NCBI GenBank assembly: GCA_964646435.1
Contig: CAZYEJ010000002.1
Span: forward strand, 14,897 to 78,896
Reading direction: 5' to 3'
DNA: 64,000 nucleotides
Source: an uncultured Thermodesulfobacteriaceae bacterium
GTDB taxonomy: Bacteria; Desulfobacterota; Dissulfuribacteria; Dissulfuribacterales; UBA3076
Shown: positions 1 through 64,000 of the stretch, piece by piece
Layout of the letters: every line of letters begins with the position of its first letter
How positions within the stretch are numbered: the first letter of the stretch is position 1
Program-made: the position numbers and the translations under genes
Notes under the pieces: model-generated
What the model was told of the DNA's origin: nothing
Seen by the model: the letters and a program-made list of their open reading frames with translations, nothing else
Databases searched by the model: none

Positions 1-36
1 ACCCTGGTGCCGATGTGGGCGTTGAAGGCTGCTTAA

Positions 37-369
37 ATGGTATTTGACGATGGACTGCAGCGCAGTCTTTTCAGAGTTCTCCAGACTGATCCCCGGACGA
101 GCCAGCGTTCCATGGCAAAGGCACTTGGTATCAGTTTAGGCAAGACGAATTATTGTCTCAAGGCCCTTATAGACAGGGGATGGGTGATGCCCCGACGCTT
201 TCAGCATAAAGGAAACAAATGGAGTTATGCATACATCATTACTCCTGATGGACTGGAGGCAAAGAAGAGAATAAGCGTTCGGTTCTTGCAATGCAAATTG
301 ACGGAATATGAGGCCTTGCAGGAGGAGATTGAAGAGTTGCGGCAGGAGGTAAAGAACTATCTGCCTTAG
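37..369 (+). CDS. MarR-type winged-helix regulator resembling EPS-associated regulators
   Basis: 110-aa ORF. 'TSQRSMAKALGISLGKTNYCLKALIDRGWV' is a winged-helix HTH, followed by a coiled C-terminus. It lies next to sugar-nucleotide genes. Confidence 0.55.
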   Translation: MVFDDGLQRSLFRVLQTDPRTSQRSMAKALGISLGKTNYCLKALIDRGWVMPRRFQHKGNKWSYAYIITPDGLEAKKRISVRFLQCKLTEYEALQEEIEELRQEVKNYLP

Positions 370-387
370 GAGAATGATAGGAGTTCA

Positions 388-482
388 ATGGAATTGTTTT
401 GAAAGATAAACGTCGAGCATCGAACGTCCAACGTCGAATGAAAAACGAATATCCAATACCGAATATTCAACAGCTATTTCTG
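388..482. repeat. Partial copy of dispersed repeat family A (core 'catcgaacgtccaacgtcgaatg')
   Basis: Hand alignment to the reverse complement of 48110-48212 is near-identical: 'ggaattgttttgaaagataaacgtcga.catcgaacgtccaacgtcga.tgaaaaac.aatatcc'. Confidence 0.7.
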
Positions 483-579
483 TTTCTTCTCAGCCGTTTT
501 GTTCAATCGAATCGGCCAAATTTAACCCAAATCTAAGCACAATATTGTCCAACTTATTTGCGGACAATTCCTTAATGTT

Positions 580-1728
580 ATGAAAATAATGACAATAGCC
601 GGCGCCCGCCCCAATTTTATGAAGATGGCCTCTATTGTAGAAGCCATCCGGTGTCACAACGGGACCGGCAGTTTACCAGTAATCAGACATATCCTTGTGC
701 ACACGGGGCAACATTACGACGAAAACCTGTCCAAGTGCTTCTTCGACGAGCTTGGTCTCCCGCGTCCAGATGTAAACCTGGAGGTGGGGTCCGGCTCACA
801 TGCCCAACAGACTGCTGAGATCATGCGGCGTTTCGAATCGGTACTTCTGGCTGAGCAGCCTGGCGTGCTTATTGTAGTGGGGGATGTGAATTCAACTGTG
901 GCCTGTGCTCTGGTGGCAGCCAAGATCCAATATCCTTTACAGAACCCAACTGATATAGAGCGTCCTTTCATTGTCCACGTTGAGGCAGGATTGCGATCAG
1001 GGGACCGCTCTATGCCGGAAGAGATAAATCGTCTTCTGACCGATGCTTTGAGCGATGCCTTGTTTGTCACTGAGGAGGCGGCAGTTACCAACCTGTTACG
1101 AGAAGGCATACCCAGGGAAAAAATCTTTTTTGTCGGGAATGTCATGATTGATACCCTGCACCGGCACATGGAAGAGGCCCGCAGGTCTGAGATCAAAAAG
1201 ATCCTTAAAATTAGCGGTCGTTATGGCCTGGTAACCTTGCACAGGCCCAGCAATGTGGACACCGAAGATGCCCTGGAGCCCTTGATCAGGTGCTTGCAGG
1301 AAATCAGCAGGAATTTGTTTCTTGTCCTTCCTTTACACCCAAGGACAAAGGCCAGTCTGGAGAGATTCGGATTACTGGAAGAATTTAATAATACCGAAGG
1401 AATCTGTCTAATCGGCCCTTTGGGATATCTGGACTTTTTAAACCTCCTCGATTCGGCTACAATGGTATTAACTGATTCCGGGGGCATTCAGGAAGAAACA
1501 ACAGCCTTGGGTGTGCCATGTATAACTCTCAGGGAAAATACCGAACGTCCAGTAACCATAACCATAGGTACTAATTATCTTGTGGGAACAGACCCTGCCA
1601 GGATTCTTGCCGTTGCCGGGGAGATTTTGTCCGGAAAAGGCAAGAGGGGAAAAATACCTCCGTATTGGGATGGTCTTTCAGGTGAGCGGATTGTGGCCGA
1701 CCTGACAGAGATGTATTGGAAAGGATAA
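580..1728 (+). CDS. wecB: UDP-N-acetylglucosamine 2-epimerase (non-hydrolysing)
   Basis: 382 aa with 'MTIAGARPNFMKMA', 'HTGQHYD' and 'DSGGIQEETTALGVPCITLRENTERP', the typical family signatures. Confidence 0.9.
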   Translation: MKIMTIAGARPNFMKMASIVEAIRCHNGTGSLPVIRHILVHTGQHYDENLSKCFFDELGLPRPDVNLEVGSGSHAQQTAEIMRRFESVLLAEQPGVLIVVGDVNSTVACALVAAKIQYPLQNPTDIERPFIVHVEAGLRSGDRSMPEEINRLLTDALSDALFVTEEAAVTNLLREGIPREKIFFVGNVMIDTLHRHMEEARRSEIKKILKISGRYGLVTLHRPSNVDTEDALEPLIRCLQEISRNLFLVLPLHPRTKASLERFGLLEEFNNTEGICLIGPLGYLDFLNLLDSATMVLTDSGGIQEETTALGVPCITLRENTERPVTITIGTNYLVGTDPARILAVAGEILSGKGKRGKIPPYWDGLSGERIVADLTEMYWKG

Positions 1729-1751
1729 TAAGTACAGAAATCATAAATCCA

Positions 1752-3473
1752 ATGACCCAACAACTTATTCCACCACACGGCGGCAAATTACAGAATCTTA
1801 TGGTTTCTGCAGAACGGGCACAGGAACTACGCCAGGCTGCGGTAGATTTGCCTTCCATTGATCTTACACAAAGGCAAGAGTGCGACCTTGAACTCCTGCT
1901 GAGCGGAGCTTTTTCGCCGCTTACCGGGTTTATGGACCAGGAGACCTATGACAGCGTCCTTGATACCCTTCGTCTTCCTGACGGAACAGTCTGGCCCATT
2001 CCGATTACTCTTGATATCCCGGAATGGGTGGCGGGGTCTCTTCAGGTTGGACAGCAGGCAGCCCTTTGTGACCAGGAAGGATTCATGCTGGCAGTCCTCA
2101 CAGTTGATGAAGTATGGCAACCGGATAAGAAGAAAGAGGCCAGGAAAGTCTACACTACCGATGAAACCTCACACCCGGGAGTAGCGCATCTTTTTGAGCA
2201 TGCAGGACCTTACTATGTGGGCGGCCAGGTCGAAGGACTTCACCTTCCCATCCATTTTGACTACAAGACTTTACGTCTGGCTCCATCTGAGACACGGGCC
2301 TATTTTAAGAAAGTCGGCTGGAGGCGAGTAGTGGTCTTCCAGACACGCCGCCCACTGCACAATGCCCACAAGGCTTTGACCCTTCTGGCTGCTAACGAGG
2401 CCCGAGCCAACATCCTACTCCATCCTGTAGTTGGTTCCACAAGTCCTGGAGATATCGACCACTATGCCAGGGTCAGATGCTACCAGGCCATTGCTCGAAC
2501 ATATCCCAAAGGTTCAATTTTTCTGAACCTTCTACCTTTAGCCATGCGCATGGCCGGGCCTCGGGAAGCCCTCTTGCAGGCCATTATCAATAAGAACTAC
2601 GGCTGCACCCATTTCATAGTTACACCCAATCACGCCGACCCATTTACTACTACTGAACGACCGGCTTACTATCCTCGCTTTGGAGCATTGGAGCTATTAG
2701 AACAATTTGAGAAGGAGTGTGGGATAACTACTATTTCATTCAGCCGGATGGTCTATGTGGAGGAGAAGGCACAGTTTTTGTCGGAAGATGAGTGTCCTCC
2801 TGAAGTTGCGCCAAAGCACCTGACAGCTTCGGAACTGCGTCGTCGCTTAGAGTATGGTCTTGAGATCCCGAGCTGGTTTTCCCCTCCGGAGGTGGTGTCT
2901 GAGCTCAGACGGGCTTATCCCGCCCGCAGCAGTCAAGGCTTTACGGTCTTTTTTACAGGTCTTTCAGGTTCAGGAAAGTCGACCATTGCCAAGATCTTGC
3001 TGACCAGATTTCTGGAAATGGGTGACAGACCTGTGACACTCCTTGATGGAGATATTGTACGCAAGCATCTTTCAAGCGAGTTGGGGTTTTCAGAAGAAGA
3101 TCGACACATAAATGTTATTCGAATTGGTTTTGTGGCGAGTGAGATAACAAAGAATCGTGGCATTGCCTTATGTGCTCCGATTGCTCCCTATGAGCGATCA
3201 AGGCGACAGAACAGGGAGCTGATTTCCCGGTATGGTGGTTACATCGAGGTCTATCTCTCAACTTCTTTGGAAATTTGTATGAAACGGGACCGCAAGGGGC
3301 TGTATGCCAAGGCCCTTGCCGGAAAAATAAAGGGGGTAACAGGAGTTGATGATCCCTATGAAGAGCCGATTAATGCTGATATCAAAATTGACACCACAGA
3401 CGTTGGACCAGAGGAGGTAGCTCAAGAGGTACTGTTTTGTCTCAAGAGTAAGGGATATGTGGGGAAGGTCTAG
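1752..3473 (+). CDS. Fused sulfate adenylyltransferase (ATP sulfurylase) / adenylylsulfate kinase with divergent sulfurylase loops
   Basis: N-terminal 'LIPPHGGKL', 'FQTRRPLHNAH' and 'HPVVGSTSPGDID' are ATP-sulfurylase-like. The C-terminal 'FFTGLSGSGKSTIA' is an APS-kinase P-loop. The start is moved to ATG 1752 (MTQQLIPPHGG); the track ORF begins at 1716. Confidence 0.8.
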   Translation: MTQQLIPPHGGKLQNLMVSAERAQELRQAAVDLPSIDLTQRQECDLELLLSGAFSPLTGFMDQETYDSVLDTLRLPDGTVWPIPITLDIPEWVAGSLQVGQQAALCDQEGFMLAVLTVDEVWQPDKKKEARKVYTTDETSHPGVAHLFEHAGPYYVGGQVEGLHLPIHFDYKTLRLAPSETRAYFKKVGWRRVVVFQTRRPLHNAHKALTLLAANEARANILLHPVVGSTSPGDIDHYARVRCYQAIARTYPKGSIFLNLLPLAMRMAGPREALLQAIINKNYGCTHFIVTPNHADPFTTTERPAYYPRFGALELLEQFEKECGITTISFSRMVYVEEKAQFLSEDECPPEVAPKHLTASELRRRLEYGLEIPSWFSPPEVVSELRRAYPARSSQGFTVFFTGLSGSGKSTIAKILLTRFLEMGDRPVTLLDGDIVRKHLSSELGFSEEDRHINVIRIGFVASEITKNRGIALCAPIAPYERSRRQNRELISRYGGYIEVYLSTSLEICMKRDRKGLYAKALAGKIKGVTGVDDPYEEPINADIKIDTTDVGPEEVAQEVLFCLKSKGYVGKV

Positions 3474-3590
3474 GGAAATCAGCAGGCGTTAAAATGCTCA
3501 GGGTTGCCGTGAATCAACAAACAGCAATCATAAATTCATGTTCCTTGCCTTTCTAAAGATTTCAACCATCTCGCAACGATCGAACAGAGA

Positions 3591-5417
3591 TTAGTGGATC
3601 GGTCCCTTGCCAATGGGACGGTTATTGGCGGCCAGGATGGTCTTGCGCAATCTGATGGAAAGGGGGGTCACTTCCACCATTTCATCGGCTTTGATGAAGT
3701 GGATGGCCCTCTCCAGGGTCATGGGCATTACCGTGGTCAAAACCACGGCGTCATCCTTGCCGGATGCCCGCATATTGGAGAGCTTTTTCCCTTTGCAGGG
3801 ATTTACATTGAGATCCACTTCCCGGTTGTATTCCCCCACGATCATGCCCTCATACACCGGATCATTGGGCGACACGAACAACTGCCCCCGGGGTTCCAGT
3901 CTGAACAAGGCGTAAGCCACGGCCTTCCCCTGGCGGTCCGAGACCAATGCTCCCGTGTACCGGGACGGAAAATCTCCCAGATAATCGTCATAGCCAAAAA
4001 AATAAGAATTCAGAATTCCTGTGCCCTTGGTATCGGTCAAGAATTCCTCCCGGTACCCAATCAGCCCCCTGGAAGGCATGATAAATTCGATTCTTACCCG
4101 CCCCGAGCCTTTGTTCACCATATTGCTCATGCGAGCCTTTCGATGGGCCAGCTTTTCAGTTACGATTCCCACGAATGACTCGTCGCAATCCACGAACACA
4201 TGTTCCATGGGTTCCTGGCGCTTGCCATTCTTTTCCTTATAGATCACCTCAGGTCGTCCCACGCACAATTCAAATCCTTCCCGGCGCATCATTTCGACGA
4301 GAATTGCCATTTGGAATTCCCCCCGGCCCTTGACAATGAAGCTTTCTTGACTGCCGGTATCTTCCACGCGAATAGCCACGTTGCGCAGGGTCTCTTTCAT
4401 GAGCCGTTCCCGGATTTTGCGGGATTGAACAATTTTACCTTCCTTGCCCACCAGGGGACTGTTGTTGATGGTAAAGGTCATGGAGACCGTGGGTTCGTCC
4501 ACGCGGATGCGCTTCAATGCCTTGGGCTTGGTTCGGGTGCAGATGGTATCTCCGATTTTCACATCGTCGGCACCCGAGATCACGATGATATCTCCGACAT
4601 CAGCGTGGTTCACAGCTTGCAGTGCCATGCCCTGGTACACCTGGAGTTTGGCGAGTTTAATGGGCAGGTGGGAGTTATCTTCAGTGATACAGATCAGGCC
4701 ATCATCAAGGGATATGGAGCCGTTCATGATCTTGCCCACGGCCAAGCGGCCCAGATAGTCGGAATAGTCCAGATCCGCCACCAGCATTTGAAAGGGTTCT
4801 TCCGAATCGTAAACAGGTCCTGGGATTTCCGACAAAATTGTATCAAAAAGCAAGTGGATGTTTTCCCGCGGTTCATCCAGGACGGGTTGAACAATGCCCT
4901 GACGGCCAATGGCATAGAGGACCGGAAAATCCAATTGGTCCTCGGAGGCATCCAGATCGATGAACAGATCGTAAATTTCGTCCAGCACCTCATCCGCCCG
5001 GGCATCTTTGCGGTCGATTTTGTTGATCACCACCAGTATGACCAATCCGGCTTCCAGGGCTTTTTTCAAAACAAACCGGGTTTGGGGCAGAGGGCCTTCC
5101 GAAGCATCTACCAGCAAAATAGCGCCGTCCACCATGGCCATGGCCCGTTCCACTTCCCCGCCAAAATCCGCGTGGCCCGGGGTATCCAGGATGTTGATCT
5201 TGGTATCTTTCCACATGATCGAGCAATTCTTGGCTGCGATGGTAATACCCCGCTCCCGCTCCAGATCCATGCTGTCCATGATCCGCTCATCCATTTCTTT
5301 GCCTTCGCGGAACAGGCCGCTTTGCCGGAACATGGCATCCACCAGGGTGGTCTTGCCATGGTCGACGTGGGCGATGATAGCAATATTTCTCAATTTTTGA
5401 TTTTGTTGTTTGGTCAT
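3591..5417 (-). CDS. typA: Translational GTPase TypA/BipA
   Basis: 608 aa with 'IAIIAHVDHGKTTLVD', 'DTPGHADFGGEVER' and 'NKIDR', plus the BipA-type C-terminal domain. Confidence 0.95.
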   Translation of the reverse strand: MTKQQNQKLRNIAIIAHVDHGKTTLVDAMFRQSGLFREGKEMDERIMDSMDLERERGITIAAKNCSIMWKDTKINILDTPGHADFGGEVERAMAMVDGAILLVDASEGPLPQTRFVLKKALEAGLVILVVINKIDRKDARADEVLDEIYDLFIDLDASEDQLDFPVLYAIGRQGIVQPVLDEPRENIHLLFDTILSEIPGPVYDSEEPFQMLVADLDYSDYLGRLAVGKIMNGSISLDDGLICITEDNSHLPIKLAKLQVYQGMALQAVNHADVGDIIVISGADDVKIGDTICTRTKPKALKRIRVDEPTVSMTFTINNSPLVGKEGKIVQSRKIRERLMKETLRNVAIRVEDTGSQESFIVKGRGEFQMAILVEMMRREGFELCVGRPEVIYKEKNGKRQEPMEHVFVDCDESFVGIVTEKLAHRKARMSNMVNKGSGRVRIEFIMPSRGLIGYREEFLTDTKGTGILNSYFFGYDDYLGDFPSRYTGALVSDRQGKAVAYALFRLEPRGQLFVSPNDPVYEGMIVGEYNREVDLNVNPCKGKKLSNMRASGKDDAVVLTTVMPMTLERAIHFIKADEMVEVTPLSIRLRKTILAANNRPIGKGPIH

Positions 5418-5960
5418 AATAATTTTAAAGCCTCTCTGAGCTCAATCATCCATTTCAATTCATCATCTTTCAACGCCCATTCAAAATGAATGGACTCGGA
5501 TTATGATAAATTATTTTGAACGTGCGTTTATTTAGATTTCGATATAATGATTGTGGCAGAGCTATAGGAAGGAAATTATACAAGTCGTACTTCTGCAACC
5601 GATATCGCAGTCAAAAATCATTATCGAGGAAGTCTATACTACTTTGAAGGTGTTCTGGCAATGCAGTCAATGCCCCTCATCCGATTCATTTTGCGGAATC
5701 TATCGGTCGGAAATTTTATAAGGGCATGGTTTTAATCTCGGCCATTGAACCACACGAAAAGCGTTATTCATTTCATTCGTAGTTCAGAATATTCCCTCTT
5801 CATTGGCAGATGGACGAAGACTGCTTCTTGTCAAAGATTTCTCAATTGACATTTAACAAGGCTTTGATCTCCAAAACTGGAGATAATGTTTTTTTGGTTG
5901 TTATGTGTAAAGATGATTGGGGACATTGCCAATTTATACAACTTAAGGTATGTATGCTGT

Positions 5961-6962
5961 ATGGTAAGACAAGCCAGATTGGATGCGCCTGGTGTTTTGC
6001 ACCATGTCATGGCACGTGGGATTGAGCAACGGCCAATTTTTATTGATGATTGTGACATGGATGAATTTGTTCGCCGTCTCTCACATCTTGCCCTGGAAGG
6101 AAAACTGATCGTTTATGCATGGTCTTTGATGCCCAACTACTTTAATCTTCTGGTCAGGACCGGAAAGATCTCACTTTCCAGGAGCATGCGCTCGTTGTTA
6201 ACAGGGTATGCCGGATACTTTAACCAACGGCATAGACATCATGGACATGTATTTCAAGACCGTTTCAAGTCTGTAATTTGTGAGGAAGAACCATACTTTT
6301 TGGAGCTTGTTCGATATTTGCACCTCAATCCTCTGCGTGCTGGTGTTGTTAAGGACATGAAGGAGCTGGACCGGTATCCGTACACAGGCCATTCGGTCCT
6401 TGTGGGCAGTATAGAACGGTCATGGCAGGATGCTGAAGATGTGTGGAGTCGATTTGGCAGGACATGCCGGGAGGCTGCGAAGAACTATAGGGCCTTTGTA
6501 TCGGATGCTATCGGACAAGGCCAAAGGCCTGACCTTGTGGGTGGCGGGTTTTATCGAAGCATGGGTGGTCGGCGTGCGGTTGCGGATTTACGTCGAGGCC
6601 GTAAGGCATATCAGTCTGACGAACGTGTATTGGGGTCTTCCGCCTTTGTTGAGTCCCTGCTTAAGGAAGTGGATGCTAAGTCTGAAGGAAGATACGGGAA
6701 AATAAAGCTTTCAAAGCTGAAGAAACGCATTGCCAGAGATATGGGAGTCAGTAGTCATGCCCTGGATGGTAGAGGCAGGTCTCAGGATGTATCACGTGCC
6801 AGGGCTATTCTCTGTTATGTTTGGACAAATTATTTAAGACAGAGTGGCCGTGAACTTGCCCGAGAGCTTGGCGTAAGTCCACAAGCTGTTTATGCGGCTT
6901 CTTCCCGAACTGAAAGGGACGGTGGATTTGACGCGGAAGCCCTGGAAAGATGGTGCCGGTAA
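5961..6962 (+). CDS. IS200/RAYT-like (Y1 transposase fold) protein with C-terminal DnaA_C-like HTH; HUH motif replaced
   Basis: 'ARLDAPGVLHHVMARGIEQRPIF...AWSLMPNYFNLLVRTG...GHVFQDRFKS...YFLELVRYLHLNPLRAGVV' matches the REP-associated tyrosine transposase family. The C-terminal 'SRARAILCYVWTNYLRQSGRELARELGVSPQAVY' is HTH-like. The start is moved to ATG 5961. Confidence 0.7.
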   Translation: MVRQARLDAPGVLHHVMARGIEQRPIFIDDCDMDEFVRRLSHLALEGKLIVYAWSLMPNYFNLLVRTGKISLSRSMRSLLTGYAGYFNQRHRHHGHVFQDRFKSVICEEEPYFLELVRYLHLNPLRAGVVKDMKELDRYPYTGHSVLVGSIERSWQDAEDVWSRFGRTCREAAKNYRAFVSDAIGQGQRPDLVGGGFYRSMGGRRAVADLRRGRKAYQSDERVLGSSAFVESLLKEVDAKSEGRYGKIKLSKLKKRIARDMGVSSHALDGRGRSQDVSRARAILCYVWTNYLRQSGRELARELGVSPQAVYAASSRTERDGGFDAEALERWCR

Positions 6963-7011
6963 AAATATATTGTATAAATTGGCAACGTCCCCTTGCTCGG
7001 ATCTATATTAC

Positions 7012-7034
7012 CCCCAAAAGTGTAAACTACTTTT
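7012..7034. repeat. 8-bp-stem hairpin 'ccaaaagt-gtaaact-acttttgg'; a weaker second copy at about 14506-14530
   Basis: A perfect inverted repeat seen directly. The core 'aaagtgtaaactactttt' recurs at about 14.5 kb. Confidence 0.5.
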
Positions 7035-7204
7035 GGCTTGCTATGAAGGATGCAGAAAGTTGTAAGATATCTTGTAACCGTTCACGGGTTCAGAGGTTTA
7101 GTTGGTTTTGACCTAAATCTCTTTGTCGGATTATCTGGTTGCCCGAATGCGGGCGGTTCCTTTTTGCCAACTATGTTAGCAGGGGAAACGTCTGTATTTG
7201 TCTG

Positions 7205-7300
7205 TGTAAGTCTGCCTACCCTGCCTGCCTGCCCATAGGTCCGGTAGATCGTATCGGGGTGGAATGCGTAGCATATTCCTCCGGGGTGGCTAATTCAAAT
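7205..7300 (+). repeat. Diverged copy of dispersed repeat family D ('..ccggtagat..ggggtggctaattcaaa')
   Basis: It shares 'gtctgcc...ccggtagatcgt..ggggtgg...ggggtggctaattcaaa' with 63795-63868 and with the reverse complement of 14781-14856. Confidence 0.5.
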
Positions 7301-7351
7301 GCCCTCAAGAAGCGAGTGCCAACATCAAAAAAATGATTAACGGACAGATAG

Positions 7352-7936
7352 ATGGCTAAAAGAGTATGTCCTGTATGGGTTGGTTATCTTCTTGCCAGCC
7401 CGATAAGAAAATTATTACAAAATCCCAAAAAGATACTTAGCCCGTATGTTGAGAATGGTATGAAGGTTCTGGATATAGGATGTGCAATGGGTTTCTTCAG
7501 TTTGCCCCTTGCACGGATGGTCGGTTCGAAAGGAAAAGTTATATGTGTAGATGTTCAGGAGAAGATGATCAGGTCACTTGAAAAACGGGCACAAAAAGCA
7601 GGATTGTCTAATAAAATTGAAACACGGACATGTCATCACGATTCTCTTGGCCTGCATGACCTTAAAGAAAAGTTCGATTTTGCCCTTGCATCCGCTGTTG
7701 TGCACGAAATTGCTGATGCTTCCAGATTTTTTTCTGAAATATATGAAATCATGAAACCGAATGGAAAATTTTTAGTAATAGAACCAAAGGGACATGTATC
7801 AGAAAAACATTTTGAGATAACCGTTTCTGTGGCCGAACAGAAAGGTTTTAAGATATTCGGAAGGCCTCGAACCGGTCGGAGTCATGTTGTCCTGCTGAGT
7901 AAGGGAAACGTTAAAAGAAAATATTTGAAACACTAA
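7352..7936 (+). CDS. Class I SAM-dependent methyltransferase
   Basis: 194 aa. 'VLDIGCAMGFFSLPLA' is SAM-binding motif I, with 'VICVDVQ' as the acidic loop. Confidence 0.8.
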   Translation: MAKRVCPVWVGYLLASPIRKLLQNPKKILSPYVENGMKVLDIGCAMGFFSLPLARMVGSKGKVICVDVQEKMIRSLEKRAQKAGLSNKIETRTCHHDSLGLHDLKEKFDFALASAVVHEIADASRFFSEIYEIMKPNGKFLVIEPKGHVSEKHFEITVSVAEQKGFKIFGRPRTGRSHVVLLSKGNVKRKYLKH

Positions 7937-8066
7937 TCAGTAAGGGGAGGTTTTCCCCCTCCCTGCACTGACTAATGCTTGGCCGAAAATCTCTATTTTT
8001 TCTGGTAGTTCCTGTGATTATACGTGACTTTTCAATAAGTCCGGGCAAATCATATTTTGCGACTGT

Positions 8067-8144
8067 CCAATGGATTCCGGCTTTCGCCGGAATGACAGGT
8101 GCTTATACCCAATCGTCATTCCCGCGAAAGCGGGAATCCAATCG
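8067..8144. repeat. REPIN-like inverted doublet of two about 30-bp palindromic units
   Basis: Unit A is 'ccaatggATTCCGGCtttcGCCGGAATgaca' (8067-8097). Unit B is 'cgtcATTCCCGCgaaaGCGGGAATccaatcg' (8114-8144). A is the inverted version of B, and each forms its own hairpin. Confidence 0.65.
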
Positions 8145-8224
8145 TCATTTTTAAATTGCCATTTTCGTCTTTCTCCATGCATTCATGGAGACGACTCTTG
8201 AACGTCTCTGCCATTTGTACTTCA

Positions 8225-8633
8225 CAGCTCAAGGAGATATTCATCCTCCTGGCACAGTATTGATTTACTTGCCCCGTTAAATCTAAATGGCATAATCTGA
8301 CAATATGGAAGGACCGGGAACCAAGGCAAGGTTCGGCATGGTATTTTGAAACATGGTGATTATTTAACTGGGGTAGCGGTTCTGGTAGAGATAACCGTGC
8401 CGACCATGCCGACGGTTAAAGGAGATAGCATAACCGGTGAGAACTTTCCGCATCAGATCCCCAAGGGGTCTATTACTTGTGCGGATAAGCAGATGGACAT
8501 GGTTGGACATCAGCACCCATGCATAACATCTGCAGCCAGTCAAAGAAAGATTCTTTTCAAGTCGACCAAGAAAGTCATTCCGGTCACAGCCATCAAGAAA
8601 GATATCCGTCCCCCGTCCCCAAATTACTAATTT
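8225..8633 (-). pseudogene. Decayed IS200/RAYT-family gene: N-terminally truncated, internal stop, and an insertion of about 90 bp
   Basis: My minus-strand translation reads 'VIWGRGTDIFLDGCDRNDFLGRLEKNLSLTGCRCYAWVLMSNHVHLLIRTSNRPLGDLMRKVLTGYAISFNRRHGRHGYLYQNRYPS*'. After a gap, in another frame, it continues 'SKSILCQEDEYLLEL*'. There is no start codon. The fragment is colinear with the 5961..6962 protein. Confidence 0.65.
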
Positions 8634-8715
8634 TTATGTACTGCATTCTTTGAATATCAATCGAGAAACTTTTAAGCTGTTGCTTCACGGATTGGTCTAA
8701 CTCGTTCAATTTTTT

Positions 8716-8985
8716 TCATTCGTTTTGGCGAAGGTGATTGTGCGTGATCAGAGACTTTTCAAGGGCCTCTTGGTCGGTCGAGTCATTGTGCTCCAACAGC
8801 ACCACCACAATTTTTAATAGACGTTCGAGACCGACGGAGAGGTTGTAAAGAACTTCAAATATTTCATCGGTGTTATCGAGAATTTGCATCTCGTAAAAAC
8901 GGCGTAATCCGGAGTAGATGAAAGCTCCGGAAACGCTAAGCTCTTTACTTAGATTAAAGTTTTTCCATGCTTGCGTTGCTTCCAT
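8716..8985 (-). CDS. Hypothetical protein, probably a truncated fragment (helical, possibly HEPN-like)
   Basis: The ORF from 'MEATQAWKNFNLSKE..' ends at a TGA. That TGA is followed in frame by about 40 more codons that run into the RAYT pseudogene. I do not recognise a family. Confidence 0.3.
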   Translation of the reverse strand: MEATQAWKNFNLSKELSVSGAFIYSGLRRFYEMQILDNTDEIFEVLYNLSVGLERLLKIVVVLLEHNDSTDQEALEKSLITHNHLRQNE

Positions 8986-9167
8986 TTTAGAGCATCCTAT
9001 ATTGTCCCACCACAATTATTGCCCAATCGCGGTGCTGACCCGCGAGCACGTCGGGTATGAGCAGGCCGGCGCGCGCAGTCGGGTCGAGTACCTTGTTCCG
9101 GCGCGTAGCGGTAGCGACGGGGCAAGGTGCTCAACGTAGCCGGCTTGCTGGGGCTCCAAATATGTGC

Positions 9168-9210
9168 TTGACAACAGCATTTTTATATGTACAATAAACT
9201 GTACAGGAGG
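9168..9210 (+). promoter_or_regulatory. yefM-yoeB promoter with a dual TGTACA operator and an SD
   Basis: TTGACA (9168-9173), then a 16-nt spacer, then TACAAT (9190-9195). Two TGTACA hexamers at 9188-9193 and 9200-9205 sit 12 bp centre to centre. AGGAGG lies at 9205-9210, before ATG 9217. Confidence 0.6.
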
Positions 9211-9216
9211 TGCTTT

Positions 9217-9468
9217 ATGGAAGCTATAACCTATACAGCCGCCAGGCAAAACCTTGCAAAAACAATGGAAAAAATATGTAAAGACCGCGCGCCGGTGATC
9301 GTAACACGTAAAACCTCTAACTCTGTGGTCATTATGTCACTTGAGGACTATGAAGCCCTTGAAGAAACGGCTTATCTCTTACGGTCACCAAAAAACACCA
9401 GGCGTTTGATTGAATCTATCGCCCAACTTGAAAACGACAAAGGGATCGAAAAGGAACTTTTAGAGTGA
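9217..9468 (+). CDS. yefM: Type II antitoxin, Phd/YefM family
   Basis: 'MEAITYTAARQNLAKTMEKICKDRAPVIVTRK...VIMSLEDYEALEETAYLLRSPKN' is a classic YefM. The start is moved to the SD-preceded ATG at 9217. Confidence 0.9.
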   Translation: MEAITYTAARQNLAKTMEKICKDRAPVIVTRKTSNSVVIMSLEDYEALEETAYLLRSPKNTRRLIESIAQLENDKGIEKELLE

Positions 9469-9719
9469 GGCTCATCTTTTCTGACCACGCCTGGGATGAT
9501 TATCTCTTTTGGCAGAAAACCGATAAAAAGGTCCTTCGTCGTATCAATACCCTCATCAAAGAAACGAAACAAAATCCATTTGAGGGTATTGGAAAGCCTG
9601 AACCACTTAAACATGCTCTTTCCGGCTACTGGTCCCGACGAATCACCGATGAACACAGGTTCGTTTACAAAGTATCTGAAAATGCAATCCATATCGCCCA
9701 GTTGCGCTACCACTATTGA
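9465..9719 (+). CDS. yoeB: Type II toxin, Txe/YoeB family
   Basis: 84 aa with 'FSDHAWDDYLFWQKTDKK...NPFEGIGKPEPLKHALSGYWSRRITDEHRFVYKV'. It overlaps yefM by 4 nt. Confidence 0.9.
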   Translation: MRLIFSDHAWDDYLFWQKTDKKVLRRINTLIKETKQNPFEGIGKPEPLKHALSGYWSRRITDEHRFVYKVSENAIHIAQLRYHY

Positions 9720-9849
9720 TCATTTTGTAGCCCCAACGTGCCGGTCACTTGCGCCAAAAAACTTTCGAAATCCTTAAAAATACCAAATCTTTTCATATAC
9801 CCGAGCAGTAACTAAAGACCCCGGTCTTTGGCGTCAAATGCACTGGATT

Positions 9850-10575
9850 GTGTACGCCCGGCATAGGCGTGAACTTATGAGGTTAAAGTCCTCTGTACGT
9901 GAACCTTGCTGCCTGATTTTGAGGTTAGCAAAAGTACTAGCCGAAGGCAAGGGCGTCGCTGTGAGGCGGGGTTCGAAGGAAGCCGGAGTACAAAGCTGTG
10001 AGCCGACGAATAGAAATGTCATATAAGGCCGAGTCTCTGGGCAAGGGTCTTGAAAAAAATAAATTGGTGGAATTCGCGTCCAGATTTGCCATAGATTTAG
10101 TCGATCTGATTGAACAAAACCGCAGGCATAACAGTGTTATGTTGAGGATTTTGCGATTGAGGATCGATTAAAGATGTGGTGAAGATGGGATGCGAAAATG
10201 CCAAATTATTTTTTCCCAGGCCCTAAGGCAGCACAACATGTCTAAGCCCTGGATTCACAGGAGATACGGTAAATGGCGCGGATTGTTCACGTTCTTATCC
10301 AGGGAGACCTGTTTTCCATGCGGCATAATGTTGTTTCCAGTGAAACTACCGGCAGGGGCTACCGGTTCCCAAATGTCCCGGCACAGATGATGGAAAACTC
10401 TGCCTCATTTGTGAGATACGAAACAAAGATGAGCAGACAGGAAATGAATAGTGCAGCGTCATGCGAAGTAATTCGTGTGGTGTGAAAGCAGGAGTCAGCA
10501 GAGGCCATAGTAGCCCAACGCCGGGGGTAATGCCACGGACATGGTGAAGGGCCGAACATCAAGGAGAAAAAGAGG
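9850..10575 (+). mobile_element. 5' portion (domains I to about III/IV) of a group II intron, class C-like; no reverse-transcriptase ORF and no domain V/VI
   Basis: It starts 'GTGTACGCCCGGCATAGGCGTG' and contains 'TTCGAAGGAAGCCGGAGTACAAAGC', 'TCATATAAGGCCGAG' and 'GTGAAAGCAGGAGTCAGCAGAGGCCATAGTAGCCC'. From memory, these parallel the Oceanobacillus iheyensis IIC intron. A hairpin at 9814-9829 lies just upstream. The end coordinate is approximate. Confidence 0.55.
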
Positions 10576-10597
10576 TATCCATGAGGTTTATTTTTTT

Positions 10598-10732
10598 CCG
10601 CGTCCCTTAATCTACAGTGTCGAAGATGATCGAGTTTCAATTCTATCCTTGATTCATGGAAGCCGGGATTTCACGACAGCCTGGGATAAAAAAGATAGGG
10701 AACTCGCTCCGCACGAAAACCGGAACCATTGA
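10598..10732 (+). pseudogene. 3' remnant of a ParE/RelE-family toxin gene
   Basis: 'PRPLIYSVEDDRVSILSLIHGSRDF' resembles the conserved C-terminus of ParE toxins. There is no N-terminal part and no antitoxin. Confidence 0.4.
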
Positions 10733-10804
10733 TTAATCGGTTAACCGATTAACAGTAAAGATCTGACATGGTCGGTTTCTACACTTATTATCACGGGAAA
10801 GGGT

Positions 10805-11707
10805 TCAGGTGCCAAGCAAGGCCATCAATTCTTCAGGATCAAGTCTTTTGCCCAGAAGACTCACTCCCCAGTGGAGATGTGGCCCTGTGGCCCGTCCGGT
10901 GGACCCGGCAAGACCAACAACCTGGCTTCGTTCCACTTCTTGTCCTTTTTTGACTTTATAACTGACAAGGTGCGCATAAAGGGTGTATAGACCTTTGCCA
11001 TGATCAAGGATAACTGTCTTTCCGCTTAGATAACAGTCTCTGGCCATGGTCACTTTTCCATAATTGGAGGCGAGGATAGGAGTACCTTCAGGGGCCCTTA
11101 AATCCACACCTGAGTGGGGGCTCCTGGGCTTATTATTAAATATCCGCCTGAATCCGAATGGACTGAGAATTTTGGAATTTACAGGCCAGATAAAAGGCCT
11201 TTTCCAGTAAAGCGTATTTGAAATCTTGTCACATGTTTCTCTTACGGCCTTCTGATCGTTTAGCACTCGCTCCAGAATTTTCGGGGGAAATTCCACCATG
11301 CGCTCCGGTACGGAAAGACGTTCTTCCGGGAAGTCTCTTGCCATTACCCGAACTTCGTGGGAGTAAAGGTCAGAGCCGTCAGGCCCCTGCCATTTGACAG
11401 TCAGGATGTGGGTTCCTGGCTTACAATCAAGACCTGCTCCAATGAGTACAAAATAATCCCGGCTGGATGGGTCAAGGTGGTATGGGATTTTTTTCCCAAG
11501 AAACTTGACATCAAGGAGATCCATTTTGTCATTTATTTTTATTGTGGCCAGCGCGATTCCTCCAAGAGGGATCTTGTCAGGTTCCATACTTACCGAAACC
11601 GGATACGATCCAGCCTCTACCTCCAGATTGCAGCTCCAGATGGGGAAAAAACACGTCATAAAAAATATGAGCAGGCATGAGAAAAATCTTAGTTTCATTG
11701 ATATCAT
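10805..11707 (-). CDS. M23 family metallopeptidase (secreted)
   Basis: 300 aa with an N-terminal signal-like segment, plus 'PHSGVDLRAPEGTPI' and 'GPHLHWGV' (the HxxxD and HxH motifs). Confidence 0.85.
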   Translation of the reverse strand: MISMKLRFFSCLLIFFMTCFFPIWSCNLEVEAGSYPVSVSMEPDKIPLGGIALATIKINDKMDLLDVKFLGKKIPYHLDPSSRDYFVLIGAGLDCKPGTHILTVKWQGPDGSDLYSHEVRVMARDFPEERLSVPERMVEFPPKILERVLNDQKAVRETCDKISNTLYWKRPFIWPVNSKILSPFGFRRIFNNKPRSPHSGVDLRAPEGTPILASNYGKVTMARDCYLSGKTVILDHGKGLYTLYAHLVSYKVKKGQEVERSQVVGLAGSTGRATGPHLHWGVSLLGKRLDPEELMALLGT

Positions 11708-11777
11708 GATGAACAGCTATCAGCTTTTAGGTATTAGTAACTTATTTGGAAAACAGCAGCAAATTAACCGCTAACAG

Positions 11778-13235
11778 CTAATCGCTTAATTCAGTTTCAG
11801 ATAGTACTTTGTCCTGGTCTTTTCCTGTGGACAACACCTTGCAGATTATAGCACCCTTTTCAGGTCTTATCAGGAGACGTTCACCTTCTGCCACCTGATC
11901 AAATCGCTTTACAAGTTTCCCCCCGGATGTCCGATAAACCAGACTGTAGCCCCTGGCAAGGACTGCAAGCGGGCTCACTGCGTTTAGCTTTCCGGACAAC
12001 GTGGCAAGGGATTGGCGTTTTCTCTCAATAGAGACCGATCCGGCCCGGACCAAACGCCTTGACAGAGAGCAGGATTCGGCTTTGGCCAGGGCAAGCTGTT
12101 TTCCCGGTTCGTGTACCACGAGCCTTTCACGCAGGTTCAGGTATCCATGGGACCAGAAACCAATTTTTTCTTGCATGATCCTCAACAGCCTGGCATTAAG
12201 GTCGTCCTGTCGAAGTCTCTGCTCCACAAGTTTTCTTCTGGGATCCTTGAGTTGATGACGGAGTAATTGAACCGCCTGCTGATTGATTTTTAACCTGTTG
12301 TAAATTGAAAGGATAATTCTCCTGGTGAGGATTGCTACCTTGTCCATCAGCTCTTCCCTGCGGGGAAAAAGGAGCTGTGCCGCTGCAGTGGGGGTGGCGG
12401 CCCTGTGATCTGCCACAAAGTCTGAAATCGTGAAATCGACCTCATGGCCTACTGCCGAGACAACAGGTATGGTACAACTGAAAATCTCCCGGGCCAGGGT
12501 CTCATCGTTGAATGCCCGGAGATCCTCAAGCGAGCCACCTCCTCGAGTGAGCAGTATAACATCACCTTTCTCAGCAACATGTTGGGCAATTCTCAGAGAA
12601 TCAATTATTTCTCCTGAGGCCCCTTCTCCCTGAACACTTGCCGGGCAGAGTACGATGTTTGCCCCTGGATAGCGTCCCTTGGCATTCCGGATAAAGTCAT
12701 GGATTGCAGCGCCGGTTGGGGATGTGATAACAAAGACCCTTTGCGGAAGCAGTAGAAGCGGCAGCTTATGCTCAGGAGAAAAAAGGCCCTCTTTTTCCAG
12801 GCGTGCCTTTAGCTGTTCAAAGGCCAGTTGAAGAGCCCCCTCTCCCTTTGGTTCAACGGTTTCCGCCACCAACTGGAGATCGCCCCTGCCGGTATAGATA
12901 TTGAGCCTCCCGAAACAGATCACGTACTGGCCGTCCTCCAGCTCAAAAGGGAGGCGGGCAGCCTGGGACTTGAACAGCACGGCCTTGATCTGGGACCGAT
13001 TATCCTTCAAGGTGAAATAGCAATGGCCTGATGAAGGCTGTCGTAAATTTGATATCTCTCCTTCCACCCACAGGATATCAAAATCGAGGTCCAATCTGTC
13101 CTGGACCTTGGCTAAAAGATCCGAGACCTGCCAGACATGTCTGACAGAAGGAGGAGATTCCCGATTAATGTCGGGAGAGATAACACCTTCCAGGGCGGAA
13201 GGGGGAAACAGATTTTTGAGGGAATCTTCTATCAT
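11778..13235 (-). CDS. xseA: Exodeoxyribonuclease VII large subunit
   Basis: 485 aa with an OB-fold N-terminus ('VEGEISNLRQPSSGHCYFTLKD'), the catalytic core and a long coiled C-terminus. Confidence 0.9.
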   Translation of the reverse strand: MIEDSLKNLFPPSALEGVISPDINRESPPSVRHVWQVSDLLAKVQDRLDLDFDILWVEGEISNLRQPSSGHCYFTLKDNRSQIKAVLFKSQAARLPFELEDGQYVICFGRLNIYTGRGDLQLVAETVEPKGEGALQLAFEQLKARLEKEGLFSPEHKLPLLLLPQRVFVITSPTGAAIHDFIRNAKGRYPGANIVLCPASVQGEGASGEIIDSLRIAQHVAEKGDVILLTRGGGSLEDLRAFNDETLAREIFSCTIPVVSAVGHEVDFTISDFVADHRAATPTAAAQLLFPRREELMDKVAILTRRIILSIYNRLKINQQAVQLLRHQLKDPRRKLVEQRLRQDDLNARLLRIMQEKIGFWSHGYLNLRERLVVHEPGKQLALAKAESCSLSRRLVRAGSVSIERKRQSLATLSGKLNAVSPLAVLARGYSLVYRTSGGKLVKRFDQVAEGERLLIRPEKGAIICKVLSTGKDQDKVLSETELSD

Positions 13236-13485
13236 GGTAATCTGGAGTATAAATGATTAATCTGTGCTAAGGAACGTACAATAAATAACTTGAACAAATT
13301 AATGTCTTTTTTGCCGTCTTCTTCGTTGCTCGTCGATCACATAACCCGTTATGCTCGCTCCTCGCGCCTTGAATACAACAAAAAATCCTGTTAATTTTTG
13401 TTCAACTTATTTCTCTCCCGTTCCTAAGTCAAAACATACCACAGCCGAACATGGGCAAAATGAGATTCCTCACGCACTGTGGATA

Positions 13486-14244
13486 TTAATCTTTTTCCTC
13501 TGGAATTGTATCAATAGAGGCAAATTTAGGTTCATGAAGCGGGAGCAGTATTTCGGCCATATCTTTAACTTTTAGCATTATGTCATATGCCTCATATGCA
13601 TTGACAAGGGTCCCGGGCGGGATAACATCCATCTCCATTGCAGTTATCTCTTTTGGGGGATAGAAGTTTTCCATGATTACACAGAATCCAGTTATGGCCG
13701 CCCGCCCTTGAGAGGTATCTATCAGTACCGTTAACCCTCCTTCCGTATGAGCCGGCGTATGGATGACACGGATACCCGGAAGAATTTCCTCACCTCCGGT
13801 TACCGTTTTGATCTGCCCGGCCTCTTCCACGTCCAGAATATAATCTTCCAGATATCGAAAATCCAGGGGATGGGGATTGTGTACTCGCTCCAGTTCTTTC
13901 TCATGCACATAGAATGTGGCGTTAGTGCACTTGTAATCGTTTTCGCAGTGATCGTTGTGTAAATGGGTATGGATAACGATGTCGATAGATTCCGGGGTCA
14001 GACCCCAGAGGCCCAGCCCTTCCTCAAATTTATAGATCTTTCCTCCAATGGATTTTTCTCTGTCCTCAGATTGCAGCGGACTCATCTCTCCCGTATCTAC
14101 CAGGACCTTCCGGTCGCCACCTTCCAGATACCAGCAATAGATAGGTATGGTATAAAGTTGTCCATAGCCATGTTGATAGGTCATCATACCTTTGTCAAAG
14201 ATCTTTGTTCCCATCACAATAGGATGTATTTTGTACTGACTCAT
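13486..14244 (-). CDS. MBL-fold metallo-hydrolase (N-acyl-homoserine-lactonase-like)
   Basis: 252 aa with 'HTHLHNDHCEN' (HxHxDH) and a later 'HTPAHTEG'. Confidence 0.7.
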   Translation of the reverse strand: MSQYKIHPIVMGTKIFDKGMMTYQHGYGQLYTIPIYCWYLEGGDRKVLVDTGEMSPLQSEDREKSIGGKIYKFEEGLGLWGLTPESIDIVIHTHLHNDHCENDYKCTNATFYVHEKELERVHNPHPLDFRYLEDYILDVEEAGQIKTVTGGEEILPGIRVIHTPAHTEGGLTVLIDTSQGRAAITGFCVIMENFYPPKEITAMEMDVIPPGTLVNAYEAYDIMLKVKDMAEILLPLHEPKFASIDTIPEEKD

Positions 14245-14270
14245 ATTTCACCTCTATAATCCCTGATTCT

Positions 14271-14322
14271 AACCTAAATTGAGCGATTAGCTGTCAGCCA
14301 TTAGCGTTTAGCTTTGAAAAAG
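14271..14322 (-). repeat. Fragment (right-end inverted repeat) of repeat family B
   Basis: 'cctaaattgagcgattagctgtcagccattagcgtttagctttgaaaa' is the reverse complement of the right end of 15627-15816. Confidence 0.7.
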
Positions 14323-14780
14323 CGTTGTAAACATAGGCATCCTTCATTCACCTCTTTACACTTTTTTTCGAAAAAGCGTGTATTGTCGAATTGAATGCCG
14401 ATGTCAAAACTGGAAATTTGAAATTAGGTAACACATCTACATCTTTAGTGTTTTTTCTAGTTTCCAGTTTCCGATTTCACTACCAAAATACAAGATCAAC
14501 AAAGTGTAAACTACTTTTAATCTGTCGTGAAGGATACCTAAACATATCTCAAATCTTCACTGTGAATAAAAGCGGCCTTTCAGAAAAAATCGGAACACTC
14601 CTTAAGCAACGAATTGCCCAAATCTCAGACATAGTCAGACTTCTTGTGAAACCAAAAAAAATAGATTGAATGGTTATCACCCAATGGCGTGAAGATGGTC
14701 AGCAGATGTAGTTGAATTTGATATTAGCTGAAAAATGTTGTAAAAAGGCGTGCACAGCAGCCTTTTGCCTTTTTCGGAAC

Positions 14781-14856
14781 TTTACCGTGAAAATACTTTT
14801 TGAATTAGCCACCCCAGTACCATCTACCGGAGCTACAGGGCAGGCAGACCCACACG
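14781..14856 (-). repeat. Dispersed repeat family D copy
   Basis: Its reverse complement 'ttcgtgtgggtctgcctgccctgtagctccggtagatggtactggggtggctaattcaaaaagtattttcacggtaaa' is nearly identical to 63795-63868. Confidence 0.8.
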
Positions 14857-15020
14857 AATACACAGACAATTCATCTGCTGGTGTGTTCACCAATGTGGAT
14901 AAGGTCTTTTGTCTGTGTTCGTCTGTGTGTGTCGAGCGAGCATAGCGAGCGGGTGGCAAATTTTCATGCTCGGGGGTGACGAAAGGCCTCATCATAAACG
15001 TTTAGTTTGGTAAATATCAT

Positions 15021-15632
15021 ATGGTCCCACCACCTGACCGCATATTGATCCAACGAACTGCAGATATAGTGCAGAAAGGTGGAGTGGTAGCCTTTCCCAC
15101 AGAGACGAGCTATGGGCTTGGGGCCTCAATAAAACACATCGATGCCCTTGAACGAATCTATATAATCAAAAAAAGGCCAAGGCACAAACCACTTTTGATC
15201 ATCATTTCAGATACTGCGGATCTCCTCCATCTGGTCAGCCGGGTTCCGCCAGCAGCAGTTACCTTGATGGAGCGCTTCTGGCCGGGTCCCTTGACCCTGC
15301 TTTTGCCGGCTAAACCCGGGCTACCATGGCCACTTTGTGCAGATACAGCCAAAGTGGGTGTAAGAATCTCCAGCCATTCATGGGCACATTCCCTGGTACA
15401 AACCCTAGGGAATCCCATGACCGCAACCAGTGCAAACCTCTCAAAACACCCCGCCACTTATAAGGCCGAGGAAGTTGCGGATCAGTTACGATCTTGTCCC
15501 CCTGACTATATACTGGACGGGGGCCCCACATCCGGAGGGGCACCATCCACGATCATCGATGTATGTACTGACCCTCCTGAAATCGTACGGGAAGGGGCAA
15601 TTAGCCCGAAATATATGGATCTGTACGGTTAG
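15021..15632 (+). CDS. tsaC: L-threonylcarbamoyladenylate synthase (YrdC/TsaC family)
   Basis: 203 aa with 'VVAFPTETSYGLGA' and 'TATSANLS', the YrdC-domain signatures. Confidence 0.85.
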   Translation: MVPPPDRILIQRTADIVQKGGVVAFPTETSYGLGASIKHIDALERIYIIKKRPRHKPLLIIISDTADLLHLVSRVPPAAVTLMERFWPGPLTLLLPAKPGLPWPLCADTAKVGVRISSHSWAHSLVQTLGNPMTATSANLSKHPATYKAEEVADQLRSCPPDYILDGGPTSGGAPSTIIDVCTDPPEIVREGAISPKYMDLYG

Positions 15633-15816
15633 CTATTAGCTGTAATGATACAGGATGTTTTAACTATTACAAACTTTTACCTTGTTGAACGCAGCTTTGC
15701 TGCCCCCTTTGGGGATTCAACAGGGTGAACCCATTGGGTGTTATTTCTGATTAACGTAATGCCCTATTTTTTCAAAGCTAAACGCTAATGGCGAACAGCT
15801 AATCGCTCAATTTAGG
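15627..15816 (+). repeat. Repeat family B copy 1 (MITE-like, about 190 bp) filling the tsaC-mltG spacer
   Basis: It aligns to 18974-19160: 'ggatgttttaactattacaaa..ttttacc', 'ttgggtgttatttctgattaacgtaatgccc' and 'atttttcaaagctaaacgctaatggc.aacagc.aatcgct'. It carries an extra internal hairpin insert, 'ccttgttgaa...ttcaacaggg'. Confidence 0.8.
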
Positions 15817-15820
15817 CAAT

Positions 15821-16888
15821 ATGCGCATAATACGTGAATTTTGGTTACCTGTTTTACTCTATTTAGTTTTTCTGTCCGGTTATCAGATCTGGAAAGAATA
15901 TACGTTGCCTGTTTCGGAAACAGGCAAAAATAAGATCATATTAATTCCCACAAGGAGCACCTTTTCCTCAGTAGCACAACAACTTAAAACAGAAGGTTTA
16001 ATCAAATCCAAGAGGGCATTTTATTGCTTGGCCTGGTGGGAAAATGCAACAACCAGAATCAAGGCAGGAGAATATGAGCTCTCTCCAACTCAAACTCCTG
16101 CAGAGATCCTGGATTGCCTGATCCAGGGAAAAATCCGCCAATATATGGTTACCATCCCCGAGGGCTATAACCTGTTTCAAATAGATGACCTTCTTGCAAG
16201 TGCAAAATTGATATCAAACGATTCATTTCTCAATGTGGCAAGAGACAAAAACATCTTAAGAACTTTGGGCATAAAGGCTGATAGCGCTGAGGGCTATGTT
16301 TATCCTGACACCTATCAATTAACCAAGGACGCCACGGCTCGTGAGATGCTCCGCACCTTCGTTAATCGTTTCTGGGAAGTATGGAATTCAGAAGGATTTA
16401 GCCGCAGAACGGAAGAATTGGATGTCGAAGTCCACGATATAGTGACCCTTGCTTCCATAGTGGAAAAAGAGGCCATGCGGTCAAGAGAAATGCCGCTAAT
16501 TGCTTCCGTATTCTGGAATCGCTTGAAAAAAAACATGCCGCTCCAGGCAGATCCAACTGTCCACTATGGAATACTTGTGGAAACCAAGGTAAAAAAGCGC
16601 CGTCTCAGGTGGAAAGATTTAAGAAAAAGGACTCCCTATAACACTTACGTAAGCAGAGGTCTTCCCAAGGGACCGATTTCAAACCCGGGCAAGGAATCCA
16701 TCATAGCGACTCTCTATCCATCAAAAAAGAATTATCTCTATTTCGTTTCACGAAATAACGGGACACATTGTTTTTCCCGGACCCTGGCTGAACACAACAG
16801 GGCCGTAAATCAATACCAACGCCGGCCTAAACACCGACCCATAAAAAAAACCCCTACTGATTCAACACAAACTACTCCCCCACTTTGA
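15821..16888 (+). CDS. mltG: Endolytic murein transglycosylase MltG (YceG family)
   Basis: 355 aa with an N-terminal TM, 'ASIVEKEA' and 'YNTYVSRGLPKGPISNPG'. Confidence 0.9.
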   Translation: MRIIREFWLPVLLYLVFLSGYQIWKEYTLPVSETGKNKIILIPTRSTFSSVAQQLKTEGLIKSKRAFYCLAWWENATTRIKAGEYELSPTQTPAEILDCLIQGKIRQYMVTIPEGYNLFQIDDLLASAKLISNDSFLNVARDKNILRTLGIKADSAEGYVYPDTYQLTKDATAREMLRTFVNRFWEVWNSEGFSRRTEELDVEVHDIVTLASIVEKEAMRSREMPLIASVFWNRLKKNMPLQADPTVHYGILVETKVKKRRLRWKDLRKRTPYNTYVSRGLPKGPISNPGKESIIATLYPSKKNYLYFVSRNNGTHCFSRTLAEHNRAVNQYQRRPKHRPIKKTPTDSTQTTPPL

Positions 16889-17120
16889 ACCACCACCCCT
16901 TTCACTTTTAATCGCCGGATAAAAATCAAAAAAACTTTTTCAAAATATTCAAGTAGATGACACTTGTTTCCGATAAAAAAATTAGAGATAATTTATATAT
17001 CTCTGGCTCAATTTTCAAGAATCATCATTTTTAAAAGCAAATTATAGAAAAAGGAAGAAAAGCACAGTTTCTATTATATAACATATTGATATTTTATGGT
17101 TAAATTATCTCTTAATTCTC

Positions 17121-17183
17121 TTGACATGCAACCATTTATTAAAATATATAGGTATATAGTGGAATAAAGTAGGACAAAGGGGT
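17121..17183 (+). promoter_or_regulatory. Putative dcw (mraZ) promoter plus three 10-bp-phased direct repeats (MraZ-box-like)
   Basis: TTGACA at 17121-17126, with an A/T-rich -10 ('atatat'/'tatata') about 17-18 nt downstream. GTGGA (17159), GTAGG (17169) and GGGGT (17179) are spaced exactly 10 bp apart, just before ATG 17191. Confidence 0.4.
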
Positions 17184-17190
17184 AAAAGCA

Positions 17191-17640
17191 ATGTTTAGAG
17201 GACGGTCGGCCCATGTCTTGGATGCCAAGGGCCGTCTTAGCATTCCAGCCCGTTTTAGAGAGTTCTTGCAGGCAAAATACGATGGCCGGTTGATAGTCAC
17301 CAACCTGCCCTCTTGCCTCGCAGCTTACCCTTTTGAGGAATGGCGAAAGATAGAAGAACATTTCAGCCGGTTCCAATTTGGACCTCCTGAAGTCGTAGCC
17401 TTTAAAAGATATTTGTTGGGAGCAGCAGCGGAGTGTTCCCTGGATGGCCAGGGGAGAATATTGATACCCTTGAAGCTCCGTGAAGAGGCGGGACTGACCA
17501 GGGATGTGGTTCTCTCGGGTATGCTTACTTATTTCGAAATATCAAACAAAGATAACTTAAACAAAGAATTGCAAAAAACGAGGGATAACTTTGACCAGTA
17601 CAGCAGCGACATCACCGCTAAATTCGGAATTAGTGGCTAG
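17191..17640 (+). CDS. mraZ: Transcriptional regulator MraZ
   Basis: 149 aa with duplicated SpoVT/AbrB-like halves: 'DAKGRLSIPARFRE' and 'DGQGRILIPLKLRE'. Confidence 0.95.
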   Translation: MFRGRSAHVLDAKGRLSIPARFREFLQAKYDGRLIVTNLPSCLAAYPFEEWRKIEEHFSRFQFGPPEVVAFKRYLLGAAAECSLDGQGRILIPLKLREEAGLTRDVVLSGMLTYFEISNKDNLNKELQKTRDNFDQYSSDITAKFGISG

Positions 17641-17650
17641 AAAGGAGACC

Positions 17651-18559
17651 GTGCATTGCCCTGTAATGGTCACAGAAGTGCTGGATGGTCTGTCGTTGAA
17701 GCCAGGCGGGGTCTATGTTGATGCAACACTGGGCATGGGAGGCCATACAGAGGCCATGCTGTCAAGATGCCCTGAAGTCAAAATGGTCCTTGGCCTTGAC
17801 TGTGACACAGAGGCCTTAGAACAGTCCAAATCCAGATTGGCCCTATTTGGTGACAAGGTTCGATTCGTTCACAGCAATTTTATCCATCTCCATGATGTTC
17901 TTTTATTCAATAGAATAGGGCAAGTTGATGGGATACTCATGGATCTTGGAATCTCAAGCTTCCATCTGGAGAATAGCAGGAGGGGCTTCAGCTTTTCCAG
18001 GGACGAACCTCTTGACATGCGCATGGATTCTTCCACCCCTGGTGCAGTGACTGCTGCTGACATGGTCAACAAGCTTCCGGTCGAAAGATTGACCGAGCTT
18101 ATCCAAACATACGGGGAAGAGAGATGGGCAAAGAGAATCGCCAAACGCATATATGACAGGCGGGAAACAGCCCCGATTCTGACCTCAGCGGAATTGGCGG
18201 AAGTGGTTGCCCATGCCATTCCCAGAAAATACCATCCACGCCGAATTCATCCTGCCACACGGACCTTCCAGGCGCTCAGGATCGCAGTGAACCGAGAGCT
18301 CGACAACCTTAAAGAGGCCCTTGGCTCACTCCCGTCTTGCCTGAGACCGGAAGGACGACTGTGTATTATCTCTTTTCATTCCCTGGAGGACCGTCTGGTA
18401 AAAATCGCTTTCAGAGAAGATAACAGACTGAAACCCTTAACTAAAAAACCACTGGTACCAAGCCCTGAAGAAATGCACAGTAATCCCAGAGCCAGAAGTG
18501 CCAAGCTGAGAATTGCTCAATGTGTGGAGCCCGACGCTACACAGTTAAAATTAACATAA
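17651..18559 (+). CDS. rsmH: 16S rRNA (cytosine1402-N4)-methyltransferase RsmH
   Basis: 'HCPVMVTEVLDGL', 'DATLGMGGH' and 'SFHSLEDR'. The start is placed at GTG 17651, after 'aaaggaga'; the track ORF begins at 17591, inside mraZ. Confidence 0.9.
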   Translation: MHCPVMVTEVLDGLSLKPGGVYVDATLGMGGHTEAMLSRCPEVKMVLGLDCDTEALEQSKSRLALFGDKVRFVHSNFIHLHDVLLFNRIGQVDGILMDLGISSFHLENSRRGFSFSRDEPLDMRMDSSTPGAVTAADMVNKLPVERLTELIQTYGEERWAKRIAKRIYDRRETAPILTSAELAEVVAHAIPRKYHPRRIHPATRTFQALRIAVNRELDNLKEALGSLPSCLRPEGRLCIISFHSLEDRLVKIAFREDNRLKPLTKKPLVPSPEEMHSNPRARSAKLRIAQCVEPDATQLKLT

Positions 18560-18604
18560 CTACCCTTGAGCCTCTTGCCGGGACCTGCTCTGGGAGGGAG
18601 AAAA

Positions 18605-18970
18605 ATGATTCCTCGATCAGCAACGATTAGAATACCCCAGAGAAATTTATATGTTCCGATGGCACAGAAAAACAACACCGGCAGCAGCCTTTCGTTCTCA
18701 AAAGTACTCAGAATAACCCGTCAAAAGACAATTGCGCTCATATTTGCTCTAGCCGCATTATTAATCCTGGGGTTCTGGACTACTCACGAGACCCTGAAAA
18801 TAGCAAAGGATATAGAGTTCCGCCAGCTAGAGAAAGGCCGTCTCAGTGCTCAATATCAGGATTTCAGCAATCAAATGGACCGGCTCAAAGCACGCAGCCG
18901 TATGGAAAAATTGGGGAAAAAAATGGGACTTCACTCACCCACAGCCAGGCAGACAATATTCCTTAAGTGA
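18605..18970 (+). CDS. ftsL: Cell division protein FtsL (bitopic, coiled coil)
   Basis: Assigned by its position between rsmH and ftsI. It has a single TM ('IALIFALAALLILGFW'), a coiled segment and a 'MGLHSPTARQTIFL' tail. ATG 18605 follows 'gggaggga'. Confidence 0.6.
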   Translation: MIPRSATIRIPQRNLYVPMAQKNNTGSSLSFSKVLRITRQKTIALIFALAALLILGFWTTHETLKIAKDIEFRQLEKGRLSAQYQDFSNQMDRLKARSRMEKLGKKMGLHSPTARQTIFLK

Positions 18971-18973
18971 TAC

Positions 18974-19160
18974 TTAATTTGAGCGATTAACCTTTAGCGG
19001 TTAGCGGTTAGTTTAATGATTATCGGTCTGCCGCCCTGACAAGTAGGATGTTTTACTATTACAAATTTTTACCCATTTGGTGTTATTTCTAATTAACGTA
19101 ATGCCCGGATTTTTCAAAGCTAAACGCTAATGGCTAACAGCGAATCGCTTAACTTAACGG
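18974..19160 (+). repeat. Repeat family B copy 2 (MITE-like, both inverted ends present) filling the ftsL-ftsI spacer
   Basis: The left end 'ttaatttgagcgattaacctttagcggttagcggttag' and the right end 'ctaaacgctaatggctaacagcgaatcgcttaacttaa' are inverted relative to each other. The core matches 15627-15816. Confidence 0.8.
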
Positions 19161-19172
19161 ATAGAGATCAGA

Positions 19173-20930
19173 ATGAGTTTTCCTTATAAAGATAAAAGAA
19201 TTTTGTTCCTTTTTGCCCTGGCAGGTCTTGTGATTATGGCCACATCGTTTGTTGGTTGCTTTTGGCAGAATAACAATGTCAATAGCGAAGACAACATTGA
19301 TTCGTCCAGGCTTTCTCAACAACGGAGCCATGACTACTATTCCCAGCAAAGCCCCCTGTGCAGGGGCGTAATTCTTGACAGGACAGGAGCGATATTCGCC
19401 GTAAGCCAAAAGACAACCTCTGCCTTAGCAAAACCTTCCAAGTTGCCGCAAGTTGATGATTGGGCACCACGGGTATCAGAAATCCTTGGCCTTGATCCTC
19501 ATGCTGTGACAAAACTGCTGTCGGAGAAACAAGACGTTATCTGTCTAAAAGAAGGCATTTCCTTAAAACAAGGTCTGAGGCTGAAAGACATGCGGCTTAA
19601 AGGAATAGAAATACAGGAAAAATATAAAAGGGTATATCCTTGCGGTCCACTGGCTTCTCCGGTTTTGGGGTTTGTCGATCACGGCGGCAGGGGCCTTGAG
19701 GGAATTGAATACACATATGACAGCCTTTTAAGCCACACTAATGTGTCACAAATTCACGCAGGTGGACAGGAACTTACGCTTACTCTTGGGAAAAATATTC
19801 AGTCATCAGCGGAAAAAGAGCTTGGCAGGCAGATGAAAAGACTTAAGGCAGATAAAGGCTGCCTTGTTATAATAAGTGTTGAAAATGGTGAGATCCTTGC
19901 CTTGGCCAGCAAGCCTTCCTGGGACCCGGAACGTTTTTGGGAACTACCTGCAGCAAACATTACAAATTACTCCCTACAAGATAATGTTGACCCGGTGGTC
20001 CTTGTGCCTCTCTTAAACTGGATGTTTGAACAAAGTGAGCTTCCAAAATCAGAAGATCAGCCTTTGAACAAAATGGAACATAAGTGGAAATGGGAAACTT
20101 TGGATAAAGGTCTGGTCCTATGGAGTCCCTGGACTGAACAGGAACTGAAAGATTTTGTCTCTTATGACGACCGGTCAAAAGACCTCTTGGCTCTGGGATT
20201 TGGTCAGTCTACAGGTATTGACCTTCCGGGTGAAGGCCAGGGCAGCCTGTCTTCAGCCCTGCCAAGGTCACAGAATTGCTTCTTATGCCAAGGTATCGCA
20301 GCCAGTCCGATCCAGATTCTAAGGGCCTTCTCCGCCCTGATAAATGAGAATATATTGGTGACACCACACGTGGCCCTACAAAGTCCTAATGAATTCCTGA
20401 CATCCGAGTCTTCCGTGAAGGATCAAAGACAGGCCAAAATCCCATGGTTAACAGAAGAGCTTATACTTAAATTGCGGAAAAACCTCGCGGTCAGGGGAGG
20501 GCCTTCTCTTGCGAGCATCAGGTGGAATGAACAGTCTGAGCAAATATCCACTCAATTTCCAGCCCAGGTCACTGTCCTTGGATTCTGGCCCGACAAATCA
20601 CCTAAAGTCAGTTATATTGTTTTGCTCGACGGCGTAAAAATTGATCCTCGTGAACGCCGGGGCACTTTAGGGCGAACACTAATAGTAGCAAAACAGGCGG
20701 CACAGGTACCCTTGAAAGACAAATGGCGAACGGTGAAAAGCCAAGAGACCAAAAAAGAACTCTCCAGGATGCCGAATCTTAAGGGAAAATCCATAAGACA
20801 GGCCTTTGATATTCTGCAATCCATAGGCATTTCCACCAAGCTCAAAGGTGTAGGGAGTGTGATCGCACAGAAACCAAGATCAGGAACGCCTCTTAAGGGT
20901 GTGAAGGTCTGCAGTATAACCTGCAAATGA
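19173..20930 (+). CDS. ftsI: Class B penicillin-binding-protein homologue in the FtsI position, with C-terminal PASTA; catalytic motifs absent
   Basis: 585 aa. The pedestal motifs are conserved: 'RGVILDRTGAIFAVS', 'RVYPCGPLASPVLGFV' and 'GLEGIEYTYDSLL'. So are 'GEILALASKPSWDP', 'CQGIAASPIQILRAFSAL' and the PASTA tail. No SxxK, SxN or KTG is found at the aligned positions. Confidence 0.8.
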   Translation: MSFPYKDKRILFLFALAGLVIMATSFVGCFWQNNNVNSEDNIDSSRLSQQRSHDYYSQQSPLCRGVILDRTGAIFAVSQKTTSALAKPSKLPQVDDWAPRVSEILGLDPHAVTKLLSEKQDVICLKEGISLKQGLRLKDMRLKGIEIQEKYKRVYPCGPLASPVLGFVDHGGRGLEGIEYTYDSLLSHTNVSQIHAGGQELTLTLGKNIQSSAEKELGRQMKRLKADKGCLVIISVENGEILALASKPSWDPERFWELPAANITNYSLQDNVDPVVLVPLLNWMFEQSELPKSEDQPLNKMEHKWKWETLDKGLVLWSPWTEQELKDFVSYDDRSKDLLALGFGQSTGIDLPGEGQGSLSSALPRSQNCFLCQGIAASPIQILRAFSALINENILVTPHVALQSPNEFLTSESSVKDQRQAKIPWLTEELILKLRKNLAVRGGPSLASIRWNEQSEQISTQFPAQVTVLGFWPDKSPKVSYIVLLDGVKIDPRERRGTLGRTLIVAKQAAQVPLKDKWRTVKSQETKKELSRMPNLKGKSIRQAFDILQSIGISTKLKGVGSVIAQKPRSGTPLKGVKVCSITCK

Positions 20931-23900
20931 TGTTTGGTAATACACGGCACGAAAGGACATTGCGGGATATGTTAGAAGTGCTGAGACCTGCTGTTTCTAT
21001 ATCACCTGAGTTGGATGACGTAAAAATCAAGGGCATATCCGCAGACTCCAGACAGGTAAAGCAGGGATACATATTTGTGGCAATTCCCGGCACGGAATTT
21101 GATGGAAGACAATTTATCAATGATGCCGTGGAGAAAGGAGCCTCTGCCCTGTTAATGCCAAGCCAAGATGTCCATCGTTACATCAAGACCGTTCCTGGAG
21201 CACTTCCTGTTATGGGAGTGGATGACCCCAGGTTTTCAACCGGTCTTCTGGCAAGTGCCTTTTATGGAAATCCCAGTGAAAAAATGGCCCTCATAGCCAT
21301 TACAGGCACTAATGGTAAGACTACGATCACATATCTTCTGGAAGGCATTTTCAGCAAAGCCGGGCTGAATCCTGGTGTAATCGGGACTGTAAACCAGAGA
21401 CATTGTGGTAAGGAGGTACCTTCTGAGCTCACTACCCCAGGTGCCATAAAACTACAGGAGATTCTGGCCGACATGTCGGAGCAAGGGGCAAAGGCAGTGG
21501 CCTTAGAGGTATCTTCCCACGCCCTTGACCAGCAGAGGATCTCAGGATGCAGTTTCGCAGCGTCTGTTTTTACCAATCTGGGCCGCGATCACCTGGATTA
21601 CCATCAAGACATGGACCAATACTTCCACGCCAAGGTAAAATTGTTTTTGGACTACCCATCTGATACTGCAATCATCAACATTGACGACTTGTATGGAAGG
21701 CGTCTGTGGAAAATAGTGCAAAGAAAAAAAATCAGTTATGGTCTCAGTCCTGAGGCCGATGTAAGACCTGAGTTCCAGTCAATCAATATTGATGGAATAA
21801 CAGGTAAACTTACCACGCCCAAAGGACCTGTCTCCATAAAATCCAGGCTTATAGGTCTGCACAACCTATACAATATCCTTGCAGCAGTGGCGGCTTCAAT
21901 CACCCTTGGGATAGATCCCGACTATATTCAGACCGGCATAGAAACAATAACGCGTATCCCGGGAAGGCTCGATCCTGTGCATACCCCACGGGGAGTGACC
22001 GCCTTTGTAGACTATGCCCATACACCTGACGCCCTTGAAAGTGTCCTGAACTGCCTTATCAGATTAGGGTCCAAGCCTCTGATCTGCGTAATCGGCTGTG
22101 GAGGAGACAGAGACAGGGGCAAGCGTCCTCTCATGGCGCAGGCAGCTGCTTCACTGGCAGATATTGTTGTGCTGACCTCGGATAATCCACGTACTGAAGA
22201 CCCTCTTGCCATACTCGATCAGATGTTGAACGGCCTCAGAGACCTTCCTCCCCATCACCCTGCAACTAAAGCTGAAGTGGAGGTAATTCCAGACAGAAGG
22301 GATGCTATTTTATGGGCAGCAGAACAAGTGAGGCCTGGTGCCTGTCTGCTCGTGGCAGGGAAGGGCCATGAAACCTACCAGATAATCGGCAACAAACGAC
22401 TTGCCTTTGATGACATGGAAATACTGAAAGAGGCATTTGGGGCAGAAGTCAGAGGTCAGAAGTCAGAGGTCAGAGGTCAGAGGTCGGAGTATAAGAGTAA
22501 TAGGTCGAAGTCAGAGAGTCTTGAGGATCAGGGACTTCGATTAAAGGCTTCTCAGGTGGCAAGGGCTATTGGAGCCAGAGTCCTTTCGGGTGATCCGGAT
22601 ACGGCAATCCATGGCATATCAACAGATTCCAGATCAGTAAGAAAAGGAAATATATTCTGGGCACTTTCAGGGGATCGTTTCAATGGCCATAATTTTGTCC
22701 TTGATGCTATAAAAAAAGGGGCCATCGGCGCGGTAGTCAGCTCGACCTTTGACTTTCGAGCTTTGACTTTAAGCCCTCGATCCTGTCCTATCCTGTTGCA
22801 AGTCCAGGATTCGTTAAAGGCCCTGGGAGATTTTGCAGCATGGTATAGGGAATACCTTGGAATCAAGGTGGTTGGCATTACGGGCAGTTGCGGCAAGACC
22901 ACTACAAAAGAACTAATTTTCTCAATCCTGGGGGAAAAATGGAAAGTGGCTAAAACCCCTGGGAATTTTAACAATCTTATCGGACTCCCGCTCAGCCTGC
23001 TTTCGGCCAAATCCGATGATGCATGGGCAGTGCTGGAAATGGGAACAAACCAACCGGGAGAAATACCCAGGCTGTGTGAAATTGCCAAGCCACAAGTGGG
23101 CCTTATTACTACCATACAGCCTGCCCACCTTGTCGGCCTGGGGGACATAAAGCAAGTAGCCAGAGAAAAGTGGGAACTCTGGAGAGCCCTTCCCCAAACA
23201 GGTGTGGCAGTGGTGAACCTTGACGATCCCTTGGTGATGGAAGGGGCCAAAGATCTAACGTGTCAAATAGTGGGCTATTCTCTGACACCTAATCCCCAAT
23301 TCAAAATTCAAAATTCAAAATTCAAAATTGCAATTACCTGCCTGTCCTGGACCCCGAGCGGGCATGGCACTCTGCTGGATCTGGATATTGACGGAAGCAG
23401 ACTCTCTGTTAATCTTTCACTTATAGGAAGGGCAAACGTGCAAAATGCCATTGCAGCCGCAGCTACAGGCCATGCAGTGGGGTTGACGCCGGCCCGGATC
23501 AAGCAAGGGCTGGAGGAAGTAAAACCAATTTCAGGCCGCCTTTTTCTAAAAAATCTTGGACCTGAATGGAGGCTGATAGACGATTCTTATAATGCAAACC
23601 CCGGCTCTATGAGAGCGGCTCTTGAGACTCTCAATCTTTGGGGTAAAGGCGAAAAAAAGATAGCGATCCTGGGAGACATGCTGGAACTCGGAGATGCGGC
23701 CTACGACTTCCATCATGACATTGGACGACTTACAGCCGATACAGGAGTTGATTTTCTGATCTTCGTAGGCGAATTTGCGGATGCTGTTTCCGAAACCGCC
23801 CAAAAGGCCGGTATTTCGCAAAAGGCTATTCGCATCTTCCCCAACACGGAGGATTTGCTTTCCTGGATAGAACCAGCCGCCCTTGACTGCATGCCCTCTC

Positions 23901-23986
23901 CGGCAACCGTACTGGTAAAGGGATCGCGGGCCATAGGCCTTGATAGAGCAGTAGATGCCCTTATCAGGCATCTGGGAGAAGGATAG
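20927..23986 (+). CDS. murE/murF: Fused MurE (meso-DAP-adding ligase) / MurF (D-Ala-D-Ala-adding ligase)
   Basis: One 1019-aa ORF. The MurE part has 'ITGTNGKTT' and 'DNPRTEDP' and ends at about '[10 protein letters not shown]'. The MurF part runs from about '[15 protein letters not shown]' and has '[12 protein letters not shown]'. There is no stop or obvious start between them. Confidence 0.85.
22443..22520 (+). repeat. Tandem heptamer array (GTCAGAG-like, about 11 units) encoding the MurE-MurF linker
   Basis: 'cagaa gtcagag gtcagaa gtcagag gtcagag gtcagag gtcggag tataaga gtaatag gtcgaag tcagaga' translates to '[24 protein letters not shown]'. Confidence 0.85.
23297..23331 (+). repeat. Tandem heptamer array (ATTCAAA x about 4.5) inside murF
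   Basis: 'caattcaaaattcaaaattcaaaattcaaaattgcaa' translates to '[13 protein letters not shown]'. Confidence 0.85.
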
Positions 23987-23991
23987 GCCTT

Positions 23992-25071
23992 ATGCTTTTT
24001 CATCTGCTATATCCCCTCCACGATTTGTGGCCTGTATTCAATGTCTTTCGCTATATCACGTTCAGGACAATATATGCGACTGTTACCGCCCTCTCAATAA
24101 TATTGTTCCTCGGGCCTTGGTTTATGAGACGTATGTGTGCAATGCAGATGGGCCAGGTCATCAGGGACGACGGGCCGGCAAGGCATCATGCAAAAGCCGG
24201 GACACCAAGCATGGGGGGCATATTAATCATTGTGTCCATCCTGGTCGCCACACTCCTGTGGGCCGACCTCAGGAATCTTTACGTGTGGATAAGCATTTTG
24301 ATTCTTGTCGGTTACGGCACAATAGGCCTTGCAGACGACCTGCTGAAAATCAGAAAACAAAACAGCATCGGCCTGTCCGGTAGATGGAAGCTCGTGTGGC
24401 AGACAGTATTTGTACTTCTGGCCGCAGGTATAATTGCCGCACATGGTAAGTGGGATAGCCATCTTAGTATCCCGTTTTTTAAGAACTTTCAGCCTGATCT
24501 CGGGATTATGTATGGTCTTTTTGCCCTGCTTGTGGTCGTTGGTACCTCCAATGCAGTTAATCTGACCGACGGTCTGGACGGGCTTGCTACCGGCCCTTTT
24601 ATAATAGCCGCATCAGTCTACGCCCTGTTTACATACCTGGCCGGCCACTCGACTCTTGCCCAGTACCTCCAGATTCCTTCGGTTCCCGGCGCAGGAGAGC
24701 TTGCGGTGTTTTGTGGCGCAATGGTAGGGGCCGGTTTGGGTTTCCTCTGGTATAATACCTATCCTGCAGAGATCTTCATGGGAGATGTAGGTTCTCTTGC
24801 CGCGGGTGGTGCCCTGGGAACAGTGGCCGTTCTCTCAAAGCAGGAAATGCTGCTTGTAATTGTAGGTGGAGTCTTCGTAGTTGAGGCATTATCCGTAATT
24901 CTTCAGGTTTTTTACTTCAAAACAACAGGAGGCAAGAGGATCTTCCGTATGGCTCCCATCCATCACCACTTTGAGCTTAAGGGATGGAAAGAGCCAAAGA
25001 TCATTGTGAGATTCTGGATAATTTCTATATTGCTGGGGCTGGTGGCAATCAGCACGCTCAAGCTCAGATAA
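23992..25071 (+). CDS. mraY: Phospho-N-acetylmuramoyl-pentapeptide transferase
   Basis: 359 aa, polytopic, with 'GTPSMGG' and '[13 protein letters not shown]'. Confidence 0.95.
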
Positions 25072-25099
25072 GGAAAGAATTTGGTGATTTGGTAATTGA

Positions 25100-26521
25100 A
25101 TGGAACTGAAGGGCAAAAAAGTAACAATACTGGGCATGGGGATATCCGGCCGGGCGGTTGCCGGATGGATCGTCTCTCAAGGGACACAAGTCATATGCAG
25201 TGATTTGAATCCCCTGAATAAGTGGCCTAAGGGCCTGGCAGGCTGGTGTGATAAAAATGGCGTTGGAGTGGAGACAAAAAAACATAAGGTAGAGACTTGC
25301 CTTTCATCCGACCTGATAGTGGTCAGCCCTGGTGTTCCGCCTGAAATTCCTGCCCTTGAGGCAGCACGCAGATCCAATATCCCTGTGGTTGGAGAACTGG
25401 CCCTTGCGGCATCCTTCTGGAGAGGACCTCTAATCGGCATAACCGGCACAAATGGAAAAACTACTACTACTATGCTTGTGGATGAGATGCTAAAAAAGGC
25501 CAATGTGCCTCATGTAAGGGCAGGGAACATTGGAACACCATTATCCGCGCTCGTTGAAGAACATACCGAGGAAACTATCGCGGTTTTAGAGATTAGCAGC
25601 TTCCAGTTGGATTATTTCCCAAGGACCAGGTATTTTCCTTTTACTCCTCCAAGGTTCAGGACAACAGCATGGCTCAATTTTGCGCCGGACCACCTTGATC
25701 GCTACCAGGACATCAAGAGCTATGGAGAGAGCAAGGCAGTAATCTATGACTTCCAAAGGCCTGAAGATTGGGCCATTCGCAACATGGACGACAAGGGACT
25801 AGAAACGTGGAAGGACAAAGGACGTGCCAGAAGGCTCTACTTCGGGATATGGCACCCCGGAGTTCCCGGAGCCTGGCTGGATACCTCTTTAAAAAAAATC
25901 AAAGTCATGTGGCCTGACAATAAATGGGAGGAATATGACTTAGAAAGCTGGTCCCCAAAGGGTCGACATAATATTGAAAACCTGGCTTGTGCCATACTTA
26001 TTTCACGCCTGGCAGGTGCTGGTGCGGCTGCAGTACAGTCTGTTATCCAAAACTTCAAAGCGGCACATCACAGACTTCAGTGGGTGGCCCAAAATGCGGG
26101 CATCGACTATTATGACGACTCCAAGGCCACCAATGTTGCATCTGTACTTCGCGCAATGGAGTCCATAGATCAGCCAATAGTGCTCATCGTGGGCGGCCGC
26201 GGCAAGGGTGAAGATTATGCTTCCCTGGCCGAGGCCACAAAAAAGGTGCGTATTCGTGGTGCGATTGTTATAGGCGAAGAGGCCAAGGCGTTTGAAAAAA
26301 TCCTAAATAAGGTAATGCCGGTTATCCAGGTGCGTGGAACAAAAAACGGCAAAAAGATTATGAGAAAAGCCGTAATGGAAGCAACGTCCCTGGCTGAGCC
26401 CGGTGATGCCATACTCCTTTCCCCTGCCTGTTCCAGCTTTGATATGTTCAAGAACTATGAAGAACGTGGCATGGCATTTCAGGAGGCAACCAGGGAATTG
26501 GGTGATTGGGTAATTGGGTGA
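25100..26521 (+). CDS. murD: UDP-N-acetylmuramoylalanine--D-glutamate ligase
   Basis: 473 aa with 'ILGMGISGRAVA', '[12 protein letters not shown]' and 'DDSKATN'. Confidence 0.95.
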   Translation: MELKGKKVTILGMGISGRAVAGWIVSQGTQVICSDLNPLNKWPKGLAGWCDKNGVGVETKKHKVETCLSSDLIVVSPGVPPEIPALEAARRSNIPVVGELALAASFWRGPLIGITGTNGKTTTTMLVDEMLKKANVPHVRAGNIGTPLSALVEEHTEETIAVLEISSFQLDYFPRTRYFPFTPPRFRTTAWLNFAPDHLDRYQDIKSYGESKAVIYDFQRPEDWAIRNMDDKGLETWKDKGRARRLYFGIWHPGVPGAWLDTSLKKIKVMWPDNKWEEYDLESWSPKGRHNIENLACAILISRLAGAGAAAVQSVIQNFKAAHHRLQWVAQNAGIDYYDDSKATNVASVLRAMESIDQPIVLIVGGRGKGEDYASLAEATKKVRIRGAIVIGEEAKAFEKILNKVMPVIQVRGTKNGKKIMRKAVMEATSLAEPGDAILLSPACSSFDMFKNYEERGMAFQEATRELGDWVIG

Positions 26522-26533
26522 TTGGGTAATTTT
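26497..26533 (-). repeat. Tandem octamer array (GGTRATTG, the inverse of CAATYACC) spanning the murD 3' end and stop codon
   Basis: 'gaattg ggtgattg ggtaattg ggtgattg ggtaatt'. It encodes 'ELGDWVIG*', so the TGA lies inside a repeat unit. A related 'atttggtgatttggtaattgaatgg' at 25078-25102 contains the murD ATG. Confidence 0.85.
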
Positions 26534-26569
26534 AAGAATGGAATTTTAATTTGAAAATGCAGGCAGATT

Positions 26570-27796
26570 GTGAACTTAATTATGAGTCACGAAATATATA
26601 AACACAAAACAATCACCAAATCACCAAACCACCAAATCACCAGATTAGTGGTGGCTGGTGGTGGCACAGGCGGACACGTGTTCCCCGGAATTGCCGTAGT
26701 TGAGGCCATGGAGTCCCATGGCCGTATAGATGTTATGTGGATAGGCACAGGCCGCCCGGTGGAAAAAAATGCACTTTCAGGACGTAAATGGGATTACCGA
26801 ATTCTCAACACAAGGCCTCTCAGGGGCTCAGGCATTGCAGCAACCATGCGTTCTCTGGCTGGACTTCCTTTCTCCACGATCAGGGCTTGTTCGTGGCTTA
26901 AATCATTCAGGCCTCATGTGGTACTGGGTGTTGGGGGATATGTCTCCGGACCTGCACTTCTTGCAGCGCGAATGTTGCGGATACCTGCCGCCCTCCATGA
27001 GCAGAACCTTATCCCAGGGCTCACAAATCGTTTGGCCTCCAGATTCGCAAAGACAGTGTTTGTGAGTTTTAAAGAAACTGCTAAATACTTTCCCAAAAAC
27101 AGGGTAATTTTTACTGGAAATCCCATACGGAAAAATATTATTCAATCACTCAATCACCAAATCACCAAATCACCAAATCACTCAATCACCAAATCATTCA
27201 ATCTTCTGGTCCTGGGAGGCAGTCAGGGTGCCAGATGCCTGAACAGGCTTGCCGGTTCGGCCATACAGGTTTTGTGGCAATCCGGTTTTCATTTGAAAAT
27301 TATTCACCAAACAGGCAAGCTGGATGAGTCACATGTTGAGAAATTTTATAAGGATGCAAGCATTCCGGCCAAAGTGACCCCATTTATCTCTAACATTGGT
27401 GAATCCTATTCCTGGGCAGACTTGGTTATCTGCCGGGCCGGAGCAGGTACTCTGTCTGAGCTCACAACCTTGGGGAAACCATCGATCCTCATTCCCTATC
27501 CCTGGGCAACGGACAGCCATCAGGATGCCAACGCCAGAGAATTGACTGAAGCCGGGGCTGCCAAATACTTCCTGGAAGAAGAAATCGGTGCTATAAAACT
27601 GGCGGGAGAGATACAGTCTTTGCTGGAGGATCCCCAGCAACTCATCAATATGGGAAAAAATGCTCAAAAACTTGGAAAACCCACGGCAGCTACAGAGATA
27701 GCCTCTACACTGATAGAGATAGCCGGACATACTTTTCCATATTCTGAAACAGAAACTAATTCATTGAAAGGTTCTACAGTACGTAACCATGTATAA
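26570..27796 (+). CDS. murG: Undecaprenyldiphospho-muramoylpentapeptide beta-N-acetylglucosaminyltransferase
   Basis: 408 aa with 'GGGTGGHVFPGIAV', 'VLGGSQGA' and 'RAGAGTLSELT'. The exact start is uncertain (26570 GTG or 26582 ATG). Confidence 0.9.
   Translation: MNLIMSHEIYKHKTITKSPNHQITRLVVAGGGTGGHVFPGIAVVEAMESHGRIDVMWIGTGRPVEKNALSGRKWDYRILNTRPLRGSGIAATMRSLAGLPFSTIRACSWLKSFRPHVVLGVGGYVSGPALLAARMLRIPAALHEQNLIPGLTNRLASRFAKTVFVSFKETAKYFPKNRVIFTGNPIRKNIIQSLNHQITKSPNHSITKSFNLLVLGGSQGARCLNRLAGSAIQVLWQSGFHLKIIHQTGKLDESHVEKFYKDASIPAKVTPFISNIGESYSWADLVICRAGAGTLSELTTLGKPSILIPYPWATDSHQDANARELTEAGAAKYFLEEEIGAIKLAGEIQSLLEDPQQLINMGKNAQKLGKPTAATEIASTLIEIAGHTFPYSETETNSLKGSTVRNHV
26609..26643 (+). repeat. 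Tandem octamer array (AAATCACC x about 4) in the murG 5' coding region
   Basis: 'caatcacc aaatcacc aaaccacc aaatcacc ag' translates to 'ITKSPNHQIT', immediately before the GGGTGGH motif. Confidence 0.85.
27142..27210 (+). repeat. Tandem octamer array ([AC]AATCAC[CT] x about 8) in the murG interdomain linker
   Basis: 'caatcact caatcacc aaatcacc aaatcacc aaatcact caatcacc aaatcatt caatctt' translates to 'QSLNHQITKSPNHSITKSFN', between 'GNPIRKN' and 'LLVLGGSQGA'. Confidence 0.85.
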
Positions 27797-29183
27797 AAAA
27801 CAACATATGCATTTTATAGGAATCGGCGGAATAGGCATGAGCGGCCTTGCAAAGGTCCTTCTCAATCTTGGATATAGAGTCACGGGTTCTGATTTGCGTG
27901 AGACTGAAATCACCAGGTCTCTAAAAAAACTGGGAGGCACAATTTACAGGGGTCACGCCCCTGAAAATATTCAGGGTGCCGACGTGGTGGTGATTTCCTC
28001 TGCTGTTAGAGAAAACAACCCTGAGGTTCAGGAGGCTTATTCTGCCCAAATTCCGGTCATACCAAGGGCTGAAATGCTTGCGGAATTAATGCGGTTTAAG
28101 AAGTTCGGCATAGCAGTGGCCGGGGCACATGGAAAGACCAGCACGACTTCTATGATCTCTTCTGTACTTCGCACCGGTGGCCTTGATCCAACGGTTATCA
28201 TAGGCGGGAAGGTGAATGGCCTGGGAAGCAATGCCTGCTGGGGACAGGGAGAATTCCTGATAGCAGAAGCCGATGAGAGTGACGGAAGTTTTCTGCGCCT
28301 TACACTAAGCATAGCTGTAATAACCAATATAGACAGGGAACACCTGGACTATTATCCGGACCTGAATGCCATAATCCGGTGTTTTCTGGACTTCATAAAC
28401 AAAGTCCCTTTCTATGGTCTTGCCATACTCTGTGGAGATGACCCCCACCTCAGAGAAATGCTCCCGGCAGTAAAAAAACGAGTAATGACATATGGGACAG
28501 GACCTGAGTCTGATCTGCAGGCCAGAGATATTACCTTTGAAGGTCTGGGAGTATCCTTCAGGGCCTGGTGGAAAAACTCCGAACTTGGCGAGATACAACT
28601 CAAGGTCCCCGGGCTGCACCATGTAAGAAATTCCCTGGCTGCAATGGCCCTGGGGCTTGAACTTGAGATACCCTTTCACAAAATTCAGACCGGTCTTATA
28701 TCATATGAAGGTGTAAGCAGACGATTTGAAATACTGGGTGAAACAGAGGGAATAACAGTAGTAGATGACTATGCCCACCACCCTACTGAGATACGGGCCA
28801 CCCTATCAGCGGCCAGGGCATGTTGGCCTGAACGCCGGCTGGTGATTCTTTTTGAACCCCACCGGTACAGCAGAACCCAGATATTAATGGACGATTTCAC
28901 CACGGCCTTCGGGGAAGCTGATGAATTATGGCTGACGGAAATCTATTCAGCCAGTGAAACTCCCATAGTCGGAGTCAGCGGAAAACGTCTGGCAAGAAAC
29001 ATTAGGGATAAACGTGGTGGACCAGTGCACTATGTAGAATCCTGCGGGGACCTTCCTCTGGCGATTGTACCAAGCCTGCGGGAGGGTGACGTGGTCATGA
29101 CTCTTGGGGCCGGTGCCATAGGGCGTATAGGACCAAAAATTCTGGACATGCTTAAGACAAAGGAGTCAGCGCTTGCTCTCTAA
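27789..29183 (+). CDS. murC: UDP-N-acetylmuramate--L-alanine ligase
   Basis: 464 aa with 'FIGIGGIGMSGLA' and 'AGAHGKTSTTSM'. Confidence 0.95.
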   Translation: MYKKQHMHFIGIGGIGMSGLAKVLLNLGYRVTGSDLRETEITRSLKKLGGTIYRGHAPENIQGADVVVISSAVRENNPEVQEAYSAQIPVIPRAEMLAELMRFKKFGIAVAGAHGKTSTTSMISSVLRTGGLDPTVIIGGKVNGLGSNACWGQGEFLIAEADESDGSFLRLTLSIAVITNIDREHLDYYPDLNAIIRCFLDFINKVPFYGLAILCGDDPHLREMLPAVKKRVMTYGTGPESDLQARDITFEGLGVSFRAWWKNSELGEIQLKVPGLHHVRNSLAAMALGLELEIPFHKIQTGLISYEGVSRRFEILGETEGITVVDDYAHHPTEIRATLSAARACWPERRLVILFEPHRYSRTQILMDDFTTAFGEADELWLTEIYSASETPIVGVSGKRLARNIRDKRGGPVHYVESCGDLPLAIVPSLREGDVVMTLGAGAIGRIGPKILDMLKTKESALAL

Positions 29184-30075
29184 GGATCTGGAAAGGATAG
29201 GAGATCTCCAGGTGCGCAAGAATGTTCCGCTTTTACCGCTAACAAGCTTTCGTATAGGCGGGCCTGCGCATCTATTCCTGGTTCCAAGGACCTTGAAGGC
29301 CCTTGAACAGACCATTTGTTATCTCAGTAATCGTTCCATATCCTATAAAGTGCTGGGCCGGGGAAGCAACCTGTTGATCAACGATAAAGGCGTGAAGATA
29401 GTCATGACCCTGACAGCCCTGAATCGCATCCACTGCCCTCCCGACCATCCCTTTAAAACAGTGTCTGTAGAGGCGGGATGCAGGCTGAACTCCCTTATTT
29501 CCTGGTCCATACGATACGGCCTGTGTGGTCTTGAGAATCTTTCGGGCATTCCGGCCAGTATAGGTGGGGCCATATCCATGAACGCCGGCACTAACAAGTG
29601 CTCCATGGCAGAAGCGATAGATGCAGTACAATTTACAGGCCCGAACGGGAGTTGCTGGTTTCGGAGAGATCAATTGCAATTTGATTACAGGTCTTTCAGA
29701 CTGCCAGACAAGGCCCTTATCTCCGCCGCAAGAATTCAACTTGGCAAAAGTAGCCCTGATCAGATCAGATGCAATGTCAGAAACGTGATGTACAAACGGA
29801 GGACCACCCAGCCTATAGGAAAACCAAGCGTAGGGTGCATTTTTAGAAATCCACAGGGAGATTCAGCAGGAAAACTCATAGACCAATGTGGACTCAAAGG
29901 TCTTAGAATCGGGGATGCCGAGGTATCCAAAAAGCATGCGAATTTTATTGTAAACCGTGGAAAAGCCAGTGCCATACAGGTAATGGACTTGCTGGAAATC
30001 ATTAGAGGGCGTGTAAAAAAAGAGGCTGATGTAGAACTTGTCCCGGAAGTATCCATTTGGGGTATGGAAACATGA
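29173..30075 (+). CDS. murB: UDP-N-acetylenolpyruvoylglucosamine reductase
   Basis: 300 aa with 'FRIGGPA', 'LGRGSNLLI' and 'SVGCIFRNP'. Confidence 0.9.
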   Translation: MLSKDLERIGDLQVRKNVPLLPLTSFRIGGPAHLFLVPRTLKALEQTICYLSNRSISYKVLGRGSNLLINDKGVKIVMTLTALNRIHCPPDHPFKTVSVEAGCRLNSLISWSIRYGLCGLENLSGIPASIGGAISMNAGTNKCSMAEAIDAVQFTGPNGSCWFRRDQLQFDYRSFRLPDKALISAARIQLGKSSPDQIRCNVRNVMYKRRTTQPIGKPSVGCIFRNPQGDSAGKLIDQCGLKGLRIGDAEVSKKHANFIVNRGKASAIQVMDLLEIIRGRVKKEADVELVPEVSIWGMET

Positions 30076-30917
30076 AAGTCAGAAGGCCGTCTTCAGAATT
30101 TAGGTCTTCAGTACGTAGCTCCGGCTCGCGGAATAAGTCTGCTAAACCGATGTTTTCAGTATCGTGGCTTATCAATTCTAAAATATTGGTTGGCATAGCC
30201 GTAACGTGCATTGTGCTTGTAGGATTTTTTATGTGTCGGCATTGGGCATGTCAATCTGATCTTTTCAGGGTTTGTCAGGTTCTGGTGAAAGGCTGCGATC
30301 GCGTCACGGAAGAGGAGGTTTTGCAACTGAGCAATGTGACCGCCCAGGACAATCTTTTATCTCTCGATCTGAAATCAATTGCAGCGTCCATAGAGGCGCA
30401 TCCCTGGGTCCATACGGTTAAAGTTAAAAAAAAATTGCCGGATCATCTAATGATTACGATCAAAGAACGTACTCCGGTAGCCCTGTTGAATTCTGACAAA
30501 ATGTATTTGATTGATAAACAAGGTAAAATTATCGATGAACTTTCAACAAAAGACCCAGTCTCTCTTCCCATCATTACCGGGTTTGATCCTAAAAACATAA
30601 AAAATAATCAAATCACCAAATCACCAAATCACCAAATCCAAAAAGTCCTGGAATTAATATCCATGGCAAGCAAAGGCACAAGAACTCTGGGTGTAAACAA
30701 TATTAGCCAAATAGACGCAGCTAAAAAAGATACACTAATACTCTATACATCTGACAGCGGTATTCCTTTTTACTTTGATACTAAAAATCTCAGCACCCAG
30801 TTCAGTGAGGCGGAAAAAATCCTGTATCAACTCTATCGCTCAGGAACATATAAAAAAGTTGCTAAGGTTGATTTGGATTACGGCCCCGGCCAGGCCCTGG
30901 TCAGTCTGAAACATTAG
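30057..30917 (+). CDS. ftsQ: Cell division protein FtsQ (POTRA-containing)
   Basis: 286 aa with a basic N-terminus, one TM, a POTRA-like 'VCQVLVKGCDRVTEEEVL..' and 'HPWVHTVKVKKKLPDHLMITIKER'. It sits in the dcw position. Confidence 0.8.
   Translation: MGYGNMKVRRPSSEFRSSVRSSGSRNKSAKPMFSVSWLINSKILVGIAVTCIVLVGFFMCRHWACQSDLFRVCQVLVKGCDRVTEEEVLQLSNVTAQDNLLSLDLKSIAASIEAHPWVHTVKVKKKLPDHLMITIKERTPVALLNSDKMYLIDKQGKIIDELSTKDPVSLPIITGFDPKNIKNNQITKSPNHQIQKVLELISMASKGTRTLGVNNISQIDAAKKDTLILYTSDSGIPFYFDTKNLSTQFSEAEKILYQLYRSGTYKKVAKVDLDYGPGQALVSLKH
30604..30640 (+). repeat. Tandem octamer array (AAATCACC x about 4) inside ftsQ
   Basis: 'ataatc aaatcacc aaatcacc aaatcacc aaatcca' translates to 'NNQITKSPNHQIQ'. 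Confidence 0.85.
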
Positions 30918-30925
30918 GAGAGGAA

Positions 30926-32149
30926 ATGGCGGAGAGACCCGGTAACATGATTGTCGGCCTAGACATCGGCACTACTAAAATATGTGCAGTTGTGGGTGAG
31001 CTCAACGAAAAGGGTGCTGAGATTATAGGCGTGGGGACTTATCCTTCTATAGGTCTTCGCAAGGGAGTGGTTGTCAATATAGATAGCACGGTCGATTCTA
31101 TACAGAGGTCTATGGAAGAGGCCGAACTCATGGCCGGGCGTGAAATCGGCTCAGTGTTCATTGGTATTGCCGGTAGCCATATAAAGGGCTTCAACAGCCA
31201 GGGGGTGATAGCTGTAAAGGGCCAGGAGATCTCACAGGAGGACGTTGACAGAGTCATAGATGCGGCAAGGGCAGTAGCCATACCCCTTGATAGGGAGGTC
31301 ATACATATTCTGCCACAAGAGTACATTGTAGATGAGCAGGGAGGAATCCTGGACCCTGTCGGGATAACCGGGGTAAGGCTGGAAGCCAAGGTACATATAG
31401 TAACAGGAGCGGTTACGGCTGCCCAGAACCTTATCAAGTGCGCAAACCGGGCAGGGCTTGACGTAGTGGACATAGTTTTTCAGCCCATTGCCTCAGCCGA
31501 AGCTGTCTTAGCCCAGGAAGAAAAGGACCTGGGGGTGGCCCTTGTGGACTTTGGGGGTGGCACTACGGATCTTGCTCTGTTTACTGATAGTGCCATCAAA
31601 CACACGGCTGTGCTGGGACTTGGCGGCAACAACCTCACTAATGATATAGCAGTCGGGTTAAGGACACCCAGTAAAGAGGCTGAACAAATAAAGATAGACC
31701 ACGGCAGCTGTCTCAACTCTTTGGTAGACAAAGATCAGATGATAGAAGTCCCCAGTGTGGGAGGGCGCAAACCCAGACTTTTGTCTAGGCATATCCTGTC
31801 TGAAATACTTGAGCCCAGAGTGGAGGAAATCTTTACCTTGGTTGACCAGGAAATAGAACGGACAGGATTTAAAGAACTGCTGGCTTCAGGGATGGTTATA
31901 ACCGGAGGCTCTGCCCTCCTGCCCGGAATCGCCGAAATTGCGGATCAGGTATTCCAGTTGCCGACAAGAATCGGCTATCCACAGCGGATTTTCGGCCTGG
32001 TGGACGTGGTCAACGGACCCATGTTCGCCACTGCTGTGGGCCTTGTGCTCTATGGCATGGAACATCAGCCCAAACAGAAATTCCGGATAAGAGACGGGAA
32101 TATATTCAACAGGGTAACCCTTCGTATGAAGTCATGGTTTAAGATTTAA
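30926..32149 (+). CDS. ftsA: Cell division protein FtsA
   Basis: 407 aa, actin-like, with 'VGLDIGTTKICAVVGE' and 'DFGGGTTDLALF'. Confidence 0.95.
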   Translation: MAERPGNMIVGLDIGTTKICAVVGELNEKGAEIIGVGTYPSIGLRKGVVVNIDSTVDSIQRSMEEAELMAGREIGSVFIGIAGSHIKGFNSQGVIAVKGQEISQEDVDRVIDAARAVAIPLDREVIHILPQEYIVDEQGGILDPVGITGVRLEAKVHIVTGAVTAAQNLIKCANRAGLDVVDIVFQPIASAEAVLAQEEKDLGVALVDFGGGTTDLALFTDSAIKHTAVLGLGGNNLTNDIAVGLRTPSKEAEQIKIDHGSCLNSLVDKDQMIEVPSVGGRKPRLLSRHILSEILEPRVEEIFTLVDQEIERTGFKELLASGMVITGGSALLPGIAEIADQVFQLPTRIGYPQRIFGLVDVVNGPMFATAVGLVLYGMEHQPKQKFRIRDGNIFNRVTLRMKSWFKI

Positions 32150-32208
32150 GGTAAACGGTTACAATGTGAACGGTTACAGACTTAAAAACCAGTTGGAGGA
32201 TTAAGCAT

Positions 32209-33396
32209 ATGTCTTTTGAGTTTATAGAACCAAAACTCACTGCAAAGATAAAGGCAATAGGAATCGGAGGTGGAGGCGGAAACGCTATTAACAATATGAT
32301 AGCCTCCGAACTCAAGGGTGTGGAATTCATAGCTGCAAACACGGATTCCCAGGCCCTTGAAGTGTCCAGGGCCAGCACAAAAATTCAACTAGGCAGAGGG
32401 CTTACTAAGGGACTCGGAGCAGGAGCAAAACCTGAAATTGGCAGGGAAGCCGCGGAAGAGAGCATAGACGATATCCGGGCAATGCTGGAAGGAAGCGATA
32501 TGGTCTTCATTACTGCCGGAATGGGTGGAGGTACCGGCACCGGAGGGGCCCCTGTTATTGCAGAAATTAGTAAGGAAATGGGTGCTCTTACAGTAGCAGT
32601 AGTGACAAAACCATTTTCCTTTGAAGGAAAACGCAGGATTCGCATTGCTAAAGAGGGAATAGAAGAATTAAAAGATGTTGTAGATACTATAATAACCATT
32701 CCGAACGACCGGCTCAGAAGCCTTGCCCAACCCAACACTCCGATACTGGAGATGTTCCGAAAGGCAGATGAGGTCCTTTACTATGCAGTAAGAGGTATCT
32801 CAGACCTCATAGTCCTGAGAGGATATATAAACGTAGACTTCGCAGATGTTCGCACTGTTACGGCTGAAATGGGGATGGCCCTCATGGGTACAGGTGTTGC
32901 CAAAGGGTCACGCAGGGCCTTGGAGGCAGTACAGATGGCCATAGCCAATCCCTTGCTTGAAGATATCTCCATAAGCGGTGCCAGGGGCATCCTGATGAAT
33001 ATTACCGCAAGCAGTTCTACTCTGAGCATGGAGGAGGTCGAACAGTCATCTTCCCTGATTCATAATGAGGCCCATGAAGACGCCAATATCATCCTGGGTA
33101 CTGTATTTGATGACGATATAGATGAAGAGATAAGGGTGACAGTCATAGCCACGGGTATAGGGCCTGATGCCCATTCCTTTGGGAAACACATTGTTACACC
33201 AATAGAATCTATCAAGAAAAAGAATAAGACTATAAAGCTGGAACATGGTGCGACAGCCCACATCCAAAAGGATCCTGTCGGGATATCCGGCTACATAAAG
33301 AATCCGGGGAAACAAATATTAGACTTTGACGGTCTTGATAAAGTGGACACCGATGAATTGGATATTCCTGCTTTTATCAGACGAAAAGCGGATTAA
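32209..33396 (+). CDS. ftsZ: Cell division protein FtsZ
   Basis: 395 aa with 'IGIGGGGGNAINNM', 'GGGTGTGGAPVIAE' and the C-terminal 'DIPAFIRRKA' peptide. Confidence 0.97.
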   Translation: MSFEFIEPKLTAKIKAIGIGGGGGNAINNMIASELKGVEFIAANTDSQALEVSRASTKIQLGRGLTKGLGAGAKPEIGREAAEESIDDIRAMLEGSDMVFITAGMGGGTGTGGAPVIAEISKEMGALTVAVVTKPFSFEGKRRIRIAKEGIEELKDVVDTIITIPNDRLRSLAQPNTPILEMFRKADEVLYYAVRGISDLIVLRGYINVDFADVRTVTAEMGMALMGTGVAKGSRRALEAVQMAIANPLLEDISISGARGILMNITASSSTLSMEEVEQSSSLIHNEAHEDANIILGTVFDDDIDEEIRVTVIATGIGPDAHSFGKHIVTPIESIKKKNKTIKLEHGATAHIQKDPVGISGYIKNPGKQILDFDGLDKVDTDELDIPAFIRRKAD

Positions 33397-34319
33397 GGAA
33401 TCTTTTTTCCAGGAATATTCACCTTGATATTTTGTGGTGTGATCTTCATTAATGTGAATCCTCCAGGGACAATGCATTCAGGCTCAATCGAATGAATGCC
33501 GGGCTCAAGCCCATTCACTGAAATCCCAACATATATATCTGTGGCCTTGATTTCTCTGAGATCCAGTATGGGCCCTCGTAAAGTCACGCTCACTATTCTG
33601 GGCCACCATAAAATATCGGATTTGGTAGTTTCAATCTGTACCGGTATATGAATAATGCGCCTTGTCCCTTGGGCAGGAACTATATATACAGTGACTTTAT
33701 ATGTCCCCTTTTTTTCAGATGATACATGGAGTCCCTGAAGATCCAGACCTACTTCCCTGGTAATATTATCCATAGCCCCGTCAAGGTCCACTGGGAATGT
33801 CCTTACGTCCTTCATAGCCCTTATTACACTTTCAGGCCCTGAAATAACTACTCTCGGAGGATATACTTCCGTGTTTAAGACCTTGTGATATTTGGCAACC
33901 ACGCCTTTTAGAACAGGCTTTACCGGGAAATCACTTAACACGAGAGGTTCCAACACTATTTCAACGTTGCTAGGCTGTATCCTAAGTGCTCTGATTGCCC
34001 CAGGCAAAGAAAGGCTATCAGGTGATAAATGAACAGTGATTTTGCCTGGTGTTGCGTCTTTAAGATCAATTACCCTAAAAACACCCTTAGTAGCCATGGC
34101 GCGAATCATGCTTCGGGGGCCATAGACTTTAACATCAATATTAGAAGGAATATCGTTGGCTATTACCAGATCCGCGGGTATATTTACCAGTTCAAGTGGA
34201 AGGGAAACGCTTACCTCGGTCTTTTCTTGTCCAACCACAAAGTACCAAAGCAGCAAAGCAAATCCCAATGAGAGTGACTTGACAACCCAATCTTTTCGAA
34301 TAGAACCTTGCCGGTGCAC
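33393..34319 (-). CDS. cdaR: YbbR-domain protein (CdaR-like regulator of CdaA)
   Basis: 308 aa with an N-terminal TM and repeated beta-rich YbbR-like modules. It lies immediately downstream of cdaA. Confidence 0.7.
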   Translation of the reverse strand: MHRQGSIRKDWVVKSLSLGFALLLWYFVVGQEKTEVSVSLPLELVNIPADLVIANDIPSNIDVKVYGPRSMIRAMATKGVFRVIDLKDATPGKITVHLSPDSLSLPGAIRALRIQPSNVEIVLEPLVLSDFPVKPVLKGVVAKYHKVLNTEVYPPRVVISGPESVIRAMKDVRTFPVDLDGAMDNITREVGLDLQGLHVSSEKKGTYKVTVYIVPAQGTRRIIHIPVQIETTKSDILWWPRIVSVTLRGPILDLREIKATDIYVGISVNGLEPGIHSIEPECIVPGGFTLMKITPQNIKVNIPGKKIP

Positions 34320-34322
34320 AGG

Positions 34323-35120
34323 TTAAACTATCCTCCTTCGCCACCATGGTTTTTCAGTCTCTTCAGGCACAAAGGCGTTCTGCAGGATACGCCTGAGCGT
34401 GCCGGGATCTATATCTCTGGTAATTTTTCCGGCAATGGCCACGGAGAGACTGCCGGTCTCCTCAGAAACGACTATTACTACGGCATCGGTCTGTTCTGTT
34501 ATACCTATAGCTGCCCTGTGTCTGGTGCCCAGGCGTTTGCTGATGCTTGGGTTCATGCTCAACGGCAGCACGCATCCAGCCACTGAAAGCCTACCCTTTC
34601 GAATAATCACTGCACCGTCATGTAACCGAGATCCCTTATCAAATATTGTACAGAGCAAAGCACGAGTTACTTGCCCGTCAATTGTCACTCCTGACTCAAG
34701 GTGGTCCTTTAAGCCCACATCCCTCTCAAGTACTATCAAGGCGCCTGTATGGCTCTTTGCTAAGCTAGTGACTGCCTTTGCAATTTCCTCAAGGGCCTGG
34801 AAGGTCTTTACCCGAATCTTCGGAAAAGGGGTCTGACCCATCTGAGCCAGCGCTCTGCGAATATCGTCCTGAAATACTATTATGATGAGTAAAAACAAAG
34901 AGCTAAGGATGGTCCCCAGAAGCCAGTGAAGAGTGAAGAGTTTCAACTCCCCGGCTACAAAATAAATCACAATAATTAAAGCCAGCCCTGCTGCCATCTG
35001 TACAGCACGGGTTCCCCGGATAAGAAGGACAACATGGTATATGATGTAGGAAACCACCAAGACGTCCACTACATCCTGCCACCGAATTATTGGTATATAT
35101 TGAATAAGGCTCTCAAACAT
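34323..35120 (-). CDS. cdaA: Diadenylate cyclase CdaA
   Basis: 265 aa with three N-terminal TMs and DAC-domain motifs 'HDGAVIIRKGRL' and 'GTRHRAAIGITE'. Confidence 0.9.
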   Translation of the reverse strand: MFESLIQYIPIIRWQDVVDVLVVSYIIYHVVLLIRGTRAVQMAAGLALIIVIYFVAGELKLFTLHWLLGTILSSLFLLIIIVFQDDIRRALAQMGQTPFPKIRVKTFQALEEIAKAVTSLAKSHTGALIVLERDVGLKDHLESGVTIDGQVTRALLCTIFDKGSRLHDGAVIIRKGRLSVAGCVLPLSMNPSISKRLGTRHRAAIGITEQTDAVVIVVSEETGSLSVAIAGKITRDIDPGTLRRILQNAFVPEETEKPWWRRRIV

Positions 35121-35135
35121 TCAACATTTTTTCAT

Positions 35136-35297
35136 GTAACAGTTCATGGGGTTACAACGCCCGTTTTACTGCAAGCCACCGAATTGTAAGCGTTTACAGG
35201 GTGCTGCAGATGCGAGGCGGAGAGTACGCAGACGTACTTCCTGTACTTCAAGTGCCCGACAACAAAGCAGATGCAATGCCCTGTAAACGCTTACTAT
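35136..35297 (+). repeat. Repeat family C copy 1 (about 160 bp, with a 16-bp terminal stem)
   Basis: It aligns to 41718-41880. 'gtaagcgtttacaggg' (35186-35201) pairs with 'ccctgtaaacgcttac' (35279-35294). There is an inner hairpin, 'agtacg-caga-cgtact'. Confidence 0.8.
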
Positions 35298-35301
35298 TTC
35301 A

Positions 35302-36153
35302 TTAAAGGCTTTCTCTGCGAATAGCATCAACTACCCGGAGCACCTGCCTGGTGAGGGCAACATTATGGACCCGCACCAAATCAGCTCCCCTCATGGCTGA
35401 TGCTGCGATCGCACCCAGAGTAGCCACATCACGCTCTCCTGCCTCATTTATTCCGGCTATTGCTCCCAAAAAGGCCTTTCGCGATACACCCACCATGATC
35501 GGCACCCCTAACTCGGTAAACTCCTCCAAGCGATTAATCAATACCAGGTTGTCCTGAAAACTTTTCCCAAATCCAATGCCGGGATCAATCAGCATCTTTT
35601 CCCTTGGAATGCCCTTGCTATTGGCCCAGGCCATGCGTTTTTCCAAAAAGTCCTTGATCTCACCAACCGCATCTTCATAGTGGGGCTCCACCTGCATATC
35701 TCTAGGACTTCCTTTCATATGCATAAGTACAACAGGGGCTTCAAAGGCAGACACCACATCGGCCATTTCGGGATCAAAACGCAGTGCGCTGATATCGTTG
35801 ATAATGTCAGCCCCCTCGTAAAGTGCGGCTTCGGCCACTTCAGCCTTTACAGTATCAACAGATATCGGGCAATCACTGATTTTCCGTATTTCCCTTATGG
35901 CAGGTATCACCCGGCACAATTCTTCTTCCGGAGTAACAGGCTCTGAAAAAGGCCGGGTAGACTCCCCTCCTATGTCCAGGATGTCGGCTCCGGCAGCAAC
36001 CAGCGTGGCGGCCTTCTGCTTAGCCCCTTCCGGAGAAAAGAATTTTCCGCCATCTGAAAATGAATCAGGAGTCACGTTTATGACCCCCATGATATATGTG
36101 CGAGAACCCCAGTGGAATGTATGCTCTTTTATAGCCAAACTGGGGAAAGCCAT
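35302..36153 (-). CDS. folP: Dihydropteroate synthase
   Basis: 283 aa with 'MGVINVTPDSFSDGG' and 'DIGGESTRP'. Confidence 0.92.
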   Translation of the reverse strand: MAFPSLAIKEHTFHWGSRTYIMGVINVTPDSFSDGGKFFSPEGAKQKAATLVAAGADILDIGGESTRPFSEPVTPEEELCRVIPAIREIRKISDCPISVDTVKAEVAEAALYEGADIINDISALRFDPEMADVVSAFEAPVVLMHMKGSPRDMQVEPHYEDAVGEIKDFLEKRMAWANSKGIPREKMLIDPGIGFGKSFQDNLVLINRLEEFTELGVPIMVGVSRKAFLGAIAGINEAGERDVATLGAIAASAMRGADLVRVHNVALTRQVLRVVDAIRRESL

Positions 36154-36211
36154 CCTTATAACCGTTCACACTCTTTGGCAGGGAGTGAATAATTGCGCCA
36201 TTCTTGTAGTA

Positions 36212-38035
36212 TCAGGCGCCTGCCATTTGAATCTGAGTATCTTTTCGGCAGTTACTCATTATTTGTTCAATACTCGCTGCATCAAGGGATTCCTTCTCCA
36301 ATAAGGCATTGGCAATACTGTGAAGGCAATCAATATCCTTTTGAATCACGGATTTGGCTCGTTTGTATGAATTATGCACTATTTTCAGGATCTCTTGATC
36401 TATTCTCCGGGCAGTCTCCTCGCTGTAGTCCTTAACATGTCCAAAGTCCCTGCCAAGAAACGGGTGTTCTTCCTTCTTGCCAAATGTTATCGGGCCAAGC
36501 CCATCACTCATACCCCACTCACAGACCATCTTTCTCGCCAGGTGTGAGGCCCTTTCAATATCATTTCCCGCCCCGGTGGTAAATTCATTCATTATTAGCT
36601 CTTCCGCTACCCGGCCTCCCATAAGAATTGCAATGTTGTTAAGAAGATATGACCTCGGATAGCTATGACGCTCTTCTTCCGGAAGCTGCTGGGTGAGCCC
36701 AAGGGCACGGCCCCTTGGTATAATGGTCACCTTATGAATCGGATCAGTGCCGGGGAGAATTTTTGCTACCAATGTGTGTCCTGCTTCATGGTAAGCAGTT
36801 GTGCGCTTTTCCTCATCCGAAATGATAAGGCTTTTTCTCTCGGTGCCCATGAGGACCTTGTCTTTGGCCTTCTCAAAGTCGGCCATGCTGACGGTCTCTT
36901 TGTTTTCTCTGGCTGCAAGAAGGGCTGCCTCGTTTACAAGATTTTCAAGGTCGGCCCCGGAAAACCCGGGTGTACCCCTGGCAATTACTGACAGTTCAAC
37001 ATCCGATCCAAGCGGAACATTATTCACGTGTACCTTCAATATCTTTTCACGTCCCCTGATATCGGGTATAGGGACAACAACCTGTCGATCAAAACGGCCA
37101 GGTCTTAACAAGGCCGGATCCAGTACATCAGGCCTGTTGGTAGCTGCAACCAAAATAACCCCTTCAGCGCTCTCAAAACCGTCCATTTCCACCAGGAGCT
37201 GATTTAACGTCTGTTCCCTTTCATCATGTCCACCCCCGAGACCGGCACCCCTGTGACGGCCCACTGCATCTAACTCATCAATGAAGATAATGCATGGTGC
37301 ATTCTTCTTTGCCTGGACAAAGAGGTCTCTTACCCTGGAAGCACCCACACCAACAAACATCTCCACAAAGTCAGACCCGCTGATAGTGAAAAACGGTACC
37401 TCCGCTTCTCCGGCTATGGCCCTGGCCAGAAGAGTTTTCCCTGTACCAGGTGACCCGATCAGCAGGACACCCTTTGGAATTCTTCCACCGAGACGGGTGA
37501 ACTTTTTGGGATCTTTCAAAAAGTCAATTATTTCCTCCAGTTCCTCCTTGGCCTCTTCTATCCCTGCCACGTCTTTAAAAGTAACCTTGGTACTCTCATC
37601 AGTAACAAGTTTGGCCTTGCTGCGACCAAAAGATAGGGCGCGACCGCCCCCTGTCTGCATCTGTCTCATAAAAAAAATCCATACGCCTATGAGGAGCAAC
37701 ATAGGAAACCAGGAAATCAGCAATGCAAGATACCAAGGTGTATCCTCGACCGGTTTTACCTGGATAGTAACCCCCTTTTCTTTTAACAAATGCATCATAT
37801 CGGGATCCTGGGCAAGTATTACAGTAAAAAAAGGTGCCTGGTTCTCAAATGTACCGTCAAGCTTATCCTTTTGGATAACAACACCGGTCACCTCACCTTT
37901 TTCAACATATTCCAAAAAGTCGCTGTAAGGGATCTCCTGTATTAATTTCTGGGGCTCGTTAAAAAGATTGAATATAAAGACCATTATAAGGCCAATAACA
38001 AGCCACAAGCTCAAGTTTCTGTAAAAGGTGTTCAA
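36212..38035 (-). CDS. ftsH: ATP-dependent zinc metalloprotease FtsH
   Basis: '[18 protein letters not shown]', 'DEIDA'-type Walker B and 'HEAGHTLV'. The start is placed at a TTG 7 nt after GGAGG (38035); the track ORF extends to 38086. Confidence 0.95.
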
Positions 38036-38123
38036 AAGTAGTCCTCCGCTACAATAGTATATTTTTATATATAAATCAAAATACATAATAAATCAAAATA
38101 ACGAATTGAATACAATAATTATT

Positions 38124-39587
38124 TTATTTTATCCACTGAACTGAAAGCGCCTTTCCGCTTGTTTGAACAAGCCTATAGGGATGGGAAATTTCAACCCCCA
38201 CTACTGCCACTACTTCCTTGCCGCTGGTGAGTAATGGCAATAAGCCTCTGGCACCACGGGGGATTTTACTTGAGATTAAAAATTTCTTGAGCTTAAAAGG
38301 CGCTGGGGCGCCCAGGGGCCAAAAAATTTCCCCAGGCATTCTTGTTCTGAGATCCAGAGGAAAATTAACAGCCTCAGGATTCAACCACAGTGGCCTGAAG
38401 TACTCCTTTCGATTTCGGGACCTAAAGTCACTTGTAACATTTGAGATGGAAATCTCCACGTATCCCTTTCCACAAGGGGCAGGCCAACGTCCAGATCCGG
38501 TAACGCTTATAGAACAACTCTTGCCATTTGAATCTAAAATCAGTTCTTCCGGGCCGGAAGAGGAAATAAACAGCTTTTCATATCTCCTAAATGCCACAGC
38601 ACCTCCGGGCAGCCTGCATGAGGCGCAAGGGTCTTTACAGGTAGTAACCAACCTATCTATCCCCAGTAGATGGCCAGCTCTCACCCTGCCGCTGAATAGT
38701 CTTAAATCCATCAGGGCCATTCTGTAGATCCTGCGGCGAATCGGCCCTGGATACCTCTTAATCTTTTTTACACTGAAGGCCAGTTCTCCCCCATGGAAAG
38801 AGGATGACAATGAATCCTGATATGCCTCTTCTGCCATCTTTTCCAACAACTGATGATCTTCTGCCAGCATCTCTGCCGTACGATTAATAGTACGCACAAT
38901 GGCAGGATTGAAATCCTCGGACAGAAGCGGCAGAAGGTCTTTGCGAATGCGATTGCGCAGATATGCCCTGCTATTATTAGATTGATCTATTACGAATGGG
39001 ATGTCATGGGCTTTAAGATGGCCCAGGATCTGCTGCCTGGTTACACCCAGTAGCGGACGGACTATGTGGTTGTCTCTTACCCATGGGATTCCGCTGAGTC
39101 CTGGAAGGCCTGCACCTCTGATCAACCTCAGCAGTACTTCTTCCGCCTGGTCGTCAGCAGTATGCGCTGTGGCAATATACGTGCTCTCAGTATCGGCACG
39201 TACACGTTCCAGAAAATCGTACCTGAGGATCCGGGCAGCCTCCTGAATTCCCATGCCCTCTCTATCGGCAAAGGCCCTGACATTGCCATGTTCAATGGAA
39301 AAACTGAGTCCAAAATCATGGGACAGCTTCTCAACAAAACGGGCATCGTCTCTGGATTCCCGGCCCCTAAGGCCGTGCTCAAAGTGGGCCACCTCAAGGC
39401 CCAGCCCCCACTGGCTACTCAATAAATACAGAATATGCAGCAGACAGACCGAATCCGGCCCGCCTGAAACTGCTACTACTATCCTGGCCCCGGATTCAAA
39501 AAGTTCCTTGCGCCTGACAGTTAGTTTGATCAGTAAAACCAGAGATGAAATCTCAGACCTCATACCCGTTGTGAGATTGACCTGCAT
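38124..39587 (-). CDS. tilS: tRNA(Ile)-lysidine synthetase
   Basis: PP-loop 'VAVSGGPDSVCLL'. The ATG of 'MQVNL' overlaps the upstream gene's stop as TGATG. The track ORF extends to 39638. Confidence 0.85.
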   Translation of the reverse strand: MQVNLTTGMRSEISSLVLLIKLTVRRKELFESGARIVVAVSGGPDSVCLLHILYLLSSQWGLGLEVAHFEHGLRGRESRDDARFVEKLSHDFGLSFSIEHGNVRAFADREGMGIQEAARILRYDFLERVRADTESTYIATAHTADDQAEEVLLRLIRGAGLPGLSGIPWVRDNHIVRPLLGVTRQQILGHLKAHDIPFVIDQSNNSRAYLRNRIRKDLLPLLSEDFNPAIVRTINRTAEMLAEDHQLLEKMAEEAYQDSLSSSFHGGELAFSVKKIKRYPGPIRRRIYRMALMDLRLFSGRVRAGHLLGIDRLVTTCKDPCASCRLPGGAVAFRRYEKLFISSSGPEELILDSNGKSCSISVTGSGRWPAPCGKGYVEISISNVTSDFRSRNRKEYFRPLWLNPEAVNFPLDLRTRMPGEIFWPLGAPAPFKLKKFLISSKIPRGARGLLPLLTSGKEVVAVVGVEISHPYRLVQTSGKALSVQWIK

Positions 39588-41440
39588 CAGTGCTCGGAGG
39601 CTCTTAGTTCCTGTACCAGCGTCAAGGGGATCTCCCACTTGTTGAGAGGACTGATCAAATAAAGTCCTTCAGCGAACGGAGTAATGTCGGCAATCAGCTT
39701 CCTGGTGAAGTCCAGGGCCGCCTTGCGCTGGTCCTCGACCTTTTCATACTTCCACAGATGTTCTCGAATTTCCCTGGGAATTGAAATGCCCGGGATTTCG
39801 TTGTGCAGAAAATCAGCGTTCCTGGCAGATATCAGGGGAAAAATACCCGTGAAAATCAAGAGGCCCAGGTGTTGCGTCCGCTCCATCATTGCCTCTACGG
39901 TATCCCGGTCAAAAATTGGCTGCGTCATGACAAAATGTGCACCCAAGTCGGCCTTTCGTTCCAGCCTGCTGATCTGAAGATCAGGATTGGCGGGATGATA
40001 GCTGAAGGCCACACCAATAGAAAAATCGGTCCGCTTTTTCATTGAGGCCCCTGCCATGTTCAGCCCGCAGTTGAACTGATCTATCATCTGCACCAAGCCA
40101 AAGGAGCGGACATCGAATACTCCGCTCACACCGGGCTGATCCGTGGAGGTGGCCGGATCTCCGGTTATAGCCAAAATGGCCTCCAACCCAAGGACATGCG
40201 CTCCCATAATTTGTGCCTGAAGACCCAAGATATTCCGATCTCTGCAGGTCAGATGAAGCACTGTCTGAATCCCGGTTTCCTCCCGTATCCTGTGTGCAAG
40301 AGACAGATTGTCCGCCCTGAGAACGGCCAGGGGGTGTTCGGCGAGAGTGACGGCATCAGCACCCGCCTCGGCTAAGGCCCGTGCGCCTGTGAGAACTCCC
40401 TCTATATCCAGATGCCTGGGAGGATCCACTTCCACAAGTATAGGGATGCGGTCGGATCTCAGGCTCTCGATCATTCCGCCTCTACCAATGGAGTCCTTTC
40501 TGCCTTCGGGCAAATCAGAGGATTTCTCCACGCTGGTTACAGCCCGTGTGGCCTTGTATCTCTTGAGGTGGAGATGTTTTCTGAATTCATGGATATGGGC
40601 CGGTGTGGTACCGCAGCACCCGCCAATCAACCGGACTCCGAACTTGACCATTTCGGCCACTTTGTCGGCCATATAGGCCGGCGGTGTTGAATACACCATG
40701 CGGTGTTCTATGATCTCAGGGAGTCCGGCATTGGGAAACGCTGAAAGGAAAACCTCATCCTTGAGGGGAGACAGCCGCTTAACTGCTGAGAGCATGGCCT
40801 TGACTCCCCGTCCGCAATTGGTACCAACGACTGTGGCCCCTGCAGCGGCTGCCGCTCTGCCACAATCCAAGGCGTCCAGACCGATGGCTGTCCGTCCGTG
40901 AAACGGGTAGACCATCTGGGCCACAATCGGAATATCAGGTGCAATTCTCCTTGCTGTTCTAATGGCCAAAAGCAGCTCGTCCAGGTAAGTAAAGGTCTCA
41001 AGAATGAAAAGATCCACCCCGCCTTCCAGCAGAGCAGTCATCTGTTCGGCAAAGGCCTCCTGTACTATGCCGGACTCAATCTCATCAGTCTCAAGTGGAA
41101 AATTTGCACCTGTCGGGCCGATTGATCCAGCTACAAAGATTTCATGCCCTGCAGCCCGACACGCAAGCTCAGCCCCCTTAAGGTTAATTTCTCGTACCCT
41201 TTGCTCCCGGCCGACCCTGAGCATTTTGAAACGATTGGCCCCAAATGTATTGGTCTCAATGAGTTCGCTTCCGGCCCGAATGTATTCCTCATGAATGGAA
41301 TAGACCAAGTCCGGATCGCTGATGTTAAGCAAATCAGTATTCTTTGCGAGGTCTACACCTTTTTCAAAAAGATAGGTCCCAAAGGCACCATCTCCCAACA
41401 TGACTTTCTCGTTAAGATATTCTGCAAAGTTATGTTTCAT
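39587..41440 (-). CDS. Fused homocysteine S-methyltransferase domain / methylenetetrahydrofolate reductase
   Basis: The N-terminal half is Hcy-binding-domain-like ('GDGAFGT', 'GGCCGTTP'). The C-terminal half is MTHFR-like ('ILVEVDPP', 'AFSYHPANP'). The start is placed at the ATG of 'MKHNF'. Confidence 0.8.
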   Translation of the reverse strand: MKHNFAEYLNEKVMLGDGAFGTYLFEKGVDLAKNTDLLNISDPDLVYSIHEEYIRAGSELIETNTFGANRFKMLRVGREQRVREINLKGAELACRAAGHEIFVAGSIGPTGANFPLETDEIESGIVQEAFAEQMTALLEGGVDLFILETFTYLDELLLAIRTARRIAPDIPIVAQMVYPFHGRTAIGLDALDCGRAAAAAGATVVGTNCGRGVKAMLSAVKRLSPLKDEVFLSAFPNAGLPEIIEHRMVYSTPPAYMADKVAEMVKFGVRLIGGCCGTTPAHIHEFRKHLHLKRYKATRAVTSVEKSSDLPEGRKDSIGRGGMIESLRSDRIPILVEVDPPRHLDIEGVLTGARALAEAGADAVTLAEHPLAVLRADNLSLAHRIREETGIQTVLHLTCRDRNILGLQAQIMGAHVLGLEAILAITGDPATSTDQPGVSGVFDVRSFGLVQMIDQFNCGLNMAGASMKKRTDFSIGVAFSYHPANPDLQISRLERKADLGAHFVMTQPIFDRDTVEAMMERTQHLGLLIFTGIFPLISARNADFLHNEIPGISIPREIREHLWKYEKVEDQRKAALDFTRKLIADITPFAEGLYLISPLNKWEIPLTLVQELRASEH

Positions 41441-41717
41441 CGGCCTGCCAGCGTCTCCATTTAAGGGAATCGGCAATAAAAATCCGGCGCAATCCGGGCA
41501 AGTTATTTATTTTTGCTTCCCTAACATGAAGCCTCATAATTTTCCCTTTCATCAATGAGTCTGTCAATCCGGTATTAAACCCACATTTTCCTTGTAGTCC
41601 CATATAATTTCATCGGACAAATAATTTATATACTCAAAGGCATTCTTGCAGACGTTCAAAGGTTCACCGTTGAACTTCTTAACTCTGAACCTTTGAACCC
41701 TGAACGGTTCCTTATAT

Positions 41718-41880
41718 TATAACCGTTCACGGAATTGCAACGCCCGTCTTACCGCACCCGCCGAACTATAAGCGTTTACAGGGTGCTGCAGATGCGAGGC
41801 GGAGGGTACGCAGACGTACTCCCTGTACTTCAAGTGCCCGACAACAAAGCAGATGCGGTGCCCTGTGAACGCTTAGCTTA
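41718..41880 (+). repeat. Repeat family C copy 2
   Basis: It has the same 107-nt core as 35189-35295, with about five substitutions by my alignment. The flanks are more diverged. Confidence 0.8.
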
Positions 41881-41925
41881 TATTTTTATATGGAAGGACC
41901 TACCTGGCCCTGACTATCAAGAACT

Positions 41926-42411
41926 TCACCCACCCTCTGCACACTGATTCGCATTCATAGCTACCATGATATCCAGCATGGATGCGGCCTTTACCTCTGA
42001 AATAGTACCGCTAAGAACCAAAGACTTCCCGGCTGACGGGTGATTGAAGTCTGCTAACACGTAATCCTCGTGTAGTTCTTTCAGATAAAATTTATTTGGT
42101 TTCCCATTTGGACCGAATTCTTCATAATATTCCCCTTCCTTCAACTGTCCGGAATGATTAAGATTAGAAATGGAAATCTTTTTAAGCAGGTATGGGTTAT
42201 AGGGACCAAAGGCCTGTTCAGGCGGTATGCTTACCTGGATTTTATCCTCCTGTTCATGGCCAATCAATGCCTTTTCAAGGGCAGGTAAGACGCGATCTCT
42301 GCCATACAGAAACCGGCAATTAAAGGGTCTGTTGAGATCCTCTGGTATTTCACCATCTTTTACGGTCACTGTATAATTGACAGTGACAACTGTGTCTCTA
42401 TCGACTTTCAT
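41926..42411 (-). CDS. FKBP-type peptidyl-prolyl isomerase (SlyD-like)
   Basis: 161 aa with 'VVTVNYTVTVKDGE...FLYGRDRVLPALEKALIGHEQEDKIQVSIPPEQAFGPYNP'. Confidence 0.85.
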   Translation of the reverse strand: MKVDRDTVVTVNYTVTVKDGEIPEDLNRPFNCRFLYGRDRVLPALEKALIGHEQEDKIQVSIPPEQAFGPYNPYLLKKISISNLNHSGQLKEGEYYEEFGPNGKPNKFYLKELHEDYVLADFNHPSAGKSLVLSGTISEVKAASMLDIMVAMNANQCAEGG

Positions 42412-42438
42412 CCATTTCTCCTGTAATGAACTTGTGAC

Positions 42439-43116
42439 ATGGCTTCAATATCAATATCATTATACCCAAACATATTATCCAAAAAAGGTAATTTTTGCAA
42501 AAGATCCTCTAACTGGCCTGCCAAAGTTATCGGTCTTACCGGGGGAATAGCCTCGGGAAAAAGTACTGTGGGAAAAATGCTATCAGAGCAGAATTTCCCA
42601 GTCATTGATACTGATAAGCTGGCAAGGGAAGTCGTGGAACCAGGAAAGCCTGCTTTGAAGGAGCTTGTCAAGGCCTTTGGAGCAGAGATTCTAAAGGACG
42701 ACGAGACCCTTGACAGGCAACGAATGCTTGAAATGATGTTGACCGATGCTGGTACCAGGCAACTTGTAGAAAATATTATTCATCCCTATGTTTTTAAACG
42801 AATGGATCAGATACTACAACAACTGGCCGCTTCAGAAAACAATGTCGTAATAGTAGAAATACCTTTACTTTTTGAAGCAGGCTGGCAGGAACTGTTTGAC
42901 TATGTAGTCACAGTTCTGGCACCTGAGCCACTTTGTACCAAACGCTTGGCAAAGCGTAAAAAGATGTCCATTGACATGGCCTCCAGGTGGATGGCCACTC
43001 AAATTCCTCAGGAAGCAAAGGCCAAAAAGTCTGATTATGTAGTCCGCAATGATGCGGGATTAGATGAATTGCAGATCCAGGTAAATCGCTTGTCATGGGT
43101 ATTGAAACATCTGTAA
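42439..43116 (+). CDS. coaE: Dephospho-CoA kinase
   Basis: 'VIGLTGGIASGKSTV' is the P-loop. The true start is probably downstream of the track ATG, because the family normally begins just before this motif. Confidence 0.85.
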   Translation: MASISISLYPNILSKKGNFCKRSSNWPAKVIGLTGGIASGKSTVGKMLSEQNFPVIDTDKLAREVVEPGKPALKELVKAFGAEILKDDETLDRQRMLEMMLTDAGTRQLVENIIHPYVFKRMDQILQQLAASENNVVIVEIPLLFEAGWQELFDYVVTVLAPEPLCTKRLAKRKKMSIDMASRWMATQIPQEAKAKKSDYVVRNDAGLDELQIQVNRLSWVLKHL

Positions 43117-43234
43117 CTGTCTATGGGTTCATAAGTTAAGAGGTTCAAGATCCACCGAAAATCTGAACGGTTACAAGGAAAGTCACTTTACAAGGACATA
43201 GTTAAAGATTATACACGAATCGGTCATTAAGTTC

Positions 43235-43311
43235 CCGCCCATGGCTCAACTGGATAGAGCAGCGGACTTCTAATCCGCAGGTCGCAGGTTCGAATCCTGC
43301 TGGGCGGACCA
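43235..43311 (+). tRNA. tRNA-Arg (anticodon TCT)
   Basis: Hand-folded cloverleaf. The acceptor pairs ccgccca with tgggcgg. The D arm is gctc/gagc. The anticodon stem is gcgga/tccgc with loop cTTCTaa. The T arm is gcagg-ttcgaat-cctgc. It has an encoded CCA. Confidence 0.9.
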
Positions 43312-43572
43312 GTAAAATCAATAAGTTATAGTTTAATGGAGAGGGTGACAAGCATAACGTTGTTGCCGGTCGTCTGAAATTCGGATAGAACAAGGCCCTC
43401 ATCCTAAGTGACCGCGTTGTCATCATGTCTGCCAGGCCAACGACCTTCCACACCCCCGCAAGTTGGAACTCCAGCCTACGGATCGCTATCTGGAACTCAA
43501 AAGAAAGGTCTGGTCCCTGGTTGAAGAGGAAGTCGTGAGCACTTTGGGAATCAGGAAAGGATGGTAGAATAT

Positions 43573-43911
43573 TCAAATAGCTGGTGCACTGTTAAACCCA
43601 TGAATAAATCTATGAATACTATTTTTCTGCTTAGGCGTCATGTTCATAAACTGCAATCCCATACGATACATATGACCCTTTTTCCAAACCCATCGTACAA
43701 TGCCTCCAATTTTGACTCGGGAATTTAATGGAAAAAATATGGTCAGTCTCGAGCTGGCGGGGAATTCCTGTAATGCCTCTATTCCAACACCACTCTTACT
43801 GATGTCTGTCAAAGATTCCACATAGAAACGCCGGCCGTCTGAAATCGTGACCAATGATTCAATTGGGAGTCGCTCATCCTGCCGTCGTTCAGAAGAAAAT
43901 ATTTCTTTCAT
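43573..43911 (-). CDS. PilZ domain protein
   Basis: 112 aa with 'RRQDER' (RxxxR) and 'DISKSGVGI' (D/NxSxxG), the c-di-GMP-binding motifs. Confidence 0.75.
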   Translation of the reverse strand: MKEIFSSERRQDERLPIESLVTISDGRRFYVESLTDISKSGVGIEALQEFPASSRLTIFFPLNSRVKIGGIVRWVWKKGHMYRMGLQFMNMTPKQKNSIHRFIHGFNSAPAI

Positions 43912-44014
43912 GTTGTTTTTATCGGAACTAATAAAAAAAACTTAAAAAAAATCCTCTGGGCCTCATGCAAAACTCATGAATTCTGTTCGAGGGCAAAGCG
44001 CGAGGAGGAAAAAA

Positions 44015-45205
44015 TCAACCACCCTGCACAGTGTCTGAAGAAGAAAATCTGGCAGGTAGAAGCTGCGGAATCAGGACTGTTTTTCCCATCCTGAGAAAAT
44101 ATGCATCGGTCATGCCTGAGATAAAATCCCTCACAATGGTCTCATAAGACTGTCCCTGAGTGTAACTGTTATTCATCCCATCAAGATAATCCCTGAAAAT
44201 AACAGACTCTTTTCTGTCCTTTTGCAGGTCATCCAAAAAGCGTTCAAACAGAATCCTGTAGAGGCCCTTGATCTTGGACGACTCGGTTTTGATCTTGGGA
44301 TTCATATAGATGAACTCCATATTGAAGGCCTTTAGCTCTGCCAGGGCATTTACCACTTCATGACTGAAGGCTATCTCATCTCTATCCAGGCTGGATTTAA
44401 TAAGATCCTCAACCAGACGGTAAACAATGGTCCCGTTTGTATCCCCCAATATCTTTCGGCAATGACCAGGGATCTGGTCCCTCCTCACCAGACAAAGCCT
44501 GATGGCGTCCTCAATATCCCTTCCCACATAGCTGATTACGTCGGCCATCCTGACCACACATCCTTCGAGGGTCATGGGCCGGAGGTCTGTCCGAGGAGAA
44601 GAGAGCTTTGCCCTTATCTCCTCATCGAGGATCTTAAAAGTCTTCCCTCTGTGAGGGCTGATTGACGAACAGTGTATCTCCCCATCGTGGCACAGTATTC
44701 CATCAAATACCTGAAGACTGAGATTGCATCCCCTACCCTTTCGCTCAACTCTGCGCAGGAAATGAACTCCTTGGATACTATGAATAAACGGAGGAAGACC
44801 ATATTCCATGCATAACTCAGTAAGATACCGTTCACCATCGTGACCAAAGGGAGGATGGCCAATGTCGTGCCCATAGGCGATGGCCTCAATAAGGTCCTCA
44901 TTCAATCGGAGAAAACGGCCTATAGTCCTGCCTATCTTTGATACCAGTTGGACGTGCAGCACTCGATGAGTAATATGATCATTGGGGATAAGGGAAAAAA
45001 CCTGGGTCTTGTCTATATACCTTGCATATGCCAGTGAATACAGAATTCTGTCTGCATCAACTGAAAACCACTGCCTGTGGTCTGTAGCTAACCGTTCCTC
45101 CTCCCTCTCCCGGACAGCATCAACACTGAGGGTCGCAAAAGGAGAAAGGCCTTTTTTCTCGTCTTTTTCCAGACGAATCCTTTCATCCATGAGGTTTATT
45201 GTCAT
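44015..45205 (-). CDS. HD-domain phosphohydrolase of the dGTPase-like family
   Basis: 396 aa with 'THRVLHVQLV' and 'GHDIGHPPFGHDGE'. Confidence 0.8.
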   Translation of the reverse strand: MTINLMDERIRLEKDEKKGLSPFATLSVDAVREREEERLATDHRQWFSVDADRILYSLAYARYIDKTQVFSLIPNDHITHRVLHVQLVSKIGRTIGRFLRLNEDLIEAIAYGHDIGHPPFGHDGERYLTELCMEYGLPPFIHSIQGVHFLRRVERKGRGCNLSLQVFDGILCHDGEIHCSSISPHRGKTFKILDEEIRAKLSSPRTDLRPMTLEGCVVRMADVISYVGRDIEDAIRLCLVRRDQIPGHCRKILGDTNGTIVYRLVEDLIKSSLDRDEIAFSHEVVNALAELKAFNMEFIYMNPKIKTESSKIKGLYRILFERFLDDLQKDRKESVIFRDYLDGMNNSYTQGQSYETIVRDFISGMTDAYFLRMGKTVLIPQLLPARFSSSDTVQGG

Positions 45206-45389
45206 AGACTCAACTCCTCCGGAATATTGATTAATTTGCTCACTAGTTCAATATTCTACATATGATTTAACAAAACAATTGTTATTCTGTGTCTATTGAC
45301 ACCATAGTCCCCCATTCTTATTTTGCCTTGGAATAGAAAGTAACTTCTCAACACATTTAAGTCATCGAATTTTAAGGAATTATAAAATT

Positions 45390-47975
45390 ATGCAACTTGA
45401 AAAATTCACAATGAAATCACAAGAGGCCCTGCAAGGGGCACAGAGCTTGGCCCAAAGCAAAGGGCATCAGCAAATCGAGCCCGAACATCTGCTTAAGACA
45501 CTGCTGAGCCAACCTAAGGGAATTGTAGCATCGGTCCTGAAAAAAATGGGGGTTGAAATCCAGGCCATTGAAGCCGAAGTAGATGAAGCTGTAAACAATC
45601 TTCCCCAGGTGAGCGGAGCGGGTCTGCAGGTCTATATGTCGTCCACGCTAAATCAGATACTGGAAAAGGCATTCGCCATTGCGGATAAAATGAAGGATGA
45701 GTATGTCAGCCAGGAACACCTACTTCTGGCCATCCTCGACGCATCCCATACAAAGGCCGGTCAGGCGTTGACAGGTCATGGAGTCAACAAGGATACCTTC
45801 CTGCAGGCCCTGGTATCCATAAGGGGTAGCCAGAGGATAACCGATCCTAACCCTGAGGAAAAGTATCAAGCACTTGAAAAATATGGAAGAGACCTCACCT
45901 CTTTTGCAAGATCAGGGAAGCTGGACCCGGTAATAGGTCGTGACGATGAAATTCGCAGGATCATGCAGGTACTGTCTAGAAGGACCAAGAATAACCCAGT
46001 CCTCATAGGTGAACCAGGGGTTGGTAAGACTGCGATAGTAGAGGGTCTGGCCCAACGAATAGTCTCCGGCGATATTCCTGAGACACTGAGGGACCGGCGC
46101 ATTATTGCCCTGGATATGGGGGCCTTGATCGCAGGGGCCAAGTTCCGGGGTGAATTTGAAGAACGGCTGAAGGCAGTCCTCAAGGAAGTAGCAGAACGGC
46201 AGGGCGAGGTCATCTTGTTCATAGACGAAATCCACACCATGGTGGGCGCCGGAGCGGCCCAGGGATCCATGGATGCCTCGAATATGCTGAAACCTGCCCT
46301 TGCCAGGGGAGAGCTCCACTGCATCGGTGCCACCACAATAGACGAATACCGCAAGTACATTGAAAAGGATACTGCGCTCGAAAGACGCTTTCAGCCAGTG
46401 ATGGTGAATGAGTCCAGTGTTGAGGACACCATTGCCATACTCCGCGGGCTAAAAGAAAAATACGAGGTGCACCACGGAGTACGGATAAAGGATTCATCTA
46501 TAATTGCAGCATCAACGCTGTCTCAGCGCTACATCACGGATCGCTTTCTCCCGGACAAGGCCATTGATCTTATAGACGAGTCGGCAGCAAAGCTGAGAAT
46601 CGAAATAGATAGCCTTCCAGCGGACATTGACGAATTAGAGCGCCGGAGCATGCAGCTTGAGATAGAACAAGAGGCCCTGAAAAAGGAAACTGATCCGGCA
46701 TCCATAGAAAGATTAGAGAAAATCAAACAGGATCTTGCCGACCTCAGAGAGCAGAGCGATTTGCTCAAGGCCCGCTGGCAGCAAGAAAAGGGAATTATTC
46801 AAAAAATCCGTGATATCAAGGAACGTATAGACCAGCTCAGGATCGACGCAGAAAGATTCCAGCGTGAGGGTGACCTGAACAAAGTGGCTGAGATCCTCTA
46901 CGGAGAGGTCCCAAAACTTGAAAAGGAGCTGAAAGAGGAACAGTCCCGGATAAAAAAGCTTCAGAAGGATGGCACCAGTATGCTCAAAGAGGAGGTGGAC
47001 GCTGACGACATTGCGGACATCATATCCAAGTGGACAGGAATACCGGTCAGCAAACTTCTTGAGGGAGAAAAGGAAAAGCTGGTCCACATGGAAAATCGCC
47101 TGAGCCAACGGATTATTGGCCAGGAAAAGGCCATACAGGCGGTATCAAATGCAGTCCGCAGGGCCAGGGCCGGTCTGCAGGACCGTGCGCGGCCTATTGG
47201 TTCCTTTATTTTTCTCGGACCCACAGGTGTTGGAAAAACAGAGCTGGCCAGGACCCTGGCTGAATTCATGTTCGATACTGAGCAGGCCATAATTCGTATG
47301 GACATGAGCGAATACATGGAAAGACACTCCGTCGCCAGGTTAATCGGTGCGCCTCCGGGCTATGTGGGATATGAAGAAGGGGGCTATCTCACAGAGGCCG
47401 TGCGGCGCAAACCCTATTCTGTTATTCTTTTTGACGAAATAGAAAAGGCCCATCCGGACGTATTTAACATACTGCTCCAGATCCTGGACGATGGAAGGCT
47501 TACTGACGGCAAGGGTCGTACTGTGAACTTCCGCAACACCATAATTATCATGACTTCCAACATAGGTACTGACCTGATTCAGGAAATCAAGGACCCGGAG
47601 GAGATAGAGCACAGGATGATGGACGCCCTTCGTCTCAGCTTCAAACCCGAGTTCCTAAACCGTGTGGACGACGTGATCATTTTTCACTCACTCAGCAAGG
47701 AACACCTGCAAAGTATTGTAGACATCCAGCTCAGCTATCTCAAGGACCGTCTGCAGGAGCATAATTACGAAATTGACGTAAGCAAAAGGGCAAAGGCATG
47801 GATAGCTGACGTAGGTTATGATCTTACATACGGGGCACGTCCTCTTAAGAGGGCCATTCAGCGCTACATTGAGAATCCTCTGGCCCTTAAAATCCTTGAG
47901 GGGACCTTCAAAGAGGGAGACGATATCCTGATAGAAATGGACGAAAATGGCCATGTGTCATTCCGAAAAAAATAA
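45390..47975 (+). CDS. clpB: ATP-dependent chaperone ClpB
   Basis: 861 aa with two AAA+ modules ('[15 protein letters not shown]' and '[15 protein letters not shown]') and a long middle coiled coil. Confidence 0.97.
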
Positions 47976-48014
47976 GGGTCAGGGGTTATAAGTGCTAAGT
48001 TATTTTTTCATCGG

Positions 48015-48210
48015 ATGGACTAATGAACATCGAACGTCCAACATCGAATGCTGAATGGGGGAAAATGAAGAAACGGACTTATGGCTGGAAGAAAGGCTGC
48101 TTGAGTATACAGAAATAGCCGTTGAATGTTGGGTATCGGATATTTGTTTTTCACTCGACGTTGGACGTTCGATGTTCGACGTTTATCTTTCAAAATAATT
48201 CCATACGGCA
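48015..48210 (-). repeat. Repeat family A full copy: an about 157-bp inverted-repeat element nested in a shorter repeat
   Basis: The terminal inverted repeats are 'catcgaacgtccaacatcga' (48028-48047) and 'tcgacgttggacgttcgatg' (48155-48174). The flanks 'atggactaatgaacat' and 'ctttcaaaataattccatacggca' occur contiguously, in inverse orientation, at 54588-54628. Confidence 0.75.
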
Positions 48211-48416
48211 TAGATATAACACATGTGAACGCCCACAGAAAAAAGATCTGCAGAATTTTTGCTTTTGGATTAGTGCAAAAACGTTCGTTTCTGTTATAGT
48301 GGCCTTGATTTGTTGAATAACAATTTAAACGGCCTTGTCTTTCTCCGGCCAATGTGCGATTATTTGTAGCAATACCCCAATTCATAGATAAAAAACTTGG
48401 GAAAGGATGATGAATT

Positions 48417-48650
48417 ATGACGAGAACTAAAAGCAGGCCTTATACAGTAGATGATGTACGCCAAATCTACAAGAACTACACAAGCATGACCGCGGCTGAA
48501 ATCGCAGACGAACTCGGTATCAGCAAAGCTCAGGTCTCGAAAATCGTTACAGAGCTTCGAAGGCATGGAGTTGATCTACCAAAGAAAAAACGTGAAAATC
48601 CTGTTGAGATTTTTATCCGGGAGGAGCCCGGCCTTAAACTCAAATCTTAA
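48417..48650 (+). CDS. Small hypothetical protein with a predicted HTH
   Basis: 77 aa. 'MTAAEIADELGISKAQVSKIVTELRR' looks like a helix-turn-helix. I do not recognise a family. Confidence 0.4.
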   Translation: MTRTKSRPYTVDDVRQIYKNYTSMTAAEIADELGISKAQVSKIVTELRRHGVDLPKKKRENPVEIFIREEPGLKLKS

Positions 48651-48661
48651 TACATACTGAT

Positions 48662-48704
48662 AATTGAGGGATTGAGGTGCTTTTTTGATTCTAATCCCTC
48701 AATT
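48662..48704. terminator. Hairpin built from AATTGAGG octamers between convergent genes
   Basis: 'aattgagggatt' (48662-48673) pairs with 'aatccctcaatt' (48693-48704). The loop contains a T6 run. The right arm encodes the kinase C-terminus 'GIEELRD*'. Confidence 0.4.
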
Positions 48705-50538
48705 CCTCAATTCCTAAATTTTTACTCTCAGTGCCTTTCTGCTGGAAAAGCGGGAGCTTGACAATGACTATGGTCTGGCCGTCCTCGGTCCGGATATCGA
48801 TCTTTCCGTGGTTACCTTGCACAAACCGATAAATGATGTTTAAGCCACGGCCACTTACTTCACCTTTTTTGACCTGATCAATTTTTTCCTCTGGTATCTC
48901 TCCTGTATTTTTAATCTCGATACAGGCCAGGGTCTCCTCTATATAGCAGTGCATAGACAGAGCGCCTCCCTGTTTCGGGATGGCATTGACAGCGTTGTTC
49001 ATAAGATTATCCAGTACTCGTTCCAGACCAAACCGCGAACAATAGACTAATATCTCTGCTTCAATTTCCAGAGGCTCTATCCTGATGTATTTGCGCCATG
49101 ATTGCCGAATGGCTTCCTCGTTGAGGCGGAACCGCTCTCCGGCGATCTCACCAAGATCCAGAACTTCTTCCCGGCCCTCCAATCTCATGGCCATGGCCAT
49201 ATCCTGCATACGGACCGTCTCCTTAAAGATGATGTCCAGGTATGTGACCAGCTTGTTCCGTATCCCCTCAAGGTTTTCTGATTCCATTAGATTCCTGGCT
49301 CTGGAAGCAAATCCTGTGATGGCAATCGCCGGATTTTTGAAATCGTGCAGGATGTCGTCCAAGAGCTCTAACCGCAAGGCCTTCATGACTTCTTTTCCAA
49401 AAAAAGTCAGCAAATCAATCTCTTCATTCATAAAGGACGACTTCTGTTCCGTAGCATAAAAAGCCATCAGATAACGAGTGATCCCGTTGACCTTGAGAGG
49501 GATTATCAGGATGGAATAAATGTGATGCTTCTCAACAAATTCCCGCATACCTGAGCTGGTAAACCGACTTTTTTCAGGATCTTTGATCAATAGATAGGCG
49601 GGATCGATCCGCTCAAACGGCCGATCTCCGTATTCCGGCGCCCCGTAGATCGCGGTTTGGAAGTACGGGTGATGGCTCACTGTAAAGGTGTAGCCCAACT
49701 GGTGATACGTTTTGTCCAGGGGATACCCTGCCTCAACACGAATCAACTTCTGGTCCTTGGACACTGAAAACAGAGAACAGCTCTTGACCTGCAGATATGG
49801 CTCAAGCTTGGGGATCAGGTCCATGAACAGGTCCTTCAACTTGATCCCTTCCCGGTTACTCAACTTAATAAAAATCCTGTCTACTATCTTCTCCTTGTGC
49901 GCATTCAGCCTCTGTAAGGCCAGGATCTTCCTTTTGGCCAGGACATAGCTTACGCGGCGGGCCAGGAGCTCGGCATGAATGATCTCAAATGGATCAAACT
50001 CCCGGTTATCCTCCTTGTAATAAATTTGAAGGGAGCCGAGAACGTCTCTTTCCGAACCTGAAAACTTTGGAATTTGAAGAGGGACCGCCAAGCAGGAATG
50101 AAATCCTTTATCTTTCACGATGCTTTTAATCTTAAAGTACGGATCTTCAGGGAGGCTCGATATAGCGATGCTTCTGTTTTCCCGGACCACCCGTCCCGAG
50201 ATGGAATCCTTAGAAGGGATGGCAATTTTACATTCAGCCTCAGAAATTTGATATGTGCCGAGGCAGGTCATGCTCAGGGATTTGGGATCAAAAAGCCTTA
50301 TGGATGCAGCTTCGGCCTTAAGAATATTTGCGATTTTTTCCGCGGCAATCTCAAGGATCTTTTTTTCTTTAAGCCCGGAATCAATCTCAATAATTTCTTC
50401 AACATCGCGGATAATGCCGGAGAGGACTCCAACCAGATACTCCTGCTCGATAGAACGGGCCAGATCCAGACGCTCTGAATGAGTCAGATGCTGTAGCGAT
50501 GGACGGCTTTTGAGAAATTCGAAAAATTTTTCTTTCAT
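48691..50538 (-). CDS. Cytoplasmic GAF-domain sensor histidine kinase
   Basis: 615 aa with two GAF-like regions, an H-box 'ILHDFKNPAIAITGFA', and ATPase motifs 'NLMNNAVNAI' and 'GRGLNIIYRFV'. Confidence 0.8.
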   Translation of the reverse strand: MKEKFFEFLKSRPSLQHLTHSERLDLARSIEQEYLVGVLSGIIRDVEEIIEIDSGLKEKKILEIAAEKIANILKAEAASIRLFDPKSLSMTCLGTYQISEAECKIAIPSKDSISGRVVRENRSIAISSLPEDPYFKIKSIVKDKGFHSCLAVPLQIPKFSGSERDVLGSLQIYYKEDNREFDPFEIIHAELLARRVSYVLAKRKILALQRLNAHKEKIVDRIFIKLSNREGIKLKDLFMDLIPKLEPYLQVKSCSLFSVSKDQKLIRVEAGYPLDKTYHQLGYTFTVSHHPYFQTAIYGAPEYGDRPFERIDPAYLLIKDPEKSRFTSSGMREFVEKHHIYSILIIPLKVNGITRYLMAFYATEQKSSFMNEEIDLLTFFGKEVMKALRLELLDDILHDFKNPAIAITGFASRARNLMESENLEGIRNKLVTYLDIIFKETVRMQDMAMAMRLEGREEVLDLGEIAGERFRLNEEAIRQSWRKYIRIEPLEIEAEILVYCSRFGLERVLDNLMNNAVNAIPKQGGALSMHCYIEETLACIEIKNTGEIPEEKIDQVKKGEVSGRGLNIIYRFVQGNHGKIDIRTEDGQTIVIVKLPLFQQKGTESKNLGIEELRD

Positions 50539-50713
50539 ATAGCTATTATCGGAATAAAATTAGTGACAATATAGTTTCTATAAATAATAATCTAACAACC
50601 AAATTATAGAAATCAACTCTCCATGCAGATGTATAAAAAATAGCTCTTTGCAGTCCGGACATAATTAGACTGGGCAATGAATGCCCGATTAAAAAACAAA
50701 TGGCCTATGGAAG

Positions 50714-52849
50714 ATGAAGTCTGAATCCACCATGGAGCAAAATATCGAACATCCTGGGGATGATTCACTCAGTCTGCCCAGACAAGAGACAGATGAAATA
50801 CAGGCCATGCGGATAATTCTCCGCATGGCGGAAGCTGTAAGCCGGTGTATCTCTCAAGAGAAAACCTGTAAATGCGCCATAGACATACTCATCGAAGACA
50901 CGGATTTTGAGAACGCCTCAATTCTTCTCTACGACACAAAAAAAGATTGCTTGAGGCTAACGGCGGCCAAAGGTTTTTCTGAAATCCTGAAAATCCCTCA
51001 TAAGCAATCCTATCGCAACAACCTGGTATTTGAACGAGACGAGGGTATAGCATGGAAGGTTTTTGGATCGCAGACCCCTGAGTTCATAGAGAACAGCGCA
51101 AAGGAATCAATCCCTGTTAAACCCGGTTCGAAAGTCCAGCCTTGCAGTCTGGCCTGCCTGCCTCTATGGTCCATTGGTGTTCTCAACCTCAGCTCATCGG
51201 CTCCAAGGACTTTTTCTCCTTATAAAAGGCGTGATCTGGTAATTCTTTCCAACGTAATCGGTCGCCTTCTCCAGACAACAGAGCTTCATGAAAAATTTTA
51301 TGCCAGCCACCTGCACCTTCAACAGCTAGTTGAAGCCAAAAACAGCGAACTTCATCATGTCAAAAAGGAACTTAATGGCGCCATGGCATATATGGAATCG
51401 GTCATTGAAAATGCCCCACAGGGTATTTGTCTCTTAGATTCCGACGGTAATATGCAGCACGCAAATTCAAGTTTTCTTTCGATTGCAGGGTGTTCTCTTG
51501 AATATATAGCAGGTCATTCTCCAGCGAAATTATTTCAAGATAAAACCGATTATGCCAATTTGAGTAATTTGCTGCTGACCAGAGGTCTTGCCAGACTTAT
51601 TGACATAGACCTTTTGCGTCCGGATGAAACCACTGTACCTACCGACATCTTCCTGCACCCGTTAAGAGACCCCGAAGGCCAAAATCAGGGAAGCATGCTG
51701 GTGATCCATGACCTTACGGATCAAAAAATCGCTACGGAAAAATTGATTTATATTGAAAAACTAAGGGCTCTAGGTTCCATGGCTGGCGGAATAGCCCATG
51801 ACTTCAATAACCTCCTTACTACAATCCTTGGCAATGCACAGCTCCTGGCCATGGAAATAAAGGACCAAGGGGCTCTGCGCAAGGTCAGGAACATAGAGAC
51901 TGCTGTTAATGACGGGGCATTCACAGTCCGCAGACTGCAAACATTTACAGGTTTTAGTCAAAAACTTAAAAATAGGGGTCAAGCCTCAAACGTGAGTGAA
52001 GTGGTCAAAGATGCGATAGAGTTGACAAGACCAAAGTGGAAAGATGAAAGTGAGAAAAATGGTATTTTCATCAACACAAAGCTTGATCTCCATGACACAA
52101 GGCCTGTCTCAATGCATCCGGCGGAATTGCGAGAAATTTTAACAAACCTGATTTTTAACGCAGTAGATGCCATGCCCGAAGGTGGTATTATAACCATGCG
52201 ATCCCACGAAAAGGATTCCAAAGTAGTGCTGAAAATTGAAGATAACGGAATCGGCATATCTAAAGATATTAAAAAAAGGGTCTTTGATCCTTATTTTACC
52301 ACTAAGGATATTGGTAACTCCGGTCTGGGGCTCAGCGTTTCATTCGGGTTAATAGTACAAGCAAAAGGTACGATCAGTGTTGACAGCAAGGAGGGTAAAG
52401 GCACCACTTTCAAAATTGTTTTGCCCATTTCCGGAACGCAAGAGGTAAGCGTAGCTCCAACTGCAGAGAGCCCGGAAACGCAACCCCTGAAAATCCTTGC
52501 TGTTGATGACGAAAAGCAAATAGTGGATTTGTTGTCAATAATGCTTGACGGCTTAGGGCACAAGATAATAGGAGTATCAGATGGACAACAGGCCCTGAAC
52601 TTTCTGGATAAAGAAGATTTTGATCTTGTAATTACAGACCTGGATATGCCTGGGATAAGTGGCTTGGATGTTGCGACAAAGGCAAAAAGCAAAAGAGCCG
52701 GTCTGCCGGTTATCCTGGTTACCGGATGGAGCGCGGAATACGAATCAAAAGACCTGACAGGAGTCGGTATTGATGCTGTTTTGAGCAAACCCTTCAGGCT
52801 TGATGAGCTCAAGAATATCATCTCAGAGCAATGCGCAGAAAAAAATTAG
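50714..52849 (+). CDS. Hybrid sensor histidine kinase / response regulator (GAF-PAS-HisKA-HATPase-REC)
   Basis: 711 aa with 'GIAHDFNNLLTTILG', 'DNGIGIS' and 'GLGLSVSFG'. The receiver has 'ILAVDDE' and 'DLVITDLDMPG'. Confidence 0.85.
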   Translation: MKSESTMEQNIEHPGDDSLSLPRQETDEIQAMRIILRMAEAVSRCISQEKTCKCAIDILIEDTDFENASILLYDTKKDCLRLTAAKGFSEILKIPHKQSYRNNLVFERDEGIAWKVFGSQTPEFIENSAKESIPVKPGSKVQPCSLACLPLWSIGVLNLSSSAPRTFSPYKRRDLVILSNVIGRLLQTTELHEKFYASHLHLQQLVEAKNSELHHVKKELNGAMAYMESVIENAPQGICLLDSDGNMQHANSSFLSIAGCSLEYIAGHSPAKLFQDKTDYANLSNLLLTRGLARLIDIDLLRPDETTVPTDIFLHPLRDPEGQNQGSMLVIHDLTDQKIATEKLIYIEKLRALGSMAGGIAHDFNNLLTTILGNAQLLAMEIKDQGALRKVRNIETAVNDGAFTVRRLQTFTGFSQKLKNRGQASNVSEVVKDAIELTRPKWKDESEKNGIFINTKLDLHDTRPVSMHPAELREILTNLIFNAVDAMPEGGIITMRSHEKDSKVVLKIEDNGIGISKDIKKRVFDPYFTTKDIGNSGLGLSVSFGLIVQAKGTISVDSKEGKGTTFKIVLPISGTQEVSVAPTAESPETQPLKILAVDDEKQIVDLLSIMLDGLGHKIIGVSDGQQALNFLDKEDFDLVITDLDMPGISGLDVATKAKSKRAGLPVILVTGWSAEYESKDLTGVGIDAVLSKPFRLDELKNIISEQCAEKN

Positions 52850-52859
52850 TCCTGTGACT

Positions 52860-53582
52860 ATGCCTGACATCCACATAGGCACCAGTGGCTGGACTTATGA
52901 AAGCTTTGTTAAAAGACTTTATCCTCCAGAAACACCCAAAAGAAAATATCTTGAGATCTACTCAACAAAACTCCTCACTGTAGAGCTGAACGCATCCTTT
53001 TATCGCTCTTTTCCCCAAAGTACATGGGAAGGCTGGTACAGGCGTACTCCACCGGATTTCTTATGGGCAGTAAAGGCGCCACGTTTTTTCACACATATCA
53101 GACGACTGGATGTTTCACAGGATTCCATCGACAGGTTCTGGAATGACATAAAGCCGCTCAAAGAAAAGATGGGCGTGGCACTATTTCAACTCCCACCGTC
53201 TCTGAAGTTCGACAAAAATCTTCTTACAGGATTTCTGACAATGCAACCGCCGGGCACAAAGATCTCGCTGGAGGCCAGACATCCCTCCTGGCACAAGCCT
53301 CAGGTCTGGGATATATTGAGTAAGCAGAATGTGGCCTGGGTGGTCAGTGACACTGCCGGTCGCCACCCGATGAGTCTGGAGGTTACTGCAGACTTTGCCT
53401 ATGTGCGTCTGCACGGCGCCCATGAACTGTATCACGGCCTCTATGGAGAAAAAATGCTCCGCAAGTGGTTGGGCACAATCAGGGAATGGGGTATTGAAAC
53501 TTTTATATATTTCGATAATACTGACGATGGAAGCGCTGCAACAGACGCTTTATTGTTGCAAAAAATACTGGAGGAGAAATAA
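52860..53582 (+). CDS. DUF72 (YecE-like) protein
   Basis: 'IHIGTSGWTYESF' and 'TVELNASFYR'. The start is moved to ATG 52860, because the track ORF overlaps the kinase. Confidence 0.8.
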   Translation: MPDIHIGTSGWTYESFVKRLYPPETPKRKYLEIYSTKLLTVELNASFYRSFPQSTWEGWYRRTPPDFLWAVKAPRFFTHIRRLDVSQDSIDRFWNDIKPLKEKMGVALFQLPPSLKFDKNLLTGFLTMQPPGTKISLEARHPSWHKPQVWDILSKQNVAWVVSDTAGRHPMSLEVTADFAYVRLHGAHELYHGLYGEKMLRKWLGTIREWGIETFIYFDNTDDGSAATDALLLQKILEEK

Positions 53583-53583
53583 T

Positions 53584-54567
53584 GTGCTTAAGGTAATATC
53601 TACTACACTATTTTTCATATTTGTCTTTGCCTTTGTTTCAGAAAACTTTATTGATATTGCGGACGCAAGGGCCAGGGGCGGCGGCCGGTCCTTTGGCGGA
53701 AGCCGGTCATATTCCAGGCCCATGAAGACCAGTCCGACCAAACAGACCACAGCCCCCACATCCAGAACAAGCTCGACCCAAAGAGGCTCCAGCAGTTTTA
53801 TGCGAGGTCTCGGCGGAGGCCTGCTTGGAGGTTTTCTCGGCAGCATGCTCTTTGGCGGCATGGGCCACGCCATGGGGGGTGGTGTTGGCGGGAGCGGAAT
53901 CGGCCTTTTTGAAATCATACTGATTGGCGGTCTGCTATACTTCCTGTACAGACATTTTACTCGCAAAAAATCTTCCTCAATGTTTCACAGTACTCCAGGA
54001 TCATTCGGATCTGGCGGGGCTCATGCCCGCCACACACCCCCTGTTCCTCCGCCTACAAGCCGTCATGGAGGGCCTATGCCAGGGGGCTCGCCGGCCGGAA
54101 TAGATGCACCGCCACCTGACACTGTATCAGATGCTCTCAACATGATACGGATGTCAGACCGAAGCTTTGACGAGGAAAAATTCAAGGAGTTTGCTCAAGA
54201 CGTATTCTTCAAGGTGCAGGCCGGCTGGATGCGCCGTGATATCTCCACGATAGAACACCTTTTGGGGCCTGAGTTATCAGCAGAGTATATGAAACATTTT
54301 CAGGAGATGAAACAGAAAGGCCAGATTAACCGGCTGGAAAACATTGCAGTTAGAAAAGTGGAAATAGAGGATGCCGGTGTCGGCAAAAGCGAAGAATACC
54401 TTACCGTCTTCTTTACTGCCAATCTCCTCGACTATACTGTGGATGAATCCACAGACACGGTGATTGAAGGCAGCCAGACCGAGCCGGTCAAGTTTGCCGA
54501 AAAGTGGACTTTTGCACGCCCGGTTGGCAGTTTAGACTGGAAACTGATCGGCATTGTTCAAATGTAA
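53584..54567 (+). CDS. Tim44-like domain membrane protein with a Gly-rich region
   Basis: GTG start at 53584, after 'ggaggag'. It has a signal/TM 'VISTTLFFIFVFAF', Gly-rich low complexity, a second TM, and a C-terminal domain resembling bacterial Tim44-like proteins. Confidence 0.6.
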   Translation: MLKVISTTLFFIFVFAFVSENFIDIADARARGGGRSFGGSRSYSRPMKTSPTKQTTAPTSRTSSTQRGSSSFMRGLGGGLLGGFLGSMLFGGMGHAMGGGVGGSGIGLFEIILIGGLLYFLYRHFTRKKSSSMFHSTPGSFGSGGAHARHTPPVPPPTSRHGGPMPGGSPAGIDAPPPDTVSDALNMIRMSDRSFDEEKFKEFAQDVFFKVQAGWMRRDISTIEHLLGPELSAEYMKHFQEMKQKGQINRLENIAVRKVEIEDAGVGKSEEYLTVFFTANLLDYTVDESTDTVIEGSQTEPVKFAEKWTFARPVGSLDWKLIGIVQM

Positions 54568-54587
54568 GGGTTCACAGATTACATTTA

Positions 54588-54628
54588 TGCCGTATGGAAT
54601 TGTTTTGAAAGATGTTCATTAGTCCATT
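54588..54628 (+). repeat. Repeat family A 'empty' version (the flanks joined without the inverted-repeat element)
   Basis: 'gccgtatggaattgttttgaaagat|gttcattagtccatt' equals the two flanks of the 48-kb copy joined directly. Confidence 0.7.
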
Positions 54629-55292
54629 ACATTTCGGTTACTATTTTTTCGAGGACATCTTCCACGGTCAAATCGGAGGAGTCAATTACAATACAATCAG
54701 GGGCGGCCTGCAAAGGCGCGATGGACCGAGTTGAATCCGCCAGATCCCTGGCCTCAATTTGGGCCAGTATCTCTTCATATGCCACCTCCTCTCCCTGGTC
54801 CTCCATTTGCATCTTCCGTCGTCTGGCTCGCTCCCTTGCAGAGGCGGAAAGAAAAAATTTATGAACAGCTTTGGGGAAAACAACTGTGCCCATATCCCTG
54901 CCCTCTGCCACCAATCGACCCTGTCCGCCAAGCTCCCTCTGCATTCCGGTCAAATATTCCCTCACCACGGCAACCCTGGAAACCGCAGAAGAAAGCCCGT
55001 CCATTTCCGGTGTGCGAATAAGGGACGAGACATCCTCTCCGTTCACCAGGATATGGTCTCCCTGGAATCCCAGCTTCAGATCATTACATAGCTCTGCAAG
55101 GGCCTTTTCGTCTCCTGCATCCATGCCTTTTTGCCTGGCAGCCCATGCCACTGCCCTATACATGGCACCTGTGTCGAGATATGTGTATCCCAGACGCCTT
55201 GCCAGCTCTTTACTGACAGTGCTCTTGCCGGCGCCAGCCGGTCCATCAATGGTAATAATATTCAAACAGTCCATAAGAAATGAACTACCCAT
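54627..55292 (-). CDS. cmk: Cytidylate kinase
   Basis: 'ITIDGPAGAGKST' and 'YLDTGAMYRA'. The start may be the second ATG, at 55274. Confidence 0.9.
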   Translation of the reverse strand: MGSSFLMDCLNIITIDGPAGAGKSTVSKELARRLGYTYLDTGAMYRAVAWAARQKGMDAGDEKALAELCNDLKLGFQGDHILVNGEDVSSLIRTPEMDGLSSAVSRVAVVREYLTGMQRELGGQGRLVAEGRDMGTVVFPKAVHKFFLSASARERARRRKMQMEDQGEEVAYEEILAQIEARDLADSTRSIAPLQAAPDCIVIDSSDLTVEDVLEKIVTEM

Positions 55293-55438
55293 ATCCCTTT
55301 ACCTTTGCACAGTCAAGTTACAAGCAGCTTAGAAAAATTTGCACGAGCAAATCAGGTTTTGAATATGGTATAGTGAGCTTGACAACCAGGTAATGAGGTA
55401 TCCCTGATAAACTATGAACTATTTTCACGGTAAAAGCC

Positions 55439-56476
55439 ATGATTATTATCGACGGTTCCTATGGGGAGGGTGGAGGCCAGATTCTGAGGAGTTCACTGGC
55501 TCTTTCCATGATCACCGGTCAGGCTATTGAAATCCGGAATATCCGTGCCGGAAGGCCGAAGCCTGGCCTTCGTCCACAGCATCTAACTTGTGTAAAGGCT
55601 GCTGCCTCTGTATGCGAAGCTGAACTGGAAGGAGCTGAACTCAGCTCACAACGCCTGATATTTATCCCGGATAAGGTCAGGCCGGGACATTACAGCTTTG
55701 CCATAGGTACCGCTGGATCCATCATGTTGGTTTTACAGACCGTGCTCCTTCCATTAGCCCTTTCTCACAGTGCTTCAGAGATTACTTTGGTGGGCGGCAC
55801 CCATGTCCCATGGAGCCCGTGCTTTCACTATATCGACCTTATATTCAGACCTGCCGTGTCTGCCATGGGGATATCATTTGAAATGGAGCTTGAGAGATGG
55901 GGTTACTACCCAAAAGGAGAAGGGATAGTAAGGACAAGAATCTTGCCATCAAAAAAGCTCAGTGCCTTCAACCCTGTTTCCAAAAGAGAAGGGAAAATCC
56001 GCGTCAAGGCCATTTCCGCCACGGCCCGCTTGCCTGACCACGTCAGGAAAAGGCAGTCCGCACAAGCAAAATCTGTTTTGGAGGGCAGAGAAATCAAGGT
56101 TAAAATAGAAGAAATGGAGGGATCTGCTACGTGTCCAGGCAGCCTCTTGTTCTGTTGGATATCCGGCCAGGGGAGATATGGTGGTTTTACCGGACTGGGC
56201 GCAAAAGGCAAGCCTGCCGAGAAGGTCGCTGATAAAGCGGTTTCCGGGCTATTGGCCTTTCTGGATAGTGGTGCAGCCTGCGACAAATACCTTTCTGATC
56301 AGATGCTGCTTCCTGCAGTGCTGGCAGGCGGAGAAAGTCATTGGTCCATAAACTCCATAAGCAATCACCTTCACACAAACATGTGGGTGACCGAATGTTT
56401 TGGGCTTGGTAAGATAAAATTAGAGGAAAATAAAAAATTAAGCTTGATCAAATGTTATGGAACGGGCCTTGCGTAA
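55439..56476 (+). CDS. rtcA: RNA 3'-terminal phosphate cyclase
   Basis: 345 aa with 'IDGSYGEGGGQILRSSLALS' and 'RPKPGLRPQHL'. Confidence 0.9.
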   Translation: MIIIDGSYGEGGGQILRSSLALSMITGQAIEIRNIRAGRPKPGLRPQHLTCVKAAASVCEAELEGAELSSQRLIFIPDKVRPGHYSFAIGTAGSIMLVLQTVLLPLALSHSASEITLVGGTHVPWSPCFHYIDLIFRPAVSAMGISFEMELERWGYYPKGEGIVRTRILPSKKLSAFNPVSKREGKIRVKAISATARLPDHVRKRQSAQAKSVLEGREIKVKIEEMEGSATCPGSLLFCWISGQGRYGGFTGLGAKGKPAEKVADKAVSGLLAFLDSGAACDKYLSDQMLLPAVLAGGESHWSINSISNHLHTNMWVTECFGLGKIKLEENKKLSLIKCYGTGLA

Positions 56477-56510
56477 TTTCAGTGGTAACCGTTCACGGGT
56501 TCATAGGCCT

Positions 56511-57233
56511 ATGCTTCAATGCCTCCCGGATGGCCAGGCTGATGGTTTACGTTGTATAAGTTTCACCAGGTGGGGCGGCGTGAGTCTGCCGCCTTATAAT
56601 GAGCTCAACATCGGTTTCAATGTGGGCGATGACCATGAGGCCGTAGAGGAAAACCGGCAAATCGTCCACACAATGCTTGATGCCAGGGAATTGGTCAGTT
56701 CCGGGCAGGTTCACAGTAGCCGCCTTGCAGTGGTGGGGGGACCTGTTCAGGAGGAAGGACTTGTTGGCGTTGATGGCTTATTGACTGACGTGCGTGGTGT
56801 GGCCCTGTTAATACAGCATGCTGATTGCCAGGCCGTGGTTCTTTATGACCCGGGAAAGAAGGCAATAGCCAATATACATTGCGGCTGGAAAGGAAGTGTT
56901 TCAGGCATCCTTATTAAGGCAGTAAGAAAGATGGCAGAGGCTTACTCCTCCCGTCCGCAAGATCTCTGGGCATCTGTAAGCCCATCTCTGGGGCCGTGCT
57001 GTGCGGAATTTAAGGATTGGAAAAGTTTACTCCCAAGGACTCTCCACAATTTTCAAACTGCTCCGGCCCATTTCGATTTCTGGGCCATAACCCGTTGGCA
57101 GCTCAAATCTGCCGGGCTGCCTTCTGAACAGATAGAGCTTAGCCGCATATGTACTGCATGTTCCGAGGACTATTTCTCCTACAGGAGGGAAGGCCTGACC
57201 GGTAGATGCGCAACGGCCATTATGTTGACATAA
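56511..57233 (+). CDS. pgeF: Peptidoglycan editing factor PgeF (YfiH/laccase-domain family)
   Basis: 'QVHS', 'ADCQAVVLYD' and 'HCGWKG'. The start is moved to ATG 56511. The 5' extension in the track ORF is made of the 'gtaaccgttcacgg' repeat. Confidence 0.85.
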   Translation: MLQCLPDGQADGLRCISFTRWGGVSLPPYNELNIGFNVGDDHEAVEENRQIVHTMLDARELVSSGQVHSSRLAVVGGPVQEEGLVGVDGLLTDVRGVALLIQHADCQAVVLYDPGKKAIANIHCGWKGSVSGILIKAVRKMAEAYSSRPQDLWASVSPSLGPCCAEFKDWKSLLPRTLHNFQTAPAHFDFWAITRWQLKSAGLPSEQIELSRICTACSEDYFSYRREGLTGRCATAIMLT

Positions 57234-57255
57234 ATCAGGAGAGATGGAAATTAAT

Positions 57256-57331
57256 TGGCGGTCCCAAGGGGAATCGAACCCCTGTTTCCGGCGTGAGAGG
57301 CCAGCGTCCTAGACCCCTAGACGATGGGACC
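57256..57331 (-). tRNA. tRNA-Glu (anticodon CTC)
   Basis: The reverse complement 'GGTCCCATCGTCTAGGGGTCTAGGACGCTGGCCTCTCACGCCGGAAACAGGGGTTCGATTCCCCTTGGGACCGCCA' is colinear with E. coli tRNA-Glu. The anticodon loop is CTCTCAC. Confidence 0.9.
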
Positions 57332-57382
57332 GTTATGTAATGACGGAACGTAAAATAAATGTCTAGACCAGTTATGTCAACC

Positions 57383-58300
57383 CTAAAAGTAACCGTTTAG
57401 GTACAAAGGTTTAGGATTCTGAAAATAATCCTGGTGCCAGTTTTCCGGTACCGGCATCTTTTGATATAACTGTGATCGCCGGGCCTCAAGTAAAAGCCTC
57501 GGTTTGCCCATAAAATCCGCTCCGCAACAGACTTTTCCCCCGGAAGTCTTTCTCAGATTATCCAGCCAGACAGCACCCTCTTCGCAGCGCAGCAAGTGAT
57601 GGTCAAGGATAAGTGTATCCACATTCCGCGCTAAACGCAGACCATTCTCCCAAGCTTGTTTCCGTAGTGTGGCAGTAAAAAAGCTGAGATAGATAGGAGG
57701 ACCGGAGGCAAACACGATGTCAGGCTGCCACTCGAGAATCTTTTCTACTGTTGCATCATCCAGGAGTTGGATATCGGAAGCATGCACAAATATACTGTCT
57801 CCCATATCGATCCGTGTCATCATAACACCACCAAACCTGCCCTCTGGTGAGCCATGAGGCACTGCCTCGGAAAACCTAAGTGGCCCATCAGAACAGCCCT
57901 CTGCAAATTTCATATTAGGACCGAGCAGTTCTGCCAATTCAAATGCGCGTAGTTGGATTTTGGGCGACAGGTCCTTGTCGGATTTACTCCAGCAGCGCAG
58001 GTTCTTAAAGTGTATTGGAAGTTGTTGAAACGAAAGTTGAAAAGGATTCGCATGGAGTAGAGGTATGTGGTCGCCATGGAAATGGCTGAATACCACATCA
58101 GTGGCAGTCTCCAATGCATTTATTATGTCTTGCCGGACCTTTTGACCTACCGCTACCTGATATGGGTGAGGAAGCAAGCCGTTGCGCATATATCCCAGGG
58201 CAACGCCCGGATCAATGACTATCCGGCGTTCCCTGATCTTTACCAGGCAGCAAAGGCCACGAACCCCCAGGGATTCTGTACCTATTATTTCAATAGTCAT
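57383..58300 (-). CDS. MBL-fold superfamily protein of unknown specificity
   Basis: 305 aa with 'VVFSHFHGDHIPL' (HxHxDH) and later His/Asp ligand candidates ('VPHGSP', 'HASD', 'LDHH'). Confidence 0.5.
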   Translation of the reverse strand: MTIEIIGTESLGVRGLCCLVKIRERRIVIDPGVALGYMRNGLLPHPYQVAVGQKVRQDIINALETATDVVFSHFHGDHIPLLHANPFQLSFQQLPIHFKNLRCWSKSDKDLSPKIQLRAFELAELLGPNMKFAEGCSDGPLRFSEAVPHGSPEGRFGGVMMTRIDMGDSIFVHASDIQLLDDATVEKILEWQPDIVFASGPPIYLSFFTATLRKQAWENGLRLARNVDTLILDHHLLRCEEGAVWLDNLRKTSGGKVCCGADFMGKPRLLLEARRSQLYQKMPVPENWHQDYFQNPKPLYLNGYF

Positions 58301-58309
58301 AGAAGTAGC

Positions 58310-59560
58310 TCATAAATCCTTTTCAAGACCTGACACCTGCTGCTTCATCCACCACAGAAGTATCAGTCCGGGAAGGGCCACCAAGGTTGTGATGAAAAAG
58401 AACTGTGGCCATCCCACCCAGTTGACCAAAAATCCTGATGGTGGCCCAACAAAGACCCTCCCCAAAGAGGCAAGGGCTGATAACAGGGCATACTGGGTTG
58501 CTGTAAAACGATGGTTACAGAGTGCCATAAGAAAGGCCACAAAGGCTGCTGTACCCATGCCCCCGGATAGATTTTCAAAACCAACTGCAGCAATCATTGC
58601 AATGTAGCTCTTGCCGATCCAGGCAAGCACCATGAAGGAAAGATTGGATATTGCCTGCAACACCCCGAAAAACATGAGCGCGCCAAAGAGTCCGATCTTG
58701 GCCATGAGTCCTCCCCCTAACAGGGCACCCCCAATAGTGGCGACAAGACCAAACCCCTTGTTTATTGTCCCTACGTCAGTAGGGCTAAAACCAACTCCGC
58801 GGATAAGAAAGGCAGTAGTCAAAGTACCGGCAAAGGCATCCCCAAGCTTGTAAAGTACAATAAGTGTTAACATGGAAATGGCTGCAGGCCTTGAAAAGAA
58901 TTCCTTTAAAGGGCCGGAAATCGCTTCAGCCATGCTCCTTGGCGGCGAAAGCGAAAGCCTTGGCTCCGGGCCCGCAACAGTTCCAAGGATTCCTAATGAC
59001 ATGATACCTGCCATTAGAATATACGTGTTCTGCCAGCCTATGCGATCTGACAGTATGAGGGCCAAGGCCCCGGATACAAGCATGGCAATTCTGTAACCGG
59101 TAACTGAGAGCCCAACCCCGAAACCCCGCTCCTTTTTCTCCAGTAAATCAGTCCGATAGGCATCAATTACAATATCTTGAGATGCAGAGCTAAAGGCCAC
59201 CATCAGAGCAAGGCAGGCCATAAGAAAAGGTGCGCCCGCAGGAGCCGTGAAGGCCATGGTGAATATCCCTAATACCAGGATTCCCTGAGTGAGTAGTATC
59301 CAGCCCCTGCGTCTTCCCAGCCACGGGGGGCAAAAACGATCCATGACAGGTGACCAGAAAAACTTCAATGTGTACGGAATCCCAACAAGGGAAAAAAGAC
59401 CGATAGTACGGATATCCACACCATCCACTGTAAGCCAGGCCTGCAATGTCCCGCTGGTAAGGGCCAGGGGAAGTCCTGAAGCAAACCCCATAGGCAACAT
59501 GACTGCCAGCCGTTTTGAGGCAAGGAACGGAATTAAAGATCTGAGGCGTGAGATACTCAT
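58310..59560 (-). CDS. ampG: AmpG-family MFS permease (muropeptide transporter-like)
   Basis: 'LAVMLPMGFASGLPLALTSGTLQAWL' and 12-14 TM segments. The start is moved to 'MSISRL' (59560). Confidence 0.8.
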   Translation of the reverse strand: MSISRLRSLIPFLASKRLAVMLPMGFASGLPLALTSGTLQAWLTVDGVDIRTIGLFSLVGIPYTLKFFWSPVMDRFCPPWLGRRRGWILLTQGILVLGIFTMAFTAPAGAPFLMACLALMVAFSSASQDIVIDAYRTDLLEKKERGFGVGLSVTGYRIAMLVSGALALILSDRIGWQNTYILMAGIMSLGILGTVAGPEPRLSLSPPRSMAEAISGPLKEFFSRPAAISMLTLIVLYKLGDAFAGTLTTAFLIRGVGFSPTDVGTINKGFGLVATIGGALLGGGLMAKIGLFGALMFFGVLQAISNLSFMVLAWIGKSYIAMIAAVGFENLSGGMGTAAFVAFLMALCNHRFTATQYALLSALASLGRVFVGPPSGFLVNWVGWPQFFFITTLVALPGLILLWWMKQQVSGLEKDL

Positions 59561-59751
59561 ATATGGACAAAGACGTGGTCTATGATTTTGCAATTTCCTT
59601 TTGCAGAGACAGTAATAATAAATTATAACATTTTTAGAAAAATTAGGCATAATTATACTGCAAGAAACCTGAAGCATGATTTTGCTCAAAAAGTCTGAGA
59701 TGCAAGGCGCTGAGATTAGTTAAGGCTCAAAGAATTATCGCAATCAACCTC

Positions 59752-59788
59752 TTTCAGTTTCAGGCTTTCAGCTTCAGGCTTTCAGCTC
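59752..59788. repeat. Tandem heptamer array (TTTCAGY/TTCAGGC)
   Basis: 'tttcagt ttcaggc tttcagc ttcaggc tttcagc', in the spacer between ampG and the divergently transcribed 59854 gene (upstream of both). Confidence 0.8.
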
Positions 59789-59853
59789 TTATGCAACGTT
59801 GCAGATTGAGTTTTTCAGCGGAATCATCTGATTAAATTTTTGGTCCTAAGCCA

Positions 59854-60885
59854 ATGATAAATTTTTTAGAACAAAGCTTTACTCACGCCCTGATGATTAC
59901 CGGCTTTGTCTTTATGATGATGCTGTTAATTGAGTATCTGAACGTCCTTTCCAGGGGATTTTTACACCAGGAACTCCACGCCAGTCGATTGAAACAGTAT
60001 TTGCTGGCCGGTTTTTTAGGAGCAACCCCTGGTTGTCTCGGAGCCTTTGCGGCAGTAACCCTTTATTCCCATAGGGTGTTCAGCATGGGAGCTTTGGTGG
60101 CCACCATGATAGCCACCAGCGGCGATGAGGCCTTTGTCATGTTGTCCATGATTCCGGAAAAGGCCCTATTAATTTTTTTCATCTTGTTTCTACTAGGTAT
60201 CTTTGCGGGTTTTTTGACCGATACCTTGCTCGGGGATAAGGCGATCAGCCAATCCGGATGTCAACAAGAATTCGAAATTCATGAAGAAGATGTGTGTCAC
60301 TGTTTCCCCTGGGGACATATCAAAGAGCAATGGATACATTGCTCCGTGGCCCGCGGGGTGTTGTCCGTCACTTTGGTACTCTTTCTTTTCGGAATACTCA
60401 GCGGCAAGCTGGGGCCGCCTGCCTGGAACTGGATCAGAATCACCTTCTTCATGGTCTCAGGAGTGGCGCTTTTTATCGTATCCACAGTGCCGGAACATTT
60501 CCTGGAGGAACACCTGTGGGAACATATAGCAAAAATCCACGTTCCACGAATATTCTTCTGGACCTTCGGAGCGTTATTCCTTATGCACATTCTTATTGAT
60601 CAACTTCATCTTGAAGGCTGGATAGAGCAAAACCAGCTTATCATATTGGCAGTTGCGTGCCTGGTTGGGCTCATCCCGGAGTCAGGTCCGCATCTGATAT
60701 TTCTCACCCTGTTTTATCAAAATGCTATACCCTTCAGCATCCTGCTGGCAAGCTCCGTGGTGCAAGATGGTCATGGTATGTTGCCTATGCTTGCCGAATC
60801 CCGCCTTGATTTTTTCAAAATCAAGGGCATCAATTTATTTGTCGGGTTATGCGTGGGTCTGACAGGTTATTTGACCGGATGGTAA
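59854..60885 (+). CDS. Polytopic membrane protein, possibly of the putative 10-TM metal-transporter (ArsP_2-like) family
   Basis: 343 aa with about 10 hydrophobic segments. The family assignment is from memory of similar proteins only. Confidence 0.4.
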   Translation: MINFLEQSFTHALMITGFVFMMMLLIEYLNVLSRGFLHQELHASRLKQYLLAGFLGATPGCLGAFAAVTLYSHRVFSMGALVATMIATSGDEAFVMLSMIPEKALLIFFILFLLGIFAGFLTDTLLGDKAISQSGCQQEFEIHEEDVCHCFPWGHIKEQWIHCSVARGVLSVTLVLFLFGILSGKLGPPAWNWIRITFFMVSGVALFIVSTVPEHFLEEHLWEHIAKIHVPRIFFWTFGALFLMHILIDQLHLEGWIEQNQLIILAVACLVGLIPESGPHLIFLTLFYQNAIPFSILLASSVVQDGHGMLPMLAESRLDFFKIKGINLFVGLCVGLTGYLTGW

Positions 60886-60925
60886 TAGGGCGGTACGATC
60901 AAACCCATAATAGAAAGAGGGAGCT

Positions 60926-62305
60926 ATGAAAATAATTGTTGCAGGAACCGGTTATGTAGGTCTTGTACATGCTGCAGTGTGTTCAGAATATGGCCACGAA
61001 GTGTATGCGTATGACATTGACGCTGACAAGATTAAGGCATTTTCGACTGGTCAGACTGAAAAGATTGAAAAATACGTCAATGAACCAGGATTGACTAATA
61101 TCATCAAAGAAACACTTGGTAAATACCTATTTTTTACTTCTGATTTGAACTCAATCTTAGAAGGTACTGATGCTATTTTCATGTGTCTGCCGACTCCTCC
61201 AAATCTGGATGGCTCCACTAATCTTACTTTTTACAATGCCGCGGCTGAAAATATTGCCATGACAGTTGCAAAAAGGAAAGACAAACGCAGGATTGTTTTT
61301 GTGAATAAGAGCACCGTACCTATTGGGACAGCACGACACCTGCAGGAGATCATGGATACCCATGGTGTGGAAAATTTTGGTATTGCTTCAAATCCTGAAT
61401 TCCTGGCGGAGGGAACGGCTGTCGCTCAAGCACGAAGTCCGGACCGGGTTGTAGTAGGTTGCGACAACAAAGAGGACTTTAAAATTCTTCGCAGGGTATA
61501 TTCCCAATTTGTCAATCACGTTCGAGTAAAATATATAGAGAGCACACCTGAGTCTGCGGAAGCAATTAAGTACGTCGCCAATACCTTGCTTCTCACCTAT
61601 ATATCCTTCTGGAATGGCGTGGGAGCGAAAATTGGGGAAAAATACCCCAATGTCAAAATAGATGACCTTAGACTCGGAGTTACGGCAGACGACAGAATAA
61701 GTACCTGGGGATCATTTGTAAGCAACGGAGCAGGTGGAAGTTGTTTCGGGAAAGACATCGCTTCATTAATTTATCAAATGCGAAAAGTAAACGTGAGCAC
61801 GAAGATGCTTGAAGCTTCCTATGAAGTTAACGAATTTCAAAAAATCTACCTCATTGACAGGGCCATAACCGAGGTCGGATTCCAGTTCAATAACAAGACA
61901 ATTGCTGTATTGGGTTTGGCATTCAAGAAACACACGAACGACATGCGGGATGCTTCTTCCATCAAAGTTATTGAATCTCTGCTGGGTAAAGGGGTGGCCA
62001 AGATAAGAGCTTATGACCCTTTAGCAATTGAGACTGCAGCGACCGAGTTTTCCATATCTAAAAACATCCTTTTTGAAAAAATTGATTATTTCCATACAGC
62101 CAAAGAGGCACTGGAAGGATCTCACGCGCTTTTCGTTTCCTCTGACTGTGAAGAATTCCGGGGGCTTTCCCGAACTATAGAGAAAAGCGTTAAACCTCCT
62201 TACCTTGTGATGGACGGGCGGCGCATGATTCCGGATTTCGAAGAAATGGTTGCCAAAGGATTCAACTATTTGGCAGTAGGCGCGATGGCTATGAAACCAA
62301 AATAA
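60926..62305 (+). CDS. UDP-glucose/GDP-mannose dehydrogenase family protein (nucleotide-sugar 6-dehydrogenase)
   Basis: 459 aa with a Rossmann 'IIVAGTGYVGLV' and the catalytic region 'GAGGSCFGKDI'. Confidence 0.85.
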   Translation: MKIIVAGTGYVGLVHAAVCSEYGHEVYAYDIDADKIKAFSTGQTEKIEKYVNEPGLTNIIKETLGKYLFFTSDLNSILEGTDAIFMCLPTPPNLDGSTNLTFYNAAAENIAMTVAKRKDKRRIVFVNKSTVPIGTARHLQEIMDTHGVENFGIASNPEFLAEGTAVAQARSPDRVVVGCDNKEDFKILRRVYSQFVNHVRVKYIESTPESAEAIKYVANTLLLTYISFWNGVGAKIGEKYPNVKIDDLRLGVTADDRISTWGSFVSNGAGGSCFGKDIASLIYQMRKVNVSTKMLEASYEVNEFQKIYLIDRAITEVGFQFNNKTIAVLGLAFKKHTNDMRDASSIKVIESLLGKGVAKIRAYDPLAIETAATEFSISKNILFEKIDYFHTAKEALEGSHALFVSSDCEEFRGLSRTIEKSVKPPYLVMDGRRMIPDFEEMVAKGFNYLAVGAMAMKPK

Positions 62306-62327
62306 AACTCCATAGGGATATGAGATT

Positions 62328-63215
62328 ATGAAAGGAATAATCCTGGCTGGGGGTTCAGGAACGCGCCTGTATCCAATTACCCGTGTGGTAAGTAAACAAC
62401 TTATGCCTGTTTATGATAAGCCTATGATATATTATCCATTATCAGTGCTGATGTTGGCAGGCATACGTGAGATACTGATTATATCCACCCATGAGGATTT
62501 GCCCAGATTCAAAGAACTTTTTCGTGATGGTTCACAATGCGGTCTTTCCATCTCTTATGCAGAACAGCCGAGTCCCGAGGGATTGGCTCAGGCCTTTATT
62601 ATTGGAAAACCATTCATAGGCAGTGATAAAGTGGCACTTGTCCTTGGGGACAACATATTTTTTGGACAAGGGCTTCCAGACACACTCAGGAGATGCAGCA
62701 ACCTGGAAAAAGGTGGTATTATTTTCGGGTATTTAGTGCGTGATCCTGAGCGTTACGGGGTGGTTGAATTTGATCAACAGGGAAATGTTATCGGGATTGA
62801 GGAAAAGCCGGCAAAGCCTAAATCCAAATACGCTGTTCCCGGACTCTATTTTTATGACAACAACGTAGTGGAAATAGCAGAAGGCATCAAACCCTCAGCT
62901 CGCGGAGAACTTGAAATCACTGACGTCAATTTGGAATACTTGCGGCATAGTCAGCTTAGAGTAGAACTTTTGGGGCGGGGATTTGCCTGGCTTGATACCG
63001 GAACACATGAGTCCCTCTTACAGGCCAATGATTTTGTGCAGGCCATTCAGGAACGACAAGGGCTCAAGATTGCATGCATTGAAGAAATTGCCTTTCGTCT
63101 TGGTTATATAGATCGGGAGCAACTCAGAAACCTCGCCAAAGATATGTTGAAAAATAATTACGGCAAGTATCTGATGGAAATCCTTTCAGAGGAAAAAGCC
63201 GATGAAATTTACTAA
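62328..63215 (+). CDS. rfbA: Glucose-1-phosphate thymidylyltransferase
   Basis: '[18 protein letters not shown]' and 'LGDNIF'. Confidence 0.95.
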
Positions 63216-63759
63216 GACCTCCTTTCCTGATGTTTTTCTTATTGAGCCGGATGTATTCAAAGACACCCGTGGTTTTTTCATGGAAACTTACAATCAGAGA
63301 AAATATGCAGAAGCAGGAATAGACCAAGTGTTCGTTCAGGACAACTATTCCCACTCCAAGTATGGAATCCTTCGAGGACTTCACTATCAACTCAAAAATG
63401 CTCAGGGGAAATTGGTATTTGTAATAACAGGGGAAATATTTGACATTGTTGTGGACATACGAATCGGCTCACCTATGTTCGGGCAATGGTTTGGGGCTCA
63501 TCTTTCAGCGGAGAACAGGCGACAGATTTTTGTGCCGGAGGGTTTTGCCCATGGATTCATCGTGCTGAGTGAAAGCGTCGATGTTATATACAAATGTACT
63601 GATTTCTATACCCATGGGGATGAGTATGGAATTTTTTGGGCAGATCCAACCATCGGTATCGATTGGCCGATAAAAAACCCGATCCTTTCGGACAAGGATA
63701 GCAAAAATCCAAAATTAAGGGAAATCCAGGAGGAACTTCTGCCCGCATTTCATTCATAG
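63202..63759 (+). CDS. rfbC: dTDP-4-dehydrorhamnose 3,5-epimerase
   Basis: 185 aa with '[10 protein letters not shown]', 'RGLHYQ' and 'VPEGFAHGF'. Confidence 0.95.
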
Positions 63760-63794
63760 TCAAATAAAGAATGCGGATAACTTGTCAGTGTTCG

Positions 63795-63868
63795 TGTGGG
63801 TCTGCTTGCCCTGTAGCTCCAGTAGATGGTACTTGGGGTGGCTAATTCAAAAAGTATTTTCACGGTAA
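63795..63868 (+). repeat. Dispersed repeat family D copy
   Basis: 'gtgtgggtctgcttgccctgtagctccagtagatggtacttggggtggctaattcaaaaagtattttcacggtaaa' matches the reverse complement of 14781-14856. Confidence 0.8.
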
Positions 63869-63872
63869 AAAA

Positions 63873-63910
63873 AGGCCGTTTCTCCTCAGAAAAACGGCCT
63901 TTATTATTTC
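63873..63910. terminator. Bidirectional rho-independent terminator (rfbC on plus, tRNA-Asn on minus)
   Basis: The stem 'aggccgttt' pairs with 'aaacggcct' around a 10-nt loop. It is followed by 'ttattattt' on plus and by 'ttttttt' on minus. Confidence 0.7.
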
Positions 63911-63985
63911 TGGCTCCCCGAGACGGACTCGAACCGCCAACCTAGTGGTTAACAGCCACCCGCTCTGCCATTGAGCTACCGGGGA
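63911..63985 (-). tRNA. tRNA-Asn (anticodon GTT)
   Basis: The reverse complement is 'TCCCCGGTAGCTCAATGGCAGAGCGGGTGGCTGTTAACCACTAGGTTGGCGGTTCGAGTCCGTCTCGGGGAGCCA'. The anticodon loop is CTGTTAA. The T arm is ggcgg-ttcgagt-ccgtc. Confidence 0.9.
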
Positions 63986-64000
63986 ATTAACGTGAGCTAA

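Follow-up and report, generated by a model that had tools for sequence, protein, structure and literature searches.

The FtsW–FtsI pair, a major antibiotic target, is usually seen as the near-universal engine that builds the septal wall. To our knowledge, C. difficile is so far the only well-studied exception. A non-catalytic role of FtsI has been inferred from engineered mutants of B. subtilis and S. aureus, and we know of no natural case that has been reported. EnvC and NlpD, degenerate LytM factors, are catalytically dead relatives of wall enzymes that regulate the divisome. Mycobacterial PBP-lipo is a class B penicillin-binding protein (PBP) and a predicted lipoprotein.

B. subtilis PBP2B functions without its catalytic serine (PMC5656894), and catalysis is dispensable both in PBP2B(S309A) and in C. 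difficile SpoVD (PMC5656894, PMC12713402). C. difficile itself needs no FtsW/FtsI to divide and relies on a class A PBP with FtsQLB homologues (PMC10693644, PMC10441361). Cultured Desulfobulbaceae have been reported to lack ftsW (PMC7873302), and a mycobacterial PBP has been described as essential and involved in septal peptidoglycan synthesis (PMC9170245).

Here we describe an FtsI homologue, termed pseudo-FtsI, that has lost all three catalytic motifs and is encoded in a dcw cluster without ftsW. We found no earlier report of such an arrangement in the literature. The host, a species of Seep-SRB2 (Ca. Desulfomithrium, Dissulfuribacterales), lives in syntrophy with ANME archaea and is not a typical free-living proteobacterium, the kind of organism that an earlier note on this DNA had in mind. 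We favor, with a probability of roughly 0.55, the reading that pseudo-FtsI is a fold-keeping class B PBP without transpeptidase chemistry, selected as a non-catalytic part of the divisome (a scaffold or regulator), while another synthase builds the septal wall.

The dcw cluster lacks ftsW

All genes of the cluster lie on the + strand of the window (the whole 64-kb stretch of DNA that was analyzed). The first dcw gene, mraZ (17191..17640), is preceded across a gap of ∼300 bp by mltG (yceG; 15821..16888), an adjacency seen too in a distant family locus, L089. Next come rsmH (mraW; 17591..18559) and ftsL (18566..18970), the latter full length, with a transmembrane segment, a coiled coil and a conserved C-terminus, and alignable to E. 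coli FtsL. The pseudo-FtsI gene (19173..20930) occupies the slot between ftsL and murE, with an uninterrupted frame of 585 codons plus stop. Its stop overlaps by 4 bp the start of a murE–murF fusion (20927..23986; 1019 aa; NF008896, E = 3e-280), which is also present in loci L002, L003, L005, L006, L007 and L089. Downstream are mraY (23992..25071), murD (25100..26521), murG (26570..27796), murC and murB (27789..30075), and finally the intact remainder of the divisome core, ftsQ, ftsA and ftsZ (30057..33396).

The canonical ftsW slot, between murD and murG, is an empty junction of 48 bp (26522..26569) with no SEDS remnant. No ftsW was found at this position in nine dead-FtsI genomes (the window's and eight others), whereas the gene was present there in 6/6 canonical comparator loci, which served as a positive control. 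Neither the 64-kb window nor ∼295 kb of family loci contained a SEDS ORF or a trace of one in searches by phmmer (queries E. coli FtsI, MrdA, FtsW, RodA and DdlB) and by tblastn (25 SEDS proteins as queries). Nothing usable on ftsW, rodA or PBP annotations came from the supplements of Murali 2023 and Krukenberg 2018. The absence of ftsW from the cluster, which bears directly on the idea of an unusual septal synthesis raised in the earlier note, had gone unremarked there.

The active machinery may, on the other hand, have been relocated. If an intact FtsW and a second division class B PBP were encoded elsewhere in the genome, pseudo-FtsI would be an accessory regulator or partner of the active PBP, much as inactive B. 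subtilis PBP2B is with PBP3, rather than a core adaptor. There are precedents: ftsW of Bacilli sits outside the dcw cluster (PMC10441361), and an engineered dead PBP2B requires a second class B PBP (PMC5656894; PMC12516126). Moreover, the DNA inspected represents only ∼84 kb of one genome. Yet neither the window, its 10-kb extension nor any family locus yielded a SEDS gene or a further class B PBP, and loss of ftsW coincides with loss of the motifs in 9/9 genomes. The helix that normally contacts the SEDS partner is also, by prediction, turning into a cleavable signal peptide (see below). We regard relocation as unlikely, albeit worth keeping in mind.

Pseudo-FtsI keeps the fold of a class B PBP

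Pseudo-FtsI begins with a basic N-terminus, a hydrophobic segment and a lipobox (residues 1–29; 19173..19259), together a predicted lipoprotein signal peptide under a PROSITE-type rule. A low-complexity tether rich in N, S, D and Q follows (residues 30–61; 19260..19355); it is weakly conserved in the family alignment, and pLDDT falls below 50 at residues 26–61. The pedestal (residues 62–228; 19356..19856) matches Pfam PBP_dimer (PF03717; residues 64–169, 44.8 bits versus a cut-off of 24.4) and retains the class B boxes RGxIxDRxG, RxYPxG and GxxGxEyxyD. The transpeptidase-fold domain, devoid of an active site, spans residues 229–515 (19857..20717) according to Pfam, Foldseek and hhalign. Its Pfam match (PF00905; residues 229–405, 54.8 bits versus a cut-off of 22.1) covers profile positions 1–190 only, and the full-domain match comes from Foldseek comparison of the predicted model to PBP3. 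At the C-terminus lies a PASTA domain (residues 532–585; 20766..20927; Pfam and hhalign), with a Pfam match at residues 532–575 (32 bits versus a cut-off of 23.2); this domain is missing in some members of the family. Thus the pedestal, transpeptidase-fold landmarks and PASTA domain recognized in the earlier note are all present, as is every peptide it quoted, and the three Pfam domains exceed their cut-offs.

The AlphaFold model (pLDDT 76, pTM 0.72) predicts a complete class B PBP fold. Foldseek placed P. aeruginosa PBP3 (E ∼1e-30, TM-score 0.56–0.70) and C. difficile SpoVD at the top of its matches, and phmmer against the PDB gave E = 8e-25. Structural residues of the transpeptidase domain (GFGQxTGIDLPGE, Q381, P473) and the pedestal boxes are as conserved in the family as in canonical FtsI. 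Pseudo-FtsI thus resembles FtsI/PBP3 of E. coli and P. aeruginosa in its ftsL–murE slot, its anchor–pedestal–transpeptidase architecture and fold, and its pedestal boxes. It differs in lacking the three catalytic motifs, in carrying a PASTA domain and a lipobox anchor, and in having no ftsW in the cluster.

The lipobox, S-F-V-G-C29 with K6, K8 and R9 upstream, satisfies our own implementation of the PROSITE rule (PS51257 type), which makes pseudo-FtsI a candidate lipoprotein. This rule picked out 44/85 family members versus 0/139 canonical FtsI proteins, and a relaxed version 43/68 versus 1/112. Roughly half of the family lacks the lipobox, and the basal members L088 and L091, with plain transmembrane anchors, are among these, so lipidation cannot be essential to family function. 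A lipobox-like motif was reportedly noted in E. coli FtsI by Hayashi and co-workers in 1988, and later judged of doubtful relevance.

These features could also describe a protein that has left the core divisome to become a wall-binding lipoprotein that senses peptidoglycan or lipid II or, like LpoA/LpoB, activates class A PBPs, in either case acting through the PASTA domain and a Trp-rich former active site. The lipobox followed by a long disordered tether, the retained PASTA domain, and the family-specific conserved aromatics at the former catalytic cleft (W317, W472 and Y481) all fit this picture. It is harder to square with a gene that still sits in the ftsL–murE slot and overlaps murE–murF, with pedestal boxes conserved as in true FtsI, and with the absence of the PASTA domain and of the lipobox, each in some family members. 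We consider such neofunctionalization slightly less likely even than relocation.

All three catalytic motifs are lost

Motifs were located with MAFFT and with profile–profile hhalign against 22 canonical FtsI sequences, in which S307, K310, S359 and K494-T495-G496 are invariant. Both alignments agree that pseudo-FtsI lacks all three motifs, as the earlier note had proposed. Where E-P-G-S-T-V-K-P is expected, at the N-terminus of the helix spanning residues 274–289 in the model, it reads D273-P-V-V-L-V-P279 (19989..20009). P274-V275-V276-L277-V278-(gap)-P279 aligns to E. coli P305-G306-S307-T308-V309-K310-P311, such that the catalytic Ser is replaced by Val276 and the Lys is deleted. The SxN motif is replaced by L316-W-S-P-W320 (20118..20132), with W317-S318-P319 aligned to E. 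coli S359-S360-N361. This position had previously been assigned to SYD (residues 330–332), 13 residues away from the true one, a shift that leaves the conclusion unchanged. W317 is conserved in 86% of the family and in 0% of canonical FtsI, while position 318 can be S, G, T or A. At the expected K-T-G site (residues 441–459, strand 446–450 plus the next loop; 20493..20549), Lys-Thr/Ser-Gly is absent. Indeed, the protein contains neither K[ST]G nor H[ST]G at any position, and no conserved K[ST]G is seen across the family. The sole SxxK strings, SAEK212 and SSVK413, were considered as cryptic active sites and rejected, in keeping with the earlier note, since they are kept in just 33% of the family.

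With the Ser–Lys pair, SxN and KTG all lost, an acyl-enzyme intermediate would be impossible, so pseudo-FtsI should neither cross-link peptidoglycan nor bind β-lactams. On the same sequence grounds, binding of penicillin or bocillin is predicted to be absent.

Catalytic residues have migrated in some pseudoenzymes (PMC10211241), and the dead domain has a few conserved polar residues (D273, D350, E354, S387, H399, S445 and Y481), raising the idea of an enzyme with non-canonical chemistry. Across the family, however, the domain holds no conserved Lys, Ser..Lys arrangement or K[ST]G. Y481 is family-specific, but N265, T347, D350 and E354 are structural residues in canonical FtsI and just as conserved there, and position 318 is variable. 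We judge a surviving activity highly improbable.

The dead FtsI family is under purifying selection

Catalytic residues are absent in 58/58 close and distant homologues, whereas all matches at ≤28% identity retain them, a pattern that is far beyond chance. The same losses are common to ∼29–30 clusters at 50% identity, with identities down to ∼31%. The dead sequences form a single clade in a neighbor-joining tree made without bootstrap, in which shared motif loss may group sequences artificially. Relative to two other Seep-SRB2 species, dN/dS of pseudo-FtsI is 0.25 and 0.29, and that of the dead transpeptidase domain alone 0.20–0.22. Purifying selection on pseudo-FtsI thus matches that on the adjacent murEF, murD, murG and murB (0.23–0.27). 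Pseudo-FtsI keeps its fold, has lost its catalytic residues and is under purifying selection; it is a pseudoenzyme. These data bear out the description of a PBP3 that sits in the ftsI slot, well preserved yet catalytically dead, with substitutions shared by related genomes. The source sequences are metagenome-assembled genomes, but a frameshift, an assembly error or a decaying pseudogene can be discounted almost entirely, given the unbroken frame, the recurrence of the 585-aa protein in dozens of independent assemblies, the dN/dS of 0.25–0.29, and new motifs that stay conserved despite divergence to ∼31% identity.

Two other leads were not upheld. The nearest intact homologues, P0172 and P0059, examined as candidate replacement class B PBPs, lie outside any dcw cluster and proved to be Spirochaetota proteins. 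A link between the family and cultured Desulfobulbaceae was not established: when a member labeled 'Desulfobulbaceae' was used as query, all homologues returned were proteins from uncultured MAGs, including one that was named Dissulfuribacterales.

Discussion

Comparison with the described systems brings out what is particular to this locus. PBP2B(S309A) and SpoVD show that a division class B PBP can hold an essential non-catalytic structural role. Both are point mutants made by engineering and depend on another class B PBP that is active, whereas pseudo-FtsI is natural and ancient, has lost every motif, and has no ftsW in its cluster. As in the C. difficile divisome (PMC10693644, PMC12539705), where septum formation falls to a class A PBP, FtsZ and FtsQ/L-type regulators are kept and the canonical FtsW–FtsI synthase is missing. 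But C. difficile is a monoderm Firmicute in which the dcw SEDS/class B PBP pair is active and sporulation-specialized. The present host is a diderm member of the Desulfobacterota whose cluster has lost the SEDS gene and retains the class B PBP as a dead protein. EnvC and NlpD, unlike pseudo-FtsI, have an M23 peptidase fold and act by amidase activation, and mycobacterial PBP-lipo, again unlike pseudo-FtsI, is catalytically active.

On the favored reading, in which pseudo-FtsI is a non-catalytic divisome part, the protein would still dock on FtsQ/FtsL at the FtsZ/FtsA ring, as suggested by the kept pedestal and by the intact adjacent ftsL and ftsQ. The anchor helix, in other FtsI proteins the part that packs against FtsW, terminates here in a lipobox; it is probably cleaved, and pseudo-FtsI would then be a periplasmic protein fixed to the membrane by a lipid and a tether of ∼30 residues. 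Lipid II would still be made, because murE–F, mraY, murD, murG, murC and murB are intact. With the usual partner gene ftsW gone from the cluster, septal peptidoglycan would have to be polymerized and cross-linked by another synthase, RodA–PBP2 or a class A PBP being the candidates. Pseudo-FtsI might recruit, position or regulate this replacement, and its PASTA domain and Trp-lined former active-site cleft may serve to read the wall.

A dead FtsI together with the lack of an ftsW gene in the cluster suggests that the clade, made up of sulfate reducers and including partners of methane-oxidizing archaea, probably builds its division wall in a non-standard way. More tentatively, and with the balance tilted against it, a whole diderm, FtsZ-using clade (Dissulfuribacterales and relatives, including Seep-SRB2) may do without the FtsW–FtsI synthase, with FtsI as a lipid-anchored, non-catalytic adaptor coupling FtsQ/FtsL to RodA–PBP2 or a class A PBP. 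If true, this adaptor design would be a third natural design of the bacterial divisome.

A naturally dead yet selected FtsI, without ftsW in its cluster, amounts to an evolutionary 'separation-of-function' allele that isolates the non-catalytic role of FtsI. The FtsI surfaces that are still conserved are then predicted to be those that matter for scaffolding, and bacteria with pseudo-FtsI to be insensitive to PBP3-specific β-lactams. For the poorly known bacterial partners in methane-oxidizing consortia, this would be a new cell-biological trait.

Results

The dcw-cluster FtsI homologue under study (dead FtsI) is encoded by a 585-aa ORF at window positions 19173–20930 (+ strand), in whose translation the peptide strings quoted in the earlier note were all found. 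Pfam identifies PBP_dimer (residues 64–169), Transpeptidase (residues 229–405) and PASTA (residues 532–575) domains, each over its curated cut-off; the NCBIfam SpoVD, PBP2 and FtsI models match below threshold only. The top PDB match by phmmer is Pseudomonas aeruginosa PBP3 (E = 8e-25), and this alignment breaks off exactly at 'dvfEPG|STVKP', where the query reads 'dnvDPV|VLVP'. When E. coli FtsI (from NC_000913) was aligned with 120 homologues, a sharp split was seen: SxxK, SxN and KTG are missing from all of P0001–P0058 (92% to 31% identity), and all hits at 28% identity or less carry EPGS(T)xK, S(S/C)N and KTG(T).

Profile–profile alignment of the motif-less homologues (the dead family; alignment A1) with 22 canonical FtsI proteins (alignment A2; probability 100%) pairs P274-V275-V276-L277-V278-(gap)-P279 with E. 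coli P305-G306-S307-T308-V309-K310-P311, and W317-S318-P319 with S359-S360-N361. The SxN position had previously been read as 'SYD'; that placement is wrong, with no bearing on the conclusion of motif loss. The KTG region corresponds to strand 446–450 or loop 455–459, depending on the method, and [KH][ST]G occurs nowhere in the 585-aa protein. Across the dead family, neither an S..K nor a K[ST]G column pair is conserved, nor is any Lys of the transpeptidase domain. Alignments and motif scan thus bear out the claim that the protein in the ftsI slot has lost all three motifs. We classify it as a pseudoenzyme form of FtsI, for which acyl-enzyme transpeptidation is impossible.

An AlphaFold2 model built from alignment A1 (mean pLDDT 76, pTM 0.72) gave P. 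aeruginosa PBP3 (E ∼1e-30, TM-score 0.56–0.70) and Clostridioides difficile SpoVD as best Foldseek PDB matches, over ∼520 columns. In the model, helix 274–289 is the counterpart of the helix with the catalytic Ser at its N-terminus, and Val276 appears there instead. Family positions conserved at ≥80% are mostly structural and common to canonical FtsI (pedestal boxes, GFGQxTGIDLPGE, Q381, P473, P477). Family-specific conserved residues include W472, Q465, Y481 and W317, the last at the position of the former catalytic Ser of SxN.

A frameshift or sequencing error, raised earlier as a possible refutation, does not explain these data: ENA and Logan assemblies both contain the identical protein, on independent contigs, and the dN/dS of its gene is like that of neighboring mur genes. 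Nei–Gojobori comparison of the window with two other species, represented by loci L003 and L002, gave dN/dS of 0.25 and 0.29, respectively, for the whole gene, 0.22 and 0.20 for the transpeptidase domain alone, and 0.23–0.27 over both comparisons for murE-F, murD, murG and murB. Dead FtsI is neither an artefact nor a decaying gene, and it is under selection. The 90% cluster to which it belongs comprises 35 members. When 1.84 billion representatives were searched with a profile, ∼29 clusters at 50% identity were retrieved, all motif-less, with scores of 295–773 bits; canonical class B PBPs (bPBPs) start at 270 bits or less. Five more dead bPBPs (P0161, P0168, P0173, P0175 and P0182) fall in the same clade of a neighbour-joining tree, which lacks bootstrap and is only indicative.

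The genes of the cluster run in the order mraZ, rsmH, ftsL, dead ftsI, murE-murF fusion, mraY, murD, murG, murC, murB, ftsQ, ftsA, ftsZ. Between the end of murD (26521) and the start of murG (26570) there is no ftsW, a feature of the context that the earlier note missed. Searches by phmmer and tblastn, run for SEDS with E. coli queries plus 25 further SEDS proteins, found neither a SEDS ORF or remnant nor a second bPBP in the window, its 10-kb extension or ∼295 kb of family loci. murD and murG are adjacent, without an intervening SEDS gene, in the window and in L002, L003, L005, L006, L007, L088, L089 and L091; as a positive control, ftsW was present in 6/6 canonical dcw loci spanning murD and murG. 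Given that the dead clade is probably monophyletic, the absence is better explained by a single event, or by a small number of linked ones, than by nine independent ones. Other components are retained: a full-length ftsL, alignable with E. coli FtsL, is present; ftsQ, ftsA and ftsZ are canonical; the lipid II synthesis genes are intact; and dead FtsI keeps its pedestal and dcw position.

The murE-murF fusion (20927–23986) is one 1019-aa ORF with a low-complexity linker (NF008896, E = 3e-280); natural MurE–MurF chimeras are known (PMC10214165). It occurs in most of the dead-FtsI family, though not in L088 (GCA_964385695.1) and L091 (GCA_018812655.1), which hold a more divergent, basal branch (P0182 and P0175). 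In these two loci, dead FtsI has a plain TM anchor and a PASTA domain, murE and murF are separate genes, and ftsW is missing from the murD–murG interval; the loci also share upstream synteny (selA, TPR protein, LOG, bipA, then mraZ). Their separate murE and murF and plain anchor suggest that loss of the motifs and ftsW came first, and the fusion and lipobox later.

The N-terminus of dead FtsI reads MSFPYKDKR-ILFLFALAGLVIMATSFVG-C29, followed by a disordered N/S/D-rich stretch (pLDDT <50 at residues 26–61). By pattern rule, this is a predicted lipobox. The PROSITE PS51257-type rule, which the window's protein satisfies, matches 44/85 family sequences versus 0/139 canonical FtsI, and a relaxed rule 43/68 versus 1/112. 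The Cys is missing in about half of the family, basal members among them. In canonical SEDS–bPBP pairs, the anchor helix packs against the SEDS protein; the predicted cleavage of this helix would fit with loss of FtsW.

Several other elements were observed in the window. A MITE-like insertion of ∼184 bp (18974–19157), flanked by 41-nt imperfect inverted repeats (76% complementary), lies between ftsL and dead ftsI and is missing from the orthologous junction of L002 and L003; its TTAGCGGTTAG-type motif recurs at 11764–11788 (5 matches versus 0.02 expected by chance). mltG (YceG, glycan-strand terminase) lies upstream of mraZ both in the window (15821–16888, ∼300 bp) and in L089 (6904–7962, ∼400 bp), a family member only 33% identical; this shared arrangement hints that mltG is functionally linked to the changed synthesis machinery. 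ftsZ is directly followed, on the other strand, by a c-di-AMP synthase pair, cdaA (DAC domain) and a YbbR-domain (CdaR-like) gene (33393–35120, –). An M23/LytM peptidase (10805–11707, –) has HxxxD and HxH metal-binding motifs that are intact by eye, and so resembles an active enzyme more than a degenerate factor of the EnvC type. Judged from sequence alone, the gene-poor region 7975–10800 resembles a decayed mobile region, with a putative YefM/Phd–YoeB-type toxin–antitoxin pair (9187–9468 and 9465–9719), a fragment similar to a REP-associated/IS200-like tyrosine transposase (8364–8543, –), and apparent short ORFs on both strands (∼7975–8263) with the peptide 'IPAFAGMT', whose presence on both strands suggests a repeated DNA element. 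At 580–3473, a UDP-GlcNAc 2-epimerase gene precedes a fused ATP-sulfurylase/APS-kinase (PAPS synthase type, 585 aa). This fusion has the look of an enzyme for assimilation or sulfation, which is notable for a dissimilatory sulfate reducer.

Discussion

The host is no ordinary free-living proteobacterium. L003, with the same gene order and a dead FtsI 86% identical to the window's, comes from MAG Meg19_1012_Bin_147, listed as Seep-SRB2 sp. 8, Ca. Desulfomithrium, Dissulfuribacterales, family UBA3076 (PMC10553843). Synonymous divergence (dS) of ∼0.3 places the window organism in the same genus, and one more distant dead-family member carries the name Dissulfuribacterales. Seep-SRB2 cells are rods that live in partnership with ANME archaea (PMC5947290), making the host a consortium-dwelling syntroph. 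The L002 contig (JAIWFS010000004.1) is labelled 'MAG: archaeon isolate JL_RS_05_5', yet has a bacterial dcw cluster whose FtsI shares 91% identity with that of the window; the contig probably belongs to Seep-SRB2 and was misbinned with the ANME partner.

Neither literature text searches nor a 2025 survey of SEDS/bPBP architecture (PMC12516126) yielded an account of a dcw-encoded FtsI that naturally lacks its motifs. Geerlings et al. described Desulfobulbaceae without ftsW but with rodA and pbpA (PMC7873302); a connection between those genomes and the dead-FtsI family was looked for and not found.

We propose that dead FtsI may have a scaffolding or regulatory role at the FtsQ/FtsL/FtsA/FtsZ ring. 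Precedent for such a non-catalytic role comes from Bacillus subtilis PBP2B, whose function is independent of catalysis (PMC5656894). The PASTA domain and Trp-lined cleft of dead FtsI may bind wall material. The septum would then be made by another synthase, either RodA–PBP2 or a class A PBP. As to the first of these, the rod shape of the cells implies an elongasome. Precedent for septum formation by another synthase, with FtsQLB-type proteins kept, is found in C. difficile, where a class A PBP drives division with FtsQLB homologues and without FtsW/FtsI (PMC10693644, PMC12539705).

What the first reader, a model, noticed from the sequence alone, without database searches (positions are those of the whole stretch)
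26609..27210. Two AAATCACC octamer arrays are translated in frame inside murG
An array of about 4 units sits at codons about 14-25. It gives 'TITKSPNHQITR' immediately before the GGGTGGH nucleotide-binding loop. An array of about 8 units gives 'QSLNHQITKSPNHSITKSFN' exactly at the variable linker between the N- and C-domains ('GNPIRKN' ... 'LLVLGGSQGA'). The same octamer occurs in intergenic spacers, so an intergenic-type tandem repeat has invaded an essential ORF. An 8-nt unit is not a multiple of 3. A one- or two-unit slippage would frameshift murG, so copy number must be constrained to in-frame totals. Three units give the peptide period NHQITKSP.
Basis: seen in the sequence. Interest (0 to 1): 0.7.

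Follow-up and report, generated by a model that had tools for sequence, protein, structure and literature searches.

The report
Translated octamer repeats inside murG
Two runs of an 8-base tandem repeat are read as protein inside the essential cell-wall gene murG of a SEEP-SRB2-type sulfate reducer, in a floppy N-terminal tail and the inter-domain linker, and they differ between strains only by three-unit (24-base) steps; this is a new example of a known kind of dispersed simple-sequence repeat, not a new mechanism.

Summary
Window 26611-26642 holds 4 units and 27144-27203 holds 7.5 units of AATCACCA. Both lie in the sense strand of a genuine murG (26570-27796). They encode TITKSPNHQITR just before strand beta1 and the GGGTGGH loop, and QSLNHQITKSPNHSITKSFN in the linker between the two GT28 domains.

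The linker array has 5, 8 or 11 units. The N-terminal array has about 1, 4 or 7. A strain 99.1% identical over 21 kb differs by exactly +24 nt in the linker array, but by a single unit in two arrays where frame does not matter.

The sense orientation has no stop codon in any frame and gives the same 8-residue peptide in all three. The antisense orientation has a TGA in every frame and supplies murD's stop codon.

The same octamer sits in frame in many other genes of related contigs (MobA-, KdsB-, DnaE-, PdxA-like, prepilins, an ABC ATPase, FtsQ), almost always at domain borders. The best reading is a slippage-prone dispersed repeat tolerated at permissive protein sites and filtered by selection for frame.

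The closest precedent is the TAACTGA repeats of Beggiatoaceae. How the repeat disperses, and why it favours 5' ends, remain unexplained.

The parts
26570..27796 (+). murG (UDP-GlcNAc:lipid I GlcNAc transferase, GT28). 408 codons from GTG 26570; there is also an in-frame ATG at 26582.
   Evidence: ORF list. Pfam Glyco_transf_28 at 27-164 and Glyco_tran_28_C at 212-375. PDB 3S2U E = 6.7e-67. AlphaFold model pTM 0.84, matching 3S2U with target-normalised TM 0.92 and rmsd 2.3 A. It is the only murG in the window.
26611..26642 (+). Octamer array 1: AATCACCA AATCACCA AACCACCA AATCACCA (4 units), codons 14-25, peptide TITKSPNHQITR, directly before strand beta1 and the GGGTGGH loop.
   Evidence: Residues 1-19 have pLDDT below 50 and beta1 is residues 24-29. 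Relatives have 4 units (most), 7 (L004) or about 1 (L138).
27144..27203 (+). Octamer array 2: 7.5 units with 16- and 24-nt higher-order periodicity, codons 192-211, peptide QSLNHQITKSPNHSITKSFN. This is the linker between the N- and C-terminal GT28 domains.
   Evidence: It falls in the gap between the two Pfam domains. The model shows helix 188-199 then coil 200-209, with pLDDT 76 and 61 for the two ten-residue blocks. Relatives have 5, 8 or 11 units, and a near-identical strain has +24 nt.
26496..26531 (-). The same repeat in the opposite orientation (GGGTGATT / GGGTAATT, 4.5 units). It encodes the last residues of MurD (ELGDWVIG) and supplies its TGA stop at 26519-26521.
   Evidence: The antisense orientation has a TGA in every frame. 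Unit number varies by single units among relatives (about 1, 3, 4, 5, 6). It is one unit shorter in the 99.1%-identical strain.
25078..25097 (-). The same repeat in the opposite orientation (2.5 units) in the mraY-murD spacer, ending 2 nt (25098-25099) before the murD ATG at 25100.
   Evidence: It is present at the orthologous place in relatives. In L001 it carries the same nested module as the murG linker array.
30609..30638 (+). The same octamer (3.8 perfect units) in frame in ftsQ, codons 185-194, peptide NQITKSPNHQIQ, within the FtsQ/DivIB C-terminal domain match.
   Evidence: It is present at the orthologous place in relatives and in metagenome contig L062.
23298..23329 (+). Heptamer array AATTCAA x4.6 in frame in the murF part of the murE-murF ORF. 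Several relatives carry 5 octamer units (AAATCACC) at the same site.
   Evidence: It is 21 nt (3 heptamers) longer than L013, which has only one unit.
22443..22516 (+). Heptamer array (CAGAGGT / CAGAAGT) in frame, forming the junction of the fused murE-murF ORF (20927-23986).

Best explanation
The two arrays belong to a dispersed family of long simple-sequence repeats (unit AAATCACC) carried by this SEEP-SRB2-type lineage.

Shown:
- The arrays grow and shrink, presumably by replication slippage or unequal recombination.
- In the sense orientation the unit has no stop codon in any frame and encodes the same polar 8-residue period (KSPNHQIT) in all three frames, so it can be absorbed into ORFs.
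- In the antisense orientation it has a TGA in every frame, so it can only end an ORF, as it does for murD.
- In murG the arrays occupy two places where the GT-B fold tolerates arbitrary sequence: the tail before beta1 of the N domain and the linker before beta1 of the C domain.
- Between relatives and strains only 24-nt (three-unit, 8-residue) changes are seen, while arrays where frame does not matter change by single units.

Inferred:
- One- or two-unit slips in murG occur but are lethal and are removed by selection.
- The arrays are tolerated passengers (flexible filler) rather than functional parts of MurG.
- They impose a small mutational hazard on an essential gene.

Not explained: how the same unit reached so many loci.
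For: The arrays are real and exceed chance. MurG identity and fold are intact, with low model confidence only at the tail (residues 1-19 below 50) and the linker (61-76).

The window's linker length equals that of A. baumannii MurG 7D1I, which aligns without gaps. It is 5 residues longer than P. aeruginosa 3S2U.

Lengths from GNP to GGSQ in the window and 13 relatives are 75, 81, 99, 123 and 141 nt. The series 75 -> 99 -> 123 corresponds to 5 -> 8 -> 11 units. Protein linkers in further homologues are 16, 18, 21, 23, 24, 32 or 38 residues. The closest homologue, P0001, has 32 against 24 in the window.

Strain L139 is 99.1% identical over 21.2 kb. Its repeat-associated indels are:
- +24 nt in the murG linker array;
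- -8 nt in the antisense array at the murD end;
- +7 nt in an intergenic heptamer array.
The other indel positions are single bases.

Array 1 has 4 units in most relatives, 7 in L004 and about 1 in L138, with the upstream tail conserved as protein.

The frame logic was checked directly. None of 124 arrays in metagenome contigs lies in a stop-free stretch in the antisense orientation.

In related contigs (GC 0.43-0.52) the same peptide sits just before Pfam profile position 1 of MobA-like, cytidylyltransferase, Mur ligase, PHP (DnaE), prepilin N_methyl and OTCace_N domains. It also sits between ABC_tran and oligo_HPY, and between a Mur ligase and TGT. These are domain borders.

A published precedent shows the same orientation logic, including a MurG with repeat-encoded residues at its end.
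Against: Tolerance alone does not explain why sense arrays are 5'-proximal 34 times but 3'-proximal 3 times.

It also does not explain why the window's five octamer arrays all lie within 5.6 kb of the dcw cluster, with none in the other 58 kb. By my rough scan-statistic estimate the chance of this is about 3e-4.

The arrays have persisted, with units homogenised within each lineage, across relatives down to about 70% MurG identity. That could reflect maintenance by selection.

A nested 35-42-nt module shared by arrays at three unrelated loci points to an active copy-paste process that slippage does not provide.

There are no expression or proteomic data. Metagenome-assembled consensus sequences could hide minority out-of-frame alleles.
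Confidence: 0.7

Rival explanations
1. The arrays are selected. Either array 1 serves as a G-free, structure-poor stretch near the start codon that helps translation initiation (or as a binding site for some factor). Or the linker array gives MurG a tunable, evolvable inter-domain linker.
For: Sense arrays show a strong 5'-proximal bias (34 5'-proximal, 21 internal, 3 3'-proximal). In high-GC contigs the arrays end 1-3 nt before an ATG. The arrays contain no G on the sense strand. They are retained over long divergence with homogenised units. Published TAACTGA repeats are likewise concentrated directly upstream of start codons.
Against: Relative L138 has essentially no array 1, and several others have only decayed copies. 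In-silico deletion of three units, of the antisense array, or of both barely changes the predicted unpaired probability around the murG start (0.42-0.47 across all constructs). Linker lengths of 16 to 38 residues all coexist in otherwise similar MurGs, with no sign of an optimum. The peptide is the same in every frame, so no protein-level selection is needed to explain it.
Confidence: 0.15
2. The arrays form a contingency (phase-variation) switch. Single-unit slippage turns murG off and on, or the arrays promote programmed frameshifting.
For: The unit length is not a multiple of three, which is the hallmark of phase-variable repeats. The arrays do mutate quickly: they account for three of the few indels between two 99.1%-identical strains.
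Against: The window, the 13 related genome loci and L138/L139 all carry an intact murG frame through the arrays they cover, as do the homologous proteins examined. All observed octamer-unit changes are three units. MurG is essential for peptidoglycan synthesis (established knowledge), and no second copy exists in the window. The ORF is continuous, so no frameshift is needed to make the protein.
Confidence: 0.05
3. The arrays act as a cis-regulatory RNA element. The antisense array at the murD end pairs with sense array 1 and encloses the murG ribosome-binding region and start codon in a loop, controlling murG translation.
For: The predicted minimum-free-energy structure of 26485-26660 pairs the two arrays, at -44.3 kcal/mol with a z-score of -2.4. 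In high-GC contigs, 15 of 54 arrays have an inverted partner within 200 nt upstream and 0 of 54 downstream.
Against: The pairing partner is reduced to about one unit in L003, L008 and L013, although L003 and L013 keep a four-unit array 1. Only 3 of 49 arrays in the related GC class have an upstream inverted partner. The z-score is modest: 5 of 200 shuffles fold as well. Predicted start-site accessibility barely changes (0.42-0.47) when either array is removed. This idea also does not address the linker array.
Confidence: 0.05
4. The finding is an artefact. Either the repeats come from misassembly, or array 1 is 5' untranslated sequence because murG really starts at a GTG just before AGGGTGGH.
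For: One gene caller started a relative's murG at MVAGGG (P0032). GTG codons lie two and three codons after array 1.
Against: The arrays are 32-60 nt, shorter than sequencing reads. They recur at orthologous positions in more than 14 independent assemblies. In P0032's own contig the longer ORF (MIKETHRHKTVAKLMVAGGG) conserves the upstream tail. A start at either GTG would remove half or more of beta1. The frame through array 1 is kept in every relative that covers it, and its length changes by 24 nt.
Confidence: 0.03

Closest known systems
TAACTGA heptamer direct repeats of marine Beggiatoaceae (MacGregor 2015, PMC4679880)
   Same: Both are a short unit whose length is not a multiple of three, dispersed at many loci of a genome. 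One orientation has stop codons in all three frames and can only overlap gene ends. The other orientation is translatable and is found at the periphery of proteins, including a MurG with repeat-encoded residues at its very end. Both concentrate next to start codons, and the dispersal mechanism is unknown in both.
   Different: The unit is different (AAATCACC, 8 nt) and the lineage is different (SEEP-SRB2-type Desulfobacterota). TAACTGA repeats are mostly intergenic, and most ORFs that carry them are short hypotheticals. Here most evaluable arrays lie in or abut well-conserved housekeeping genes, one sits in the interior of an essential enzyme, and arrays join neighbouring genes into single ORFs. 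Three-unit step polymorphism between strains is documented here.
Long simple sequence repeats (LSSRs, 5-11-nt units) of prokaryotic genomes (Mrazek et al. 2007, as summarised in PMC4679880 and PMC4692102)
   Same: Both are tandem arrays of 5-11-nt units longer than chance, abundant in a scattered set of non-pathogen lineages, and variable in copy number.
   Different: That survey found that repeats inside coding regions are mainly those whose unit length is a multiple of three. Here 7- and 8-nt units are in frame inside genes, through three-unit totals.
Phase-variable contingency loci (for example tetranucleotide repeats in Haemophilus and Neisseria genes)
   Same: Both are repeats with a unit length not divisible by three inside an ORF near its 5' end, with high indel rates at the repeat.
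   Different: Contingency loci lie in dispensable, mostly surface-related genes, and out-of-frame alleles are common and functional as 'off' states. Here the gene is essential and only in-frame alleles are seen.
G-rich heptamer repeats of Xanthomonas and Nostoc (Rehm et al. 2015, PMC4692102), and cyanobacterial STRR heptamers (the latter from my own knowledge)
   Same: These are also genome-wide families of 7-nt tandem repeats, sometimes arranged as tandemly inverted pairs, with a position bias close to gene starts and ends.
   Different: [quoted passage not shown] AAATCACC is G-free on the sense strand and is frequent in coding regions.

Membership tests
MurG (GT28 glycosyltransferase) | Both GT28 domains, the glycine-rich loops and the GT-B fold are present. 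| tested here: met
   Pfam PF03033 (E = 4.5e-31) and PF04101 (E = 4.7e-42). GGGTGGH and GGSQGA are invariant in 96 homologues. The model matches 3S2U and 1F0K.
Long simple sequence repeat (tandem SSR, 5-11-nt unit) | Head-to-tail copies of a short unit, longer than expected by chance. | tested here: met
   TRF rows at 26611-26642 and 27144-27203. No shuffle reaches the observed counts.
Long simple sequence repeat (tandem SSR, 5-11-nt unit) | Copy-number polymorphism between related genomes. | tested here: met
   5, 8 or 11 units and about 1, 4 or 7 units among relatives. +24 nt, -8 nt and +7 nt between strains 99.1% identical.
TAACTGA-type dispersed direct repeats (Beggiatoaceae) | The unit sequence is TAACTGA. 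| tested here: not met
   The unit is AAATCACC. So this is not a member, only an analogue.
TAACTGA-type dispersed direct repeats (Beggiatoaceae) | One orientation has stops in all three frames; the other is translatable and found at the periphery of proteins. | tested here: met
   Frame translation. 0 of 124 arrays are stop-free in antisense. The murD stop lies in an antisense array. Arrays lie at domain borders.
TAACTGA-type dispersed direct repeats (Beggiatoaceae) | Many copies dispersed through one genome, mostly intergenic and directly upstream of start codons. | tested here: inconclusive
   More than 30 different gene contexts were found in contigs of matching GC, some sharing other window sequences. 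However, no complete genome was censused. Most evaluable arrays lie in or abut ORFs.
Contingency locus (phase-variable SSR) | Out-of-frame ('off') alleles exist alongside in-frame ones. | tested here: not met
   All murG alleles seen are in frame through the arrays they cover. Read-level minority alleles could not be examined.
Contingency locus (phase-variable SSR) | The gene is dispensable, so that switching it off is viable. | not testable with these tools
   MurG is essential in studied bacteria (established knowledge). No second copy exists in the window. The whole genome was not available.
Programmed ribosomal frameshift site | The downstream coding sequence lies in a different frame from the upstream one. 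| tested here: not met
   There is a single continuous 408-codon ORF that aligns to MurG end to end.

The most novel reading that the evidence does not exclude
The octamer arrays may not be passive microsatellites. They may be the footprint of an active, sequence-specific copy-paste process, either a mobile repeat module or array-to-array conversion. Such a process would seed identical units, and a nested CCACACAGAC-type module, at gene 5' ends, linkers and gene junctions. That would create N-terminal extensions, variable linkers and gene fusions (murE-murF, Mpl-TGT). The 5'-proximal copies may also act in translation initiation: they are G-free leader sequence, the unit shares AUCACC with the 16S rRNA 3' tail, and the antisense GGUGAU resembles a Shine-Dalgarno sequence.
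Probability: 0.15. Interest if true: 0.75.

Novelty: new member of a known kind. Interest (0 to 1): 0.45.

Why it matters
This is a clean natural example of how a repeat whose unit length is not divisible by three can live inside an essential gene. It needs a stop-free orientation, a structurally permissive site, and selection that passes only three-unit changes.

It also gives a natural series of MurG linker lengths (16 to 38 residues) that could be used to study domain movement in GT-B enzymes.

The arrays are hypervariable markers for strain typing of SEEP-SRB2, the uncultured partner bacterium of methane-oxidising archaea.

They are a source of annotation errors: miscalled starts, apparent gene fusions, and low-complexity 'hypothetical proteins'.

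The unexplained dispersal and the 5'-end bias touch the old open question of how heptamer and octamer repeat families spread in bacterial genomes.

Tried and rejected
1. RNA pairing between the antisense array at the murD end and array 1. A stem is predicted, but the partner is reduced to about one unit in L003, L008 and L013, and predicted start-site accessibility is unaffected.

2. MraZ-type binding sites. TGGGN recurs in the array at the murD end, but the period is 8 rather than 10 nt. Relatives have TTTGGTGA or TTGAGTGA units without TGGGN. I dropped this idea.

3. Rfam families at gathering threshold. Nothing was found at or near the arrays; the hits were three tRNAs and group II intron fragments elsewhere.

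4. A search of 5.8 billion proteins with (KSPNHQIT)x5, meant to census translated arrays. It returned only 11 short hypothetical proteins at E <= 0.001 and was uninformative for so short and repetitive a query.

5. A literature search for tandem repeats in SEEP-SRB2 found no papers.

6. A second murG copy in the window: none found.

7. Testing whether AAATCACC is more common than other octamers.
Full report
WHAT IS THERE

The window region is a division and cell-wall (dcw) cluster. It contains an ftsI-like gene, a fused murE-murF, mraY, murD, murG, murC, murB, ftsQ, ftsA and ftsZ.

The ORF 26570-27796 is MurG. Both GT28 Pfam domains are present, at residues 27-164 and 212-375. It matches P. 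aeruginosa MurG 3S2U at E = 6.7e-67.

An AlphaFold model built on 96 homologues has pTM 0.84 and mean pLDDT 86. The model superposes on 3S2U with target-normalised TM 0.92 and rmsd 2.3 A.

The closest genomes are metagenome-assembled SEEP-SRB2-type Desulfobacterota, for example isolate E20SeepSRB2 at 91% MurG identity.

CHECK OF THE OBSERVATION

Tandem Repeats Finder reports a period-8 array of 4.0 copies at 26611-26642. It reports a second array at 27144-27203 with periods 8, 16 and 24.

The exact octamer occurs 11 times against 3.2 expected. A two-unit pattern occurs 21 times against 3.1 expected. No shuffle reaches either count.

WHERE THE ARRAYS SIT IN THE PROTEIN

Array 1 lies in an N-terminal tail. 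Model confidence for residues 1-19 is below 50. Strand beta1 (residues 24-29) and the GGGTGGH loop follow directly.

Array 2 lies in the gap between the two Pfam domains. The model shows a helix at 188-199 and a coil at 200-209, with pLDDT 76 and 61 for the two ten-residue blocks. The first strand of the C domain, LLVLGG, and the GGSQGA loop follow.

So both arrays directly precede the first strand of a Rossmann-like domain. In such folds that end of the strand lies far from the ligand-binding loop; this last point is my inference from the known topology.

The window's linker is not unusually long. It aligns without gaps to A. baumannii MurG 7D1I and is only 5 residues longer than 3S2U.

Homologues at 57-59% identity have non-repeat linkers of 16-19 residues. 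That is the same length as the shortest repeat-encoded linkers. For the linker, the repeat replaced ordinary sequence rather than simply adding to it.

IS ARRAY 1 TRANSLATED?

- In all 12 relatives that cover this region, the frame from an upstream GTG or ATG runs through the array.
- Relative L138 (80% MurG identity) has essentially no array. It reads MIKETHRHKT-VAK-LMVAGGG, against the window's ..SHEIYKHKT-ITKSPNHQITR-LVVAGGG. The tail upstream of the array is therefore conserved as protein, and the window differs by 24 nt.
- The only start codons after the array are the two GTG codons for V27 and V28. Starting at either would remove half or more of beta1.

I conclude that array 1 is translated.

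COPY-NUMBER BEHAVIOUR

Linker lengths and unit counts, measured from the GNP codons to the GGSQ codons in the window and 13 related genomes:

| Length (nt) | Octamer units | Note |
|---|---|---|
| 75 | 5 | |
| 81 | 5-6 | a 6-nt non-repeat difference from the 75-nt form |
| 99 | 8 | the window's form |
| 123 | 11 | |
| 141 | 8, interrupted | carries an extra in-frame 42-nt insert holding a second, decamer-like repeat |

Array 1 has 4 units in most relatives, 7 in L004 and about 1 in L138.

The closest protein homologue, P0001 (95-98% identical to the window MurG), has a 32-residue linker against 24 in the window.

P0001's contig, L139, is 99.1% identical to the window over 21.2 kb, with 142 substitutions. 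The indels between the two are:

| Change in L139 | Place |
|---|---|
| +24 nt | murG linker array |
| -8 nt (one unit) | antisense array at the murD end |
| +7 nt (one heptamer) | intergenic array upstream of ftsI |
| a +1/-1 pair | murF |
| one single base | a spacer |

The tandem arrays are therefore the main indel hot spots. The array inside murG moved by three units, while arrays where frame does not matter moved by one. Among more distant relatives the murD-end array likewise takes values of about 1, 3, 4, 5 and 6 units.

ORIENTATION LOGIC

(AAATCACC)n has no stop codon in any frame. Because 8 and 3 share no factor, it encodes the same cyclic peptide KSPNHQIT in all three frames.

The reverse complement (GGTGATTT)n meets a TGA within three units in every frame. 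Accordingly the antisense array at 26496-26531 supplies MurD's last residues and its stop codon. None of 124 arrays recovered from metagenomes lies in a stop-free stretch in the antisense orientation.

THE WIDER FAMILY

Within the window, octamer arrays occur at five places, all between 25078 and 30638: the mraY-murD spacer, the murD end, two in murG, and one in ftsQ. Relatives have arrays at the same places and a further one in murF.

At that murF site the window instead has a heptamer array, which is 21 nt longer than the single-unit state in L013.

In the contigs of matching GC (0.43-0.52), several share other sequences with the window. There the array is in frame in many genes. Pfam places it as follows:
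- immediately before profile position 1 of MobA-like, cytidylyltransferase (KdsB-type), Mur ligase, PHP (DnaE), prepilin N_methyl and OTCace_N domains;
- between ABC_tran and oligo_HPY;
- between a Mur ligase and TGT, which it joins into one ORF.

In several of these genes the next start codon after the array is 8-39 codons downstream, which would remove conserved motifs. So the array must be translated there too.

MOST LIKELY EXPLANATION

The arrays are a slippage-prone dispersed repeat. It is tolerated in ORFs only in its stop-free orientation and only at structurally permissive places. Selection on the essential murG passes only three-unit changes.

I put this at 0.7. Which steps are shown and which are inferred is set out under the best explanation.

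RIVALS

- Phase variation is contradicted by the absence of any out-of-frame murG allele and by the essential role of MurG.
- RNA pairing between the inverted arrays around the murG start is predicted but not conserved. It does not change predicted start-site accessibility.
- An artefact is excluded, because more than 14 independent assemblies show the arrays at orthologous places.
- A selected function cannot be excluded. Sense arrays are 5'-proximal 34 times, internal 21 times and 3'-proximal 3 times. In high-GC contigs they end 1-3 nt before an ATG. They are G-free. The arrays have persisted, with homogenised units, down to about 70% MurG identity.

WHAT REMAINS UNEXPLAINED

Slippage explains growth and shrinkage but not how one unit reached so many loci.

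A 35-42-nt module (TTAGCCACAGACCCACACAGAC...GACATTTC) is nested inside octamer arrays at three unrelated places: the murG linker of five relatives, the mraY-murD spacer of L001, and an unrelated gene in L063. This points to copy-paste between arrays.

I could not run a control scan with other octamers.

COMPARISON WITH WHAT IS KNOWN

The closest described system is the TAACTGA heptamer repeats of marine Beggiatoaceae (PMC4679880). The forward orientation has stops in three frames and overlaps only gene ends. Reverse copies are translated at the periphery of proteins, including the very end of a MurG. The repeats cluster upstream of start codons.

The broader class is the long simple sequence repeats surveyed by Mrazek and colleagues. 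That survey noted that coding repeats are mostly those with unit lengths divisible by three.

The present case is not a member of the TAACTGA family, because the unit differs. It works the same way.

It differs in five respects: the unit, the host lineage, its frequency inside conserved housekeeping genes, its position in the interior of an essential enzyme, and the documented three-unit strain polymorphism.

I found no paper on such repeats in SEEP-SRB2.

VERDICT

It is a new member of a known kind, of moderate interest (0.45). A minority possibility of about 0.15 is that an active dispersal mechanism or a role at gene 5' ends lies behind it.

Noticed in passing
window 20927-23986, junction at 22443-22516: murE and murF form one 1019-codon ORF joined by an in-frame heptamer array (CAGAGGT / CAGAAGT). 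Relatives carry different heptamer units at the same junction (GGTTCAA, GGAGTTC, GAAGGTA / GAAGGTT). All are in frame except L013, whose array is 35 nt (5 units) longer than L006's and breaks the fusion.
   Followed up: partly
window 23298-23329; L001, L003, L004, L006, L009 and L013 at the orthologous murF site: The window has AATTCAA x4.6 in frame in murF. L013 has a single unit (21 nt shorter). Five other relatives carry 5 perfect AAATCACC units at the same site. So one permissive loop hosts different repeats in different relatives.
   Followed up: partly
L001 6607 and 8815(-), L003 6607, L004 6631, L008 1818, L012 354, L063 1513(-): A 35-42-nt module (TTAGCCACAGACCCACACAGAC..GACATTTC, itself decamer-like) is nested inside octamer arrays at three unrelated loci. 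It is translated in frame as ATDPHRPTQTF in the murG linker of five relatives.
   Followed up: partly
loci L019-L137 (metagenome contigs): (AAATCACC)n arrays occur in contigs of GC 0.22-0.69. In high-GC contigs they typically end 1-3 nt before an ATG. 15 of 54 have an inverted GGTGA-type array within 200 nt upstream, and none have one downstream. Overall, sense arrays are 5'-proximal 34 times against 3'-proximal 3 times.
   Followed up: partly
L133 (metagenome contig), ORF residues about 467-508: An Mpl-like Mur ligase and a queuine tRNA-ribosyltransferase (TGT) are joined into one ORF through an octamer array. A second array sits at the ligase's N-terminus, directly before an ATG.
   Followed up: no
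window about 19119-19140, upstream of ftsI (start 19173): A heptamer array (GCTAAAC-type) in the spacer upstream of ftsI differs by exactly one unit from the 99.1%-identical strain L139.
   Followed up: no
window 48693-48720: An AATTCCTC octamer array (3.5 copies) overlaps the stop-codon end of the minus-strand ORF 48691-50538. This is a second case, besides murD, of an array at a gene's 3' end.
   Followed up: no
window 35129-35303 and 41720-41890: Two copies (87% identical) of an intergenic element of about 165 nt with a long internal inverted repeat. The element is also present in metagenome contigs L056 and L091. It has no Rfam match at gathering threshold.
   Followed up: partly
window 9955-10552: Rfam reports group II intron domain D1-D4 fragments (RF02001, RF01998) on the plus strand.
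   Followed up: no
window 26521-26570: murD is followed directly by murG. There is no ftsW gene between them, unlike the usual dcw order. The same holds in relatives L138 and L139.
   Followed up: no

What the first reader, a model, noticed from the sequence alone, without database searches (positions are those of the whole stretch)
30604..30640. The same AAATCACC octamer array is read in frame inside ftsQ
'aaatcaccaaatcaccaaatcacc' yields 'NNQITKSPNHQIQ'. This is the same peptide period as in MurG, inserted after 'PIITGFDPKNIK' in the periplasmic part of FtsQ. Two unrelated essential proteins in one operon share a repeat-derived peptide. This points to a repeat-insertion process that tolerates or targets coding loops, conceptually like Rickettsia palindromic elements that insert in frame in ORFs.
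Basis: partly seen in the sequence, partly recalled or inferred. Interest (0 to 1): 0.6.

Follow-up and report, generated by a model that had tools for sequence, protein, structure and literature searches.

The report
In-frame octamer microsatellite inside ftsQ
A short DNA stutter, (AAATCACC)n, lies inside the cell-division gene ftsQ and several neighbouring essential genes of an uncultured sulfate-reducer and is translated as a harmless loop peptide; it is a slippage-prone simple repeat that survives only in frame-preserving steps of three units, not a mobile insertion.

Summary
Window 30609-30638 is a perfect 3.8-copy AAATCACC array inside ftsQ, read as NNQITKSPNHQIQ. The same unit occurs twice in murG. 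It also occurs, reverse-complemented, at the murD stop codon and in the mraY-murD spacer.

It is a dispersed 7-8-nt simple-sequence-repeat family, not an RPE-like element. Flanks are not conserved, there is no palindrome, and the arrays sit at the same sites in all relatives examined.

The shared peptide is arithmetic. Eight is coprime to three and this strand has no stop codon, so every frame gives cyclic KSPNHQIT. The other strand has TGA in every frame.

Clean copy-number differences inside genes are 24 nt, that is three units. Examples are FtsQ at 281 versus 273 aa and a MurG that is 98% identical (BLASTP) but 8 aa longer. Other length differences are still multiples of 3 nt. Lineages carry their own homogenised unit variants, and deeper branches carry decayed arrays of equal length. 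This fits slippage plus purifying selection.

In related Seep-SRB2-like MAG fragments, 26 of 56 arrays lie in frame inside unrelated housekeeping proteins, mostly at loops and linkers.

The closest known cases are prokaryotic long SSRs such as the TAACTGA and GGGAATC heptamers. Why one unit recurs at many loci is unexplained.

The parts
30609..30638 (+). (AAATCACC)n array in ftsQ, 3.8 perfect copies, read as NQITKSPNHQI (FtsQ residues about 183-195 counted from the TTG at 30057)
   Evidence: The AlphaFold2 model places it in a surface loop plus the first turn of helix 191-204; the 181-190 block has pLDDT 77 against about 90 around it.
30057..30917 (+). ftsQ ORF. The likely start is ATG 30072, which gives the 281-aa product identical to database protein P0001.
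   Evidence: Pfam POTRA_1 and FtsQ_DivIB_C; homologues
26611..26642 (+). Octamer array (4 units, 91% matches) encoding the MurG N-terminal extension KTITKSPNHQITR
   Evidence: The relative L033 has 7 units here, which is +24 nt.
27144..27203 (+). Octamer array (about 7 units, AATCACCA/AATCACTC) encoding the MurG interdomain linker between GNPIR and LLVLGGSQG
   Evidence: Orthologue linker lengths are 48, 54, 63, 72 and 96 nt. P0093, 98% identical by BLASTP, has +8 aa here.
26570..27796 (+). murG ORF (likely start ATG 26582)
   Evidence: Pfam Glyco_transf_28 and Glyco_tran_28_C; alignment A2
26496..26531 (-). Related array in reverse orientation (AATTGGGTGATTGGGT x2.2, reverse complement of AATCACCC/AATTACCC) at the 3' end of murD. 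It encodes the last residues ELGDWVIG and supplies the TGA stop at 26519-26521.
   Evidence: L033 has a longer GGTGATTT/AGTGATTT array at the same place.
25078..25097 (-). Remnant array (AATTTGGT x2.5, reverse orientation) in the mraY-murD spacer, just upstream of the murD ATG at 25100
   Evidence: L033 has (ATTTAGTG)x5 or more here.
23298..23329 (+). Heptamer array (AATTCAA x4.6) in frame in the MurF part of the murE-murF fusion, at the site where relatives carry (AAATCACC)x2-5
22443..22516 (+). Heptamer array (CAGAGGT x6.7 plus degenerate copies) in frame, forming the linker between the MurE and MurF halves ([16 protein letters not shown]...)
   Evidence: The outgroup linker is 21 aa shorter.

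Best explanation
The ftsQ array is one locus of a lineage-wide family of short tandem repeats with 7-8-nt units (a long simple sequence repeat). It is embedded in frame in a permissive periplasmic loop at the junction of the FtsQ POTRA and beta domains. Shown: (1) AAATCACC has no stop codon in any phase on this strand, and 8 is coprime to 3. Any array is therefore translated as the cyclic octapeptide KSPNHQIT whatever the entry frame, and 24 nt (three units) is the smallest copy-number step that keeps the frame. The opposite strand has TGA in all three frames per 24 nt, so inside genes only the sense orientation can exist. Reverse-oriented arrays lie at gene ends or between genes. (2) Alleles differing only in copy number differ by exactly 24 nt. 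(3) Arrays stay at the same site across the clade, each lineage has its own homogenised unit variant, and deeper branches have equal-length decayed versions. Inferred: units are gained and lost by replication slippage or unequal exchange. Purifying selection on essential genes removes every change that is not a multiple of 3 nt, and every array outside loops, linkers and termini. The encoded peptide is a tolerated passenger rather than a selected module.
For: Perfect nucleotide identity between units, including synonymous positions. FtsQ homologues fall into 281-aa (..NIKNHQITKSPNHQIQK..) and 273-aa (..NIKNHQIQK..) forms, which at DNA level is 60 against 36 nt. Other 24-nt steps: murG N-terminus, 4 against 7 units; murG linker, window against L033 and window against the 98%-identical P0093; murF site, 80 against 56 nt. 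Every linker length seen (48, 54, 63, 72, 96 nt) is a multiple of 3. Concerted evolution: AAATCAAC x3 in L122 ftsQ, AAATTACC x4 in the L122 murG linker, AAATCACA in L121, GAATCACA in L118. Decayed arrays of unchanged length in L118, L119 and L123. No conserved flanks and no palindrome or structure; the arrays are unpaired in folds, and the murG linker folds worse than 194 of 200 shuffles. No Rfam family. The model places the peptide in a loop with a local confidence dip. In Seep-SRB2-like fragments, 26 of 56 arrays are in frame inside long ORFs. For most of those scanned the Pfam coordinates place the array at a domain junction or as extra residues within a domain: PheT between tRNA_bind and B3_4, ProS just before the editing domain, multihaem cytochrome between haem domains, and as extra residues in LeuS, GpsA, FolK and a CCA/poly(A) polymerase. 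Published surveys describe 5-11-nt SSR families, heptamers most abundant, and attribute them to polymerase slippage (Mrazek 2007, as summarised in PMC4679880).
Against: Slippage explains change at a locus, not why the same unit sits at many loci. Isolated AAATCACC is not enriched, so there is no obvious excess of seeds. Five arrays of the family lie within 5.6 kb of a 64-kb window, and multi-array clusters recur in other fragments; slippage does not predict this. Different units occupy one orthologous site: AATTCAA against AAATCACC in murF, and CGCAACC beside AAATCACC at the L117 murG start. In the MurG linker the array of L118 and L123 has exactly the length (48 nt) of the non-repetitive outgroup sequence, so it looks like overwriting rather than insertion. 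No read-level data were available to show ongoing slippage or out-of-frame minority alleles.
Confidence: 0.8

Rival explanations
1. A mobile or insertion-type element: a selfish sequence comparable to Rickettsia palindromic elements that inserts in frame into ORFs.
For: The same sequence occurs in many unrelated genes and between genes. There is an 8-aa presence/absence difference among close FtsQ relatives. Different repeat units occupy the same site in murF.
Against: Information content in the 30 nt on either side of 117 arrays is about zero, apart from the partial next unit. There are no inverted repeats or hairpin. Length varies by whole units. The site is conserved across the clade, with decayed copies in deeper branches, which indicates vertical inheritance. 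The 8-aa gap equals exactly three units. More distant orthologues have a loop as long as the long allele.
Confidence: 0.04
2. The arrays are selected functional modules. At the RNA level they would be a G-less, unstructured leader or standby site for ribosomes or an RNA-binding protein. At the protein level they would be flexible spacers whose length is tuned in 8-aa steps.
For: There is a strong orientation bias: the G-less strand is the mRNA sense strand. Arrays with only a sense ORF opening right after them outnumber the mirror case 13:2 in Seep-like fragments and 18:3 in other phyla. In other phyla, 11 of 31 such arrays end within about 0-11 nt of an ATG that opens the long ORF. In Seep-like fragments several follow the ATG directly (ATGCAATCACC...). 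The arrays are predicted to be unpaired. The geometry matches TAACTGA repeats (PMC4679880) and GGGAATC repeats (PMC4692102). Loop length is conserved at 60 nt in ftsQ even where the array has decayed.
Against: The ftsQ and murG-linker arrays are far from any start codon. The peptide changes freely with unit variants (KSTNQQIN, KLPNYQIT, KSQNHKIT) and a short allele exists, so the peptide is not conserved. Part of the orientation bias inside genes is forced by the stop codons on the other strand. No expression data are available.
Confidence: 0.12
3. Phase-variation switch (contingency locus): a unit whose length is not a multiple of three, placed in a gene so that gain or loss of one unit turns the gene off and on.
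For: An 8-nt unit shifts the frame with each single-unit change. Copy number does vary between near-identical strains.
Against: The hosts are essential single-copy housekeeping genes (ftsQ, murG, murF, aminoacyl-tRNA synthetases), not surface or restriction genes. None of the roughly 50 FtsQ and 36 MurG homologues inspected shows an out-of-frame allele. The shortened database entries are N-terminally shortened gene calls or stop within or before the repeat on short contigs, and none shows a shifted reading frame.
Confidence: 0.03
4. A dedicated or homology-guided seeding process adds to slippage. Existing arrays would copy themselves by template switching or gene conversion onto nearby sequence that already resembles the unit, or a sequence-specific enzyme would favour this motif.
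For: Arrays cluster: 5 within 5.6 kb here, and 3-5 per 8-kb fragment in L033, L036, L047 and L112. Outgroup orthologues without an array carry unit-like sequence at the same spots: CAGTCACC in the L120 murG linker and AATCCCCAATCAATCC in L120 ftsQ. The MurG linker shows equal-length overwriting. Several genomes of other phyla each hold multiple arrays of this same unit.
Against: The unit-like outgroup sequences could equally be decayed arrays. No enzyme or donor was identified. The cross-phylum recurrence may be expected by chance, because these genomes carry many different 7-8-nt units.
Confidence: 0.15

Closest known systems
Long simple sequence repeats (LSSR) with 5-11-nt units in prokaryotic genomes (Mrazek et al. 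2007, as summarised in PMC4679880)
   Same: These are tandem direct repeats of a short unit, far longer than chance allows. Period 7-8 dominates, they occur in sporadic lineages, and they are attributed to polymerase slippage. Here 9 of 9 strong arrays in the window and 190 of 252 in all fragments have period 7 or 8.
   Different: That survey found that units whose length is a multiple of three are the ones most likely to lie in coding regions. Here an 8-nt unit sits in frame inside many essential genes (26 of 56 arrays in Seep-SRB2-like fragments).
TAACTGA heptamer direct repeats of marine Beggiatoaceae, cyanobacteria and some Bacteroidetes (MacGregor 2015, PMC4679880)
   Same: One unit is dispersed over many loci and several phyla, mostly just upstream of start codons in a fixed orientation. 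One strand has stops in all frames and the other is open. A few copies lie inside ORFs at protein peripheries, including a MurG terminus.
   Different: The unit there is 7 nt and its forward strand carries the stops. Intragenic copies are rare and peripheral. Here the unit is 8 nt, the mRNA-sense strand is the open one, and arrays lie deep inside proteins.
G-rich heptamer repeats GGGAATC (Xanthomonas) and GGGGA(C/T)T (Nostoc STRR-type) (Rehm et al. 2015, PMC4692102)
   Same: They are genome-wide 7-nt arrays, modal size about four units. The G-rich strand lies on the non-coding strand within 50 bp upstream of ORFs, so the G-poor strand is sense. The AAATCACC arrays show the same geometry.
   Different: [quoted passage not shown] GGTGATTT has only GG runs, and no quadruplex test was done here.
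Rickettsia palindromic elements (RPE; Ogata et al. 2000, from my own knowledge, not re-read here)
   Same: Repeated DNA is found in frame inside unrelated, often essential, proteins at surface-exposed positions without destroying function.
   Different: RPEs are elements of roughly 100-150 bp with conserved full-length sequence and a palindromic, hairpin-forming structure. The arrays here are 24-96 bp of 8-nt tandem units, unstructured, without defined ends, and they vary by unit number.
Phase-variable contingency loci (for example tetranucleotide repeats in Haemophilus and Neisseria)
   Same: A tandem repeat with a unit length not divisible by three lies inside a reading frame and is prone to slippage.
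   Different: Contingency loci sit in dispensable surface or restriction genes and are found in both on and off frames. Here the hosts are essential and only in-frame alleles are seen.

Membership tests
Long simple sequence repeat (prokaryotic SSR with 5-11-nt unit) | Head-to-tail direct repeats of one short unit | tested here: met
   TRF: period 8, 3.8 copies, 100% matches at 30609-30638. Further arrays at 26611, 27144, 26496 and 25078.
Long simple sequence repeat (prokaryotic SSR with 5-11-nt unit) | Longer or more frequent than composition predicts | tested here: met
   9 arrays with score >= 50 against 0.1 in 30 dinucleotide shuffles. The octamer occurs 11 times against 3.2 expected, with 0 of 100 shuffles reaching 11.
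Long simple sequence repeat (prokaryotic SSR with 5-11-nt unit) | Copy-number polymorphism between related genomes | tested here: met
   Window against L033, L117 and P0093: differences of 3 units at four coding sites, and free variation in the mraY-murD spacer.
Dispersed heptamer repeat families (STRR / TAACTGA / GGGAATC type) | The same unit at many loci of a genome, shared by relatives | tested here: met
   Multiple contigs per MAG carry the exact 23-mer, for example 8 fragments of MAG069 and 5 of B4_G9.
Dispersed heptamer repeat families (STRR / TAACTGA / GGGAATC type) | Unit of seven nucleotides | tested here: not met
   The unit is 8 nt. Heptamer arrays (CAGAGGT, AATTCAA) coexist in the same operon.
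Dispersed heptamer repeat families (STRR / TAACTGA / GGGAATC type) | Mainly intergenic, close to start codons, fixed orientation | tested here: inconclusive
   Met in other phyla: 4 of 61 arrays internal, 31 with a sense ORF opening after the array, 11 within about 11 nt of the ATG. Not met in Seep-like fragments, where 26 of 56 are internal. ORFs were called mechanically, not annotated.
Rickettsia palindromic element-like in-frame mobile element | Conserved full-length element with defined ends | tested here: not met
   Flank information content is about 0 bits beyond the partial next unit.
Rickettsia palindromic element-like in-frame mobile element | Palindromic sequence forming a stable hairpin | tested here: not met
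   The arrays are unpaired in minimum-energy folds. The murG linker has z = +1.6. No inverted repeat involves the array.
Rickettsia palindromic element-like in-frame mobile element | In-frame presence inside unrelated proteins | tested here: met
   FtsQ, MurG, MurF, PheT, LeuS, ProS, GpsA, FolK, cytochrome c and others.
Phase-variable contingency locus | Alleles in both in-frame and out-of-frame states among strains | tested here: not met
   All FtsQ and MurG homologues inspected are in frame. Short entries are N-terminally shortened gene calls or stop within or before the repeat on short contigs. Minority alleles in reads could not be examined.
Phase-variable contingency locus | Host gene dispensable (surface, restriction or similar) | tested here: not met
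   The hosts are dcw-cluster genes and aminoacyl-tRNA synthetases.
Selected protein tandem repeat | Peptide conserved while the DNA of the units diverges at synonymous sites | tested here: not met
   Units are identical at the DNA level, and the peptide changes with lineage-specific unit variants.

The most novel reading that the evidence does not exclude
The octamer arrays may be more than passive stutter. They could be G-less, unstructured translation-leader modules, oriented with the mRNA and abutting start codons in several phyla. A unit-specific or homology-guided process would seed them. Once captured in a reading frame they would become linkers, lengthen interdomain spacers in 8-aa steps, and perhaps weld neighbouring genes together. 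Array-bearing junctions are seen in MurE-MurF, in a Mur-ligase-type protein joined to Tgt, and in a TP_methylase protein joined to a cytidylyltransferase.
Probability: 0.15. Interest if true: 0.7.

Novelty: new member of a known kind. Interest (0 to 1): 0.4.

Why it matters
Essential genes are normally expected to avoid frameshift-prone repeats. In this lineage, the likely Seep-SRB2 syntrophic partners of methane-oxidising archaea, an 8-nt repeat persists in ftsQ, murG, murF and several aminoacyl-tRNA synthetases across considerable divergence. This gives a natural experiment on three things: which protein positions tolerate arbitrary 8-aa insertions, how repeat turnover and selection interact, and how linkers, and perhaps gene fusions, lengthen. 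In practice the arrays are strain-level markers. They also cause assembly breaks and start-site or frameshift errors in MAG annotation. For the finding as written, the main result is deflationary: the shared peptide follows from arithmetic, and the mechanism is ordinary repeat slippage filtered by selection.

Tried and rejected
1. A protein-database search with five copies of KSPNHQIT returned only 34-70-aa spurious ORFs that translate intergenic arrays. It was useless as a proteome census.
2. A viral-contig scan for the 23-mer gave a single hit. The planned control scans with composition-matched units would therefore have been uninformative and were dropped.
3. A full-text search for the octamer strings found only primer and vector matches. 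'Seep-SRB2' together with 'tandem repeat' found nothing.
4. Rfam at gathering thresholds found no family on any array.
5. The shortened FtsQ database entries were inspected as possible frameshift alleles. They are N-terminally shortened gene calls or stop within or before the repeat on short contigs.
6. The RPE-like reading was rejected because the arrays lack conserved ends and palindromy.
7. Successive 8-nt units pass through all three codon phases.
8. A link to the 16S rRNA 3' tail, which contains AUCACC, was considered and left as a post-hoc coincidence without a test.

Full report
**What is there.** Window 30609-30638 is a perfect 3.8-copy tandem array of an octamer (AAATCACC, or CAAATCAC in TRF's register).
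- It lies inside ORF 30057-30917 (+), which translates to ...LPIITGFDPKNIKNNQITKSPNHQIQKVLELIS.... The ORF matches Pfam POTRA_1 and FtsQ_DivIB_C.
- The surrounding genes form a dcw cluster: ftsI, a murE-murF fusion, mraY, murD, murG, murC, murB, ftsQ, ftsA and ftsZ.
- The same unit forms two arrays in murG, one in the N-terminal extension (26611-26642) and one in the interdomain linker (27144-27203).
- In reverse orientation it forms the last codons and the TGA stop of murD (26496-26531), and a remnant in the mraY-murD spacer (25078-25097).
- Two heptamer arrays are also read in frame in murE-murF (22443-22516 and 23298-23329).

**Chance is excluded.**
- The octamer occurs 11 times against 3.2 expected.
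- The window has nine strong tandem arrays, all of period 7 or 8 or multiples of these, against 0.1 per dinucleotide shuffle.
- Isolated copies of the octamer are not enriched, so the signal is tandem repetition and not a scattered motif.

**Why two unrelated proteins share a peptide.**
- On this strand the unit has no stop codon in any phase.
- Because 8 and 3 share no factor, three units (24 nt) pass through all three codon phases. Every reading frame therefore yields the same cyclic octapeptide KSPNHQIT.
- On the opposite strand (GGTGATTT) a TGA falls in each frame once per 24 nt.
- An array can thus lie inside a gene only in the sense orientation. In the other orientation it can only end a gene or lie between genes, which is the arrangement seen in this operon.
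- This follows directly from the sequence. It makes the shared peptide period, and any sorting by frame, uninformative.

**Where the window comes from.**
- The closest fragments are about 92-93% identical in DNA. One is L033, a Thermodesulfobacteriota MAG. The other is L022, labelled 'archaeon' but carrying the bacterial dcw genes, so probably misbinned.
- Several other array-bearing fragments from the scan are labelled Seep-SRB2.
- The nearest named MurG sequences are from Dissulfurimicrobium, Dissulfurirhabdus and Dissulfuribacter, at about 50% identity.

**Comparison with relatives.** I aligned the syntenic dcw clusters of nine relatives.
- ftsQ: the loop is 60 nt in most. It is 36 nt in L117 and in the other 273-aa FtsQ proteins, exactly three units shorter.
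- murG N-terminus: the window has 4 units and L033 has 7.
- murG linker: the window has 72 nt and L033 has 96. A MurG that is 98% identical by BLASTP (P0093) is 8 aa longer in the linker.
- murF site: L022 has 80 nt and L117 has 56.
- So clean copy-number changes inside genes are all 24 nt, and every other length seen (48, 54, 63 nt) is still a multiple of three. In the mraY-murD spacer the length varies freely.
- Each lineage has its own unit variant copied along the whole array: AAATCAAC in L122 ftsQ, AAATTACC in the L122 murG linker, AAATCACA in L121, and GAATCACA in L118.
- Deeper branches (L118, L119, L123) have arrays of unchanged length that have decayed by point mutation.
- This is the usual life cycle of a microsatellite: expansion and contraction, homogenisation, interruption and decay. 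It is here played out at fixed sites inside genes.

**Is it an insertion?** Only partly.
- The 8-aa gap appears only against short-allele relatives.
- More distant orthologues (P0034, P0037, P0040) have a non-repetitive loop (..KDLKQGRGQSIQ..) about as long as the long allele.
- In MurG the outgroup linker (48 nt, QSPLHQRGKSIH) has the same length as the four-unit arrays of L118 and L123. It even reads like the repeat peptide.
- Either the arrays are old and the outgroup holds their ruins, or arrays arose from, or overwrote, sequence that already resembled the unit. I could not decide between these.

**Position in the protein.**
- An AlphaFold2 model from 28 homologues has mean pLDDT 82.
- It places residues 183-190 in a loop after strand 172-174, and residues 191-195 (NHQIQ) at the start of helix 191-204. 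Confidence dips locally to 77.
- NHQIQ is the part kept in the short allele.

**Not an RPE-like element.**
- Across 117 arrays the 30 nt on either side carry no conserved sequence beyond the partial next unit.
- The arrays are unpaired in predicted folds. The murG linker folds worse than 194 of 200 shuffles. No inverted repeat involves the ftsQ array.
- Rfam has nothing there.

**The wider family.**
- About 40 stretches are from Seep-SRB2-like MAGs, several fragments per genome.
- The rest are from Saprospiraceae, Chitinophagaceae, Bacteroidales, Acidobacteriota, Planctomycetota and others.
- In all these fragments, tandem arrays with TRF score >= 50 are nearly all of period 7 or 8 and have many different units.
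- These genomes therefore have a general tendency towards 7-8-nt repeats. The recurrence of one unit across phyla may need no special explanation, but I could not run control units.

**Context of the arrays (mechanical ORFs).**
- In Seep-like fragments, 26 of 56 arrays are in frame inside long ORFs and 19 have a sense ORF opening right after them.
- In other phyla only 4 of 61 are internal and 31 precede a sense ORF. Eleven of those 31 end within about 0-11 nt of the ATG.
- Arrays with only a sense ORF downstream outnumber the mirror orientation 13:2 and 18:3.
- Hosts of internal arrays include PheT, LeuS, ProS, an Ile/Val-type synthetase, GpsA, FolK, a multihaem cytochrome, a YhdP-like protein and a CCA/poly(A) polymerase.
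- For most of these the Pfam coordinates place the array at a domain junction or as extra residues within a domain.
- The Seep-like grouping rests on record titles and sequence similarity, not on a phylogeny.

**Relation to the literature.**
- Mrazek and co-workers described long SSRs with 5-11-nt units in scattered prokaryotes. Heptamers were the most abundant, and slippage was proposed as the cause. Units whose length is a multiple of three were the ones most likely to lie in coding regions (summarised in PMC4679880).
- MacGregor described TAACTGA repeats shared by Beggiatoaceae, cyanobacteria and Bacteroidetes. They lie mostly just upstream of start codons, with a few inside ORFs at protein peripheries, including a MurG terminus.
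- Rehm and co-workers described GGGAATC-type heptamers whose G-rich strand lies on the non-coding strand just upstream of ORFs. [quoted passage not shown]
- The AAATCACC family fits this kind. It differs in unit length and in how often it lies deep inside essential genes.
- I found no paper mentioning it.

**Verdict.**
The peptide is repeat-derived and tolerated in loops of unrelated essential proteins. The process is repeat slippage filtered by selection, not in-frame insertion of an element.
- Four things remain unexplained: why the same unit is at so many loci, why the arrays cluster, why different units replace one another at the same site, and why the G-less strand so consistently matches the mRNA at gene starts.

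Noticed in passing
window 35136-35298 and 41720-41875; also L016, L025, L030, L059, L067, L082, L083, L091, L107, L108: An intergenic dispersed element of about 160 bp with perfect terminal inverted repeats (TAAGCGTTTACAGGG ... CCCTGTAAACGCTTA). The copies are 86-94% identical to stretches in many Seep-SRB2-like fragments. This palindromic element, comparable to a MITE or REP sequence, is the feature in this genome that most resembles an RPE, but both window copies are intergenic.
   Followed up: partly
window 13268-13427: A different repeat of about 160 bp, 98-99% identical to stretches in L025 and L030. It did not align with the palindromic element above.
   Followed up: no
window 20927-23986: murE and murF are fused into one 1019-aa ORF in the window and in all seven fully syntenic relatives fetched. 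The junction linker is built from a heptamer array (CAGAGGT) in the window and is 14-21 aa shorter in L118, L123 and the outgroup L120.
   Followed up: partly
window 25100-27796 (murD directly followed by murG): No ftsW gene lies between murD and murG, its usual place in dcw clusters. The same gap is seen in the eight relatives that cover this interval (L033, L117-L123). I did not check whether ftsW lies elsewhere.
   Followed up: no
L047:2-2032 (-) and L074:5099-6886 (+): Two stop-free ORFs join products that usually come from separate genes, with an AAATCACC array exactly at the junction. One joins a Mur-ligase-type protein to Tgt. The other joins a TP_methylase protein to a CTP_transf_3 cytidylyltransferase. 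Sense-oriented arrays have no stop codon, so they may help neighbouring genes fuse. Alternatively these are assembly frame errors.
   Followed up: partly
L002, L011, L013, L024, L043, L048, L061, L088, L089, L099, L102 (array ends): In Bacteroidota, Acidobacteriota and other phyla the same octamer arrays, in mRNA-sense orientation, end 0-11 nt before an ATG that opens a long ORF. This is the position where a ribosome-binding leader would lie.
   Followed up: partly
L056 and L112 (ATGCAATCACC...), L079, L071; L036 and L054: In Seep-like fragments several arrays begin directly after a start codon. Two lie in what reads like a prepilin leader peptide (...GFTLLELLIS).
   Followed up: no
L117 6529-6600 (murG start): A different heptamer array (CGCAACC x4, read as ATRNPQPATRN) sits where other lineages have the octamer array. 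As at the murF site, the repeat unit at a fixed position can be replaced.
   Followed up: partly
window 26622-26660: The last units of the murG N-terminal array are predicted to pair with the downstream GGUGGUGGCUGGUG, the codons of the glycine-rich loop. The hairpin has -16.3 kcal/mol and z = -3.8, and it lies near the 5' end of murG.
   Followed up: no
window 9955-10552: Rfam matches to group II intron domains (group-II-D1D4-3 and D1D4-1) on the + strand.
   Followed up: no
L022 (JAIWFS010000004.1, 'archaeon isolate JL_RS_05_5'): This contig is 93% identical to the window's bacterial dcw cluster, so the 'archaeon' MAG is probably contaminated with Seep-SRB2-like contigs. Four more of its contigs carry the array.
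   Followed up: no

Follow-up and report, generated by a model that had tools for sequence, protein, structure and literature searches.

The window analyzed here, the whole 64,000-nt stretch of contig CAZYEJ010000002.1 from an uncultured Thermodesulfobacteriaceae bacterium, carries a long inverted-repeat structure at 48 kb, 3' of clpB (locus A), and a second, shorter locus at 54.6 kb, between cmk and a gene for a Tim44-domain protein (locus B). Both lie between convergent genes. The sequence that flanks locus A on the left, ATGGACTAATGAACAT, has two exact matches in the window, at 48015-48030 (+) and 54612-54627 (-), where shuffled sequences lead one to expect 0.01; the sequence that flanks it on the right, CTTTCAAAAYAATTCCAT, has three, at 48187-48204 (+), 54594-54611 (-), and 388-405 (-), where shuffles lead one to expect 0.00. 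At locus A the two flanks are set apart by 156 bp (48031-48186), and at 54594-54627 they abut in inverted orientation. This arrangement had been noticed in an earlier, sequence-only reading of the window, every quoted sequence of which is in place, and we confirm that it lies far beyond chance; the inserted segment is real, although it measures 156 bp and not the ~157 bp first given. On the right-flank side, the similarity of the two loci runs to ~48237 and 54563, respectively (81% over 53 nt; E = 1e-7), and the ambiguity at the junction of the flanks amounts to three nucleotides, ATC. In the terms of the comparisons that follow, locus A comprises these features:

47987-48007, + strand: left TIR of an outer MITE, TATAAGTGCTAAGTTATTTTT, consensus CATAAGCGCTAAGTTRTTTT; the right TIR is absent at this locus.
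48008-48022, + strand: inner left part of the outer MITE, termed X, TCATCGGATGGACTA.
48023-48050, + strand: left arm of an inner cassette, in tandem heptads A TGAACAT CGAACGT CCAACAT CGAATG.
48065-48118, + strand: remnant of a four-helix-bundle ORF, ATGAAGAAACGGACTTATGGCTGGAAGAAAGGCTGCTTGAGTAT, similar to MKKQTYDLEERLLEY, with a 1-nt frameshift (one base missing).
48119-48151, + strand: conserved spacer from the stop codon to the right arm, CCGTTGAATGTTGGGTATCGGATATTTGTTTTT.
48152-48186, + strand: right arm of the cassette, CACTCGACGTTGGACGTTCGATGTTCGACGTTTAT, one heptad longer than the left arm.
48187-48237, + strand: terminal CTTT of the cassette, then the inner right part of the outer MITE, termed Y, CTTTCAAAATAATTCCATACGGCATAGATATAACACATGTGAACGCCCACA.
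48031-48186, + strand: the 156-bp segment, that part of the palindrome which is absent from the 54.6-kb copy.

The arms form an inverted repeat of 26 nt (48025-48050 vs 48152-48177) that is 92% complementary, and the whole composite folds as one long hairpin (-73.9 kcal/mol; z = -4.06). Both breakpoints of the 156-bp segment lie inside the arms, within an ATC microhomology (48029-48031 and 48185-48187). The ORF remnant is fused to the last codons of the same ORF, ACAGAAATAG (..QK*). X lacks ~20 nt of the fuller form, GGATGGACTGTGGAAGGTTTACTGAAAAAA, that other copies have, and Y stops where the sequence common to insertion-free relatives resumes (GAAAAAAGATCTGC).

Locus B retains three parts of this structure:

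54563-54611, - strand: Y of the collapsed copy, CTTTCAAAACAATTCCATACGGCATAAATGTAATCTGTGAACCCTTACA, which at its end shares bases with the stop codon (54565-54567) of the Tim44-domain gene.
54612-54619, - strand: residual outermost heptad of the left arm, ATGAACAT, with a junction of type T1.
54620-54626, - strand: what is left of X (TGGACTA), directly next to the stop codon of cmk, with no outer-left TIR.

A third, truncated copy, locus C, lies between two protein genes and matches the element at locus A over 96 nt (92%). It had been described as a left half at 388-482; it extends over 388-501 and is the right half of the element, reversed, together with 18 nt of the right flank, and it is a one-sided fragment:

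388-501, - strand: the right half of the element as a whole.
474-501, - strand: last eight codons of the ORF (KTAEKKQK*).
441-473, - strand: spacer.
406-440, - strand: right arm.
388-405, - strand: first 18 nt of Y.

Relatives of the inner unit were sought with a 17-mer pattern of the arm core in 596 Gb of sequence that held one genome per species, a scan that returned at least 118 loci where, by our own calculation, ~140 chance matches are expected; the matches were validated by extension and by pairing of the arms, and the copy numbers are lower bounds. The matches reach well past the seed, and for at least 67 of the loci an inverted partner lies no more than 1.2 kb away. Most of those listed belong to Desulfobacterota MAGs, with some from the PVC group and other phyla. 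The aligned cassette copies yield a consensus of AAAGATGAACATCGAACATCGAACGTCCAACATCGAAYG ... CAGAAATAGCCGTTGAATGTTCGGTATTGGATATTCGTTTTTCATTCGACGTTGGACGTTCGATGTTCGAYGTTCATCTTT, the arms of which are tandem heptads (CGAACAT/CGAACGT) with a period of 7. At three loci in other Desulfobacterota MAGs (L103, L105, and L039), an intact ORF of 121 to 124 aa lies between the arms. Its product, in L103 and L105, matches both PF05635, "23S rRNA-intervening sequence protein" (E = 7e-16; 58.8 bits vs a cut-off of 33.8), and TIGR02436, "four helix bundle protein" (E = 2e-25; 88.8 bits vs a cut-off of 24). The intact cassette is ~500 bp long and consists of one four-helix-bundle gene between long inverted arms; full-length cassettes encode this PF05635/TIGR02436 protein only and no transposase.

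The copy at locus A aligns to the arms, the first codons, and the stop codon of these intact relatives, keeping ~15 N-terminal codons and the stop in a frameshifted remnant of ~18 codons. The junction of its ORF deletion recurs in L125, at the orthologous site, and in L014, and other copies keep other pieces of the ORF (aa 77-119, 92-124, 94-122, 2-28 plus 103-119, 3-24, and 2-16). The distance from arm to arm is continuous from 28 to 561 nt across the 67 paired loci among the matches listed. Since the pieces of ORF are so varied and the arm distances continuous, we read the 156-bp unit as a stage of decay and not as a discrete MITE derived from a transposase gene; it appears to be the gutted remnant of a hairpin-flanked gene cassette, one stage of a decay series. 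Arms can also stand in tandem, L005 having six left arms and L103 three, and site B of L126 has them as nested inverted copies. The L005 array was considered as a CRISPR array and rejected, its units being complete arms of the cassette that precede a four-helix-bundle gene. A tblastn search with two intact proteins found no intact four-helix-bundle gene in the window, and the ORF at 26769-27065, which lies between two 8-mer arrays, was rejected as a candidate for one, having no Pfam match.

The sequence-only reading had offered a different model, in which the 156-bp unit is itself a nonautonomous MITE with ~20-bp TIRs at its very ends and a 2-nt AT duplication, inserted in another repeat, the 54.6-kb locus being its unoccupied target. 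The exact joining of the flanks at 54.6 kb, the AT or ATC that precedes both junctions, and the many copies of the family all speak for this model. The inverted repeat on which it was built is genuine, but it starts 6 to 8 nt outside the proposed left boundary, and the arms reach 8 nt (left) and 4 nt (right) past the breakpoints, such that the first 8 nt of the left arm at locus A, ATGAACAT, fall outside the proposed element. The arm start, ATGAACATCGAAC, is conserved among copies with unrelated flanks, the conserved cassette ends AAAGATGAAC...GTTCATCTTT do not depend on the surrounding sequence, and ATGAAC...CATCTTT accompanies cassettes outside the outer MITE as well (L105, L103, L046, L089, L014, and L053). 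Because the termini stay constant in unrelated flanks, the ATGAACAT and CTTT at locus B are bases of the cassette, and a locus that keeps an arm heptad and the terminal CTTT is no empty site. Nor does the AT duplication stand: AT belongs to the termini of both arms (TGAACAT on one side, GTTCAT or GTTTAT on the other), the symmetry of the arms (...GAACAT / GTTCAT) produces the apparent duplication, and the ambiguity at the junction is ATC. The cassettes at four loci outside the outer MITE (L105, L103, L046, and L089) have no direct repeat at their ends, and in place of a transposase-coding parent the full-length forms encode the four-helix-bundle protein.

The short forms of the family bear on the same question. 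A metagenome scan whose pattern demanded ATGAAYAT...CTTTCAAAA, and which was blind to outer MITEs with no arm bases at the center, found ~15 family members with four types of junction; the comparison sequences are mostly MAG or metagenome contigs, in which misassembly at repeats is possible. Type T1 (ATGAACAT joined to CTTT) occurs at six loci (L130, L139, L148, L149, L158, and locus B of the window) and type T2 (ATGAACATCGAACAT joined to CTTT) at seven (L132, L135, L137, L141, L143, L145, and L150), whereas T3 (ATGAACATCGA joined to CGTTCATCTTT, using a TCGA microhomology) is found in L136 and T4, in which a duplicated right end is retained, in L138. A left-arm heptad (GAACATC) has CATC in common with the right end GTTCATCTTT in just two registers, and these correspond to T1 and T2. 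T3 and T4 keep bases of the right arm, and short forms of that kind are therefore impossible as an unoccupied target. The sequence-only reading had assumed one precise empty-site junction and had itself granted that variable breakpoints would mark the short form as an internal deletion derivative; variable breakpoints are what these copies display. The four junctions fit collapse of a palindrome at CATC or TCGA microhomology. The recurrence of T1 and T2 at many loci could alternatively reflect precise enzymatic excision or the spread of one founder short form.

In other MAGs the flanks of locus A likewise adjoin the cassette, and there they reach outward to a further inverted repeat, the TIRs of an outer element: CATAAGCGCTAAGTTRTTTT ... 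AAAAYAACTTAGCGCTTATG in 16 complete copies, with the TIR motif CATAAGCGCTAAGTT on the left and AACTTAGCGCTTATG on the right. The 16 complete elements measure 118 to 142 bp in the collapsed form and 222 to 389 bp in the filled form. Perfect 11-bp target duplications lie immediately outside the TIRs in five of the 16 (L135, L137, L138, L158, and L002), and each is different (GTCCAAGAGGT, CCCCTTACTCC, CCCTTAATACC, GGGCCAATCCT, and AGGTGATATAG); at least five further outer copies (two in L130, and those in L150, L139, and L115) have an 11-bp duplication with one or two mismatches. Collapsed outer elements, which are small, noncoding, and multicopy, are found in many metagenome contigs with different flanks. 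The signature proper of TIRs plus an 11-bp TSD belongs to this outer element and not to the 156-bp unit. With TIRs, a TSD of fixed length, and insertions at many unrelated sites, the outer X-Y element qualifies as a MITE on these three features. Both of its copies in the window are incomplete, that at locus A keeping only the left TIR (47987-48007) and that at locus B neither TIR, and there is no TSD. The earlier idea of an element nested inside another repeat is borne out to this extent, as are the multicopy spread and the turnover of the family, but not in the form of an AT-duplicating MITE sitting in an otherwise empty site.

A search of 1.22 Mb of related DNA, of viral contigs, and of plasmids turned up neither an autonomous element nor a transposase with the outer TIR: pairs of outer TIRs 0.5 to 4 kb apart occurred once in the 1.22 Mb of related loci, and that pair was spurious; the viral contigs gave 0 matches to the outer TIR; and blastn of the composite against plasmids gave no match. 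An IS200/IS605-type (PATE) origin was rejected on account of the long TIRs of these elements and the 11-bp TSD of the outer one. From the length of the TSD alone, our guess is that the mobilizing family is IS4/IS231-like.

Orthologous loci, gathered through homologues of Cmk, have conserved synteny from cmk to clpB and are ~93% identical in DNA sequence to the window. Site B is bare in L120, L121, and L125, with a 15-bp intergenic gap and neither X nor Y. It is filled in L126 and L127 (UBA3076), where 336 bp hold the outer-left TIR, X, cassette arms in which an inverted copy is nested, and a Y of reduced length; it is collapsed in the window, and it is occupied by other simple-repeat modules in L122 and L124. 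Site A is bare in L120 and L121 (16 bp vs ~250 bp in the window). Both the window and L125 have it filled, with an identical ORF-deletion junction, and in L126 the same X and Y enclose a collapsed form of type T2. These differences in presence and absence at orthologous sites support turnover of the family. They also bear on the model of an AT-flanked MITE, under which 54.6 kb is an unoccupied target, since sites that are truly free of the element lack the flank repeat altogether; taken with the arms that pass the proposed ends, the four junctions, the cassettes with no flanking duplication, and the transposase-free full-length relative, they leave that model very improbable.

As site A is filled in two of the three deep lineages, the most economical history would begin with one ancestral filled composite, which then collapsed in L126. 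Recombination obscures the ancestral states, as allele replacement at site B shows: L120 and L124 are 99.8% identical and yet differ there by a 149-bp indel, with substitutions clustered at the junction. The same replacement between near-identical strains can be read in favor of the reverse direction of change, in which a short MITE with one or two residual heptads at its center is the long-lived, propagating form, gene conversion or homologous recombination restores a cassette to it by way of the heptad homology, and locus A may be a refilled form of the type seen at B. That the short form itself transposes is indicated by collapsed MITEs that have perfect 11-bp TSDs in unrelated places, and the tandem arm arrays of L005 and L103 and the nested inverted copies at site B of L126 suggest that arms attract copies. 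Against this direction, the heptads at the center of the MITE must still derive originally from a cassette, and ancestral filling plus one collapse in L126 requires fewer events, given the identical ORF deletion in both filled lineages. We regard the reverse direction as unlikely.

The stable fold of the hairpins, their position between convergent genes, and one terminator-like site in the right arm of locus A might alternatively suggest RNA or DNA structures selected by the host, such as bidirectional terminators or RNase III sites downstream of clpB and between cmk and the Tim44-domain gene. In close relatives, however, the corresponding sites are without the structures or are occupied by unrelated modules, a frameshifted gene remnant is included in the sequence, and the single terminator-like site is no excess over shuffles (0.6 expected). 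A promoter scan of locus A found no promoter-like site. At the gathering threshold, Rfam models matched only tRNAs and a group II intron in the whole window, and no rRNA; since permissive scans (E <= 0.1) of loci A and C matched no family either, the element is not a described RNA family. Selection by the host is, on this evidence, very improbable as an account of the hairpins.

Our preferred reading, which we consider probable, is that locus A (47987-48237) is a degenerate nested composite, a decayed IVS-like cassette inside a MITE, and that locus B is a collapsed copy of such a composite. In the mechanism that we propose, an unseen transposase making staggered cuts of 11 bp would act in trans to move the outer MITE, which would be of DDE type and carry the IVS-like cassette at its center; at locus A the right TIR would have been lost. 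Loss of long palindromes by slippage or by hairpin cleavage and repair is established behavior. At locus B either slipped-strand mispairing or cleavage of the hairpin with subsequent repair would have removed nearly the whole palindrome. The event would have joined two direct repeats of 3 to 4 nt at the foot of the stem, the (C)ATC of a left-arm heptad and that of the right terminus GTTCATCTTT; one heptad would have remained, and the outer TIRs would have been lost. In transcripts the arms may form an RNase III-type stem, by analogy with the IVSs of rRNA. Where long palindromes are concerned, the logic of filled vs empty sites misleads: a collapsed hairpin mimics an empty target, and the symmetry of its arms supplies a pseudo-TSD.

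The mobile insertion cassettes (MICs) of the Bacillus cereus group, in which IS231-type ends flank passenger genes with no transposase, provide one comparison for the outer element. By description, both have transposase-free ends that bracket a non-transposase passenger and a duplication in the 10- to 12-bp range; unlike in MICs, the passenger here is itself a palindromic and possibly independently mobile cassette. The outer element resembles bacterial MITEs (PMC10969869) in being small and noncoding, with ~20-bp TIRs, a fixed 11-bp duplication, and many intergenic sites, and differs from them in the passenger cassette at its center and in that no parent IS was found.

For the inner cassette the closest comparison is with the IVSs of 23S rRNA that carry an S23p ORF in Coxiella burnetii and Leptospira, which are ~430 to 500 nt long and encode one small PF05635 protein (PMC4990558). 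ORF-bearing rRNA IVSs are regarded as selfish and horizontally spread, with no known mobility enzyme, and RNase III cleaves their stems (PMC4990558). The inner cassette shares with them the protein family (intact in L103 and L105, a frameshifted remnant in the window) and complementary borders that form a long, stable stem. In contrast to an IVS, it lies downstream of clpB or between protein genes, outside the 23S rRNA helices (9, 25, or 45) that house an IVS, its arms are tandem heptads, and it is nested in a MITE. The inner unit resembles an ORF-bearing IVS but is not one, as it lacks the defining location in rRNA. The origin and mobility of ORF-bearing rRNA IVSs and the role of S23p have been open questions since the 1990s (PMC4990558). 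The IVS-like units described here lie outside rRNA, in many copies and at all stages of decay, and are polymorphic between strains a few percent apart; such loci open the insertion and loss of IVSs to comparative and experimental study. The cassette protein also belongs to the same four-helix-bundle superfamily as Avd of the diversity-generating retroelements, and the gene flanked by the arms in L005 has weak matches to bAvd and DivGenRetAVD that fall under the curated cut-offs (28.3 < 40 and 25.4 < 80); unlike in a diversity-generating retroelement, no neighboring RT ORF was noticed in L103 or L105.

The same architecture was found in a plasmid sample of 16 four-helix-bundle genes from Cyanobacteria, Chloroflexota, Gemmatimonadota, Azospirillum, and Riemerella (five phyla), 15 of which are bracketed by heptamer-repeat inverted arms. 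All 15 scored plasmid loci (L177 was not among them) exceed the maximum of 100 shuffles, only marginally so in Anabaena cylindrica (11 vs a shuffle maximum of 10), where a wider flank window reveals 28-nt arms of (AAGTAAA)n. The arms are 11 to 44 nt long, or 15 to 44 nt if the marginal Anabaena cylindrica is left out, and are built from 7- to 8-nt tandem units: (TAATTCG)n, (CAATTCG)n, (AAATCGT)n, (GGTGACA)n, (AAGGGAA)n, (GGAGGGCA)n, and (GGTTCAA)n. Several of these genes sit inside defense operons (cas6/cas4, cas10/cmr3, cas2/cas1, and helicase/N6-methylase). The STRR sequences of heterocystous cyanobacteria are likewise heptameric tandem repeats. In Xanthomonas, GGGAATC heptamer repeats often form convergent pairs, in an account that mentions neither "S23" nor "four helix" (PMC4692102). 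The cassette arms resemble both kinds of array in being intergenic tandem 7-nt units, frequently in two inverted arrays; they differ in that the arrays described here are the arms of four-helix-bundle gene cassettes or their remnants. We found no literature that ties PF05635 or four-helix-bundle genes to MITEs, STRR repeats, or heptamer arms.

A joint reading of these observations is possible, although we hold it tentatively and would not yet favor it. PF05635/Avd-like genes in inverted 7- to 8-nt arrays might constitute one cross-phylum class of selfish IVS-type cassettes, which would insert into host genes or the gaps between them, among them CRISPR-cas and restriction/helicase operons as well as 23S rRNA in some lineages, probably be transcribed by read-through, and free their own mRNA by cleavage of the arm stem. 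Such cassettes would hitchhike in MITEs and decay through palindrome collapse, and many orphan heptamer arrays, including cyanobacterial STRR, Xanthomonas GGGAATC, and the simple-repeat modules of the window, would be their footprints. The occurrence of heptamer-armed architecture in five phyla, often in defense operons, may explain enigmatic heptamer arrays.

Nested palindromes leave traces beyond the elements themselves. They create or replace the stop codons of neighboring genes, as at clpB and cmk in the window, and they break assemblies, with one public short-read contig (L001) ending inside the element.

Inverted arrays of tandem repeats 7 to 8 nt long, varied in sequence, almost always flank the four-helix-bundle genes of the TIGR02436/PF05635 families, in five phyla; the genes compared are those of the plasmid loci L162-L177 and of the cassette-bearing loci L103, L105, and L005. 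Array bracketing exceeded the maximum of 100 shuffles at 15 of the 15 scored loci, one of these marginally. At L005:5200-5720 (- strand), a canonical PF05635 gene is preceded upstream by six tandem left arms at a spacing of 79 to 90 nt; repeats of the GGGGCAAAGG type come after every arm, and the array bears a superficial likeness to a CRISPR array.

On cyanobacterial and Chlorohelix plasmids, the four-helix-bundle genes are embedded in defence operons, with operon genes on both sides whose orientation they usually share (L167, L170, L173, L162, L163, and L165). The gene pairs that surround them are as follows:
cas2 and cas1
cas6 and cas4
cas10/cmr2, then cmr3
a helicase and an N6-methylase
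One plasmid four-helix-bundle gene has a short open reading frame (ORF) on each side. The upstream ORF (77 aa) carries a DNA cytosine methyltransferase annotation; these two ORFs are possibly the halves of a single gene that was split by the cassette.

The cassette spacer itself carries an insertion at L014 (- strand, about 60-140) and L015, where a tiny MITE of ~78 bp, GTAATTTCTCAATAAGCC...GGACTTATTGAGAAGTTAC, lies within it, with an 8-bp duplication, GTTGAATG. Uninterrupted spacers and copies with this MITE form a clean filled-versus-empty pair.

At site B, between cmk and the Tim44-domain gene, two relatives whose metagenome-assembled genomes are 99.8% identical over 5.8 kb (L120:10640-10670 versus L124:7290-7460) differ by a 149-bp simple-repeat module, with a cluster of five substitutions no more than 25 bp from the junction. 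The module difference, together with the clustering of substitutions at the junction, suggests recombinational allele replacement instead of a clean indel.

Both neighboring genes end exactly at the border of element-derived sequence. In the window, the stop codon of clpB is TAA (47973-47975, within region 47966-47986), and that of cmk is TAA (54627-54629, within region 54620-54629); relatives have TGA and TAG, respectively. Because these codons depart from those of relatives and sit at the element edge, the ends of clpB and cmk appear to have been remodeled by the insertions or deletions. Assemblies are broken by this repeat, as seen in a public short-read contig with an identical clpB (Logan SRR8862235, 4921 bp), which stops within the element at the equivalent of window 48184.

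Rfam places group II intron domains at 9955-10552 (RF02001 at 9955-10102 and RF01998 at 10457-10552). Positions 10057-10123 show a weak inverted similarity (67 nt, 70%) to 493-559, directly beside truncated copy C. Scanned permissively against Rfam, window 300-900 gave no match.

Further repeats and modules in the window are as follows:
26591-26646, 27124-27203, and 30591-30646, one strand for all: arrays of the 8-mer AATCACCA
11765-11797, 14271-14321, 15729-15816, and 19071-19157, both orientations: module with the heptad end TTTTTCAAAGCTAAACGCTAATGGCGAACAGCTAATCGCT
35176-35298 and 41758-41875: 118-nt hairpin repeat, 93% identity
14781-14861 and 63788-63869: 86-nt inverted repeat, 49 kb between

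The ORF between two of the 8-mer arrays (26769-27065) had no Pfam match; at L089, such an array adjoins a CCTGTGAACGTTTACA motif. The four heptad-ended modules may be solo arms of a different cassette type; the intervening genes are of ordinary kinds (Sua5/YrdC, metallo-beta-lactamase fold). The hairpin repeat has inverted ends of 27 to 32 nt (TGTAAGCGTTTACAGGGTGCTGCAGATGC...), similar to the TGTGAACGTTTACA motif in flank Y, the right inner part of the outer MITE. The 86-nt repeat comprises two blocks of 92 to 100% identity, and its 63788-63869 copy adjoins a tRNA gene (63914-63985, - strand).
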